From positions 124,001 through 188,000 of the forward strand of contig NMRA01000308.1 of NCBI GenBank assembly GCA_002633005.1: a DNA stretch of 64,000 bases. The letters run 5' to 3'. Below the pieces are notes generated by a model. It had not been told where the DNA came from. It saw only the letters and a list, made by a program, of their open reading frames with translations, and made no database searches. The DNA is from Phoronis australis. Taxonomy: Eukaryota; Animalia; Phoronida. Shown piece by piece: positions 1 to 64,000 of this stretch (position 1 is the first letter of the stretch; each line of letters begins with the position of its first letter). Position numbers and translations under genes: made by a program.

Positions 1-196
1 CAGTGGAGAAAAGTCCTCCTATCATTGATTTCGGAAGGACTATGACCACTGTACAGTAATTCAGTTTTCCCTGGTTTATGTCTACCAACTGCCTTCCTGG
101 ATGGTTGTGCACAAAATTTGGCAAATAAGTATCTATCAAGGAGAAGATTTACATTGTTTCAGATGAATTTGATTTATGTTGTACCCCCCCCCCCTC

Positions 197-640
197 CAGG
201 CCTTTATCCAGGATTTCGAAAATAGGGTGTCCAAAATGGGGTTCCCAGTATTCCAGGGCATACATGATTCCGAAGCGTAAACCCCCATCCCCAGCAATCC
301 CCCCAAACACACAGATATTTTTACAAAACATGCATAGACCAAGGTTTTTACATCTAAACAGTGAGCATTTTTACTAAAAAACTGTAGACCAAGAGTTTTA
401 CAATGCCATCAACCAAGTGTGAGTGTAGCAACATTGTATATACTTTGTATATACATTGTATATTTCTTCCTGCTTTAAAAAGAGTCCCCACTGTGAGCCT
501 TCAGAGGCTTCCTAGTATTCATTACAATGTGTTAGTCCAAACATGAAAGGTTCCTAACAGTGGGCCTCCAAATGATACATTGGGCGTCCTTGAAAGGGCG
601 TCCAGATTAGTGCTGCATATGTATGCTGGATAAAGGCCTG
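197..640. mobile_element. hAT-type MITE, copy 1
   Basis: TIR CAGGCCTTTATCCAG...CTGGATAAAGGCCTG; 8-bp TSD CCCCCCTC on both sides; near-identical copy at 5756-6222. Confidence 0.85.
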
Positions 641-766
641 CCCCCCTCCCGCCCTCACAGGTACTCACCATCCTGGTGCAGTCGTGAGCATGTTTCAATG
701 TTTTGCATTGCTCTTGTTAGTTATTAAATTTGTATCATATTTATAATCCCTTTCCTACTGTTACAG

Positions 767-875
767 GGCATGAGAAATATGAAGCTGGGTGGCCATGTCG
801 GCTTTGACAGTCTGCCAGATCAACTGGTCAACAAGTCCATAGCTCAAGGGTTCTGTTTCAACATACTGTGTGTTG
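767..875 (+). CDS. Septin exon ([36 protein letters not shown])
   Basis: ttacag acceptor, G|gtaag donor, septin N-terminal motif. Confidence 0.93.
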
Positions 876-3800
876 GTAAGTACTAATAAGAGCTCAGTTG
901 GTCACTATGTATATCCTATATTTCTTGGGCCGCAGCGGAAATATGTTCAGCAATATTTCCTGTGTGTCTTTGTCAGCAGTTTTTTTTTGTTTTTGTTTTT
1001 GTTTTTGTTTGTATGCACGCTATGGGTCGCATTTTTCGTGCAATTGACATGAAATGAATGCAAAACGTGCATCTTGTTACCAAAATCGGACCAAAGGTGA
1101 CCCTCTGGTGGCTATTTTTTAAATTTTTGTTCCACGGTCATTTAAGGTATTCTGCTGCAATTTAAATATTGTAGGCTCTCTGATGCCTGAATTGTGAGCA
1201 GACGTGCACAGGTCACGTCAAATTTTTTTTGTGCCAGCACCAAAGATTGACACATAAAGATTCAGATCACTAGAATTGAAAGTAATCTTGTGATTAGCTA
1301 CTCTCTTTGTCAAATGATCAGCGTCTGATTATCATCTAATTGTCACATCTTCAGACACTTACTCCAACCACCGGATGTCAGACTTGTATTTGTAATTGGA
1401 AATTATTACCCACCATAGACTCTTTTCATTCCTTAAGGGCTGTTCTAGCAAAAAATGTATGGGATGGGGGAAGGCACTTTCATTTTGTATCCACCGCCCA
1501 TATTTTTCGTTTATTTCTCCAACCCGTGACCCATAATTTTTAAATAGATTGGAATATAAAATGCAACACTTGTAAACAAATTACCTTTGGGATGACCTGT
1601 TAAATGCTTAGATAATCAACAGACAAGAACTATATGTCTTGTCGAATCTTGTCAAAAACTAAAGCGGCCAAGATGGTGGTCGAATGAGAAGGAAAATCGA
1701 CCTCTGTCAGCACATCCATTCCTGCCAAATTCCATCAAGTTGTGCTTTTTGAGATAATCAACCTGTCTTGTCAAAAACCAAAATGGCCTACAGAGGGTGC
1801 TACAGAGCCAAATCTGTCCAAAAATCGACTGGTGCCGGTCCGGTGCATACCAACTATATATCTTTATGACAAATGTCATCATGATACTTTAAGCGGTTTC
1901 AAGGTAATGGACGGACAAGCAATGACTTGAGCAGTCGAAAAATAACGGGGTGCCACAGTAGTTGAATCCTTCCAAAAATTGACTGGTGCTGACACATATT
2001 TGCCATATACATTGGTATCGAATTTCATTGTGAATTTTGTGATCCGCCAAGTAGTTTTTGAGATAATCGATGCTTAAGGAATGGCTTGTTAAAAAAAAAA
2101 CGCCCAACATGGTGTACCACGGTAACCAAATATGTCCGAAAATGAACTGGTGCTGGCGCATCCATGCCGATTACCTCAAAACCAAATTTCATCATGATCC
2201 GCTAAGCGGTTCTTGAGATAATTGACCGACAAGAAATGATATTGACAGACTGACCGATCGACAGCCACACGAAGGTACGGACGGGATGCTGACTATATTC
2301 GACCACAAAAGTTTTTGTGAGTGCAGAAAAATTCCATGTGAGATCACAACTGATGTCAGATATCACAAACTTACTTTTCAAAGACACCTGTGAGCAATAC
2401 TTTAGGCAGCCACCAGGTATCTCTGTCCACCATGTGTCTGTAATTTTAGCAAAGATACTGTATCTAGAAAATCTTTGATTTCCATAAGATTTTTTCAATT
2501 TCAAGAATCTACGAATCTCAAAATGTTTCCATGAACGCTTTTAAGCTGCTGTACCAAGTGAATATTGGAACTTGTCTATCTTACTCCTCATACTTTTTAT
2601 TTAAAAATTCATCAATTTTCTTAAATATGTTACATCAGTTTAGTGTTGCAGTAATTTTCATTCTAATGTGACTGTACAGCACGGCCTATAATCAAGTTGC
2701 CCATGACTTGAGTAATGGCATAGTGAACATATTGCATTCTGTATACTGGCAACTTGGGCTTGTTTTGTAGTTTTTCGTTATTTTTGGTGTCTGTCAATGA
2801 ATTTTCAGTAAGTTTTGAATTTTCTCAGGGGGTCTTAAAGTTTGCGTTTGGCTGATAATACCCCCTGTCAACATTTACAGGACAAAAAATACCACCCACT
2901 TTTAATGATAGGACCACATGATTTTAATTCTTTTCAAAAGACAACCACTCATAAATTTTTGTATAAACTGCCGTCCCCTCCCATATGGATTTTGCTGGAA
3001 TAGCCCTAACATCGATTATTGGTTATTCAATTTAATTTCTGTAGACTTCAGTTTCAATGAAGGATTCATATTAATTTCAGTGGGTGATTAATTTCCATTT
3101 GTACCATTCATATGGTACCAAAAAAAAACAATTAAGATTTGAAATTTATCTGCTTTGGTTACGGACTGAAGAATTTTATTTTATTTCTCAATTCTGACAG
3201 TTAAGTTATTATTTAATTCCTGTACAGTAGTAGTACAAATATGTACGCCAGTATAATTTGAACTTTTTGCAATTTTCTTTTGTGACTGTAGACAACGTAC
3301 ATAAATTTGTTTATTTTTATCCCCAGGTGAGACATAACTTTGTTTATTTTCATCCCCAGGTGAGACAGGTATTGGTAAATCAACGCTGATGGATACCTTG
3401 TTTAATACTCACTTTGACTCCACTCCAAGCACACATGATCTTCCTGGTGTCAAGCTAAAGGCTCACACTTATGGTAGGACATATGTTATCTTACTGTCAA
3501 TTTTTGACAATAATGTGTTGGTCTTATATTTGACACTGTTTGGCGGATGCCACCAATTGACTTCTATCCGTTTGTCTTGCATGATCGAGTGATTTTTCAT
3601 TGAGTTAATGGTGATTTTTGATGCGGATGCCTCGCTGTTACTCTCCCAGCTGTCCGTCTATATGACTATTTTGTTGCACTATACTTATCATATTAGCATC
3701 GGAAGCTTCATGTGACTAAGGCATAAGTCCCATTGTGTTTGCTCTGTTGAGAGTTGGTGTCTCACAACAGAATGGGTCACAACAAGTGTTTTGAACGATG

Positions 3801-6800
3801 CTAATGCAGTAATAACTGTGGTGCATGTGCTTAAACAAATTGTTATCACATTTTTTTATGCCCTCACTTGTGGACGCATTATGCCGTCATCTCCGTCCCT
3901 CCGGCATCCGTCCGACATCACGCGTCTGGCATCACGTGGCCGGCGTCCGCTGCTCTATCTCCAAAACCCTTTTGACATACGTTCATGAAAGTTAGCACAA
4001 ATGTTCCTTTCGTAGATGGGACGGCATGAGCGAACTTTCGGACAGATCCGACTTCTGGTGTGCCCCCTAGTGGCGATTTTAGCTTTTTACGCTTACCTCA
4101 GTATCTTCAAAGGTCCTCAACGTATTTTCATAAAATTTGGCATATAGGAATCTATTAGGGTGATGACATTATTATTTCGTTTTCAGATGGATTCAATGAT
4201 GTTTGCGCCACCTAGTGGCCATTTTTGTTGTTTTCGAGTCTGTTTTCTGGCGTCCACTCCTCTATCAACCAAACCACTCTAAGGATGAATGTGGAAATTG
4301 GCATGTCAGGGCTCGACATTAACTTTTATTTTAACTTGTCTAGTCGCACAAGTAGAAATGAAATTTACTTGTCCTGACCTATAAGACACTTGCCTGAAAG
4401 TAATTAAACTCAAATTATACTTTTCAAGCATATCATGTGAATGTCGCACATTATACCTGTTAGCACAAGCTCATTAATATGTTTAAGAGCATATATTACA
4501 CAACATTTAAATTTTGCACAAATTTATTAAAGTGGGTATTTGGATTTCACCAGTGAACATGCTACAAGTTTACCGTGGCTTTTCAATTCAGTTATATAAT
4601 GTTTTTAATAAGCTGCTGAGTGAGCCGTCAACTGTTCGTGACTTTTCAAAGATTCGATCCTGAACACATCTGACCCTGACGCAAGAAATGAACCGTTTGC
4701 GTCGGAGTATTTTTCACACGGGGCCACAATACATTTTATTTCTGGTTGCTATCATACCGTAACCAGTCAAAATCTTCCTAACACTTTAGAAGGAATTCCT
4801 GTTTTCGTTTATTGATTTCATACTGTTGCATGGTGGCCTCACACCCTTTGGTTTGGTTACCAGTTGCAAGATTAGAGCTCCTTGACTTGATTCCATATGC
4901 AAACTAAGTATCTACCGTAATCGTTCGGGTTAACGCCCATGCTCAGTTAACCGCCCACCCCCTACTTTAGGTGAATTTCGATTTAACCGCCCACTGCTCG
5001 GTTAACCGCCCCCCTGCTATTTTTGAAGATTTCCAATTAACCGCCCACTGCTCGGTTAACCGCCCATCCCCTACTTTTGCCGATTGGTGATTACCGCCCT
5101 GTGCTAATAGGAAACGCGAATCCCCGACCTTTTAGATTAAGATCGATGATAACATTGAGTGCAACGACGGCCTCAGAGACCGCGGTTTAGCAATGTGAAT
5201 TATGATACCAGTAACAAATTATTGTAACGGGTCATCGATTAACTTCAAAATGTAATACTTGAACACTTTGTCACTTTCTTTTCTTCTCATGTTCGCAAAC
5301 NNNNNNNNNNNNNNNNNNNNNNNNNNNNNNNNNNNNNNNNNNNNNNNNNNNNNNNNNNNNNNNNNNNNNNNNNNNNNNNNNNNNNNNNNNNNNNNNNNNN
5401 NNNNNNNNNNNNNNNNNNNNNNNNNNNNNNNNNNNNNNNNNNNNNNNNNNNNNNNNNNNNNNNNNNNNNNNNNNNNNNNNNNNNNNNNNNNNNNNNNNNN
5501 NNNNNNNNNNNNNNNNNNNNNNNNNNNNNNNNNNNNNNNNNNNNNNNNNNNNNNNNNNNNNNNNNNNNNNNCCCCCCCCCCGATTTCTTGAAATTTCACG
5601 TTTAAGCGCCCATGTCTGGTTAACCGCCCACCCCCGATTTTTTGGGTTCGCCAATTTAACCGCCCAGGGCGTTAACCCGAACGATTACGGTATTTCGTCA
5701 CTGCAACTGCAGACACCAGATTTGACTTACCGTACTCGTCCGCATTACCGCCCAGCAGGCCTTTATCCAGGATTTCGAAAATAGGGTGTCCAAAATGGGG
5801 TTCCCAATATTCCAGGGCGTCCATAATTCCGACGCGTAACCCCCACCCCCAGCAATCCCCCCAGACACACACATTTTTTAATAAAAAAATGCATAGACCA
5901 AGGTTTTTACATTTAAATTTACAAAACAGCCTTCTGTAGTGAGCATTTTTACTAAAAAAACTGTAGACCAAGACTTTTACAATGCTATCAACCAAGTGTG
6001 AGCATAGCAACATTGTACATACTTTGTATATACATTGTATATTTCTTCCTGCTTTGAAAAACAGCCTCCACTGTGAGCCTTCAGAGGCTTCCTAGTATTC
6101 ATTACAATGTGTGAGTCCAAACTTGAAAGGTTCCTATTGACAGTGGGCGTCCAAATGATACATTGGGCATCCTTGCCAGGGCATCAAGATTAGTGCCAGG
6201 GCCTACGCTGCATAAAGGCCTGCCGCTGAGGGGTGGGCGCTGAGCCGAACATAGGCGGTTAAAATCGAAATTTTTGAAAAGTCAGGAGTTGTTGCTTATT
6301 GCACGGAGGACCGATTTTACCCTGATGGAGCTACACTGACGTCGGACTTCAAGCATATCAGTTAAAATATTATGTCAGGGGATTGAAGTAACTGATTTTG
6401 ACGACCTGCACAAACGATAAAGTGGCGTCGTGATCCTGAGCGTGATTGGGTTTTTACGTACCTCGGTCACTGCTGGTCATCTCTTAGAACTAAGGTATTC
6501 CTACAGGTAGGCGTGCGTTCAGTGGGGCAAGTTTCTTGAGAGAAAAGACAGAACAAACAAGACTACGCTAGTTCGCGGTGTATTTTTAAGGGAAGCATTT
6601 GATTGTATAACGATTTGATTCCCGCTGGACACTTAGGCAACCAAGCACGTGCTAATGATTGACAGGTCTTCTTACTGAATACTTTGAACTTAGTTATGCA
6701 ACCAAAAACATGCTAATGATTGTCACTTCTTCTTATGGAATACTTTGAACAGTGTAACATTTTATACCGTATTCACCGTAATAACCGCCCAGGGCACTTA

Positions 6801-9800
6801 GAAAAGTTCAGTTCAGGGGGGCACTTATTATAACCCAAGACGGCTGAAATTCGATCTCTGAAACAGGTGAAATTGGAAGCTAAGATTCATCAAATTTACG
6901 CTCTGTGACGTATCTGTAATCTATGAAAGACTTTCAACAAAACTGTGGTGCATTGCTATCAAACTTGGCTGCTAAATTAAGATCATTTTACAGAAAATTG
7001 TGCTGAAATCCCAGAGCGAAAACTCGCCGACTGACTGCCTCGAAATCGCCGTCTTTGATATGGCGACTTCAATGCTTGAATAAAAATAGTTTCAACTCAA
7101 GCAAATTACCTGAAATCCTCATTAAGTTTTCTAAGTAGCGTCCCTAAGGTTTTTTAAGTTCCCGTGGAGTCTGGATTAACGGCAGGTTTAAGTACAAATC
7201 TGTGCAACATCGTGCCATCTACATGTATGATTGGCAACATGGCGAGAGAAATGTCTGGATGAACACACATGTTGTTGTCACGTGACGTTTGTTTTGAAGT
7301 TCGTCTGCACGTAATCGAGCGCATGCGTGTCACCAGAATTCATTTGCCAAAGCAGAGACCGTCTTTTGGCCAGAGACACGCAATCTAATGAGCTAGATGT
7401 GCATTGTGTCTAAAGAAATTTGCACAAGCAGTAGGCCTAAACCAGAGCGTGTTTTGTTCAGCATTTGCCAGTCTCATTTGCTAAAAACGTTCGACATTTG
7501 TCTCGGTAAGGCCTATATTAGTCTCCGTGTAGCTGGATGCGTACGTAACTATCTGACAGTTATTTTTTCGTGTAAGGGTGTGTAAGCATTCACTGTCAGT
7601 TGTCATTTTAAAAACACCAATTATGATATCTCAAAAATAACGCAAACATGTTTTATAGTATCAGAAATTGTCAGAAATTAGTGCCAATATTTATTTCTTA
7701 CCGATGCTATGCTACCCGTTTCATGAATGGATAGTTCCCGACTGATGTCTTTGATGACAGGTTCATATACGTAGCGCGCGCTGCCTGGCCACTTGCGTTT
7801 AACACTGAGTTATTTTTATTCATGAGACAGTCGATGTGTCTGTACTGAAATATCAGACCATAGTGGGACACGGTCGTCGCGAGAGTAGCAACGCTGTTGC
7901 GTTCTTTTTGAAGCACTGCGTTAGTGACGGCTAAATACAAACGTAGCAGTGTCGCTGGTGGTCTAAAAGACCCGTGCAAATTTTTTTTGATAATTTGAAG
8001 ACGTTACTTTAGTCGAGTTTTAGAACTGTAGGTACGTCATTTTTCGCATGTACATGTTCATGGACTGGGCGCTTATTTCAGCAAAGTCTGAAAACGCATG
8101 GGGTGTGCTTATAGGGGCGTGGGCGGTTATTACGGCGAATACGGTATACATTGTATATTTCTTTTTTTTGAGTTCAAAGACAACACCGCTGTTGTTCAGA
8201 GCACGTGGTCAACAATCGGACGATGCTACAATTAGGCAATGGGGGTTCTCGATCAGCTGCCAAAATAATGAAGCAAAATACACAGCATGTAAAAATTCAT
8301 CAGGCAAATCAAAAGTTCAAAAATAAGTTTTTGACCACGTAGCACGTGGACAGAATGTTTGACTTGCCCTAATGACCAGTTGATTTTTTGCGCTCTTGCC
8401 TTTGGTTGGGCGCTTCCATTTTGGTGTCAGGAGTGAAAGTCATTAAAACATGAACCAAGACGGGAACAGCGACACAAGTTGGCTTGTCACAATGGACCAT
8501 GTCTTTTCTTATTTCAATGTTTCGTGTACTGTCACAGGGAATCACAGAAAGGTTGGCCACGGACGTGATATCGCTGTCAAGTACTGCTTTGTTGGTTCTT
8601 CTGCAGCTAATGAAATACATTCGACAAGTGATCAGTACATGCCGACTAGAGTTCTGCGTGTGCCAAAGGAAACAATTGTGTCTTCTTTAGTAAAGGGCAT
8701 GAGAATACGGGTATTTTACCACCATAGTAAGGCAAGGTTTCAGTGCTGCTAAAACTGATTGGGCGCTTAAAAATGAAAAATTGAAATATTCGGGGGGGGG
8801 GTGGGAGGTATGCCGAGCATTGGCCGTAACCCGGATGAGTACGGTAATACATTGAGCAAACTGGTTTGAGGAGCCCTCCGAATGAGACGAATCCTAGTGT
8901 GATTTCAAAAGGCTCAGAACTATGGTAGGACCTAGCTAATATCAAAACTGTAAGATTACATGAGATACTGCCAGGTAATTAAATGAGAACACGTCACTTT
9001 GGCTAGAACTATTCGAATGCAAGTGCCTTGGATTGCATCCAGTCATGAGCTCCTGCATAATCTAAACAACACCGTGCCGATTTGCGCAGCATATTACCGA
9101 CACTGATGGCTAAACAAGTGAGTTATCACTCCTACAAAGAAGTTCTGATCATTCAGATTTACTATAGTTTCCAAAAAGTCATTAACTTGTCCTGTTGGAC
9201 AAGCTGCTCGGCCATGAGCTTGTCGGACCAACAAATTGGCAGTCGGACTACCGTTAATGTAATGATTGTTCGCACTCTACAGGTTGCATTTTTTGTGCGA
9301 TTGGCATGAAATTCACATATAACCTCTAGCTAGACACAGAAGTGATGGAACCCTGTTGTTTTTCGTCATGATTGGATTCAAGATGGCGGATGTGGTGGCC
9401 CTTTTGTTTTTGAATTCGCATTCAAAAGCTCATAGAGGCAGCAATTTTTGACGTACCTGGCTGAAAATGGGTACTATTATAATTGTAACAGATGTACTGC
9501 AGATGTGCCGGAAATTGTGCCTGCCATGTCTACTTCTGTAAAATTTTCTTTTTTCATCTTTCTTGGTATAGTTCACGCACACCTGTGGTTACACTTGGTT
9601 ACTCTGGGCAATCCCAGTATGCAACACTTTGACTACTCCCTGATGTACACACTTTGTTTCTGCATATACACTATTTACAAGTTCCGGTACATAGCTGCCA
9701 TGTCTATGAAAATAGATATTCACAACAATGGTCTTTGGAAATTTGTCAATCAATTCGGCCCAAATTCAGTAACGTTTACTGTTCAGTGTCTGTCCTCAAC

Positions 9801-12800
9801 TGACTTTGATCATTCTTTTTCACAGGAGACTTGATTCTCTAAGTCTTTTTCTTTATTACATTTCAACCTAATGCTCTTACTTTGCTTAACTTGATGTCCC
9901 TTAAGTGTGGTTATTTGTCTATAAATTAAGGGGCATGTTGTTTATGTTTAAATGGCTTATTAAAAGGTCATGCTGTGTTGTTGTAGAACTTAGCATTTGC
10001 ATAATCAAGCATAGTGAGTTTGCAGTTGTCAACAAAGTTTGAAACCATAAGTGCATTTAGTCCTTCACTTATTATACCTACTGTGTCTGGGGTATTGAAG
10101 GCTGTAATTTGTTGTGTTAAAGTGCTACTTCATCTAATTGCATGGTGCTTCAATGTCTAGTACTCTTGGGTTACCATGGGAACGGGTGATGTATCAGCAT
10201 GGGCAAAATTAATGTTTGAATTATGCACTTATAGAAATTTGGTATCTTGAAAAGGGTTTTCCCCTAGGAGCAGTAGTTAGGGGCCTGTCTTCAACTCTGG
10301 CTTTATGGCTGTGATGTCTTGAAAAGGGCTTTCCCCTAGGAGCAGCAGGTAGGGGCCTGTCTCCAACTGACTTTTTGTTGTCATGTTGTTATTTTGGTTC
10401 TGTTGTATATGCCAGTATTATCTCAGGTGGACAATTGAAAAAAAGTGGAATCAGATCCGAAACTGATCTTGTTGGATGAGTTTTTCATCATTTTGGTATT
10501 GTCTAACCCTTTTTCTGGACTCAGCGTGGTCTGCGCTGGATTTAATTGAGGTTTTGGTTTTCACACACCATGTCAAGTCCGCTGCAGAGCACTGCTTGCT
10601 ATTTGGTGTAGTTCAAGATTTTAAATGAGCAGCGGCATACTTGCCTTGTTGGTAGAGTGAAAGTTCACTTCAACATCAGTCCCCTCTCTATTGATCACTG
10701 ATTCAGCAGTCAAGGTTACTAGTCTAAAGAACCAATGTTCAATAGTTTCAATAGTTGGTGTTGTTAAATGTTTTAATAGAGACACAAACACAGGCACATC
10801 CACACACACACACACACACAGGCACATCCACACAAACACGCCCACCATGTTGCTCTTCTCAAGAAAGGTAATTGTATTACCTTTACATGTAAATCACTTC
10901 ACAAGCTGGTGAATGTATGTTATGTTAAGAAAGGTGGCATTAGACATGCAATAAGGAATAGACCTTACTTCATTGGAAAAGTTTGTATTTTCAATACTGT
11001 GACTCTTAATTTATCCTGTTAGTAGGGGATTGATTTGTTAGTGAACACTATAACTGAACTAGTTTCTTTTTTAAGTTCTAGCATAAATAAAATAGCGCGC
11101 AAATACTAGTAGGCATGACTTAGCATGAGTTAACCATTGTTCCACCTTACCAAGTGTAGAAGAACATTAGCCTTTTGCTGGCCAGCTGGTTGTGTTGTTT
11201 GTGTCAGTTGGAATGTCTTTAACCAATAATTCCATGGGATGTACTACTGCCCTCCAGAATGGTATTTTAATTGGTTATTAGCAGCGCTGTGTCTGGCTGT
11301 CAGTTGTTCTCCAAAATGTCAGTTGAAGTGCTGTAGTGCTGATGTGTGACATTTGTGAGCTGGTCATGTGCTTGCCAGTGGAAACATATCAGTTATCACC
11401 TACATGTGTACTACAACAGTTGCCATAGTTCCATGTATATAGCAACAGTTGCCACAGTTCCCTTTATATAGCAACAGTTGCCATAGTTCATTGCTCACTT
11501 GAAAATAATTCTTGAAATTTGAGGAGTCTGGGTGAACTTGGCTCAAATTTGTCATTTCCTATTGATATTTAGAAATTTGCTATGTGAGTTGTGAAGTTTG
11601 TTTCATCTGTGTGAACAACAACTTATGCATGGTATATAATACCATCTCCAAGTATACTTTGAGGTAGAAAATATTCTGTTGTATGTGTCCACATTCATAA
11701 TAATTATTTTGAAATTTATATATATGTCAGTGTGGTAGGGGATGTTTGTATCTGAAGTACATCAAAGTTATTGGGCAGCAACAATGGCATCCTGTGTTGG
11801 AGGCACATAATGAGTAGAGAGATGCTATCACACATTGAACGTCTAGCCCAATACCTGGGATATAGACAAATGAATACCTGAGACAATACCAAATGATGAC
11901 AAATTCTACATTGAAACTTAGCATTTTTTGAGTTCAACCCATTTGGTTCCTCTGATTGGACTTGATGAACCCAATAAATAACTGTAGATACTCTCAGTAT
12001 GTGATATGCCACTGTCCAATAAATAACTGTGTAGATACTCTCAGTATGTGATATGCCACTGTCCAATAAATAACTGTAGATACTCTCAGTATGTGATATG
12101 CCACTGTCCAATAAATAACTGTGTAGATACTCTCAGTATGTGATATGCCACTGTCCAATAAATAACTGTGTAGATACTCTCAGTATATGATATGCCACTG
12201 TCCAATAAATAACTGTGTAGATACTCTCAGTATGTGATATGCCACTGTCCAATAAATAACTGTGTAGATACTCTCAGTATGTGATATGCCACTGTCCAAT
12301 AAATAACTGTGTAGATACTCTCAGTATGTGATATGCCACTGTCCTCTGTCTACTCACAGAGCTCCAGGAGAGCACTGTCCGCCTCAAGCTCACCGTCGTG
12401 GACAGTGTGGGCTTCGGGGACCAGATAAACAAGGAAGACTCATACAAGGCCGTCGTGGACTACATCGATGCTCAGTTCGAGGCCTACCTACAGGAAGAGC
12501 TGAAAGTGAAAAGGGCACTGCATCTATACCATGACACTAGGATCCACGCCTGTCTTTACTTTATCACGCCAACTGGACACTCGTGAGTATTAGATCACCA
12601 AGTTGTCTCATCATGCAGACACGCAACTGGAGTGGAAATAGCTTCTGTCTCCTGATTGTACATGTGGTTCAAAAGAGTGCCTCTGTGTACTATAATATCT
12701 GCAGCCTAACAACACCATGCTTTTAACTTAAAAACTCAGTCATTTGTGTGTAGCCAATTGATTACTTTGGTTGTCATCTGCAAGTTTTTAACTATCTTGC

Positions 12801-15800
12801 AAGATTACTGATCTGTAACTTAAATTGACTTTTCTGATGAAAATGGCCTTAGTTTGTGTTGATGTTAAGCAAAGGGTTAATTTTTTAAATTCTTGACGTG
12901 TATATGGTCCTCATGAGTGTTGTGATGAAGCACGGTGTTATGTGACTGTTGGGAGATGTTCTGAATTGCTTTTCTTTCATGTAGGAAGCAAGAGTGATAT
13001 TGTGCGGTTTTCTTATATAGAGTTGGTATTTGACTTTGAGAATAGAAATTCTTTTTAGATAGACAATGAATAGAATGAATCTAAGTGTAGTTGGGGTACA
13101 AAAACGTGTTCTTTTCCATGACATGAAACCAAGTGCTGTTGATTCATCTTTTCCACTTTTGCCTTTTGCCCTCCCAGCCTGAAGTCACTTGACCTGGTCA
13201 CCATGAAGAAACTGGACAGTAAGGTCAACATCATACCTGTCATCGCTAAGGCGGATACCATCACAAAAGGTGAACTACAAAAGTTCAAGATCAAGGTAGG
13301 CTATCCGTTCTTCTCATGCAAATGCCACTCTCCGTCATGTTGCTATTAGTAAGATTAAAAGGCATGTAACTGAGTTGTGTCATTGGCGGAGAGAGCTTGA
13401 CTGTGATAGTTGGCATTATGTGTTCAGCTTACTTCTTATTACTGTGCAAACTCATTACATTGGTGCACTCAATGATTAGTACTGCAGTCAAGTTTTGAGT
13501 CACTGTGCTCAAATTGTGAGCATCATGCTTGTCTTTTGAGTTGCCGAGCTTGTATTTTGTAAATTAAAGTTGGGTTTGGTTGAAAGTAGCACTTCATTGT
13601 GTGTTACAGTTATGAAGTAAGTAGCTGTCAACTTTTAAATATTTCATCAACCCCCCCACCTCCACCCTCACCNNNNNCCCCCCCCCCCCCCCCCCGCCAT
13701 ATCTGCTGCTGTAATTTGTGGTGAAAGTAAGGTGTCTTTAAAGGCGAAGGCAACCTTTTTTCATGTCATTTTTAGCAAAACTAAGGTTCGTTGATTGTCC
13801 CAGACATATTTTTCACTTATTTACTGCTTTTTGTAATTTAATTAATTACTCGTCGTCTACTCCAGAAGTGACGTTTTGGGAGGCAAGAATTTTGCGCCAA
13901 TTTCTTTTCATATAGTCTGACTGTGAGAGCAGTGGAGTCAGTCATTGTTCTACCTCGGTTGTGATAAGTTCGGTCGTCGTTTGCTTTTGCTTATGAGTCA
14001 GTCAACATGCCACGCTGTTGCTGCGAACTGGGGTGTACTCATTATTGTCTCACTTACAGAGGAAGAACTGTCCCACTTGCCCGAGTGTCCCTTAACACAT
14101 TCCCACTGGAGGGTGATCTGAGCACCCAAACTGCTTACATCCCGCCGTGTGACTCCCTCGCCACACTCCTGGCACCTTCCAAATAGCTCCAATACAAGTC
14201 CGCAATAAACTTATCAAACTCAGGCTCACCGATCTGTTTATTGGATGACAAACTGTCCTCTTCACTGGGTGTCGAACTGGGCCTGTATTCACTCCCACTA
14301 CTCAACATCTCTGCAGGGCTGCTTACAGGCTCTGGGCTAGAGACAACTGCTCAGTGCGAATCACTGCTAGTTCCCGGAATTGCATGTAATGAGGTACGTT
14401 CGGAGGCACGTGTGACAGTAGATGAAGTGCCTTCAGTCACTGTATATAGTGGCCACAGCTCGCAAGGCTTCTCGCTTCAAAAACACACTTCTCTGGGTTG
14501 GCGACGGGGCACTGCCGGGAATCAACAGCGATGGTATGGTACCCTTCTTCAGGCGTCATTGAATCGCAGGGACCTTCATCAATTCAGCATACATATCTGT
14601 CATAATCTGATGGCAGAAAATGCTTGCCACACACTCGGTAACCCTCCATTGCTTTGTATGTTGTGTGGACGGGTAGCGCTGCGTTCTTCACATGAACGAG
14701 CTAGCCAAGTACAGCGAAGTGTGTCATCCTTCGGAAAGCGCCGCAAGGTACCCAAAGCATGTGTGAGACAATAATGAGTACATCCCGGCACGCAGCAACA
14801 GCGTGGCATGTTGACTGACTTGTAAACTAAAGCAAACGACGACCGAACTTATCACAAACGAGGTAGAACAATGACTGACTCGACAGCTCTGACAGTCAGA
14901 CTATAAAGAAAAGAAATTGCCTCTCAAAACGTGACTTCCGGAGTAGAGGACGAGAAATTAATCAAATTACGAAAAGCTGTAATTAAGTGAATGTGTCTGG
15001 GATAATCAACGAACCTTATTTTTTGCTAAAAGTGACATGAAAAAAGGTTGCCTTCGCCTTTAAGTTGGTTGAATGAAGCTTCAAATTTGCTGTACGTGTA
15101 TTTGGCAGATTATGAGTGAGCTGGTGAGTAATGGGGTACAGATCTATCAGTTCCCTACTGATGATGAGACTGTGGCTGATCTCAACTCACAGATGAATGT
15201 AAGTACTTGACTCACATAGACACTCTCTTCACAGTAAATGATGCAATAAACGCCATGTAAATAATTAAAACCTGGTTAACGATGTGTGAGACGTTATTAC
15301 ATGTGGGTTTCATCTCACGATTACCAATATTAGCTGCAGGTAGTGATTTTAATATTTATCTTCATAGAATCTAAGGGGTTTGGTTATTAAAATATCAATA
15401 TCAATATCACTGTTTGTCAGTTTGGGATAGCTCACTGGCTGTATTAATGTTCGTAGTAAAATTGGCTCATTTAAAGTGAGGTTAGGCCAAAAAATATGTA
15501 ATTGAGTCTGGCCTGTCTCAGCGCACCTCAGCTGCATCAGGTGACACTTGCAAAAAGGTACGATCCCGAACCATTTCAGCTAGCATTGGGGCTTTATCTT
15601 TTTGAAAACAGACAACATCACTGCATCAGTTTTCAAAAAAAAAATGGGACAAAAACCAATTATGTTATTTTTTGACTGAATATGAAATTTGCTTGCCTGT
15701 TGTAAAATGAAATGTGCCAATGCATGTAACTTCACGTTTTGTATCTGTGTTTGATTATCTCCCCTGTTGCAGGGCCTGCTCCCATTTGCTGTGGTTGGAA

Positions 15801-18800
15801 GTAATGACGAAGTCAAGGTTGGCAACAAGATGGTTAAGGCTCGTCAGTACCCGTGGGGAACCGTGCAAGGTATGCTTGGAACTAGGTCATTCTTAATTTA
15901 TTTTGTAACTTTGTATTTGTTACTGATGTCTTAATGTTTCACTTCTGAAATCTTTTCTGCTGACATAATTTGGCTTGTGTGAAATTCAGAAACTTGTTTT
16001 ATTTTCCGGCCTGCCAAGACATCACATCAATGTAAGAAAATCATTGCTCTTGGACTGCCAAAACGTAGACCTGTTCATAAACTAGCAATGTGTTGTCTGC
16101 ACGTGTCATTAGTCGATATATAAATGTGCTAGTGGTGGTGGAAGAGAGTTATCAAGTGGTGCAGCAGACATTACTTGTGACTTGAATACAACAAAGTGTA
16201 CTCCGTGACATTACTTGTGACCCGAGTACAACAAAGTGTACTCTGTGACATTAGTTGTGACCCGAATACAACAAAGTGTAGAATCGTGGTGTCGTATTAT
16301 TTTACCGCCTGCTCAGCCTGTAGTTAAGACATCACAAAACTTGATTTGATACTTTGTCCACGGATATCTAAGAATAATGGGATGTAACTGTGGCATAGCT
16401 GGGCAGTGGTGATCAGTTTTACGTGTCTATTTGCAGTACACAACAAAAGTCTTACACTACACAATCCCTACTACTCTGTGTTACCAGATTCTTCAACAGA
16501 AATTAGTTTCTTTATGTCGAACTATCATAATTGTCATTGTTGTCCTGTCTTCTGCTATTGCTTTCCTCAGAGTCTCATTACTCCTATTTATGTTTCTCAC
16601 TCTGTGTATTCCAGTTGAGAATGAGAATCACTGCGACTTTGTGAAGCTGCGTGAGATGTTGCTGCGCACCAACATGCAGGACTTGGTGGAACAGTTGCAC
16701 TCACGACACTACGAGCTGTACCGACGTTGCAAGCTGACAGAGATGGGCTTCTCAGACAGTGAAAACCAAAGGTCAGTCGAGTAGCAAGTGTCTTCACCCC
16801 CCTCTTTCTTTTGTGCGGTTTCCTCTTTAGCCCCCCCCCCCTCCACCCTATTTTGTTCATGTGCTTTATTGCAAGCTCATAGACCAGGATTACCATTTCC
16901 CTGTCCTCATCGCAGTCCTCATTAGTTCTCCCCACCTCTCTACTGTGCATCACAGCTGTCATCGTAATGTTCATTGTTGTTTTGTACTTGATCTTAGATT
17001 CATTGTTTTGCTCTATAAATTACTTTGTCAATTTGAAAATGTATGATCTGCTGTATTTTCAGACTATGTATTTTGTACTGGCATCATCTTTGTGCTTTTT
17101 AAATTCAGCTTCCAACAGTCGTTTGAGCAGAAGCGCAATCAACATCTGGCTGATCTTCAACGCAAGGAGGAAGAAATGAGGCAAATGTTTGTTGTGCGTG
17201 TCAAAGAGAAGGAGGCAGAACTCAAGGAAGCTGAGAAGGAAGTGAGTGGACCTGTGGGATACCTTTTAAGGGGTGAACTGAGTTGTATCTTTGCCTTTAG
17301 TCGATTAAAATATTAGAACAAGAGGTCAGGTTTCCACCATGTTCTAGATGAAACAAATTGAGTTATTGTTGGTGAGAAAATAGGCATCAGCTTCGATCTA
17401 AATGATCTCGTCCAGCTGTGACAGGGCAATGTCTTGGAAGGTTGTACACATATCTGAACCCTCTTGTTACAGGTGCATTGAAGGTTCTGACAATGTACAT
17501 GGTTTGGTAGTATAACCAGCAATGTTTTGTTTATCGTGTGGCGCATTGATTGAAAAAGTTTGTGAATTCTAGAAGTCAATCTGCCTTGCAATGTGCCGGT
17601 TTTGTAATGTGGAGTTGTTTATAGCTTTGCATTCCGCAAACTTTTGAACTAACTCCACTGTGTACAAGGTGACAGGAGAATAACGACCTTCAATTGCAAC
17701 AAACCTTTTTGAAAAGTCCTGAGAGATTCTGTGTATCACAGTTGGACTACTTCTCAACTCCTTTCAATGTTACATTCTGTGTATCACAGTTGGACTACTT
17801 CTCAACTCCTTTCAATGTTACATTCTGTGTATAACAGTTGGACTACTTCCCAACTCCTTTCAGTGCTACATTCAGTGTATCACAGTTGGACTACTTCCCA
17901 ACTCCTTTCAATGTTACATTCTGTGTATGAAAGTTGGACTACTTCCCAACTCCTTTCAATGTTATATTCTGTGTATCACAGTTGGACTACTTCTCAACTC
18001 CTTTCAATGTTACATTCAGTGTATCACAGTTGGACTACTTCTCAACTCCTTTCAATGTTACATTCTGTGTGTCACAGTTGGACTACTTCTCAACTCCTTT
18101 CAATGTTACATTCTGTGTATGAAAGTTGGACTACTTCCCAACTCCTTTGAATGTTATATTCTGTGTATCACAGTTGGACTACTTTTCAACTCCTTTCAAT
18201 GTTACATTCTGTGAATCACAGTTGGACTACTTCTCAACTCCTTTCAATGTTACATTCAGTGTATCACAGTTGGACTACTTTTCAACTCCTTTCAATGTTA
18301 CATTCTGTGAATCACAGTTGGACTACTTCTCAACTCCTTTCAATGTTACATTCAGTGTATCACAGTTGGACTACTTCTCAACTCCTTTCAATGTTACATT
18401 CTGTGTATCGCAGTTGGACTACTTCCCAACTTCTTTCAATGTTACATTCTGTGTATCGCAGTTGGACTACTTCCCAACTCCTTTCAATGTTACCTTCTGT
18501 GTATCACAGTTCGACTACTTCTCAACTCCTTTCAGTGCTACCCGTTATGGAAAACTAATGTCCGACGTTAATTTTTTCCTAATGGTTGGGAAAAAAATAA
18601 AAAATTTGTTATCTTGCAGCTCCACGCCAAGTTTGACAGCTTGAAACGTCAACACGCCGATGAAAAGAAGAAAATGGAGGACAAAAAACGTCAGCTGGAC
18701 GACGATATGTCGCTGTTCCAGAAACGCAAAATGTCCACCATTCAATCGCAGCAACAAGCCCAGCAAGCAGCTACCATGGGCAAACATGGCAAGAAGAAGT

Positions 18801-18802
18801 AG
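767..18802 (+). CDS. Septin, SEPT6 group (SEPT6/8/10/11-like); 9 exons, 5' end outside window
   Basis: Exons 767-875, 3360-3473, 12360-12582, 13178-13295, 15109-15198, 15773-15869, 16615-16771, 17109-17241, 18620-18802 join in frame with GT-AG sites. Motifs: [14 protein letters not shown]1 [10 protein letters not shown]3 DSVGFG, G4 AKAD, septin unique element [15 protein letters not shown], and a C-terminal coiled coil ending HGKKK*. Confidence 0.95.
1437..3006. mobile_element. PIF/Harbinger-like non-autonomous element with an internal dispersed repeat
   Basis: Imperfect TIRs GGGCTGTTCTAGCAAAA / TTTTGCTGGAATAGCCC, flanked by TAA on both sides. Confidence 0.6.
3360..3473 (+). CDS. Septin exon with P-loop ([17 protein letters not shown]...)
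   Basis: ccccag acceptor, gtagg donor, phase 1-1. Confidence 0.93.
3851..4306 (-). mobile_element. Same HINE-like family, 3' part in reverse orientation
   Basis: Reverse complement of about 50960-51250; interrupted by the hAT element at 4307. Confidence 0.6.
4915..5690. mobile_element. Tc1/pogo-like MITE spanning the N gap
   Basis: TIR CCGTAATCGTTCGGGTTAACGCCC, TA on both flanks, repeated TTAACCGCCC subterminal motifs. Confidence 0.8.
5301..5571. other. Assembly gap (N run)
   Basis: 271 N. Confidence 1.
5756..6222. mobile_element. hAT-type MITE, copy 2
   Basis: Same TIRs and body as 197-640; degenerate 8-bp TSD CCGCCCAG/CCGCTGAG. Confidence 0.85.
6767..8144. mobile_element. pogo-like non-autonomous element with a HIRAN-like remnant
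   Basis: TIR CCGTATTCACCGTAATAACCGCCCA with TA TSD; internal homology to 62740-63580. Confidence 0.8.
11971..12344. repeat. Minisatellite, 45-47-bp unit, about 8 copies
   Basis: CCAATAAATAACTGTGTAGATACTCTCAGTATGTGATATGCCACTGT. Confidence 0.95.
12360..12582 (+). CDS. Septin exon ([22 protein letters not shown]...YFITPTGHS)
   Basis: Overlaps ORF 12398-12586; cacag/gtgag sites. Confidence 0.95.
13178..13295 (+). CDS. Septin exon ([39 protein letters not shown])
   Basis: G4 AKAD motif; cccag/gtagg sites. Confidence 0.95.
13742..15059 (-). mobile_element. Kolobok-type element with about 300-bp TIRs and frameshifted THAP/transposase remnant
   Basis: TTAA TSD (13738-41, 15060-63); AGG...CCT termini; TIRs 13742-14053 and 14763-15059. 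THAP pieces [28 protein letters not shown]; CxxC..C..GH..W.S segment at 13998-14192. Confidence 0.88.
15109..15198 (+). CDS. Septin exon ([30 protein letters not shown])
   Basis: SEPT6-group signature; ggcag/gtaag sites. Confidence 0.95.
15773..15869 (+). CDS. Septin exon ([32 protein letters not shown])
   Basis: Septin unique element; tgcag/gtatg sites. Confidence 0.95.
16167..16280. repeat. Tandem repeat, about 39 bp x3
   Basis: GACATTACTTGTGACCCGAATACAACAAAGTGTA. Confidence 0.85.
16615..16771 (+). CDS. Septin exon ([24 protein letters not shown]...)
   Basis: Within ORF 16431-16784; tccag/gtcag sites. Confidence 0.93.
17109..17241 (+). CDS. Septin coiled-coil exon (FQQSFEQKR...EAEKE)
   Basis: [26 protein letters not shown] motif; ttcag/gtgag sites. 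Confidence 0.93.
17726..18537. repeat. Minisatellite, 48-bp unit, about 17 copies
   Basis: ATTCTGTGTATCACAGTTGGACTACTTCTCAACTCCTTTCAATGTTAC. Confidence 0.97.
18620..18802 (+). CDS. Septin last coding exon ([10 protein letters not shown]...GKHGKKK*)
   Basis: tgcag acceptor, in-frame TAG. Confidence 0.9.
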
Positions 18803-20740
18803 ACGTCAGCCAATTTGTTTTAGGCTTCATTTTAATGGCATCCTATTCAATAATCGCATTTTTATAATTTCATAGTGTGCATGTTGATATCTGTCTGCTG
18901 AGTTATGGGAGTGATAGAAAACTCTAAATCAGGAGTCTGTTTCATGGATGGTTGTGTACTCAATCATACCTTAGAATTGGACGCCCGTCACTGTAATCAT
19001 GATTAGATATCTTCATTGAATGAATGAGAATTTTTGAGGGATTAGTAAAATTCGCAGCAAAGTGTCTACCAAGAAGCTAAATTTAATCACTGATTACAGG
19101 GTGCTGAACTAATATAGATGTAACAGACTCCTGGTGTCTGGACATATCGAGTTTGTGTATTTTCTTGAAGGGAACACAGTGTGCTGAGGTTGTGATCTTG
19201 AATGGTAACGTGTTCAGTTTATTCCTCCTGTTCTCTGAACATGCAGATGACAGGATTAGATGCGTGGGCCAATCTTTGCTTAAGGTGCCGTGTAGTTGAC
19301 ACTTTGTGGTCTTTTCTCACATTTTGAAGGAACCTACTGGTGACAACTATTCAATACCAAAGTTAACATGAGAGTACATGGATGAACAACGGATTGGTCA
19401 TTTCCTTGTTGCAGTACAGTAATCAGTTACATCTATTTATTTATTAGTTGATTGTAAATTGTTGTCATGTAGCTGTTAGTTGCTTTTGAATGCAAGCTTA
19501 ATAACAAAGGGATATTTAAAAACACCTGTTTGGTATTAACTTAGTGCTGTAATAAGAGTATGCAATGTGAATAATGTTGGTGAAGTGGTTGGAGAAATGA
19601 TCTGATTGGAGTAGATTAGATTTATGCAATTTATGTAAGCCAATGACGGGTGTTGTTACCTGCAAATATGAACAAGTAGTTTTATGCAGCAGATCTAGAA
19701 TATATCGCGTCTGAACAATTCATCTTGTAAAATTGGGATGTAAGAACTTCCAAAATGAATTTAAAACGCAAGTTTTTAATTGAAGATGGCTCTGTTTGTA
19801 TTTTTAATTGCATAGCACATCTCTTCCAATAGTTCAAAGTTGCAGTAGACGTCACAGTATTTTGTTTGTCTTTACAGAACATTTTATCTGAAGTCTTGTT
19901 GTCAGGTTACCAGAGGGCTCTTTTAAGAATGCCCAATTTTCGGTTGTGGTTTAACATAAAAAACCCTGGGACTTCTTTCAGTGTTGTTAACTGCAATGCC
20001 CTCTTCAGGCATCTACTTGAAATGCCTGCTAGGATTCACTTTGACATCAGTTTAGCAACTCAAAGGAAAATCCAGTGACAAATCTGATTAACTTGAAATA
20101 TACGATCTTTTTTTAGGACGTAAATTGAACAGTTAATGTCACCGTAGTCTCATTTTCCACACAAGCACCCCGTGCTCCCTGAAACCATCCTGAATTACCC
20201 ACATGGGCTTTTTGGAACCTTGTTTCGGTAGTGGTGGCTTTCTTGGTGAAGACCCTTTCAGAAATTTCTGTTATATAATAATTGACCCTCAGGATGACCT
20301 GTTCAATTGCAACGTGACTAGGTTACATGCAACACTAGCTATAGTCCTCAAACTGTCAAGTCTCCATTGTTATAACAAGTGCCAAAATTTACCATTTCAG
20401 GTAGAATACTCTCCATGTTTGCACCATTAAGTTCACATATTTTGTAATTTGTGTGGCATCTCACTTTGACGTAATCTGTGCCAGGCCATTTAGTTAATAT
20501 TGGAGTATAACACTTATAGTCAGTGTTAGATAGCATGTATATTGTGTAGACTAGAAAATGTCAGTTTTTGTAGCAAGCTTTTTATACAGTAAAACAACTA
20601 ATGAAATACGACTCGTTATGTGGTGCTTTGATTAGGCCTGGTGTTGATAACTCTACTTAAGTGTTCATTTCCCCATTATATATTTAGTTGTTGATAATTT
20701 TCCACTCTATTAATTCATTTTCAAAAGGTCACCTCATAAT

Positions 20741-21923
20741 TAAGAAGAGCAACACAGAGCGATGAAATGCGCCCGCACTTCTAAGGTGTTTTAGTGTCAC
20801 AAAAATGGGCAATAGATGGCATAGAGTGCGTCAAACCCATAGACATCATTATGACGTCTATGGTCAAACCCATTTGAATTGAAGGGGTGCCGTCTCTGTA
20901 ATACGCAACTATTTGCCCAATTTCATGAAAATAAGCCAATTGAAAAAAACAACACTAGGGGGCACAGCTATAGTCTGATTGGTCGAAAATTATCCGTCAT
21001 TTGTTGCCATAGGAGTGCATCTGCCAAATTTCGCAGATCCTTCAAAGGGTTAAGAAGATGCAGTCGTAGGTGCAGTCAGCATAGTCGGAAACGTAGGAAA
21101 ATCAACTTCAGCCGGGGTCTTCTCATCAGGAACACAACTGTCGATTTTTATAATGATCCATGGAGTGGTTTGGCAGATAGACATACAAATATCAAAAGCA
21201 TAATGTTTTAAATGGCCACTAGGTGGTGCAGAAAACATCAAATCTGTCCAAAATGAAAGGCCCTTTTGTCTCCTTTATGGAAACGTGTTTGCTGAATTTA
21301 ATGAACTCCGAAGATACAGACTATTGAAGGTAAACATAAAAAACATTTTGCCACGAGAGGGCTCAGTAGAATTTGGATCAGTTCGACACTCGTTACCGTT
21401 TTGTTGTCTGTTCCATAGGAATTCATCTTTCAAATATCGCAAAGCACCTTCAAAAAATTGAGGAGACTCAGCCACAGACGCAAAAAAAAACAAAATCACC
21501 ACTATGGGGCAACACTGTAGTCGGACTTGTCTGAAAGTCAATGTTAATTGTAGCCTCATCAGGAACACACCTTAAATTTTCATAACGATCCTTTGAGCAG
21601 TATGGCAGATAGAAAACGGGTGCAAAAATGGCCACAAAGTGGTGTAAAATCCGTCCAAAAATGTAATGGTGTCCTAACATCCTTACTAAAACCTATGGCC
21701 AAATTTCACAAAAATTCATCGAAGAATTCCGAAGACAATGAAACTGCCTCTTGGGGGCACAGCAGTGCTCAGATTGGTTCGAAACTTGTCATTTATTGTC
21801 AGCCGCATAGGAACACTGCCAAATTTCAATAAGATCCTGCAAGGGGTTTAGGAAATAGAGCTGCGGGTAGAGAGAGATGACAACAATATGCACCCACGTA
21901 TAAATATGTGGGTGCGTAAAAAG
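20741..21923 (+). mobile_element. Helentron/HINE-like dispersed repeat with internal degenerate tandem units
   Basis: 5' GATGAAATGCGCCC, 3' hairpin ATGCACCCAC..GTGGGTGCGT followed by AAAAA; homologous to 52307-53963. Confidence 0.6.
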
Positions 21924-22956
21924 CAACCGTTTTAGTATACTTTCAAAAATATTCCCACAAACTGCTACCAAGACCAAATAACTAGCAAAATAAATATATT
22001 TGATAAAAGAACAGCAAGTCCAAATTTAAGCAGTTAATTCAGTTTAACTTCTGCCAATTTCTCTAGAAGGATGCCACTCCACCTAAAGTCTGAACGCTTA
22101 CTTACACCGGTACAAAACTTATAACCAGACCAGGTATGGGTGTTAGTTTGTTAAGGCTCTCTTAATAAAGTAGACATTTTAGTTAAATTGGACTCCGACG
22201 CTTGTCTCAACTTCCAAATTTCTAACTGAGGTTTATGAAATGTTACATTAATCGAGAAAGGTGTTTTTACAAAGTGTATGGAAATATATTGCATAAGTGA
22301 AAATGTTTTATTTGGAAGTGGCAGCTAAAAAAGTGATGAACTTTATGTGATAACTAAGAGCAAAGTAGGGAAAAGAAAGACAAACACCATGAATACGTCA
22401 AAGTACCACACCACTACTACATCTCCTGCCACATCTTTTCCTGGGCCTTCCTTGGGAAACGAAGAAAAGCTGGGTGCTGAAGAGAGACGACGTTGACCTG
22501 ACTTGAGCCAAGGCATGTGCTCTCATGAATCATTACTTCGTGCCAGATTGCACTCTACATTAGAGTAAATTTTCAAGTTCATTTAGTGAAAAGTATTGGT
22601 TAAGATCTTTACTTTTATTTACATTTTATTTTAGGCATACTATCAACTTTTTCCGAGAATAAGCCACTGGTTATACTGCAAGCTGAAGATGCAAGTTTTG
22701 GAGAATTTACAAGCCAAAATCCTGAAAATAGCCTCATGCCATTGTTCTAATCCAGACCACCGTTTAATTACAATGCTATCAGTCCTATTAGTCAGATGAA
22801 GTCCTAATACAGTTTTACTTCTTCAATTTAGGACAAACATAATTGCTAAAATCACCATTTCCTAATTTTTAAATCTTGGCAATTTTACCAAAAGCTCCTT
22901 TGTGACATCTTTACCCACACCTACTGTACTGACTACACAGTAACAAGTTACTTTAC

Positions 22957-23110
22957 CCCCTGTCTGGCATGCCTTGCCCCAAACTGAATGATACACCACC
23001 TGTCTGGCATGCCTTGCCCCAAACTGAATGATACACCCCGTCTAGCATGCCTTGCACCAAACTGAATGATACACCACCTGTCTGGCAAGCCTTGCACCAA
23101 ACTGAATGAT
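22957..23110. repeat. Tandem repeat, about 41 bp x4
   Basis: CCTGTCTGGCATGCCTTGCCCCAAACTGAATGATACAC. Confidence 0.9.
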
Positions 23111-23727
23111 TTTTACTGTATTTACTGACCAGAAATTTGCATTAACAATGAATTTCAATTTTTGCAAATATCATCGCGTGTAAAAGATATTCAAAATAAT
23201 TTTATTATAAACGATGTTCACAACTTGTAGTCCCAATAAAATTTACCTCTTCATGTCAAAAATGGAAATTAAAAATGAACGGAAGTCTATAATAAAGAAT
23301 TTAATATAAAAGCACAGAAAAAATTGAAACATTGAAATTCTTGAAAGCCTAAAATGAGCAATAAAAAACAACTTTTAAATTAATACTGCAACAAATTTTA
23401 AAAACTCAATGAACGGGATTTATTGACAATGCACTCAAGCATAGCTTTGAATCAGATGTGATTTTTCAAGATTTATCAACGCACTCGACATATTTTTCTA
23501 ACATGAAATCGAAGTCAGTCAGTACTCAATGCAGTCCCCTAAGTAATGATTATAGCCGGGTGTTGAATTTTACATCGTGTACATTTGATTTACAAAGCAA
23601 TGTTGAGTGAACGCTCATCATATCACACATTAAAGTGCAAGATTCACACATTACAATAAATAGGAACCTCTCATGCTCCTAGTAACTTCACGCCTGATAT
23701 ATTGAAATGCTGTAGTGCTTATATTTG

Positions 23728-24040
23728 TCTTCAGCAGAATGCTATTGGTTTTGATGACACAAGTACCTTCAGCAGAATGCTATTGGTTTTGATGACACAA
23801 GTACCTTCAACGGAATGCTATTGGTTTTGATGACACAAGTACCTTCAACAGAATGCTATTGGTTTTGATGACAAAAGTACCTTCAACAGAATGCTATTGG
23901 TTTTGATGACAAAAGTACCTTCAACAGAATGCTATTGGTTTTGATGACACACGTACCTTCAGCAGAATGCTATTGGTTTTGATGACAAACGTACCTTCAG
24001 CAGAATGCTATTGGTTTTGATGAAACATGTACTTCCAACA
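23728..24040. repeat. Minisatellite, 38-bp unit, about 8 copies, in the presumed N4BP2 3'UTR
   Basis: CTTCAGCAGAATGCTATTGGTTTTGATGACACAAGTAC. Confidence 0.95.
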
Positions 24041-24245
24041 ATGTTAGAATAGTCCACCAGCCAAATTCTTACATTTGTCATTTGTGACAACATTCAATGG
24101 TATAAAATGTCCTGCATGACAGATTGCCGTTGCAGCAACTGAAAGCTCTAGCTGTCTTGACTTTTGCACACTCTTGGTTCTTAATTGGAGCCAAAGGTTC
24201 CAGGAGACTGTTCGTAGCCACAGGAAAATTGCGTTCATCTGACTC

Positions 24246-24288
24246 TCAGAAATGTACTTTGACTACTCCTGGACCTGGGTGGGTGAAT
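24246..24288 (-). CDS. N4BP2: N4BP2 last exon ([13 protein letters not shown])
   Basis: gccag acceptor; PG..KV motif ending the Smr domain. Confidence 0.88.
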
Positions 24289-27200
24289 CTGGCAAAAAGT
24301 AGAGAGTACAAGAGAGATGATACCACAGGATAAGTAGACCTTATACAGTCAATAATCACCTGAACATCTGGGTACAGAAACAGGAAGATGTTTTCAAGTA
24401 AGAAGAATGAACCGTACATTTAATCTTGGAATTACAGATGTAAAGGACTATTGCTACAATGGCAATGGTCGGATATAACGCACCTGCATTTTGAGAACCA
24501 GTTTTCTCCACTGAATAATGGGCATCAAACTGGTTCTCAAAATGTGGACACATTACAACCGATTATTGCCGTTAAAACAACAATTACAATCAGTCACCCT
24601 TTTACATACTGAAGTCCAAGGTACATTGCCACCTTTTAATTAAAACTAATACCATGTGAAGAGTATAACATGAAGAATCTTATAATAAATGTTAACTTGA
24701 TATTGAACAACTACATCAGTTTCAGCAGATCTTGTCATTACTTGTAATTGTTTTTCTTCAAGTAGTCAATAATTGCTGGTCTGATCCTAGCCTGGCCTCC
24801 TCGACTGTTGTTACCCCGGCCAGTGATCACCTCAATGGACATCCTGCGCTTGTCTGGTCGAATGGCCAATTCTAAGTAAACAAAGTCAAGACTAGAGCTC
24901 CATATTAACCATACATTACAGTTCACAAATAGTTCAGAGATTGCAAGGGCACACATCATCTAAAGTTGCAAATCCGATCACAGCTACGACAGCCACACGG
25001 ACATTATTGCAAAGGCAACACAGCATTTTATGTGAGAGCAAAACACTGTTTATGACATAAACGCCCACCTTCATAACCACGTTCAGGGCTTGGAATGACC
25101 CATGACAAATGAAGAGGAAAATTTTATGGCCCTAAATACACATTTCAATCTAAATCATACCTCAACAGATCGAAAGTTACTATGTCGTGTTGGCAAAACA
25201 CACTCATCTTAAGCAGTACTTGATATCTATTTCAGCAACAACAATGAAGGCAATTATATGCAACAAAAAATCTTTTTTAAAATTACAATAATAACGATAA
25301 TGATGAAAAATTTGCAGTCTGAGTGGCAGGAGCTTTCTTGATTTGTTGCACCAAGGGAGACCAATAAAATTATTTTTAATTCTTATAATTATGATACAAA
25401 ATTACACAAAAAATGAAAATCGATCCATATATTATTTAGAAAGCCTGAAGTACGTACACATTTAATTACAACAAAAATTTTAATTCCAATGCAAATGAAA
25501 AAAATTCAAGACGAAAACCTGTGGCTCATACTCCAACTGTTAGCATGGAAAAATGAAAGTCAAAAAGAACATAGTTTATAGAATGTATCAAACACATTCC
25601 TAAGTTGGCCAAACAGTAATTACAGGAGTTAATTGTACATAAGCCACGCTGGTGGAGAAGAAACTATGTGACATAAGCGAGGACACTGAAAATAGTCTGG
25701 CAGAATTTGTAAACAATGGCTTAGACCAATCAGATCATTCAGAATCTGTCATGTGATCACTTCTCTAAAACTGCAAAACTCCAGTCACAAATTAGAACAC
25801 TAAAAATGTAAAAATAAATTGAAATACATAAAAGGCAATTTAAACGCATTTGCAGTAACGAAAATAGGACTTTGTATCCAGTTTCGGCGGCACGTAGAAA
25901 ATCGCACTCAAGCGGTCAGGCCTAGACTTAGGCTTAGGGCTTAGCTTAGCAGCCAAAGGCAATGGGCGTGCATGTGGGATCAAACAAAAGAATTTCATAC
26001 ATCACTCACATCCCACGATTCCAATCCAACGAATAACCGGTTACGGTTGAATCTCCCTTCAGGAGGCGTTTTTATTTCTAGTGTTTCATCGTTTCCAGTC
26101 GGTCCTCCGACTCCAACTTAGTCCAAGGCGACTCAACGACGCACTCCGTAATTGTTCCTCTCTCAAAACTTACAGATCACAAACCTTGACTTACGTTGTT
26201 TGTGAAGACATTGACCATTTCTTTTATCCACTTTTCCATGAAATATTCTGTTTACTCCACGCTCCACGCATTTTGACCGCAGAATCGCACTATTTGTCAC
26301 CGCGATTTTATACCAAATGGAGACGCCATTGATGAACCACGCAATCCCAGACACAGGCACTTGAATTTATCTGTTCCTCGATTGCCTCTGATGTCACTCA
26401 CTAATAAGAAAGCATGTTTCTTGTATATGGTTATGAGTCATCGCGAAATTCCAGTGCCTGTGATCCACAATTACAATTTTCGTTCCTCCGAAATATAAAA
26501 AGCAGTTTCTGCTTTTCGTGCCGTTGGCAACGCCGCGGTGAGAAACCAATTTGACACGATAATTTTATGGCAAATCCTATTTTTTACGCGGAAGTATAAC
26601 GAAAATACGTGAAGGGAATAAAAGAAAAAAGCGTAAATCCGCGTTTCCGCGGAAAATTCCAAGCCTTGCACGTTAGTGAATTCTTTGCCTGGTGGTAATA
26701 ATGATTATGTTTGTCTCTTGTATATTGACAGCTCATTGCAATCAATGTACAGTAATGATAGTGTCACTGATTGAAGAACTCACCTTCTTTTCTAACAGTC
26801 AAGACACTATGCAGAACTTCTATAGACTCGGCAACATGCAGACCATGCATGTCTATTACATTGGCCTGGTTTAGGGCAACATTTCTGAAAATTAAAGAAC
26901 ATGCCATTTACCAGTTTTCATATCTACAATGAAAACTCCTTCACTAAGTCAGTCTCACAACATAGAAATTTATCAGAAGAGACAAAAAAAAATTTTACAG
27001 TAGTTTTTAAATACAACACAAGAAGACTATTCCTACTACTTTTATATCTTGTGAAATTTACATTTAGACAACTGTTTCAAAACCAATGATGCGATCCCAT
27101 TAGAAATTTTCCATTGAGATTATTTAAACATCAGCTTGCTGTAATTTGAACCACTAATAATTACATCAATGACTTAATTAAAGGAAAAATCTGAGAAACA

Positions 27201-30200
27201 AACTTTGTCTCCAAGATTTTTTGCGCCGCTCTGATGTTAGCCTGGCGTATTTTCTCCGTGTGAAGGCGACCTTGTTGTGCATAGAACACTGCAACCTGCA
27301 GAAGAATATAAACAAAATAATGTTCTGAGCCAACAGCGACAGGGCATACAATATTACACTGGAATTAAAGCCATATAAGGCATTTTCCCAATTCCAAGCT
27401 TCGTAATACAAACTTTGGGATTTCTGTAGTTCCCAGTAAAACTGTTTTCATATTTCAGGTGTATTTTGTTAACATCTTATGGGACATCCTACACGTGTCA
27501 GTGGCGGATTTAGAGGGGGGCCAAGGGGGCCATGGACCCCCCTAAAATTCTCCCAGATTCCATGAAGCAGTTCGGAGGTGCGAATGTCTGACAGGCAAAA
27601 TCCTGGCTAATATGCTGCCCTGCCCCCCCCCCAACTCAAAATCCTGGATCCGCCCCTGGGTGTACAAGTGTTTGAAGTAGTTAAGTCACCAATTCTACAG
27701 AATTATCTAATATGGCGAACACGGATTACAAGGCGACAGAACACTCCTTTGTCCCAGAGATAAGAAAGCGTGTGACATTTTTGTGTCTCTCAATGATGTC
27801 GGGAAGGCAAAGAATTTCAAATCACACATCCACAGGTATTTGTCCAGTTTATCAAACTTTCTCATACACGAGTTGTAGCCCACAGCACAGCGATAACATT
27901 TTGTTGGCATTGGAAGGACGGATAGAGTAATGCAACCATGGAAAGCCATGGAAACTCCAAAGGCCTGAAAACAAGGCAGAAATTGTGCCTGACAGACGTT
28001 TACAGCATTGTGGGTAAATACAGTGAGATTTGAGTGTTGTTGTGTAATCTGGGACGGCCCTATTGTAGAAAGTCATGCATACAAAATAAGTTATACGATG
28101 ATCAATCTTAAGGACATTAGGATTTAAAGTTTCCTGAACGACATCGCAAGCTTGAAATTCACAAGGTGGTGCTAGTGAGAATGGACAGTTGTGTATTTAG
28201 TTAGTGGAGGGGGACTCTTAGTCCATAAACACCCACATATTACAGAAAAAGGTTATTGTTCTCAAATCTATTCAGACAACAAAAAGAGTACCCGACTGTT
28301 GTAGTATAGTATTACTATGTAGTGTAGTCATATATTGCTGTGAATGAAGTAGTTCTCTCGGTACTTAGTCTTCAGTACTTAGTCTTCAAACATAAACCTA
28401 CTGTCCTGAACCTGGTGTCTTCATTATTGCCTCTAACCGGCCAAATAATACTTCACTGACTCTTCATAACTACAAGCTACATAATATCAAGTCAGTTTCC
28501 CATTGGCTACTGAACAATACAAATTCTAGGTGCATGTAAAAGTGCTCACCTCTTTCATGCCTCGTCGATGGGCCTCTTGTGCCTTGTTGAAACATTCCTG
28601 TCTCTGCTTGAAATGTAAGTTCGCCTCTCCTCTGTAATCTTCATAGTCCGGCTCAGTAAATGACTGGTAATAGTCCTGCGAATGAAGCAAAAGTCAACAT
28701 CAACTTCAATCTTCCGAAACCCAAAAACGAAACTGGGAAAAATGCTTTTCTTACAGCGGGCCCTATTTACAAAACAATCTCCCTGCAGATGCCAAATGCA
28801 CCATCCTTGATAACCTTTAAAAGAATTATAAGAAATTGATTTAACTTCATGTAGATGTGTTCTGTTTAGCAAATTTACATTCAGTATCCCCATATCAGAC
28901 TATTTATATTCACTGTGTATATAATGTGTATGTTTGTGTATGCTGTTGACTTGTGCATTCATGTGTGTGTATGTATGTATGTATGTAATAATGTATGTAT
29001 GTTTTTTTTGTGTGTAAGAGTGCATGTGTGTACAAGCGAGTATATTTATGTCTTACTTTTATTAATTATTTATTGTCTGTTTTTAATTATTCATATTTTA
29101 GTTAATTTTTTTTAATTGCAGGCGGTCTGATACACGTTGTACCAGATGTGCGCAGGCCTTGCATGTGGGCCCATTGCACTGATCACCTGGAAATATTTTT
29201 ATGCTTTATTAATATATGGTTAAAACCGAGCTGAGGAGCTAGAAACCTGGCTCAAGGGTTTAGCAGTGTGACCTGGTGGGACTTGAACCCACGACCTCGA
29301 GTAAAGAAAGCGGGCACTTATCAACCAGGCCACACTGCCTCCTTATTTTAGTTAATCATCTTATCTTACTTTCTTTACCTTCCATTTATCAATTTTAATT
29401 TTGTTTCATCGGTTTTTCCATGTTAATTTCTTATTCTTTATTGATTATTTAAATATTGTCTTTCATTTTGTAATTCTGTTAGTTTGTCTTACTGTCTGTA
29501 TGTTTTTACTGAGGACCCCATGGAAAGCAGTGTGAACTGTTGGGGCTACCTTCATTGTAAATATTACATAAATAAATAAGTAAATAAATCATGATATGGC
29601 TAAGTAAATGACTCGTAATACTCCTGTGAATGATGCATAAGTCAACCTCATGACATAGAGTCCATCAATACTCATAATAAGGGGAACATTTTTCAATAGT
29701 TTCATTTGCACTGTACATGTACAAAGGTAGTTTTGGCTGATAATAATTCATCATAAAATGTCATTCAATATATGTATTCAAGTGAATCATTTATATGAAT
29801 TCATACAGATCAATCGATTTATTTCTGTAATAAAGGTCATAGGGTCATTGTTCAAAGGGACAACATGTAACATACTAGGAGTGCAGCAAGCTTTCAAAGA
29901 AAAGCATTTAGGTTAACTAATTTAGCAGCATCACTTGTTGACATTAATCTATTGAACTTGAAAACAGACGGAAAACACCAGTAATACTGCTTCATATAAT
30001 TTTGTCTCAATTCAGAATATTTATCACAGCTTAGAAGGAAATGACACTAGTCTTCCATAACACTGAGGCAGATGGGACACACCATGTTTGGGGCAGTAGG
30101 GACACACTCTGTTTGGGGCAGTAGGGACACACCATGTTTGGGGCAGTAGGGACACACTATGTTTGCCTTATCCAAAATTCAAGTGCCTGCCAACTTCATG

Positions 30201-33200
30201 CAAACTTCAACCATGATAATTACTTGGCAGAATTCTTCAAATTCCGACAAGTATGTTGTTTTTATACATTTTTGCGTCACTAATCAATGATAAAGTAACA
30301 AGAGGTGTTCCATGAAAACTTCTATGACTGACGATCATTTATTGATTAACTCTAATATGAATCCATATCAACCAAAATGGAGGTGTATACCTATTCTTTA
30401 ACTATTCAGCACAAAATATGATGGGCAAGTGGAAAAGGAAAAAAGGAAATTTTGGAGCTTCATGGGATTTTACTGAAAACAGTACATTTGAAATGGTTAA
30501 TAGTCAACATCATCATACTAGAGTACTTAGCAAGTACTGGGTGCACTCACCTGGGCTCTAATTGTAAGTACAACTTGACAAAATTAAAATATTCCACCAC
30601 AGTTCAAATATCTTATGAAAGCCACAAAAAGTCACGCCTGGATGAACACATTTCAAACAAAACAGTTTGTGGATAGCAACATGCCAACATGACTCAACCA
30701 AGTTTACTTTTATTAGTTAATATGTTTATAAAATTAATTGTCACAACATCATTCCTGAATCTGAAAGTGTTAAAACAGGCATGTCTCACTCCTGAATCTG
30801 AAAGTGTTAAAACAGGCATGTCTCACTTGTTAACTTCATTGTTATCAAACATGATGAAAGATGAGAACCCCCAAAGCCATTGAAAATCAAACAAAATTAT
30901 CTGAATTTTAACTCCAATAATACCTTTATTCATGGCATTTTTCACACCAGTATAAAATATATGTTAAACTTTACAAGTTAAAAGTTGGTCACTGAACCGT
31001 CACTAGTACGGTTCATTTGAACCCATCCTCTAACACAATAGGTAGACAAGCAGGAAATAATTTAAAACAACTGCAAAATAATGTCACTAAAAATAAAATT
31101 TGTAGTGGATATTGGGCAAGATTTATATCTTAACAATAACCCAGACTGACACATTTAAACAAAAATAAACCTCGCATTTCACAACTTTTACCACAACTGA
31201 AACTGCAGGGACAGGTGTGAGGTACAACAATGTCTACCTGTAGAAGTCTGGTGCTTCTTATAGTATTCAGCATAACCATGGTAACGGATGGATACAGGAT
31301 GGCATCATGGCACATCAACAACTTTGGCACAAAGAAGATGGAAGATCCAATGACGATAGGAGTGATCGTCGATGTAGGTTTTATCACTAAGTGCATTTTT
31401 AACAAGGAAATTTAAGCAGTGTTGTTCGATTGCCTTGTCACTTATTGTGGCCTACATCAGTTTTTCAATGATTATTAAATACCAAGTACACAAGATGAAA
31501 TTTTTAAAATTGATATGGGAATTTCGAACCAGTGAGATCTTTACACACTATAAAGTTTTACATAGAAAGGTCCTGAATGTATATAAAGCCCCAGTCCAAT
31601 ACAGGTGGCGGGTCAACACGGACCACATCCAGCAAGATCGGGCATATGAACCATGATGGTCTGCGGTGATCCGTTGGTCCTGGAACATATGGAAAGGCCC
31701 TTGGACCTCCAGGAGGCCAATAAGGAAATTTTGTAAAGTTCAAAACTGCCACGTTCATCCATGACGGATCGGGGAGATGACGATATCCGGGCTGGTCCAT
31801 GTAACTCAAGCATAGAGTCCAAGGGCAGCCATAGCTCTTCCTAAATTGTCCGTATGAGTCCTTGCAGACCGAGAAGACTTTTAGACCCATGACAGCAGAG
31901 GTATGGTTGTCCTCGAACCCTACATGGTGGCTACACAAAGCACATCCGTACAGTTAGATTTTCAGGGCTACCATCACAAATTAATTTGGAGGTACTATGG
32001 AGACTGCTAACAGTACTACGGAGACTGTGCTAACAGTTCTACAGAGACTGTGCTAACAGTACTACGGAGACTGTGCTAACAGACAAACACTGTGAATACG
32101 TAGACTATCATCAAAGTTTGCCTGGATCATACATGTAGCTTCCGTGTTGACACCAGCACGACCGTCGAAGCTTGAAAAGAAAGCCCACAATGATCACAGA
32201 TGATCCCTACTTGATCCAGCACTTTGTGGCAATGCTGTGTTCATCCATATTGATATGGAGCTGGGGATTAAGGAAAACGGCATTTCCGAAACCAAAAATG
32301 AAAAATGCCAGGAATTTCTGCTAGTAAGAGTCAACAAATAACTAATTTTTCTCATATTCCCAAATATAACCCTCGATCTACAAATGGGTCTGAAGTGGAA
32401 TACATTTGGAGCAAAATGTGACTGAAACCCTGTTTTTACATTGTAGGTTATGAGCCGGTATGACTTAGTTTTCATACAAGGAATCAAAGATAACAGTGAA
32501 AGGGACATGTCTGATTTGAGACAGATGTTGAACCAGTGAGTATACACTTCATGACCGGAATAAAACAAATGTACAAAAAAACATCCCACATCCCGCTAAT
32601 TAAATCCGCATTTCAAGGTACTGTCAGTTCTTTCCACTCAAAACAGTAGCCATGGGGTACCCCATTTGTAAATCTATAGTGAATTCTTGATAAATAGCTC
32701 ACTATTTAGCTACATAGATTGCAAAATTTTGTTGTTTGAAATTTGTATTTTAGTACACATTCGTAATATTAAGAAATAGTAACTAATTAGCAAAATAGCA
32801 TACAATTTACGGTAAATAGCAAGTATTCTTGACAAAAAATTGACATGTAGCTTGATCACCACAGGAGGCAGTCATCTTTTTAGGATACAGTGCTTTCAAA
32901 TCTGGAGCGATTTTGTGCCTGGTTAAAATGAACAAATGAAAGCCATGTTCATTCCAAGAGTTAGAATTGTGTCCCACATCTATATAGTTTTGTACAACAC
33001 CTTAAGGTACGTGTATACACTGATCAAATCTCCAGGTTCCTAACTAAAATGAGTAAAAAGGAGTTTTAAGTAGTTAGACATGACTCTGAAAGTGACAAAA
33101 ATCGAAAAAAAGTTTTTTTTGTAGTTCGTTTTTTTAAAAAATCGTATTTTTTAATTTTCAACAAATTCAATTTTACCTAGATTTTTTTTTTCAAAATGCA

Positions 33201-36200
33201 CAGGGATCACCATCAACTATTTCCTTACGCAATATTCTACTTATCCATACCAAATATATGTACAAAATCATTATGATCTTGATTTTGTGGCATTTTTTTT
33301 GTGTGTGAGTTGGGGCAAGCACGCCACTTTTTGTCATTTGGTCACTTTCCGTCTAATAACTAAAAATCTGGTCCATTTATCAAAAAAACCCTGGCACGCG
33401 ATTTTACTTCAGTCCAAGAGGATTTCAAATTTGCAACTTTCGTTAAAATTGACCCACGTGTTGTGGAAAAATAGGCCCGAGAATCGTGTCACTATCCTGA
33501 AATCACGAGCCGAGAAAAACGGCTTTGAAGTTAAGCAGTCATCGATTGCCACTTGAGATCAAATTTCGTTCAGAATGCGTGGTCATTATGTTCCAATTTT
33601 TGTTGAAGTACTAGAAATAAAGCTGATATTTACTTCATATTTAGAAAATGTGACATACCTGTTTGTTTACAGCGTAATTTTAATCATTTTTTCGAACTTG
33701 TGATGCACGACAGACGACCAAAACAAATATGGCTGTCACGTGGGCGGAGCTTAGCGTTGATCTATTGTCTGCTGTACTGGTGTGCCGACCACCATGTGTT
33801 GATTGTTTATACGATTCATCTGAACTCTCCACTCAGTTTGTAAAAGACTCTCTAACTATATTACACAGACCTATTTGTTAGTATTCCAATATTATCATCA
33901 ACCAATATATGTGTTATATCAAATCGCCGCGTTACTGCCTACATAACAATATTGGCGACGAGGATAAAGAACTACTTTCATAGTAATGGTTCAACATTTT
34001 TACGTGCCTGTACCGAATGGACTTTGGGATAAGAAAATATCACTTTCTGCGCAAATAGCGCCGCTTGGGTGAGATTCTCAAGTTACTAAAGTTTCTTATA
34101 TTGCTTTCCTCTAAAATCGTATAATATCATGAGTTTTAATTCAGGGTTACGTTTGAATCTATGCACTAGAAAATTTTTTGTTATGTTGAACACTGGGTCA
34201 TTTCTCTAATTCTTTGGGTTACGGCCAGTGGCAAGTTAAAAATCCTCTGGGTTTGACAGCCTAGTTTCTCCACGGCACGTTCCCAGCACAGAAGCACGGT
34301 TTATCTGCGAAGACTCTACTCTGACGGCATGTAGTTGTCCATGTGTCGCGCGCGCGGCTTGTCTTCACAGCGCGTGTATGCACTCTCACCGAATCGTGCA
34401 ACACCACCCACGTCGACACTCAGCGTCCTCTCGCAAGACAACTGACCTTATATTACCGACTTCTCTTATACATGCACAATTTCTGCACGGACTCCTCAAG
34501 CTGAGTGCAGTGATGGCTTCGGTAGGGCTTGGCGTACTCAACTTAATTTTTTTGCAGATAGACAAACAGGCTCAGGCTCGGAACAGGAGCTAGTTCACCA
34601 TTTCACTACTAACTTTCACATGGTCAAAAATAGAATTGTTTTATTCTTGGTCTTGCTACAACACCAATATCAGCTGGTACATCACTCTCGATTGCCCGGT
34701 TACGCAATGCTTGTTGACAGGGTTAGATTAGAGCTAGTGTCCTTGTATATAAGCTCCGCCCCAGTTGTCAATCACTGAGCTGGTGAGCAGTCAAGCCATA
34801 TGACTTACTGAGGCTTGGTCAAATATAGCTAAAAAACAACTTTGGATTTTCAGAATGATTTTATTTTTCTTCAGTATACTGTGCATCAAGAATTAAAAAT
34901 TAAGATGATATGAAAATGTAAAAAACAGTCAAAATTAATTTTTTTGTGTATCCACCTACCTTAAAACATGGCCATATCTCATCAAGAAATTGTTGAACAT
35001 GCTATGTAATTTAGACTAAATTTCGAAATTTCAGAAATGTGTAATATATTACAAATGCATAACAGCAGGCTATTTGAATATAACTTCCTATTTCACTAAG
35101 TAGTAAACTTTTACAAATAACATAAATTCACAAGAAAAATCTTTCAAATGATATAACAAGGTATTTTAATCAATTTAAACTTGTTTTATTTACCTAAACA
35201 AATAGTGCCTCTCAGAGATAACATACAAAAACAAATACCGCTAAAAATATAACTGCCACTACACCTTTCAATAAAGACAGAAAATGATCGATGAAAAATT
35301 ATTATATCCATTACTTTTGAAATCATTTATCAAATGGCTATTAAACCAAGCTGTCTGAAATGGTCACAATTAAAATCCACTTTACAAACCTGAGTATAAG
35401 CTTGATAGAATGGCCCAAGTCTACAACAGGCCATTCACTATCATGAAAGCAATGTCCCATCTATAGCTGAGAATAGTCACTAACAGAGACTCCGCAGTTT
35501 GAGAACCAGTTTTCTCCACAAAATAGCCACCATCAAACTGGTTCTCAAAATCTGAGACTATTGTAATTAACTAATGCCACAGCTGCTATAAAAAAGTCAC
35601 CATTTCGGGGAGAGGTCTATTGCCCATAGCATAAATCTTATTCTGTCGATATTAACGCTACTGAATTGAAATTTCATAAAAAACCCTTAAACTGCAACCC
35701 TTTTTAACCCAACAAATATGAATAGAATGTGAAACCCTTCAGAGAAATTATGTTAAAAAGGGACCCATTTGAAGAGCTCCTAAGCAAAAACGAACACTTC
35801 GTAAGGAGTTTAAGAAAATTTCTATTACCTTCAATATGCGGAACTTAATAAACCTAACATCAGTTTATTTTCTCCAGGAAGTTTGACTCTAAAGTTCGCT
35901 ATGGTCTAAGGGAGTCACTTAAAGTTGGACAAAGCAATGAAACTCGAGAACAGTATGCAATATTTTTCAGGTAAGCCATAAATAAGATGTCAAATGATAT
36001 GTACTTAAATAGAGAATGCTACACGGGTCTTAGTTTTATGACAAGAGGCAAAACATCTTGCCATGTCATAAATCTGAGATGAATGTAGGATTTGCTTTCT
36101 CACATGAACCATAAAAACGATCATTTTAGCTGAAAAACTCCACATGTCTAAAACTTTCAGCCACATGACGCAACTTTCGTAAAAACATGTTTGCGCAATG

Positions 36201-39200
36201 TAAAGTAATTCAGTTGCTTTTTGATAATAGTTTTATTTTAAGCTTAACAATTGTTAATTACATTTCAGCTTTTGTAGCAAATATTGAAGTTAGAATCATC
36301 AATAGTCTTTGAAGTTATAATACTAAAATTTAAAAAATGTTGATAAATAACAGTCAGCAAGGCTTCTCTGCGCATGAGCACTGAATTGACCTTGAGACAG
36401 CGCACCTACACAGTCTCGCTGCATTTCCTGAGTTGAGGCTCGTCTCCGTTTAAATGAACCTAGATATGAAATTTGCCGCCAAAGATGGGTCCGGTTAAGA
36501 AGTTGTTTGCATTGTCCTTCCGACTGGGAGTACATACAGTTGCGACACCAGATTTGTCGAACATAACCTTGTCACCTTCTCGGAATTACGGCATTGTTTG
36601 GTTGGTGCACGTTTGGTTGTTTTAGTGTTTTTCGGAGGATAAAATGTAAGGCCTATGGATTTCTACTTTGTACTACTTTGTGATTTTCTCATGTAATACC
36701 AAAACAATTATGTACTCGGTGTTATTAACCAGTCTTGACGTAACACATTCCAGGTCATTCAAGAAAATTGCAACAACTGGATTGTGGCATTCTTCATCGT
36801 TAGTTTTAAACAAACAGGGAAGAATTCGTACCAGTAAACTAATTGTAATAAAAATTTCATAGTTTGAATTAAAAAATTAGCAATACTGTCACACTTCAAG
36901 ACGATCAATTCTCATCATAAATGCTTTGAGAAAAGCCATAGAGTAAGAGTTGAGCGATTAACTAACAGACCTCGTAATTCATTGTACGCACAAAGCAATG
37001 TACACAGAGGGCACAAAGTTTACCTATTTTAAATACAAGGCAAATTTAATTTCATAAATTTCTTAAAAATAAATAGGAAAACTTGATTTCATTATGAAAT
37101 CAAGTATATATTACACGGATATCATCAACAAACAAATGGCAAAATTCAGAGCTTTTCCTCAACGCTCTTTAGTTTTTGAAAAACTTGTAAAATGTCAGTC
37201 AACTTCAGCAATTAATTTTATTCAAATTTGAGGATTGAAACTTTTACAGAAGATTACATTGAGCAAAAGACAATGTGTTTCTTCACCAATTTACTCCACA
37301 ATACGAAAATACAATGAGAAAATATTGGGAAATTTCTCCAAAAATTGAAAATTTTAATAATTGAAATTCTACTTCTTCCTTCACAACCTTGCTTGTATTG
37401 TACGGTAGTTGCAAATGACCATTGGTCAACTTTTGGCTAATGCTAGAATAGACGTTAGCCTTTGAAATAATGATTAATAAATGCCTTCCAGAAAGGACAC
37501 CAATGCAGATATAGAGGAAACTATGGTCTATGACAAGGGTGATGGAGCATTTGAAAGGGCTCCATATGTAGCAAGGGTTAAGTCGAAGAAATTTGAAGGT
37601 AATCATACTTATATCGTAGAATTACATTGTTCTTAACTGTGTGATTAGTTGACTGACAGTGAGTCTGGTACAAAGTGACATTACAAAAGCCAATGAAACT
37701 TTTTTAACTGTAAGGCAGTCATCCTTAATAAAAAACCAATATTATTCAATTCGTAATAAAAAAATGTGTATTATATTTGCTGCATATTCCTAGATTAGAA
37801 ACATTGCCTAATACCGCTTTCATTCCCAAAGTTGCTTTAAAGACTTCCAAAATGTAATATGACTGACCTTTCAGTGGACTTTTTACAGACAGCATTACAA
37901 CATAATCTGTCCAAGTCTACTTAAGTACACAACTAGATTGTTTTTTAATACACTGAGTTGGTGTTATTAATTATCCATGATAAACGAATGGAGTGAAAGG
38001 AATTCATTGATTGGTTCACTTGGAGAGATTCAATGGAATGAAAGGAGTTCATTGATTGGTTCAATTGTAGAGATTCAATGGAATGAAAGGAGTTCATTGA
38101 TTGGTTCAATTGTAGAGATTCAATGGAGTGAAAGGAATTCATTGATTGGTTCACTTGGAGAGATTCAATGGAGTGAAAGGAGTTCATTGATTGGTTCAAT
38201 TGGAGAGATTCATCGCCACTATGGTTAACTTGATTTACTTCACTTTGAGTTTGATTTCGGCTTGACCTAATTAGTGCTATGCGGGTCTTCAAGAGACAGT
38301 TACTCTCTCATTGCAGGTCTTAGTGAATTCGCTGTCATCAGCATTCATGTGAACTCAGAGAAAGTCATCGAAGAGCTGAACCATTTACCTAGAGTAGTGG
38401 ATCTGGTGATGAAGAAATGGGGAATCGGTGATGTCATGATTGTGGGGGACATGGGGGCGGATTGTGAATACATATCAGGGAATGAATGGACCAAAGTGAC
38501 TATGAGTAGTGACACCAGTTACCTGTGGCTGATCGATGATGACGCAGACACAGCTGTTGGCAAGGAGAATTGTGCATATGACAGGTGTAGTATTAATATG
38601 TACCATGAAACCTGGCATGAAAGGCTACTGATGATGTCATTATAAATGAAATAATGTGTTTTGGAAACGTGAAAATGCAACAACCACAAATACAAGGCAA
38701 TGGCCTTATATTTGAATATAAGGACAATGTTCCTAGAAGAGTGTAATGACCACAGATATATTCAGCAAGGCACACATTCAAATATAAGGCCACAGCTGTA
38801 CATACCAGGTTTTAAAGTACAATATTACAACAACCACACTTGGTAACCAGCATTCAGGCAAAAACACAATTTAGGACAAAAATAGAATGTCATTACCTGG
38901 TATTATACAAAAAATAAATATCAAGTTTTATCTCATTGCTGGGATTGTTTGTATAACTGTTTTAAAAACTCACAATGATTAAGTGTGCATAACCAGATTT
39001 CTTATGAAAGGCAGCGAGAGACGAAACATGGTCGTGAGGGATGCAATGTTGTAGGACTGCGTTGTTTTTACATGTGCTGTTTTAGAATAATAGTACGAGG
39101 TGCTAAACTGGCGGCAGCTATCAAGACTGACAGTGCCAAGGCGTTCAACTTCAAGAGACCCCACGGACTGAAAACCAGTTCAGTAAGTTTGGTTGGTTAG

Positions 39201-42200
39201 CATACCGACAGTGGCCGTTTCGTAACTCTTGTCTTTAAAATAACAAGTATGCAGATGGTCTGGTACCTTTTGCAGCATACAAGATGTGCGCAGGCCACAG
39301 GGTCGGGTCCAGTACACAAAAAGATGTGCGCAGGCCACAGGGTAGGGCCCAGTATACATACAAGATGTGCGCAGGCCACAGGGTCGGGCCCAGTACACAT
39401 ACAAGAGTGTGCGCAGGCCACAGGGTCGGGCCCAGTACACATACAAGATGTGCTCAGGCCACAGGGTTGGGCTCAGTACACATAAAAAATGTGCGCAGGC
39501 CAAAGGGTCAGGCCCAGTACACATACAAGATGTGCACAAGCCACAGGGTCGGGCCCAGTACACACAAAAGATGTGCAAAAGCCACAGGGTGGGGCCCAGT
39601 ACACACACAAGATGTGCACAAGCCACAGGGTTGGGCCCAGTACACATACAAGATGTGCGCAGGCCACAGGGTCTGGCTCAGTACACACACAGACTCATTT
39701 GATAACTTCTATTAGTTATCAGGGTTTTTTGTAGAAGTTTTAAAATCTAGTCTTTCAAGAATTTGGTCTGATTCTTCTTTATTTTCAGGTCTTAAGTGTG
39801 ATTGCTAGTGAGATGTCAACACCATTCAACAACAATAATGAAATTGTAATGAAATGTACATCTTAGTTTCAGAGGTATCCATAAGGTACAACAGCATTGT
39901 CAGTCAGGACAAAAATAAGTCTATATACATGGCACCAAAAAGCCTAATATCCATAACATAAGAGTCATTAATTGTTGATTGAAATAAAGCTCGTGATGGC
40001 ATCACAAGTGTTGCTTGATTGTAAGTTTTGACTATAAATATTTAATGAATAACCAAGGAATGGCCCTTTGGCCAGTACAAACAAGTCCACAGATAGGTGT
40101 CTGAACATAACTTTTCACATGCACTGATGCAACTGATTATAAAGCAGAAATCACGCAGAACAGCATAGGTCCATTCATAACATTTCATTTAATTCTATTT
40201 GCTAGTATACACATGCATATTTTTTGTATTAAAAGGTTGCAATGTTATTAATAACATATTTTCAAAATTTAAACATCTTTCAGGGGTTGAAGCTAAGCCA
40301 TCACTTCCCTGTTGAAGTTCAAATACAAATGAAGGACGACAAAAAGACAACAGAAGCCAAAGCAAAAACAAGCAGTGGGGATCACTTAAGACACCAAGAA
40401 AAAGATCAGAGTCAGCCAGTAAGAGAGAAGGAAAAAACCGCAGACGTGAAGATGAGCGACAAAGATTATTTCATTGGAAAGGAGTCTGACAGAGCTCAAG
40501 AAGGAGTGATAAAGGGAGAAACATTCATGAAACAGTTTGATGACAAGTTTCTTAAAGAACAGGAGGAGATACGAAAAGAAATGGAAAGCGGTGGAGGAAA
40601 CAGTTGTGGTGCAAGCGATGAGTCGTCTGCTTCCAAGGAGAGATCAGTGGAGGCTGAGTTCGTGGAGGAGGTGTCAGCAGAAGAGGCTGAAAAACTGGCA
40701 AAGGAGTGGAGTAATATGCATCCTGACCTCAATGAAGAGGAGAGTGCTCAACAGGAACAGGAAGTAGCAAAAGGAGTTGACGATCAGGAAGCGTCAGATA
40801 AAAAAGCAGATGCACCAGCAAAAGAAGAACTTTGATAACAAGTATTTGTAGGGAAATGTAAAAGAAAAGTAATGAAGAGATGACGAAACAAACGATATTT
40901 GATGGAGGCCTCATCATATTGATATTTCTATATTTAGTTGCAGGAGCTAGGGTAATGGTCGTTCATTACTGATTGTATTGAATATAATGGATCAAGTATT
41001 TGTTAAAGATAATATTTATGGCAGAAAATATTGGAGTGGATTGCCAAAATCATGGTGGAAATATAAATAAATTTATCAATTAGCAAGATGTTGAAATAAT
41101 TTAATCGGACTTTGAAAATCTTCGCAAGATTTTTAAACAGTTATACATCTCAGTAACTAAGCCTATTATGGGATGCTTCAACTGTATCATATATTCATTC
41201 AAAGCTACGTTCAACGAGTTCAAAAAATTTAAAAGAACAGAAAGTAAGAGTGTAAAAACCAAAATTGTCACTAGAAGCAAAACTACATCCACTGGGAAAG
41301 AAAATAAATAACTTGCATCACAAATATCAGTCTATAAAATAAATAACTTGCATCATAAATATCAGTGTATAAAATTTCATGAAAATCAGTCAGTGGCTTT
41401 TCTCAACGATTTTGAACTAATACCAAAATTGCAACATTGTACAGTTATGAATGTCCACATTTTTGTCTAAACTGAAACAATTTTTGAGTCAAAATTAAAA
41501 TACATGATGATGATCTTCCTTTATTATACAAAAAAACGTCGAAATTGTGGCGCGCAATTTACCGAACAAGCACATACTTTCCACGTCCAGAGAGTGGGAA
41601 ATTTGTTAGCTTTGAAACTTAAAAAAAACGTGCTTAACCAACTAAGAAACAAAAAACTTTTTAGTTCAAAAATTCAGTGTATCTATAAGGTTTGTGCATC
41701 ATTTTTGGATGTTTCATTGGTGCAAAACGATAAGGTCAGGTGATAAATAGTCTCAATTTGAATCAATAGTGAACTAAGCTACGTACAGTCATGACCAGTT
41801 AACATCACCTTCACCGGCCTTCTGCAGTCAGGTAAAAGAACTGAACGTGCTGTTTTTGAATACGTTATTTTGGTGGCATGCTCCTTTCAAAGTGACAAAG
41901 TATTTACTTGGAGAAACTAAGCTTTCAAGAACAAATGAAAAAACAAAATGTCGCTTCTCCGGCATGTGAGATTTCAAGAGCAGAAAGTATGATGACCTGT
42001 ATGATGTGCAAGACACATGATGGGATTGTGCAAGACACATGATGGGATTGTGCAAGACACATGATGGGATTGTGCAAGACACATGATGGGATTGTGCAAG
42101 ACACATGATGGGATAGACTGTCAAAAACACATGTGGCTACCCAGAAGACACTAATATAACATTACCTAATAAAATGTCGATGTGCGTCAGGTGAAGGCTG

Positions 42201-45200
42201 ACGAGTGAAATTTTTTTCCAAGAGTAGTGATTTAAATCACATAACAACTGGCACCTTTTTACGTGTGATCATTAGGTGAGCTTTCACCAACTATTACATA
42301 CCTCTTGCTCAGCCTGTTCTTCTTGCTCAAGTAAATCTAATTGTCTTTGATACTCCATTGCTGCTTCTGGGGTCATTACCATTTGAGCTTCCTCATTCAC
42401 TCCACAGGTGTCTCTGATGGCAGCTAAAGTTCTACCAAAGTCACATCTGGAAATAAGGTAGATTTTAGGCAGACATGAGCAATAATACGACTGCAAAATT
42501 TGTCATAAGATATGGAACATGTTAGACAAAAAGATATGTACATAATTGGGTAAACAGAGGCTGAAGTCTTACCTCAAGTGATTTTGTGTAATTTCATAAC
42601 TGCCCACTTACCCATTCACTTGGAAAATAGCTTCAACAGCAGCATGGTCAATACCAGGGAAAGTCTCATACAGCTTCTGACGCTTCATACGAATAGCCAG
42701 AGAATCAGGAGAGCTTGCAAACTCAGTTTGCTGTAATGGTAATAACTTCTGTTAGATGCTATTGGTTTTTATACATTTGGCACTTCACCTAAACTGTCTT
42801 CATGTTGAAAACAGGCAATGTTGACCATCCATAACGGCATTCCATAATCTTCCAAATGTAGAGCATAACTACACGAATGAAAAAATTGAATAACAAAGGG
42901 TCAGACAACCGTGGTCTTAATACTTTTTGGAGATGTGCGCGAACCAATGTTGTTTACATGGTTTAAATTGTGCGAGTAATTATCAGAGAAGAAGGGAGCC
43001 AGACCAGGTTTTTTCAAAATACTTGGCGTTAATCCACAAAGCCAAAAAACCTGTAAAAGAATGACCTTCGCATCACATTAGTAACGTTCCCATGTATTTC
43101 AGAATCCCAGAAATTTTGTAGGAATATTCTTACATGGATTACTTCCACAAAATATTGTGTCCCCAAGAAATTGAGAATCTCAACAAGTTCTGTAGCCCCT
43201 AATGGCAGGCCTTGAGAAGTCAGTTACTTGTACAAATAAGTGACACAGTACATGCCACAATACAGTCATTGGTCCAAGTCAGTTACTTGGACAAATAAGT
43301 GATACAGTACATGCCACAATACAGTCACTGGTCCAGAGCAGCATGGCTTCGAATCTTAATTGAATAAAAAAAATGTTCATACGTGAATAATTTTTCCCAA
43401 AATTAATTCTGTGAAATATGGTGGAACTCAGAATCCCAGCAAATTTGTGTGCATGCAAAATAATTTTCCAAGTGAAAATTTACCTGAAAAAATACTGTCT
43501 GGTATCATCTCAACTGCAATGTTCACATGGGATGGGCAATAATCATTCAAGATATCCTAAATAACTACACGGTACAAGGTTGTTGGAACAGGCTGGTGGA
43601 GCACATTGCTCCGAAGATATAATCTGTGGCCTCAAGCCAGAGGTTTGATATACTACGTCAATTTGAAAAACAGTCACAGTGCCAATTATTGAAGTATGCA
43701 TTTGGATCAGCTCAAGAACATGAAAATTTGCATCTTTTAATGCTTGGTCCAAGCAATAAGCATCTTTTAACACTTGGTCTGAGCAAAATTCATCTTTTTG
43801 TCATTGAACAAATAAATTTTGTGATTTTTCCCACATCAGTGAAACAAGAGCGCCACCTATGAGTAATTTTAATTGGCTTCAGTCTGAATGTGCATTCAAT
43901 TCACAACAGTCTGAATACTATGAGTATTGCGAAATTTTCAAGATCATCCTGAAACTAAATTACAGATCCATTACATGGAGTGGACTTGGAGACAGTGTAT
44001 TTTTTCACCAAAATAAAAACCGACAATCTTTTTCTTTTCATCAAGTTTGTTTTAGTTTTTACTAATAACAGCAGATGATGACACTACGCCTTAATGAGAT
44101 TACACTACGCCTTAATGAGATTACACTACGCCTTAATGAGATGACACTACGCCTTAATGAGATTACACTATGCCTTAATGAGATTACACTATGCCTTAAT
44201 GAGATTACACTATGCCTTAATGAGATTACACTATGCCTTAATGAGATTACACTATACCTTAATGAGATGACACTACGCCTTAATGAGATTACACTACGCC
44301 TTAATGAGATGACACTATGCCTTAATGAGATTACACTGTCTTAATGAGATTACACTATGCCTTAATGAGATTACACTACGCCTTAATGAGATTACACTAC
44401 GCCTTAATGAGATGACACTACGCCTTAATGAGATTACACTATGTCTTAATGAGATTACACTATGCCTTAATGAGATTACACTACGCCTTAATGAGATGAC
44501 ACTACGCTTTAATGAGATGACACTATGCCTTAGTGAGATTACACTTCATTCATTGAAATAATCAACCTTCCACATCTCCAGTTCTTTCTCTTCAGCCATG
44601 ATCTGTCTCAGATTACTGACAGGTGCGTCAGATTGAACACTGGTTAGATGGACACCTCGCTGGACGATCCTCTGCTTATGTTCCTCGGCTTGCAAAATTC
44701 TGGCCAATTCTTCATCTGAAAATGAACAATACAACCGAATTCTCAGTTTTTGACACCACTTGAAGAGAAGAGGGCATTGACACTAATTGTGTAATAGTAA
44801 TATAATGTAAAAGGAAGTTGTCTTTTTGTATGACAGATTTCAGGTTTTGTACTCAGTAGTCTGAGTAAACTCTCATGTCTATAATAGTGTAGATAGGCTT
44901 ATAATTGGAGGGGGCCAACACCATAGCATACAGTAGTTTTCAAAATAAACTGGAACAACTTCAACTGCTTAGTCGAAATTTTGGCAAAAATAAAATTATA
45001 GCATTTTTGCTGAAATTTGATCAGAGTTCAACGTGGTGTTGTTGTGCCTAGCTAATAACTGTTTATTTATGGACAAACTTTCAGTTAGATGCCACAATTT
45101 CAACAGAGCATGAAGCATCATCTGTCGAGACCATACTGTGATTTAGCCTGAATTGAAATGGATGCCCAAAAAGAATTATGTTTACGATTTCTAAATACAA

Positions 45201-48200
45201 ACCTTTGGCAAGTTGGTCTTTATCAGGTGGTTTGGTAGACAACAGCGCCACCTTCCAGGCTTGGTGAATGGTGTAGGCCAGGCTTACAGATAGTGGAATG
45301 GTGACATCATCAGCTGCAGGAATAAGAATGTCTGTATGTTGAGCAAGTTGCATGCATACTTAATTATGCTTCTAGAAGTAAAGAGATTCATTTTGCTATC
45401 TTTGGGCTATATGATGAGAATTTCTTTAATTTATCAGTGGTTGTTAAAAATAGAAAGTGAGGTCAGACACATTGATCAGATTAAAATAAAGTATGATAAT
45501 GTTGAAGACTGTCTTGTGGAAGGCTATTTTAAAGAAAAAAGTAAACTGAACAATGTTCAATAATTTCTAAACAGTGTTTTGATCTTTCCCTGCATATTGT
45601 TTAAAGCCCGGGTTATAAAAGATAGGTCACAACACTTTAGTCAGGGGAATCTCCTTGAGGCTGCCATTGAAGAAGCTACAGAAAAGCCATAATGTGACCA
45701 CTACTACTATTGACTCTTCTAAACTAAAAGCAAAAATTCATAGTCAATGCAGCTCCTGTAATACAAACTACAAGACAGAGTTTAAATTCTTCCACACAAT
45801 GATGTGTCAATCAAAACACCACATGTGACAATCTTACCTGAACTGCCAATAGGACCAAACAGTGCTTGCAGGTGACTTGCTAACTCTGAGTCAATCTTCA
45901 ACTCTAAACTATTACCACTAGAAAAGCTTCGAGATATTTTTGGCTTTATCAAGTTTCTTTTATTCACACCACCAAGTAATTGATCCTCAGATGTGCTGTT
46001 GTTTAAACTGGAATTTCCACCGGAGTCACAGATGGGACTGAGGCGGTTCCTTAACACCGCATTGACATCGAGAGAATCATCAGACAGATCTTCTGTAGCT
46101 GTTCCACTCTTTTGTAAACTATCAAGACACAGGGAAGACAAACTCTTCGCTTGCACCAAGTTTTCAACATCTTTGTCGGCACCATCATTGCCAGTAGCAA
46201 CAGTTTCATCACCATCATTAACATCGGTATCACTACAAAGCAAGACTGCATCACATGAGGTAACATTATATTCAATGCCTGAATCAAGTAGATTATTTAT
46301 AGCAAGTTGTGTATCACCCAGACATTTCTCTAAAATGTCTGACAGATCATCCCTAGAAACCTCTGGAAAACAGCTTTGGAGGAACTCAATGTCATCACGT
46401 TGATTTTGCTCTTCCAGATCCAAAGTAGAGCACCCTTTTTCAAGCTTTAACTTGTTCGGTAGCACAGCTGAGCTTTCCCTTGAAAGGTCAAGGCGAGCTT
46501 CTGAGGGAGGCAAAGTGTGACAGGCGAAAATATCACGGGGCCAGCAACTAAGAACCTGAACGTTTTCCTGAGAAATGTCAACACCTTGGAAAATTTTGTT
46601 AGCTAGTATGACATCATTTGGTGAAGTCTGTGTAAAAGCAGTTGTGAAATGTGTAGAGGGCAATATAACTGCACTGGACTTTGTTGAATTTGGTTCACAG
46701 GAATCTGAGGACTTGGTAAAATCAGGCAAACTCCAGTCCTTATTGATCAAAACCTCCTTAACTCCTGGGTCCAACTTAGGTACAGTGAATTTTGCTGCCA
46801 TTCTTTTAGAAGATTGTTTATTTTGTTTGCTTTTCTTAACTTTCGCACTTTGAGAAGGCATAATGTTTGTTGACAAATCCTCTACTAAAGACCTAGATGC
46901 ACCATCCTGACTAAAACTAAGTAAGGCCTGTGGGCAAGCCAAAGAAACGTCGCTAGTTGTAACAATACCTTCTCTTTTCTCCTGGGAAACATCATCAACA
47001 CTGAAAACACGAACAGCACTCGTGTCCCCTAAAGATGCATAAATGGACTGTTCCGAAACACACAGCACCTTCTTGTCATTATAACTTAACTTGGATAAAA
47101 CAATGTCCTGGAGACAAGGAACTTGAAATATCCTTCCCCCACACGGAGATGACACAGTATCACCACATGCTTTGATATCACCAACAACTGCACGAGAATT
47201 TTCCGCTGAAGATTCACTGGCTGTGTTTTTATTACCATTCTTTTTGTTTCTTCTAGGTTTTGGGTCTTCCCAACTGATGTCACTTGTTGAATTTTGCCTA
47301 CTGACTGTAGCGCCACCTGTAGGGACGTCATATACAGAATACTCATGGTCACTTTTCCAATAATTGTCTTCTGCAACACAATGAGATTTGCAATAGGCAT
47401 CAAGGTCTTCGTCCAAGCTGCATATTTGTTCAGGAGTATGGCTATCATTGTCACTAACGCTAGCACCACTTTGCAGATTCATGCACGTTTCAGAAGACAC
47501 TGGCAAATCTTTCTCAGAACTACTTTTATGATTTTCAGAAACACCAAGTCCTTGACATTCTGCGCGAGATATGGCACCTAAAGAATCATGAGGTACGGCT
47601 GAATTTGTTCCTTTTACCACGTCGGAGTTTGAATGCCGCATTTTATCATCTCCAGTGTACTTATATTTTTCAGTTCTTTTCTCTTGCTCAAGACTATTAT
47701 TATTAGACCGAGGGACATGAGAACTAGTTCTACTGTCACTGGCTGACGTCTGAAGTAATATCTTATTATTCTGGTTAACATTTTCATTTATAGATCCCTT
47801 GGGGCATAACTTCTGGTCAGAGGTGTTGGTGGACAGAATCTTGTCCACAGTCAAATTGTGCTCAAATCTCTCCAGCATGTTCTTAATGGATTCAATGGGA
47901 ACTCCATGCGTATTTCGCCTAAAATAAAAAAAAAACGTTTACAACAGGTGGCAGTCACTGAATCGAGAGAAATCAGAACAAAACTCCAAACTCATTGACT
48001 TCCATTTCAAATAATTTTTCTGAGGGAAACATTTTCACTGAAGTCGAATTGTGGTATTAAACAGGGCTTGGAATGACCAATGACAAAATACGCGGAAAAT
48101 TTTACGGCCCAAATCATGCCCGATAACCAGCCTTTGAAATGGTCAATGTGAACCTAAAAAAAAAAAAAGTTGCATGCGTCTGCGTCCTTTTCGCTCGCCC

Positions 48201-51200
48201 GTCCACTCCCAACGCACACAAATTTCGCTGCAGAGCGGTAGTATTTGTCGCCGCGCTTAACAATAACACGAGCCGCCATTGAAAATCAGACCACGCTTTA
48301 CCCAGATGCCGGCAATGTTGACAATTGACGTTCCTCTGAAACATAAAGACTTCCGCTTTCCAAGGTGAACGTCGTCTGCAACGCCGCGGTAAGAAAGGAA
48401 TTTGCCACGGAAATTTCATATAAAATCCGATTTTTTTACGCGGAAATATTATAAAAAAAGCGGAAAGCACATTTCAAAAAAGCGGAAATCCGTGTTTCCG
48501 CGGAAAAATCCAAGCCCTGATTAAAGATGTCACCTTTCTTCACAGGTGTATTTGGTGTTCCAAAGCATCACTCTTGTGTTCCTGCATGTCTTTCGTTGAA
48601 TATGAAATTGGTGACAATAAATCACTTAGAATCCCCCTGGTGGCCACAACAACCAAACACTTGATGGGTTGCCACTGAACTAATAATGACTTGCCAGTTG
48701 TCAAGCCCAGAAATAATTTCCTGTCTAAATAAGGGGAAAAATGAGGGCACTTTTGTAACAGTAACTGGTCTCAATCAAAAGTTGATTTATGTTAAAAGGC
48801 ATGGGTCTATTGCCCCTTTAAACCTTTCGCTGATACAGGGGCAGCTCTTTTTAGGAAAGAGACTCAAACGCTTGCCTCCTTGAAATAACCTGCGAAAAAA
48901 GGAAAACTTTTCGTAGGTGTATCCATAATTCACACAAATGAAGGAGAAAATTTGGTTAAGTCAACTTTAAAGCACAAAACACAGTAAATTACAGGAAACA
49001 GCAGAAAATATACCAAAAGACAAAACATTCCAACCTCATGACTACTGCTACCTGCATTTAACTTGACTGACAAATAACAATCAGTTTTGATGAAAATACA
49101 GAGTTGCACTATGAATAATTTTCAGTTCATTTCGATCCAATTTAGGGACAGAAACCTTGTGATGAGAGTGTAATCCACAGATCAACCCTACGATCATTAC
49201 ACAGACAACATTAAAACACACAGAGACCATTCCTGACCTTCAAACATTGATTTGTTCAGTCAAGGATAAAATGATAAAAGTGCAAAAATCATGATCGCCT
49301 TCAGCAATGAATGGTCACATGAGACTAACAAATACAAGATAGGATTTCAGTGTTACATGTGTCCACAAAAGGACAATTTCTCAGCAGATTAAATCCAGAT
49401 CACAAGGTATTACTCCCTCTACTGAGAACAGAATGAAACAAAGACTTTCAATAACGTGTCTAGTCACAGATTTTCATTAAAGTATGGACAAATGAGTATA
49501 TTTGATGACATTCTATCCACACTTTAGCTGACAGAAGAACCAAAATTGTGTTACACCTCCCCCCAGGTCAAATGAGTATAATAGATGACAATCAGTCCAT
49601 ACCAAAGCTGACAGAAGAACCAAAATTGTGTTGGCCTCTCCCTCCAGGTCAAGTGAAAATACTAGATGGCAATCTGTCCACACCAAAGCCGACAGAAGAA
49701 CTGAAATTGTGTTGGCTCCACCCCCCAAACGTTAAAACGGATTGGGTCGATCTAATGAGGACTCAATGTGGACAGTGGGACGATCTAATGAGGACTCAAT
49801 GTGGACAGTGGGTAGAATATGGAGCTCAGGTGAAGTCGACGGAACTTTATGAATATTTATATCTAAGAAGGATATATACAACTGATGAGATAAATGTCAG
49901 TTACTAAGTTGGAAGGTCACCTTGCCAACTCTCTGGCTTTGTATCTCCAAGGTGTCGGCGGCTCTAACATCAAACATTTATAGTTGTACTTGTTACCCTG
50001 AAAGATTTGAACAACCACTTAACTGGAAAGCATGCACACAATCCCGTATCAGTGTAGCTTTTTCAAAGCAATTTCTGAATCTATAAAATGGGTGCAAAGC
50101 AAGTAGAGTTTTTTAGCCATTTAAGAGCAAATTAATGGAACGCAGATTAATGGCTGTTTCAACATCATTAGTGTTCAAGGTTATATTACCTTTATTACGA
50201 ATTAGCAAATCTTAAAGTTACAAGGAGCACTTTTTAGATTATGACTTGAAATGAGCAAAATTTTTTATTTAATTGTACAATCCTCACAAAAAATCAAGTC
50301 GTAAAATAAGGCAAGCTAACAATTTCTCTATGGTTATACTGTGGTCTTAATGGACCCTATTTTTGATTACACAAAATGCTTCGTTTTTTTATCTTACTTT
50401 GGAGTTGGCTATTTTAGGCCTATTGATGAAGCGCAGGGTAGAACTTCAAAACATAAAGCACACAGATGACAAACCACAGCCAAAATAATATAGTTTACAG
50501 GCCCTTGCGTCGATGTTTTGGGGAGTGGTGATTTGTACGAACGGTTAACTTCAGTCCTGGATCAAAGTTAACAGCACCAGTTAACTTCGCAGTAAACAGG
50601 TGCGTTTAATAGCGCAGCATCGATGCTACGGTGCAGTATGAACCGTCAACTTTGGTCTCATCGAAGTTATCGCCAGGTGCCACTGTTATTGTCAACAGTT
50701 ACAACGTTGAAATGCGTCCACGAATACACCGCAAACAAGGTGCTTCTTCGGGTGTTTATTTGTATCATAAAAAAGGAAATTAGATTTTGCAAAAACGTCC
50801 AATCCATACGAAAACTGGAACATGCCACCACAATCATTCCTAGAGCCGTTTGGTTGATAGCGGGGTGGACCCCAAAAAACAGGCTCGAAAACAGTACAAA
50901 TCTTCACTAGGTGGCGTAAACTACGCCGAATCCATCCGAAAATGGGAGGATATCGTCATCTCATTAATAGATGCCTATAGGCCATATTTTATGAAAATAC
51001 GTTGAGGACCTTTGAAGATACAGAGGCAAGCGTAAAAAGCTAAAATTGCCACTAGGGGGCACACCAGAAGTCGGATCCGTCCGAAAGTTAGCTCATGACA
51101 TCCCATCCATGAAAGGAGCATATGTACAAAACTTCATGAATATATGTCAAAGGGTTTTGGAGATAGAGCAGTGAACACCGGGCGGATGCCAGACGGACAG

Positions 51201-54200
51201 ATGGCCGGAGATAACGGCATAATGCGTCCACACACGTGGGCGCACAAAAAGGCAGTGTCATCGTTAACACTTGCTTATATTTTGCTCGAATAATCACCAA
51301 GTGAATTAAAAATAAGTTTTATGTCAATTGGCACATGTAAATTATCCCAAATTGTCACATTAAAAAACTCTTAGCGTGCAGGCAATGCATCAGCGCTACC
51401 TTGCAATTAGTTCGATGACAACAGCGTTACATACCATTTACTTTGATGTTCATTAACTACTGAAGCCAGTATAAAAGATTCAGTTAACTTCGCAGTTTAC
51501 GTTGACGTTTCGCTCAGACTGGAGTTAAGTCGGTATGAAAGGGCCTTACATTAAGCATTACGTTAAGCATGTTGTCAATTCAGTGCCAATATCACTGATT
51601 ATCAAAGTTTTTCTGTAATACAATTACATCTAAATGGCTAAAGAACTGGGATATGTTTTATCAAAGGACAAGCATACCAGTGTATTACAAACACAAACAA
51701 AACAAAATAAAAAACTAGCATAAATTGTCAGTGTTCATGAACCATTTTCATGAGGTGCATGCCAGAAAAGGCGTAAGGCACGAAGACTTAGGCAAGATTG
51801 GTTCTACAACTGTAAACAAAACGGGCCACAGAAGTATACAGCCTTAGTTATTGAGAACATCAAAACAAATCACCAACACAAACATGTCAATACAAACCAT
51901 TATAATATAAGGCTTGATCTCCCATGCTTCAGTATTTGTGTTGTCAATAATAACTGGAGTCCGACCACATTCGAAAGCCTTCTTCGCTGAAAATAATCAA
52001 AAGTATTGGCTTAATGTCACCAAATCGCATGAATTTATGAACAAGCACTTTTATTTTATTTTCGCTACTTAATATAAGTGCTAGCACAGGACCATGTTGA
52101 AAATGCTATTTATGCGATACGCACTACGGCAAGTCTTGTCCTGTTTAGTATACATTATGGCGTGTGTGTAGGGTTTCATTTAACCAAACTTTAACAAAAT
52201 TTAATAAAACATGAGAAATTGAAGCATGGTTAGTTGAGTTCCATCAAACAACAATATTTATAACAATGTAACAAACCCAAATGACAATTTTGGCAATTGC
52301 TTCTGTAACACGAACAACGCAGAAAGATGAAATGCGCCCATGACAGCAACGCAAACAGTGAGCTTCTAGGAGTGTTCATTAGAGTCAAAAACGGACATTA
52401 GGTGGCACAGAATATGTCATATCCATCCCAAAATGGACAGATGCTATCGCCATAACAGAAACTTTTTTGCCACATTTCAATAAAAACTGTCAAAGAACTC
52501 TGAAGATAAAGATGCAAATGTATTAACTAAAATTTCCACTAGGGGGTACGGCGGTAGTCAAAACCATCCAAAAGCTGTAGGTAGCTGTAGTCACATTTAT
52601 AATATAAAACTAATTCTTGCAAAATTTCTCCTTCAAAGGAGTGAGGAGATACAGCTGAAGAAGCTAAAAAGACAAAAATTGCCACCAGGAGGTGTCACAG
52701 TTGTCACATCTCTCCATAAATCAACGTTTTGTTATCAGGAACAAAAAATAAACTCAGACACTAAAAACAGCCACTAGGTGGTGCAAAAATACATCAAATC
52801 CATATGAAAATGGAAGACTATTGTCATCTTCTTTATAGAAATCTATTTGCCAAATTTCACGAAAATCCATCAATGAATTCCAAAAATACAAAGGCAAACA
52901 TAAACAACTAAAACTGACACTAGGGGGCACAGTGGTAGTCGAATAGGTGTGAAACAAGTCACAAAATATTTTCAGCACCGTAGGAACATGTCCGTCAAAT
53001 TTCACAAAGTTCCTACAAAAGGTTAAGGAGACACAACCGTAGACAGGAAAAAATGCTACTAGAGGGAGCCAAAGTGGTGGAACCCACCCAAATATTAATG
53101 TCAGTCGCGGCCTTCTCATCAGAAAAACAGTCAACTTACAAAACAATCCTGCAAGTAGTTTGACGGATAGCGACAAAGATGCCAAAAAATGGACTCAAAA
53201 CTGTTAAAAATCCCCACAGGGAGGCGCTTAATGTGTAAAATCTGTCCGAAAATGGAAAAGCATTGTCGTCACCTTAATAAATAAAAACATATCTGCCAAG
53301 TTTCACGAAAACCCACCAATCATCAGATTGGGCTGAAACTCGTCATCATCTGTTGTCAACTCCACAGGAACACCTCTGCCAAATTTCACAAAGTTCCTGC
53401 AAAGGGTTAAGGAGATACAGCCATGGACACAAAATGAAACAAAATCCCCACTAGAGGATGCTAGAGTAGTCGAACATGCCCAAAAATCAACAACAACTGC
53501 GGTCTTCTCATCAGAAACACATCTGCCAATCTCCATATCTGCCAATTTCCATAATCATCCTTCAAGCAGTCTGGCAGATAGAAAGGCGGATGCCAAAAAA
53601 CGGCCATGAAACTTTTAAAAAATGGCCAATAGGTGGCACAGAATCAAAAAAGACATGCGAAAATGTAAATGTGTAGTCACCTTCTTAATAGAAACCTATT
53701 AGCCAAATTTCATGAAAATCCATCCAAGAATTACGAAGATAAAGATGCAAACGTAAAAAAATAAAATTACCACTGGGGGGCACAGCAGTAGTCGGATAGG
53801 TGCAAAAGTCATTGTCATCTGTTGTTAGCTTCATAGAAAGACACCTGCCAAATCTCATCAAGATCCTGTGAGGGGTTTAAACGATACAGCTGCGGACGCC
53901 GGACTCCCAGACAGAGATGACAGCAATATGCACCCACATATAAATATGTGGGCGCATAAAAAATTATTTTAGTGATACTTTTAAATTAAGGGCACAAAAA
54001 TTTGTTCTAAGAGGAAATTCTCACAAAAGAACTTTTTTTCATTATGAAGCCTGTTCCATGGTTATGTATTTCTATCAAAATCAAGGAAATGGCTTCAAAA
54101 TTATCACAAATTCAGTGTTAAGATCAAAAGCACCAATCCACCAGTAGTCGGTGATTCTAGATGTCATAAATTAAATACCGACACCACAATAAAAATGGTT

Positions 54201-57200
54201 TCAACTGGTACCTTTTTCAGATGAGAAGTTACATGCCAATTGTCCTTTGTCTACTACAAGCAAACTAGTTAAATGAGGAATAGAGTTAGTTCCAGACATA
54301 GATGGAGCTTTACATCCTTACTTTATACTAGGCCAAAGAAAGTAGTAGTATTTGTTCTGATCTGTGGCTTTTTTGAAAATTGATGCAGTGATGTTGAACT
54401 TATATTTAGTTTCTTAAGCAAAGAGGCAAAGGTTTAAAAATGAGCCAGGCACAGACCAGAGCTAATTTTTTGGCCTGATAATGTCCATCATCACCAAAAT
54501 TTCAGTGCCAGAATTTAGAGAAGTTTTAGCAGTCGATGAAGCTTGCATAGAAAGCACTCTATCTAACAAATGACATCATCTGTCCAATTGATACAAAATA
54601 AGCCAGGTCTTGATGATCCAACCTCTTTTCTTATTCCACTCATGCGCTTGGCCAAGTTTGGAACCATCAAATATGTAAGCATCCCTCGTCATGAAAAAAT
54701 CATCAGTGGAAAGGATAACACCATGGCGTTTCAACATTCTGGAACAGAACAAGCAGTACTACTCACTTACAGTGTTCTCCATGACCTGTTTGAACAGGTC
54801 GCCGTGACTTGTTTGACGTTTGCCTCTGACCTGTTTAGATAGCACACGACACAACTGATCTTTTCATTTTTAACAAAAAAGTATCATTTATGTATTTTCT
54901 CTATGATATGCACGTGCTGCCCACTGTGGCTGTAAATGCAACCTATTGAGTGTGGAGAACACTGCTACATGGGCATTTCTGTGTTGACATCAGAATAAAA
55001 CTGTGCGGTATATAACAAGTCATCAATAAAGTACAAATAAAGATGTATTGAATCTACACAAAAGCATCATTTACTTAATTCCTTATGTTATAAATTCAGA
55101 AAAAACGAAAATGAAGATTTTTTGAAATTTATACTCATTTAATTTGGAGAGGTTGTTGTGAAATTGAATGACTGGCACTGACAAATGTTGGCTGAAATTC
55201 AAGTTGTTTTACTGTAACAGAAAAATTTCATCTTCAACTTGATATTATACCTGGCTAAAGTAGTTTTTCCACTTCCTGGACATCCCCTGAGGATGATCAA
55301 CAGTTTGGTACCCTCCTGCAACCAATGACCAACAGTCTTCTTCAAGGAAGCCATTCCTTTTTCCCAAGATGCACCATGACTTTGTCTTTTCTGAGATGAA
55401 AATTCTTGACGTTTCCCCGGCTGACTGACAGCAGGGGGCTTCTGAGCCCAGACTTTCATACTCGGATCATTCACTTCTAGCCCAACATTTGTATTTTCAC
55501 AAGGACCAGCTTGTCTTGAATGTGCATACATGTATGGATTTGCCAGAGGTGACTGACCAGAAGTTCCAGATATAGATTTGAAAACAGATTGCCAACTAGT
55601 ATTGAGAAGGTGAGTGGGATAAGAAGGTGACATTTTTGGCACAACGAATTCTTTCTCATGTTCAGCATGCCAAGACTGCATACTTCCTTGGAGTTTTTCT
55701 GTAAGAAATGAACTGTTCTCAACTGGTGTCACAGGAACGAATACAGGCGAATCAACAGACAGTGTTGAAGTCTGCCTATTGTTTCCTTTAGAGCTAAGAT
55801 AAAGAGGATTCTCACCGACTCCTGGAATTCGTTGCACCTGAGGTGGTCTATGAAACCTGACATCACTGGGACACTGGGTCCGTCCATGTACTGGCTGAAT
55901 AAATTCAACATGGCTTCTCCCCCTGCCGTCAATCATTTGGCTTTCCTTGCTCATCTTTTTACTGCTGCTTCCAGCATCCATAAAATTATGATAGGGTTCT
56001 TTGAATTTACTTTTAATCAGCTGCTCTCTATGAATAGCTGCACAGGAAGATTCCTCTAAACTGTCGCCATACCTTATAGTTTGCTGGAGAGGCTTCGATG
56101 AGGATTTTGCATCTCCTTCACAAAAATCATGAGGTATTTCTTTGTCAAAAGGAGGGCTAGGTTCGTAAGATTCATTGTTAAGATGTGACCAATTTTCTAC
56201 GGCAGGACTATCATCCGTAATCTCCATTTTAATAACATTAAACATTTCGACAAAACTCATATCACCTTTATTGCACAGAGTAGTGTTGTCAGACTCGTTA
56301 TCCTGAAGCCTGGATACTTCTGAGTTACGTTCACATTCTAGTTCCCGTTTGGATAAATTGTACATGTCCCTGAAGCTCAACTTGTCAGTTTCAGTTTGAC
56401 TGAAACCCTTCTCTTTCATCTGAAAATCACCAACGACTGGTAAAGAATCTCCAAAGCTCTGTTTATTGGACACTTCTTCTACAACACTCCCTGGATGTGA
56501 ATCTTCTGGAATTTCAATGCTAGCTCCAGACTGTAGAACGTTACCATGACCGGGTGTTGATGGACAAATGGATGAAGGTGTTGATAAGGTGGATGCAATG
56601 GAGAGTAGGTCAATCCCAGACGCTGTTTCTTTTCTATTCCACTCAGATCCAGCCAGAGTAAACAGAGTGTCCAGAGCATCATCAACTACAAAGAAACAAA
56701 CAGATCTAGGTTTATACCATTGCAACTTCTCCTCACAGGTGGGACAGGTTATTATTTTGAAAGACTTGTTTTGATTCCGAAGGGCCTCTAAGGAGATTTT
56801 ATATTTGGAATATCAGCCCTTTGGAGTGTAGACAAAATACACCGAAGGATCATCTACAGTTACAAACTCTGTTTTCTTGGTTCGATGCTCTGAAGCCTTT
56901 CAAGGACCATATACTCCGAAAGGTCGTTACTCAGAGCGCGACACCACACTACATTCAAAAGATCGCAAAAATCACTGATCCTTGGTAATTTTTGACAATC
57001 AAATTTTGAGTTGGGGAAAAAATCGTAGTCAGAAATGACAGTCACTCGATGCAATAAGAGTTTTCATTGAGACGACAGCTAGTCTACAAGTTTTCAAAAA
57101 ACGCAAATTCTGCACAACTATAGATAGGTTTTTAAAATGTTGTCATGTAGCCTACTAATCCTACTATACCCAGGTTGTAAACTGGCACGTAGGACGGGGG

Positions 57201-58755
57201 AGCTCCTATAGGCGCTTCACACGCCGGAAGCTTTTCAGCGAATTATGCCTTGCACTGACTAAAACATCAAAGTCACATTGTTATAAATACCTTTTGCTCA
57301 CAAAGGGACACCTTAGGAGGCCGTTGATGTATGTAATTCCTTCCAACTCGAACAAATACTCCCGTTATCAAACTTTTTCTTCGAGCAGTTCCTCGTTCAG
57401 TTCTCAAAATCTGTAACTCACCATTTTTAACACTGCGTGAGCCAGGTGGTATGACGGCATATCCCCTGGCGCGTAGTGTTAAAAATGGTGAGTTACCAAT
57501 TTGGGAACTGAACGAGGGACTGCTCGAAGAAAAAGTTTGATAACGGGAGTATTTGTTCGAGTTGGAAGGAATAAAATACATTGACGGCCTCCTAAGTTGT
57601 TGCTCTATGCACAAAAGGTAATTATAACAACCATGATGTAGCATTGATGTTTTAGTCAAAGCGAGGCATACTCTCGAGTTCCGAACACTCACATATATAC
57701 GATAATTCATTGCAGACTCTTTTTCCGGTTTATATGAAGCTTATTTGGGTGTCTAGGTTTATAAATTATAGAAGGTTTCTCCACTTCTCTACAATTATTA
57801 GGTCAAGGTGGGAGTTGGCTGTTTCTTACTCATTTCTCGAACGCAATTTTTTTTTGTTACTCAAAATTCCTCGGTACACACGGAAGGCACTTGTAATAAC
57901 ATGCACATGAAAAAGATTTTATTTGTTAAGTATACAACTGTACATTTCGGACTCCCAAGTATGTATTCTCATAAGTAGCAACAAACACATGGTATGTATA
58001 CCTCGTTGCCCAATGAAAAGTTGTAAGTTATAAGACTTGTCAGCTAAGTCATGCACCAGCCATGCCAGTTTGCTTCCATCGTGAACATTTTACATAAATA
58101 TGTAATCAGTATTATCATTATTTCAGTCTGTACTATTTTAAAAGTTCCACAAATTTGCCATATATACCATTGATTCCATTCTATACTATTTTTTATTGCA
58201 AATTTCCGGTCTATACTACTATTCTACTCTTCTAGTGGCAAAAATGTTGGGTCTATACTATTATTAGAAATCTTGAAAATTTCCATATTATTGCCGTCAT
58301 CTCTACAACTATTTGGAACTCAAGAGTAATTCGCCAAAAATCTTCCAGCGTATGAAGTGCCTATAGGAGCTTCACAGTCTCTACTGCGGAGGCAGTAGAG
58401 ACTGTAGTCACTGTCTAGTGGCTGACCTGCTGTTTAGTGCGAGGGCAAGTTGTATTTGAAATTTTGTTGGGGTCCTGTGGCCTAACCCTCTCCCCTTCTA
58501 ATTAGCATATTTCATAGATCAGCCACTATAAGCGTAGACTACTTTCTTAGCACAACACGTGCCTTTCCATTCCGATTCACTCAACACCATGTGAATCACG
58601 TCGGCTTCAATTTGGCCACTGAACATCTCCTGCAGCTGTTGAAACACGCGTTCTTGAACTTCCCCATCGTCTGGCATGCCGTGAACTTTTGACACATTTT
58701 TGGCTGCTTTTTCGGGACTCGTGTTTCGCGATCTCTGTGTCTTTTTCTTAGGCAT
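24246..58755 (-). CDS. N4BP2: NEDD4-binding protein 2 homologue (CUE, polynucleotide kinase P-loop, CUE, DUF1771, Smr), about 1674 aa, 15 exons
   Basis: Exons 5'->3': 58755-58563, 56685-55251, 54738-54623, 51986-51898, 49997-49921, 47918-45838, 45331-45203, 44715-44567, 42730-42612, 42446-42302, 28675-28550, 27295-27204, 26884-26784, 24871-24742, 24288-24246. Total 5025 nt, all phases consistent. Motifs: [69 protein letters not shown]. Confidence 0.93.
24742..24871 (-). CDS. N4BP2: N4BP2 exon 14, Smr ([25 protein letters not shown])
   Basis: ITGRG Smr motif. Confidence 0.93.
25084..26668. mobile_element. hAT-like non-autonomous element with 6-bp TSD
   Basis: TIR CAGGGCTTGGAAT / ATTCCAAGCCTTG; TSD CACGTT; same family as 48062-48519. 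Confidence 0.8.
26784..26884 (-). CDS. N4BP2: N4BP2 exon 13, Smr start ([16 protein letters not shown])
   Basis: LDLHG-like Smr motif. Confidence 0.92.
27204..27295 (-). CDS. N4BP2: N4BP2 exon 12, DUF1771 ([31 protein letters not shown])
   Basis: Manual translation. Confidence 0.92.
27499..27658. mobile_element. Small hAT-like MITE
   Basis: TIR CAGTGGCGGATTTAG / CTGGATCCGCCCCTG. Confidence 0.6.
28550..28675 (-). CDS. N4BP2: N4BP2 exon 11, DUF1771 ([33 protein letters not shown])
   Basis: Manual translation; cgcag/gtgag sites. Confidence 0.92.
28700..29589 (+). mobile_element. 3' remnant of a CR1/L2-clade LINE
   Basis: ORF2 C-terminal-like FRNPKTKLG / [13 protein letters not shown] / FKR, then a TGTA-rich 3'UTR and an (AAAT)n tail. 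Confidence 0.6.
29107..29343 (-). mobile_element. tRNA-derived SINE
   Basis: A box TGGCCTGGTTGA and B box GGTTCAAGTCC on -; A tail; 13-bp TSD TATTTTAGTTAAT at 29094-29106 and 29344-29356. Confidence 0.85.
30073..30165. repeat. Tandem repeat, about 26 bp x3-4
   Basis: GGGACACACCATGTTTGGGGCAGTA. Confidence 0.85.
31230..31373 (+). CDS. DNase I-like exon 1 (signal peptide + [16 protein letters not shown])
   Basis: Within ORF 31230-31415; gtagg donor. Confidence 0.9.
31230..40835 (+). CDS. DNase I-family protein with signal peptide, altered metal-site residues and acidic KEEL tail; 449 aa, 7 exons, nested in an N4BP2 intron
   Basis: Exons 31230-31373, 32447-32535, 35878-35970, 37492-37598, 38317-38584, 39086-39182, 40284-40835 (1350 nt, open frame). 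DNase I motifs: [79 protein letters not shown]. Confidence 0.93.
32447..32535 (+). CDS. DNase I-like exon 2 ([30 protein letters not shown])
   Basis: tgtag/gtgag sites. Confidence 0.92.
33006..34960. mobile_element. Kolobok-type non-autonomous element in DNase intron 2
   Basis: TTAA TSD; TIR GGTACGTGTATACAC / GTGTATCCACCTACC; decayed zinc-ribbon-like segment on - ([19 protein letters not shown], about 34380-34560). Confidence 0.75.
35878..35970 (+). CDS. DNase I-like exon 3 ([31 protein letters not shown])
   Basis: tccag/gtaag sites. Confidence 0.92.
37492..37598 (+). CDS. DNase I-like exon 4 ([35 protein letters not shown])
   Basis: tccag/gtaat sites. Confidence 0.9.
37986..38212. repeat. 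Minisatellite, 45 bp x5
   Basis: AATGGAGTGAAAGGAGTTCATTGATTGGTTCAATTGGAGAGATTC. Confidence 0.93.
38317..38584 (+). CDS. DNase I-like exon 5 ([10 protein letters not shown]...GDMGADCEY...NCAYDR)
   Basis: Within ORF 38274-38645; tgcag/gtgta sites. Confidence 0.94.
39086..39182 (+). CDS. DNase I-like exon 6 ([32 protein letters not shown])
   Basis: tttag/gtaag sites. Confidence 0.92.
39275..39690. repeat. Minisatellite, about 42-44 bp, 9-10 copies
   Basis: ACAAGATGTGCGCAGGCCACAGGGTCGGGCCCAGTACACAT. Confidence 0.95.
40284..40835 (+). CDS. DNase I-like exon 7 ([13 protein letters not shown] + acidic tail ...AKEEL*)
   Basis: Within ORF 40242-40835; candidate AATAAA at 41066-41071. Confidence 0.92.
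   Translation, partial: GLKLSHHFPVEVQIQMKDDKKTTEAKAKTSSGDHLRHQEKDQSQPVREKEKTADVKMSDKDYFIGKESDRAQEGVIKGETFMKQFDDKFLKEQEEIRKEMESGGGNSCGASDESSASKERSVEAEFVEEVSAEEAEKLAKEWSNMHPDLNEEESAQQEQEVAKGVDDQEASDKKADAPAKEEL
42004..42113. repeat. Tandem repeat, 22 bp x5
   Basis: TGTGCAAGACACATGATGGGAT. Confidence 0.93.
42302..42446 (-). CDS. N4BP2: N4BP2 exon 10 ([12 protein letters not shown]...EEQAEQE)
   Basis: Within ORF 42284-42496; tccag/gtatg sites. Confidence 0.85.
42612..42730 (-). CDS. N4BP2: N4BP2 exon 9, CUE domain ([26 protein letters not shown])
   Basis: FP motif; tacag/gtaag sites. Confidence 0.88.
44075..44545. repeat. Minisatellite, 21 bp, about 22 copies
   Basis: ACACTACGCCTTAATGAGATT. 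Confidence 0.97.
44567..44715 (-). CDS. N4BP2: N4BP2 exon 8 ([12 protein letters not shown]...[15 protein letters not shown])
   Basis: Within ORF 44546-44734; phases fit. Confidence 0.85.
45203..45331 (-). CDS. N4BP2: N4BP2 exon 7 ([27 protein letters not shown]...)
   Basis: Phase 1-1, within ORF 45081-45353. Confidence 0.8.
45838..47918 (-). CDS. N4BP2: N4BP2 large exon 6 (RNTHGVP...; low complexity plus CUE-like LQSCFPEV)
   Basis: ORF 45782-47878; ttttag/gtaag sites. Confidence 0.92.
48062..48519. mobile_element. hAT-like MITE with 6-bp TSD
   Basis: TIR CAGGGCTTGGA / TCCAAGCCCTG; TSD ATTAAA; GCGGAAA subterminal repeats. Confidence 0.82.
49516..49725. repeat. Degenerate tandem repeat, about 80 bp x2.5
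   Basis: AAAGCTGACAGAAGAACCAAAATTGTGTT recurs three times. Confidence 0.75.
49921..49997 (-). CDS. N4BP2: N4BP2 exon 5 ([26 protein letters not shown])
   Basis: EP.TPW motif of the N4BP2 kinase domain. Confidence 0.9.
50880..51250 (+). mobile_element. Same HINE-like family, 3' fragment
   Basis: Ends ATGCGTCCACACACGTGGGCGCACAAAAA. Confidence 0.6.
51898..51986 (-). CDS. N4BP2: N4BP2 exon 4 ([30 protein letters not shown])
   Basis: IIDNTN motif. Confidence 0.92.
52307..53963 (+). mobile_element. Helentron/HINE-like dispersed repeat (longest copy)
   Basis: Same ends (ATGCGCCC ... ATGCACCCACATATAAATATGTGGGCGCATAAAAA); many CCACTAGG(G/T)GG units. Confidence 0.6.
54623..54738 (-). CDS. N4BP2: N4BP2 exon 3 ([38 protein letters not shown])
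   Basis: Kinase-domain motifs; phases fit neighbouring exons. Confidence 0.92.
55251..56685 (-). CDS. N4BP2: N4BP2 exon 2, ends in P-loop [14 protein letters not shown]
   Basis: ORF 55199-56725; tgtag/gtata sites. Confidence 0.92.
57312..57596. mobile_element. Foldback MITE (near-perfect hairpin with about 130-bp arms)
   Basis: CTTAGGAGGCCGT...ACGGCCTCCTAAG; arms complementary over nearly their whole length. Confidence 0.85.
58563..58755 (-). CDS. N4BP2: N4BP2 first coding exon (MPKKK...VLSESEWK), GC donor
   Basis: N-terminal CUE-like segment; AAG|GCACGT donor gives the required phase 1. Confidence 0.85.
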
Positions 58756-58779
58756 TCTTTAGGTGTTATGTGCTGCAGC

Positions 58780-59450
58780 AATCGCCTTTCAAAGCATCAG
58801 CTGGAGCCAGATTCGCGAACAGTTTTTATATAACTTCCCCACACAACAAAACACAACACATGACCTTTTACCTCGGCCACAATGCGCAGTATCGTTCGCG
58901 CAATATTTTATGTTGTTGTGCCGATGGAATTTATTGGCTAATAAGAGCTTGGGAGTTTGTGTTAGAAGATGAGATATCATCATATTTCATACAATTCTTT
59001 CACAAAATTAAGAATTGTCCTGTTGTTTTACGTGCTGTTTTGTATTTTCAGCTTGTATTATCAAATTTTAAAAATAAATTTGCCTTATGAGTTTGTCTCT
59101 CAATAAACATGAAAAATTCGTGGTAGTAAATGCAGCCAATAGGAATGGTTGTTGCATTCCTTGCTAAAGCGACAATATTTCCCGCCGGTTGCTTCAAACT
59201 TCATTCAAGGCCCTTAAAAATCTCTTAATTGCAAGAAGACTGCTTTTGTAATTTATAACTGGTGAGTATTGATTTGAACACTTAAATTCCAAGGTGTCGA
59301 TGAATTGGTTGTTGACATTATTTGCACCGTTGATTGTTCGTAAATCGCCAAAACTTCGTTTGAGGATTACCAAATCCAAGTCCAAGATGGCTTCCCCCAT
59401 TCTGTCAGAGGAAACGTGATTTATCCGTTTGCGAAGTTTTGTAAGCGTTT
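58780..59450. promoter_or_regulatory. Probable N4BP2 promoter / 5' region
   Basis: CpG-richer stretch upstream of the ATG; inverted CCAAT (ATTGG, about 58933), GCCAAT (59135), YY1-like CAAGATGGC (59383). Confidence 0.35.
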
Positions 59451-61787
59451 ATATACTTTGTTTTCTCAGTTATTCTTGAAAAGTGACTACAGGTATGATA
59501 ATTGTAGCAGTTATTGAAATGTCCATCTTGCAGAACAAGCAAAAGTGGGCTTAAGTCAAGTTAATTAGTCAAATTAGTCCGTTCACTCCTAAGACTTATG
59601 GCTGCTCAGTCTAACTTCTGAGACTTAGCGCACAACTAATGTACAGTTTTGGAATGATGTGGGTAAAAGAAAAGATGAAGTAATAAGCAGTTGCCGAGAT
59701 TACCCGACCCGGGAATCAACCAGCAACCCTGATAAAACCACAGTCGTCCTTAGCTTCTGATTGTCCACAATATATACTCGGGAACCCAATGGTCGTCCGC
59801 CTAAGCATAAAACCGACTTGCTGTTGTACTCACCGAATTATTCCACTTCAAAGTTATGATCTGAATAGGATTCGATTTAACTCTCACAGATATACCGCAT
59901 TCATCGATTCGGAAGTTTTCTTTAATTTGTGCCGAGTTATTTCAAATGTGCACTACCTTCGGCAGCCATTTTATTGTGACACCTAAGGTCGTCATATGCT
60001 GCCCCCTTTTGTAAAAACTGAGAAACATGCAGAAAAGGGCCAACGAAGTAATGAAAATTGCAACAGCCTGTTTTTATTGACATAAACTCGATTTGAAGCT
60101 TTGATGTTGAGCTCTGCACTGTGGTTTCCAATAAAAGCCAATTGGACAACATTTCAATGCAGTTTAATGGTGAATGCGTGAGGCAAAAATGTTAAGAACC
60201 CAGCGTATCGCATTTGTCTGCGGATTTTTCCTTTGGCCTTCTAGATCCTACTAGTGCCTGGGACAAACAGATACATTGCATAAACAAACCCTGGATCATG
60301 TTTTGTGTCCCGTCGGAAGAAAATTTAAATTCGAAAACATCTTCTGAAAACGCACAAAAAAGTGTATTAGTAAAATCTACTGATTTTTAAGTGGTTTTAA
60401 AAAACAATCGGTAAACTCACCGATTTTTGTCTCATTACTTTGATACGTGTCTCTTCCGATAAGTTAGTACCTAACGTGCAGACGAGCACTCCAAATTGGA
60501 ACGCTAAGTCCCGCGTGGTTGCGCTGCACGCGAAACAAGATGGCGGACGACCTTTGGAGCCTGACGACAATAGGTAACCGGACTATACTAGACAGTATGA
60601 CACTCGGGACTTGGAATTTCAAGGGTGCTTCACTTCAGTCCTCTATATCAAAGACAAATCTCAACAAATTTACACAAAACAGGGATTCAACAAACCATGA
60701 ACAATTGTTCTTTCTCCTGATAGCATTTACAGCATCCTGCTCAAGTGAGTTCGCAACAAAATCACGATCAAAACACAAACATCTACCCAAAAAGCCGATG
60801 CACCCCAACCATTGTAGACAGGTCACGTGAGTCAGTTCAAAGTCAAGTGCAGAATTACCCGATGAGTAACCTTCCATGATGAACCGGCAATTGCCGTTAT
60901 CCATCGGTAACTCATTGGATAATTCCGTGCTTGACCTTGAGTGTCAGTTGTCTCCCAGCTGTTGCATGCACCAGTGCAGACATTAGATCTTAGATCAACA
61001 ATGTGAAATTTCAAAACCTAAGAAATTTTCATGCATCACTCCCTAGCTGTATTTTGGAGCGAGTCTTCATACAGCACCGAAATGCCAAGAAATGGGACAT
61101 GTTGAATTTTGCTAGCCAACCAACAAGCTCTGTAGGACTGAACATGAAAACACAGCCAGCAACCGGTGTGAATAAAAGTTTGGCTTTCTTTTTCAAGTAG
61201 TTGAAACTCAATGTAATGTTGTCTGGTGGAATAATAAAATTCATACCAAAATGTTTAGTTCTCAGCTGCCCATATTTATTTGTAACTATGGCATTCAAGT
61301 TACTCCTACAGAATCTGATGAACATCACACTGCACTCCGGCTTTTGTAACTTAACATATTCTCACGTCGACCTAAAACAATGCTTGTGACGCACACATGT
61401 ATTTGGATCACTTTTTGTTTTTGTGTAGAGACATGTATCTGGAAATGACACCACCTTCGTGGAAATACACTTTGCTCAGAATTGCATGTTACTGGTAATT
61501 TGTTGCTCGACTTTCATATGTTCCCTCAAAAATACGAGTGACCACATATTTGCCACAAATGTTCCCAGATTTGAGCTTGTAAAAAGTAGCGACCACAAAA
61601 AAAAATTAAAAAGCGACGATGGTGCACGAGTGAGGTATTTTTTTGTCATATTTTACTTTTTCCACACATTTCCAAGTGTTCACTTGCTTATAAATGTCTA
61701 ACCCAGACATACAACAAATTGAAAATGATTTTTCAAGGCTTGATACTATTTTATTGGTTGTAAAGCCTTCAAGTCAAGTATCACCTA

Positions 61788-62729
61788 AGGTTTTTTGCAC
61801 CACCTTGTGGCCATTTTTGTTGTCCGTTTTTTTGGCGTCCGCCCCTCTAACAACCAAACCACTCTAAGGATGATTGTGAAAATTGGCATGTATGGTCTTA
61901 CTATGAAGAAGACGGTGGATGATGATTTTCTGATGACTTCGGCTACTGTGGCGTCACCTAGTGACAGTTTTGTTTGTTTTTGTGATCTGGGCTGTATCTC
62001 CTAAACGCTCTACAGGATCTTTATTAAATTTAGCAAATGTATTTATATAAAGTTGAGAACAGACGATGACGATTTTCGAACAGATCGGTCTACCGGTGGG
62101 CCACCTAGTGGCAATTTTAGTTTTTTACTTTTATCGCTGTATCTTCAAAGGTACTCAACGGATTTCCATAAAATTTGGCACATAGACCTCCATTAGTGAG
62201 GTGCGCTAGCCATTCATCGGATTGATTCAAGTTTTTTGCGCCACCTAGTGGCCATTTTTGTTGTTTTTTAGTCTGTTTTGTGGCGTTCGTCCTTCTGTCA
62301 ATCAAACCACCAACGATGATTGTGAAAGTTGGCATGTATGTTCTTTCTATGAAGATGACGGTTGCCGATGATTTTCTGATGACTTCGACTACTGTGGCAC
62401 CTCCTAGTGGCGTTTTTTTTTTTGTACCCATACCTGTATCTCCTAAGCCCTCTGCAGGATCTTTATTAAATTTAGCTCATGAATTTAGTAAGAGAAGATG
62501 ATGACTTTTAGACGGATCCGATGAATACTGTGCCCCCTAGTGGCAATTTCGTTTATTTTGTTTTCCTCTGTTTCTCTGAAGTTCCTTGGCTAATTTTAAT
62601 TAAAGTTGGTAAATGGCTTTCTTTTTAAGAAATGATGAAATTTTTTAGTTTTCATGATACAAATAAACAACCCTAAAAGCACACCATTTGCAATGCATTC
62701 TTGGGCGCATTTCAACGCATTTCTTGTTT
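61788..62729 (-). mobile_element. Same HINE-like family, 5' part in reverse orientation
   Basis: CCACCTAGTGGC units; ends GGGCGCATTTCA..TTCTTGTTT. Confidence 0.55.
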
Positions 62730-62739
62730 AAAAAAATGT

Positions 62740-63580
62740 GCTGAAATTTCAGGGCAAAAACTTGCCGACTGATGCGTCGCTGTCTCGCGATCGTCGATAG
62801 GGAAACTTGAATTCTTGAGTAAAAATACAGTTTCAACTCAAATTACCTGAAATCCTCCTTAAGTTTTCCAAATAGCGTCACTAAGACTTTTAAGTTCCTG
62901 TGAAGTCGGGATTAACCTCAGATTAAGTCCAAATCTGCGCTAGGTTGCACCCCACAACACGAGAAAAATCTGGACGAACACACATGTTGTCACGTGACGT
63001 TTGGTTTGAAGTTAGTCTGCAGGTGTGTGCTAAGTGAGCGATCGCGTGCGTGTCATCAGAGTTCGTTTGCCAAAGTAGTATATGTAGGCCCTAGCACGCG
63101 TTTCTGGACCACATGCTTATTAACACTGGTCAAGTTTCGTTTCGCGGTTTTTACATACAAAGTAATCTGGATTCCTGTTGAGGGAGAAGATCTGTATAGG
63201 AAAGATACAATACAATCTTGATGACATGTACGTTGCGTCTGTTCTGAAAGGCCTGACCATATTGGGACACATTCCTCGCAAGATCAGCAAAACTTTAGCG
63301 TTCTTTTTGAAGCACTGCAGAAGTTTGAAGTGCACAGTCACAGGTAAATACCGACATAGCGGCGAGGCTCGTGGTTCAGAAATTCTGCGCACAATGATTT
63401 TTCAGGACTGTCTGATCATATTATTGATAAATTGAAGAAATTACTGTAGAATTTTAGAACTGTAGGTAAGACATTTTTCGCATATGTACATGTTCATGGA
63501 CTGGGTGCTTAATTATTTTAACGAAGTGAAAATGAGCGGGGGCGCTTATAAGGGCATGGGCGCTTACTAGGACCAATGTT
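62740..63580 (+). mobile_element. Second copy of the pogo-like family with a HIRAN-like pseudo-ORF
   Basis: Homologous to 7090-8100; YKVIWIPVEGEDL / NLDDMYVASV..ILGHIPRKISKTLAFFLKHC..CTVTGK. Confidence 0.7.
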
Positions 63581-64000
63581 ATTATTTATAAATTAATTTT
63601 GGTTAAAATGACAATGAACATTACAGTAGAAATCAGTTCCAAGAAATATGGTATTTCACTCGCTGTGAGCACATGGACCGGTCTTCCGCCTTTCCCCCCT
63701 TTTCTTCATTTCGGACTAGTCCACAAATTCCTTTGTGCACGACCACACACTGATCTTTTGTCTAGACGAATCGCACAGCGGGTGACATCTACTGAATCGG
63801 TAGGAGCGCACTGCGCCGATGTTTTTCACTGCCGCAGCATTGACACGCTGACCAAACTGATAAAAATTGAATTCATGGCAAAAACAGCACATTGGGGAGA
63901 AAATTTGTTCATGTTCACCTGGGAAACGATATAGTGCTTTTGCGGTCTGAAAATTCGCTCGCCACCTGGGTGACTGGCAAGTCAACTTCCACTCACCCAG

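What the first reader, a model, noticed from the sequence alone, without database searches (positions are those of the whole stretch)
31230..40835. Putative ER-resident DNase I-fold protein with a rewired active site and KEEL tail
Seen: a complete, uninterrupted 7-exon ORF (449 aa) with a hydrophobic signal peptide ([24 protein letters not shown]), a full DNase I domain, and an acidic tail of about 170 aa ending KEEL*. Established: DNase I is normally secreted; KDEL-like C-termini including KEEL mediate ER retrieval; acidic tails such as calreticulin's bind Ca2+. Aligned by eye to bovine DNase I, H134, H252, D168, D212, E78 and the C173-C209 disulfide are kept. The metal-site residues N7 (FNI->WHI), E39 (IQE->IQG), N170 (GDFN->GDMG) and D251 (SDH->SHH) are all changed, and the DNA-contact residues R9 and Y76 are lost. 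Inference: a lumenal pseudo-nuclease or chaperone, or an enzyme re-metallated through two new His ligands acting on a non-DNA phosphoester. I know of no described DNase I paralogue with this architecture.
Basis: partly seen in the sequence, partly recalled or inferred. Interest (0 to 1): 0.88.

Follow-up and report, generated by a model that had tools for sequence, protein, structure and literature searches.

The report
Metal-stripped DNase I with KEEL tag
An animal gene, spliced and expressed in some samples, encodes a DNase I-like protein that keeps its scaffold but has lost most metal-binding residues needed to cut DNA and ends in an ER-retrieval-type tag (KEEL), so it is likely a fast-evolving, non-cutting copy held inside the secretory pathway.

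Summary
The gene is real. It has seven GT-AG exons and 449 aa, and all six junctions appear in RNA. N7H, E39G, N170G and D251H are confirmed. None of 197 homologous domains has N7H, N170G or D251H; three isoforms of one gene have E39G. Radical changes hit 7 of 13 metal-site columns but 1 of 37 other conserved columns (p=1.2e-4). So the fold was kept while metal binding was dismantled: likely a pseudo-nuclease. The R9/Y76 'loss' means little, because most homologues lack them too. KEEL fits the PROSITE ER motif (chance about 8e-4). KDEL-like ends also occur on other DNase I proteins (RDEL, RVEL, RHEL, KYEL). Against a conserved chaperone: no orthologue was found (best 47% identity over exon 5), the branch is about six times the median, expression is low and patchy, and a second allele differs at 9 non-synonymous and 1 synonymous bases. 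Verdict: a new lineage-restricted variant of DNase I, probably inactive and ER-retrieved; function untested.

The parts
31160..31229 (+). 5' UTR covered by the transcript contig; no upstream ATG
   Evidence: (contig starts 31160)
31230..31373 (+). Exon 1 coding part (aa 1-48): signal peptide, first strand with H28 (bovine N7; codon 31311-31313)
31230..31292 (+). Predicted signal peptide, aa 1-21; Y22 aligns with mature residue 1 of DNase I
   Evidence: Best 11-residue hydropathy 2.95 at aa 8, the eight highest windows all start at aa 3-10; alignment; SignalP not available
32447..32535 (+). Exon 2 (89 nt): G60 (bovine E39; 32480-32482), K62 (R41)
35878..35970 (+). Exon 3 (93 nt): Q96 (R73), E102 (E78 kept; 35948-35950)
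37492..37598 (+). Exon 4 (107 nt): dismantled calcium site II, K124/G127/A132 (D99/D107/E112; 37535, 37544, 37559); R131 (R111 kept)
38317..38584 (+). Exon 5 (268 nt): H155 (H134 kept), S158 (P137), D189 (D168 kept), G191 (N170; 38454-38456), C194-C230 pair, A224 (T203), D233 (D212 kept)
39086..39182 (+). Exon 6 (97 nt)
40284..40835 (+). Exon 7 coding part: H272 (D251; 40299-40301), H273 (H252 kept), last strand, tail and stop
40335..40832 (+). 166-aa tail, predicted non-globular with a few isolated helices; net acidic only from 40566 (aa 361-449)
   Evidence: no Pfam; pLDDT 59.8, pTM 0.21, single sequence
40821..40835 (+). C-terminal KEEL and TGA stop (a second in-frame TAA follows); matches PROSITE [KRHQSA]-[DENQ]-E-L
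   Evidence: no difference listed here in the X1 transcript
40836..40951 (+). 3' UTR covered by the transcript contig

Best explanation
This is a spliced, expressed animal DNase I-family gene whose product has lost most magnesium and calcium ligands; it is likely unable to cut DNA and is predicted to cycle in the ER and early Golgi through its KEEL tag, where it would act as a non-catalytic binding or escort protein. Shown: gene structure, transcription, homology, the substitution pattern, the motif. Inferred, step by step. (1) The signal peptide delivers it to the ER and the C194-C230 disulfide forms (about 0.9). (2) Without E39, N7, N170, D251 and calcium site II it cannot hydrolyse DNA by the two-metal mechanism (about 0.85). 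(3) The KDEL receptor retrieves it, leakily (about 0.7). (4) The kept scaffold and residual pocket (R111, H134, H252, Y175, Y211) bind a tissue-specific secretory client or phosphorylated ligand without cleaving it, and the disordered tail acts as a spacer or weak calcium-binding arm (weakest step, about 0.5 given the rest). It most likely arose as a duplicate of an ordinary secreted DNase I within this animal's lineage and is still evolving fast.
For: All 6 junctions in RNA, with first mates on the strand expected for a + strand mRNA in most stranded libraries. 19 of 60 conserved columns changed against a median of 8%. Radical changes fall on 7 of 13 metal-site columns and 1 of 37 other columns, p=1.2e-4; all changes 8 of 13 vs 8 of 37, p=0.012. 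175 of 186 ungapped homologous domains have no change at nine catalytic columns. Single mutations of E39, D168 or D212 give very low activity, and sites I, II and IV are defined in PMC2987838 (passages). N170 coordinates Mg IVa (PMC9381713 passages). KEEL fits PROSITE and occurs on ER-located FOXRED2 (PMC2140024 passages) and ERp29 (PMC7506106 passages). Chance from tail composition is 8e-4. KDEL-like ends recur on DNase I proteins: P0054 RDEL, P0171 RVEL, P0073 RHEL, P0155 KYEL. The frame has stayed open over a 3.26-substitution branch, and the allelic deletion is in frame.
Against: No orthologue was found, so neither KEEL nor the pattern can be shown to be conserved. The X1 allele differs at 9 non-synonymous and 1 synonymous bases, which rejects pN/pS of 0.2 or less (p=0.004) but not neutrality (p=0.38); no control gene was laid. 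Expression is low in X2, lower in X3 and absent in X4. KEEL is leaky. No client or ligand was identified. The metal/other column classes were drawn partly after seeing the substitutions, and D251's role is recalled. Both catalytic His dyads, D168 and R111 are kept, which a different chemistry would also need.
Confidence: 0.45

Rival explanations
1. A duplicate under relaxed selection. It once kept its fold for a non-catalytic role but now drifts towards a pseudogene, and KEEL is a relic.
For: Allelic 9 non-synonymous to 1 synonymous (pN 0.0083, pS 0.0037), including I15T in the signal peptide and a 6-nt tail deletion; very long branch; no orthologues; low, patchy expression.
Against: Open 1,347-nt frame and correct splicing in at least two studies. 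Only 1 of 37 structural conserved columns is radically changed. The three allelic changes in the core fall on columns that vary in homologues. n=10 is small.
Confidence: 0.22
2. A secreted, fast-evolving non-catalytic protein (gamete, immune or extracellular-matrix role) in which KEEL is incidental or only delays export.
For: Excess non-synonymous variation, an accelerated branch and sample-restricted expression are typical of such proteins (general knowledge). KEEL proteins can be secreted.
Against: A PROSITE motif exactly at the C-terminus has a chance of 8e-4 and there is no internal match. It is retained in the second allele. Similar ends recur in the family.
Confidence: 0.17
3. A re-metallated enzyme. 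H28 and H272, with room made by E39G, bind Zn or Mn beside the kept H134/E78, H252/D212 and D168, and hydrolyse a non-DNA phosphoester in the ER lumen.
For: Two neighbouring site residues both became His. All acid-base residues, D168 and R111 are kept. DNA-contacting R41, R73 and P137 are changed.
Against: 0 of 197 domains have His at either position. N170, a metal and phosphate ligand, became Gly. The distant calcium loop is lost too. By my arithmetic, keeping 5 of 5 acid-base residues is expected about 15% of the time at this protein's 32% change rate. No model of the site was made. The H272 codon lies where the read tool lists no differences, so it is unconfirmed in the second allele.
Confidence: 0.14
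4. An ordinary active DNase I, or a mis-assembled or mis-annotated gene.
For: The catalytic His dyads and the disulfide are intact.
Against: Junctions and most key codons agree with independent RNA; E39 mutants are nearly inactive.
Confidence: 0.02

Closest known systems
DNase I family (EC 3.1.21.1; bovine 1DNK, human 4AWN; PF03372), invertebrate deoxyribonuclease-1-like proteins
   Same: Fold homology over the whole domain (best 183.7 bits and 37% identity to Amphiura filiformis P0169); signal peptide; C173-C209; H134/E78 and H252/D212; the intron after exon 5 is shared with many animal genes (33 of 41 short hits).
   Different: Mg ligands N7, E39, N170 and D251, calcium site II and T203 are changed; 166-aa charged tail; KEEL end; branch about six times the median.
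DNase I proteins with KDEL-like ends: A. filiformis XP_072020775 (RDEL), Logan P0171 (RVEL), Lytechinus isoform X3 (KYEL), fish P0073 (RHEL); vertebrate DNase1L1L with conserved terminal 'EL' (PMC9208542)
   Same: Signal peptide plus DNase I domain plus ER-retrieval-type C-terminus.
   Different: P0054 and P0171 keep all nine catalytic columns and have tails of only about 15-20 aa. Common descent with the brittle-star group is neither shown nor rejected (p-AU 0.063). Mori et al. report no known functional motif at the DNase1L1L end.
Degenerate DNase I domains in multi-domain proteins: Lytechinus variegatus LOC121410172 domain 1 (N7S, E39G, H134K); Seison nebaliae KAI3388607 domain 3
   Same: A DNase I domain with lost catalytic residues, one sharing E39G.
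   Different: They are fused to intact domains and lose H134. This gene is a stand-alone domain that keeps both His.
ER pseudoenzymes and escorts: ERp29 (KEEL, non-catalytic PDI fold; PMC7506106); SUMF2/pFGE, iRhoms and EDEMs (roles recalled)
   Same: Enzyme fold without catalysis, kept in the early secretory pathway. This is a likeness of working principle only.
   Different: Unrelated folds; these are conserved and broadly expressed, while this gene has no detectable orthologue and patchy expression.

Membership tests
DNase I family (by descent) | Sequence homology across the DNase I domain | tested here: met
   Exon 5 vs 1DNK E=2e-19; core aligns over positions 2-259 at 183.7 bits to P0169
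DNase I family (by descent) | C173-C209 cysteine pair and signal peptide | tested here: met
   C194/C230; hydropathy and alignment only, no SignalP
DNase I family (by descent) | Animal DNase I intron position after exon 5 | tested here: met
   33 of 41 short hits end at the same phase-2 boundary
DNase I family (by descent) | Pfam PF03372 hit | tested here: inconclusive
   0 of 7 exons scanned singly hit it; the spliced protein was not scanned whole; intact homologues score only 27-49 bits
Active DNase I enzyme | Acid-base pairs H134/E78 and H252/D212, and D168 | tested here: met
Active DNase I enzyme | Active-site Mg ligands N7, E39, N170, D251 | tested here: not met
   H, G, G, H; the canonical residue is present in 192, 193, 195 and 182 of 197 domains
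Active DNase I enzyme | Structural calcium sites I and II | tested here: not met
   D99K, D107G, E112A, T203A; D201 kept. DNase1L3 is active without an ion at site II, so this alone is not disabling
Active DNase I enzyme | DNA-contact residues | tested here: inconclusive
   R111, Y175 and Y211 kept; R41K, R73Q and P137S changed; R9 and Y76 not conserved in the family
Active DNase I enzyme | Mg/Ca-dependent DNA cleavage | not testable with these tools
   needs an assay
Soluble ER-resident KDEL-class proteins | Signal peptide, no membrane segment, C-terminal PROSITE motif | tested here: met
Soluble ER-resident KDEL-class proteins | Motif conserved in orthologues | tested here: inconclusive
   No orthologue found; kept in one other allele
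Soluble ER-resident KDEL-class proteins | ER localisation that depends on the motif | not testable with these tools
   needs imaging
Calreticulin-like calcium-storage tail | Strongly acidic tail that binds calcium; broad, high expression | tested here: inconclusive
   28% D/E overall and 30% in the last 89 aa; calreticulin's higher acidity is recalled; expression low and patchy; binding untested

The most novel reading that the evidence does not exclude
A DNase I that swapped its Mg/Ca carboxylate site for a histidine (Zn/Mn) site and became an ER-lumen phosphoesterase for a non-DNA substrate. It would be the most derived member of an overlooked, repeatedly evolved class of ER-retrieved DNase I proteins (RDEL, RVEL, RHEL, KYEL, DNase1L1L 'EL').
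Probability: 0.12. Interest if true: 0.85.

Novelty: new variant of a known kind. Interest (0 to 1): 0.5.

Why it matters
DNase I proteins are treated as secreted or GPI-anchored enzymes with nearly invariant metal sites. A stand-alone, expressed copy that lost its metal ligands selectively would be a natural DNase I pseudoenzyme; none turned up in paper searches, which cover only the open library. The KDEL-like ends on intact DNase I proteins raise a cheap, testable question: do some DNase I enzymes work inside the ER, and is the unexplained conserved 'EL' of vertebrate DNase1L1L a retrieval signal? The importance is limited by the lack of orthologues and by signs of weak present-day constraint.

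Tried and rejected
No whole genome is held, so an intact paralogue could not be sought; none lies in the 64-kb window (tblastn with 10 homologues). Orthologue searches used exon 5 only: 155-2000 aa, 29 candidates, none significant; 68-217 aa, none; 808 hits, best 150 listed, top identity 47%; metagenomes, 246 pattern matches, none confirmed. The tail was checked only against Pfam. The Atlas gave no answer. The exon-plus-homologue alignment A1 was misaligned and not used. Trees join the protein with lipoprotein-like P0018/P0031; I rejected this as long-branch attraction and as evidence of transfer from bacteria, because the gene has an animal intron position. The mixture tree without them leaves it unplaced; the first careful tree did not finish. 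The HMM score includes the query and is not used. The spliced domain was not folded, so the geometry of H28/H272 is open. The run search listed no holder on record as RNA; the laid reads gave the evidence. A retrograde-trafficking toxin reading (CdtB-like, recalled) was rejected: no delivery subunit is seen, and the animal's own receptor would retain the protein. Pan et al. 1998 is not held. PMC10093444 passages did not support ER location of DNase X. Earlier scan notes held nothing relevant. Supplementary alignments of PMC9208542 were not read and may hold invertebrate sequences like this one.
Full report
Gene model. Seven exons with canonical boundaries give 449 aa ending KEEL, followed by two in-frame stops. 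An in-frame stop lies just before the ATG, and the covered 5' UTR has no ATG. A 1,532-nt contig of run X1 covers 31160-40951 and shows 6 of 6 junctions. Raw reads (18-19% of each run read) show 5 of 6 in X2, 3 of 6 in X3 and 0 of 6 in X4. Exonic reads have first mates on the minus strand, as expected for a plus-strand mRNA in most stranded libraries. Depth in the fully exonic bin is 7.2, 2.6 and 0, which by rough arithmetic is a few reads per kilobase per million in X2. The gene is expressed at a low level and not in every sample.

Homology. Exon 5 matches bovine DNase I residues 126-212 (E=2e-19). The representative search gave 808 hits; the best 150 were listed, with top identity 47%. A search with P0054 gave 2,299 hits; the best 120 were listed. 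Of 271 proteins held, 185 gave 197 near-complete domains. Bovine numbering was carried over through P0046. Of 41 short hits, 33 end exactly where exon 5 ends, with the same phase-2 intron signature; 5 continue into the family sequence and 3 are unclear. The gene therefore has animal DNase I architecture. The organism's phylum was not established.

Active site. Kept: E78, R111, H134, D168, C173, Y175, D201, C209, Y211, D212, H252. Changed: N7H, E39G, N170G, D251H, as reported, and also D99K, D107G, E112A, T203A, R41K, R73Q and P137S. Of 186 domains without gaps at nine catalytic columns, 175 have no change, 3 have one, 6 have two, 1 has three and 1 has four; several of these look like mispredicted C-termini. 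His at N7, His at D251 and Gly at N170 each occur in 0 of 197; Gly at E39 occurs in 3 of 197, all isoforms of one Lytechinus gene.

Selective loss. Among 60 columns at least 75% conserved in the first 81 domains, this protein differs at 19, against a median of 8%. Radical changes are 7 of 13 at metal-site columns, 1 of 8 at DNA-contact columns, 0 of 2 at the remaining acid-base columns and 1 of 37 elsewhere (metal vs elsewhere p=1.2e-4). Site classes come from PMC2987838 (passages) and PMC9381713 (passages), plus D251 from recall, and were fixed after I had seen the changes. The first paper states that single mutation of E39, D168 or D212 gives very low activity. The second shows N170's equivalent binding Mg. 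It also notes that DNase1L3 works without an ion at site II, so that loss alone is not fatal. The pattern is that of a fold under selection whose metal chemistry was released.

Tail and targeting. The only strongly hydrophobic stretch is aa 3-20. The tail has no Pfam hit and a single-sequence model gives no globular fold, only helices near aa 333-367 and 398-429 (pLDDT 59.8, pTM 0.21). It is balanced in aa 284-360 and acidic in aa 361-449. At 28% D/E it is more acidic than any of the 65 homologue tails of 60 aa or more (maximum 19%). KEEL fits the PROSITE motif (PMC2140024, passages); its chance from tail composition is 8e-4. ERp29's KEEL is described as leaky (PMC7506106, passages). Among the 185 proteins with near-complete domains, 1 ends in the strict motif (P0054, RDEL). 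Among all 271 held, 6 fit the extended rule: RDEL, RHEL, KYEL, RVEL and two 'EM' ends, one of which is simply the domain end. PMC9208542 (parts 1-2 of 7, section 9 and passages) reports conserved terminal 'EL' in DNase1L1L but no known motif there.

Evolution. No orthologue was found (exon 5 as query). Under a mixture model the branch is 3.26 against a median of 0.53 and its place is unresolved. Grouping with the brittle-star RDEL/RVEL clade, which holds its best-scoring hits by a small margin, is not rejected and not shown (p-AU 0.063). The X1 allele differs at 10 listed coding bases, 9 non-synonymous and 1 synonymous, plus a 6-nt in-frame deletion. This is incompatible with pN/pS of 0.2 or less (p=0.004) and compatible with neutrality. 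None of the listed changes touches a key residue or KEEL, and the three in the core are at variable columns. At least four further differences near piece ends are not listed by the tool; the H272 codon lies in such a zone. No control gene was laid.

Reading. The best-supported account is a lineage-restricted DNase I duplicate that is no longer a nuclease, is retrieved to the ER by KEEL, and acts by binding (0.45 for the whole chain, about 0.85 for loss of DNase activity, about 0.7 for retrieval). Rivals are a relaxing duplicate (0.22), a secreted fast-evolving protein (0.17), a His-remetallated phosphoesterase (0.14) and an ordinary enzyme or artefact (0.02). By descent it is a DNase I-family protein; it fails the defining metal-site test for an active DNase I. 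Paper searches (listings seen) found no described DNase I pseudoenzyme or ER-retrieved DNase I; subscription journals are mostly outside that library. Novelty: new variant of a known kind. Interest 0.5.

Noticed in passing
P0054, P0171, P0155, P0073: DNase I proteins of brittle star, sea urchin and fish end in RDEL, RVEL, KYEL and RHEL, and vertebrate DNase1L1L has a conserved terminal 'EL'. These may be unrecognised ER-retrieval signals on active DNases.
   Followed up: partly
P0003/P0155/P0156 domain 1, P0001 domain 3, P0263: Other degenerate DNase I domains: Lytechinus tandem protein (N7S, E39G, H134K), Seison third domain (four changes), and an unnamed metagenome protein with N7K, E39D, D168N.
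   Followed up: partly
window about 3338-18802, + strand: Multi-exon septin gene (PF00735 in 2 of 3 exons scanned).
   Followed up: partly
window about 44546-58758, - strand: Large multi-exon gene with a P-loop start and a CUE domain; resembles N4BP2 (label recalled).
   Followed up: partly
window 33000-35550 and 36060-36760: Intronic dispersed repeats hit by many divergent RNA reads on both strands, probably transposon remnants.
   Followed up: no
window 31992-32082, 37987-38212, 39276-39691: Intronic tandem repeats of 23, 45 and 41 bp, with 4, 5 and 10 copies.
   Followed up: no
P0018, P0031: DNase I-family proteins with lipoprotein-like N-termini that look prokaryotic and keep intact active sites.
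   Followed up: no
window about 5300-5570: Assembly gap; the window holds 276 N.
   Followed up: no
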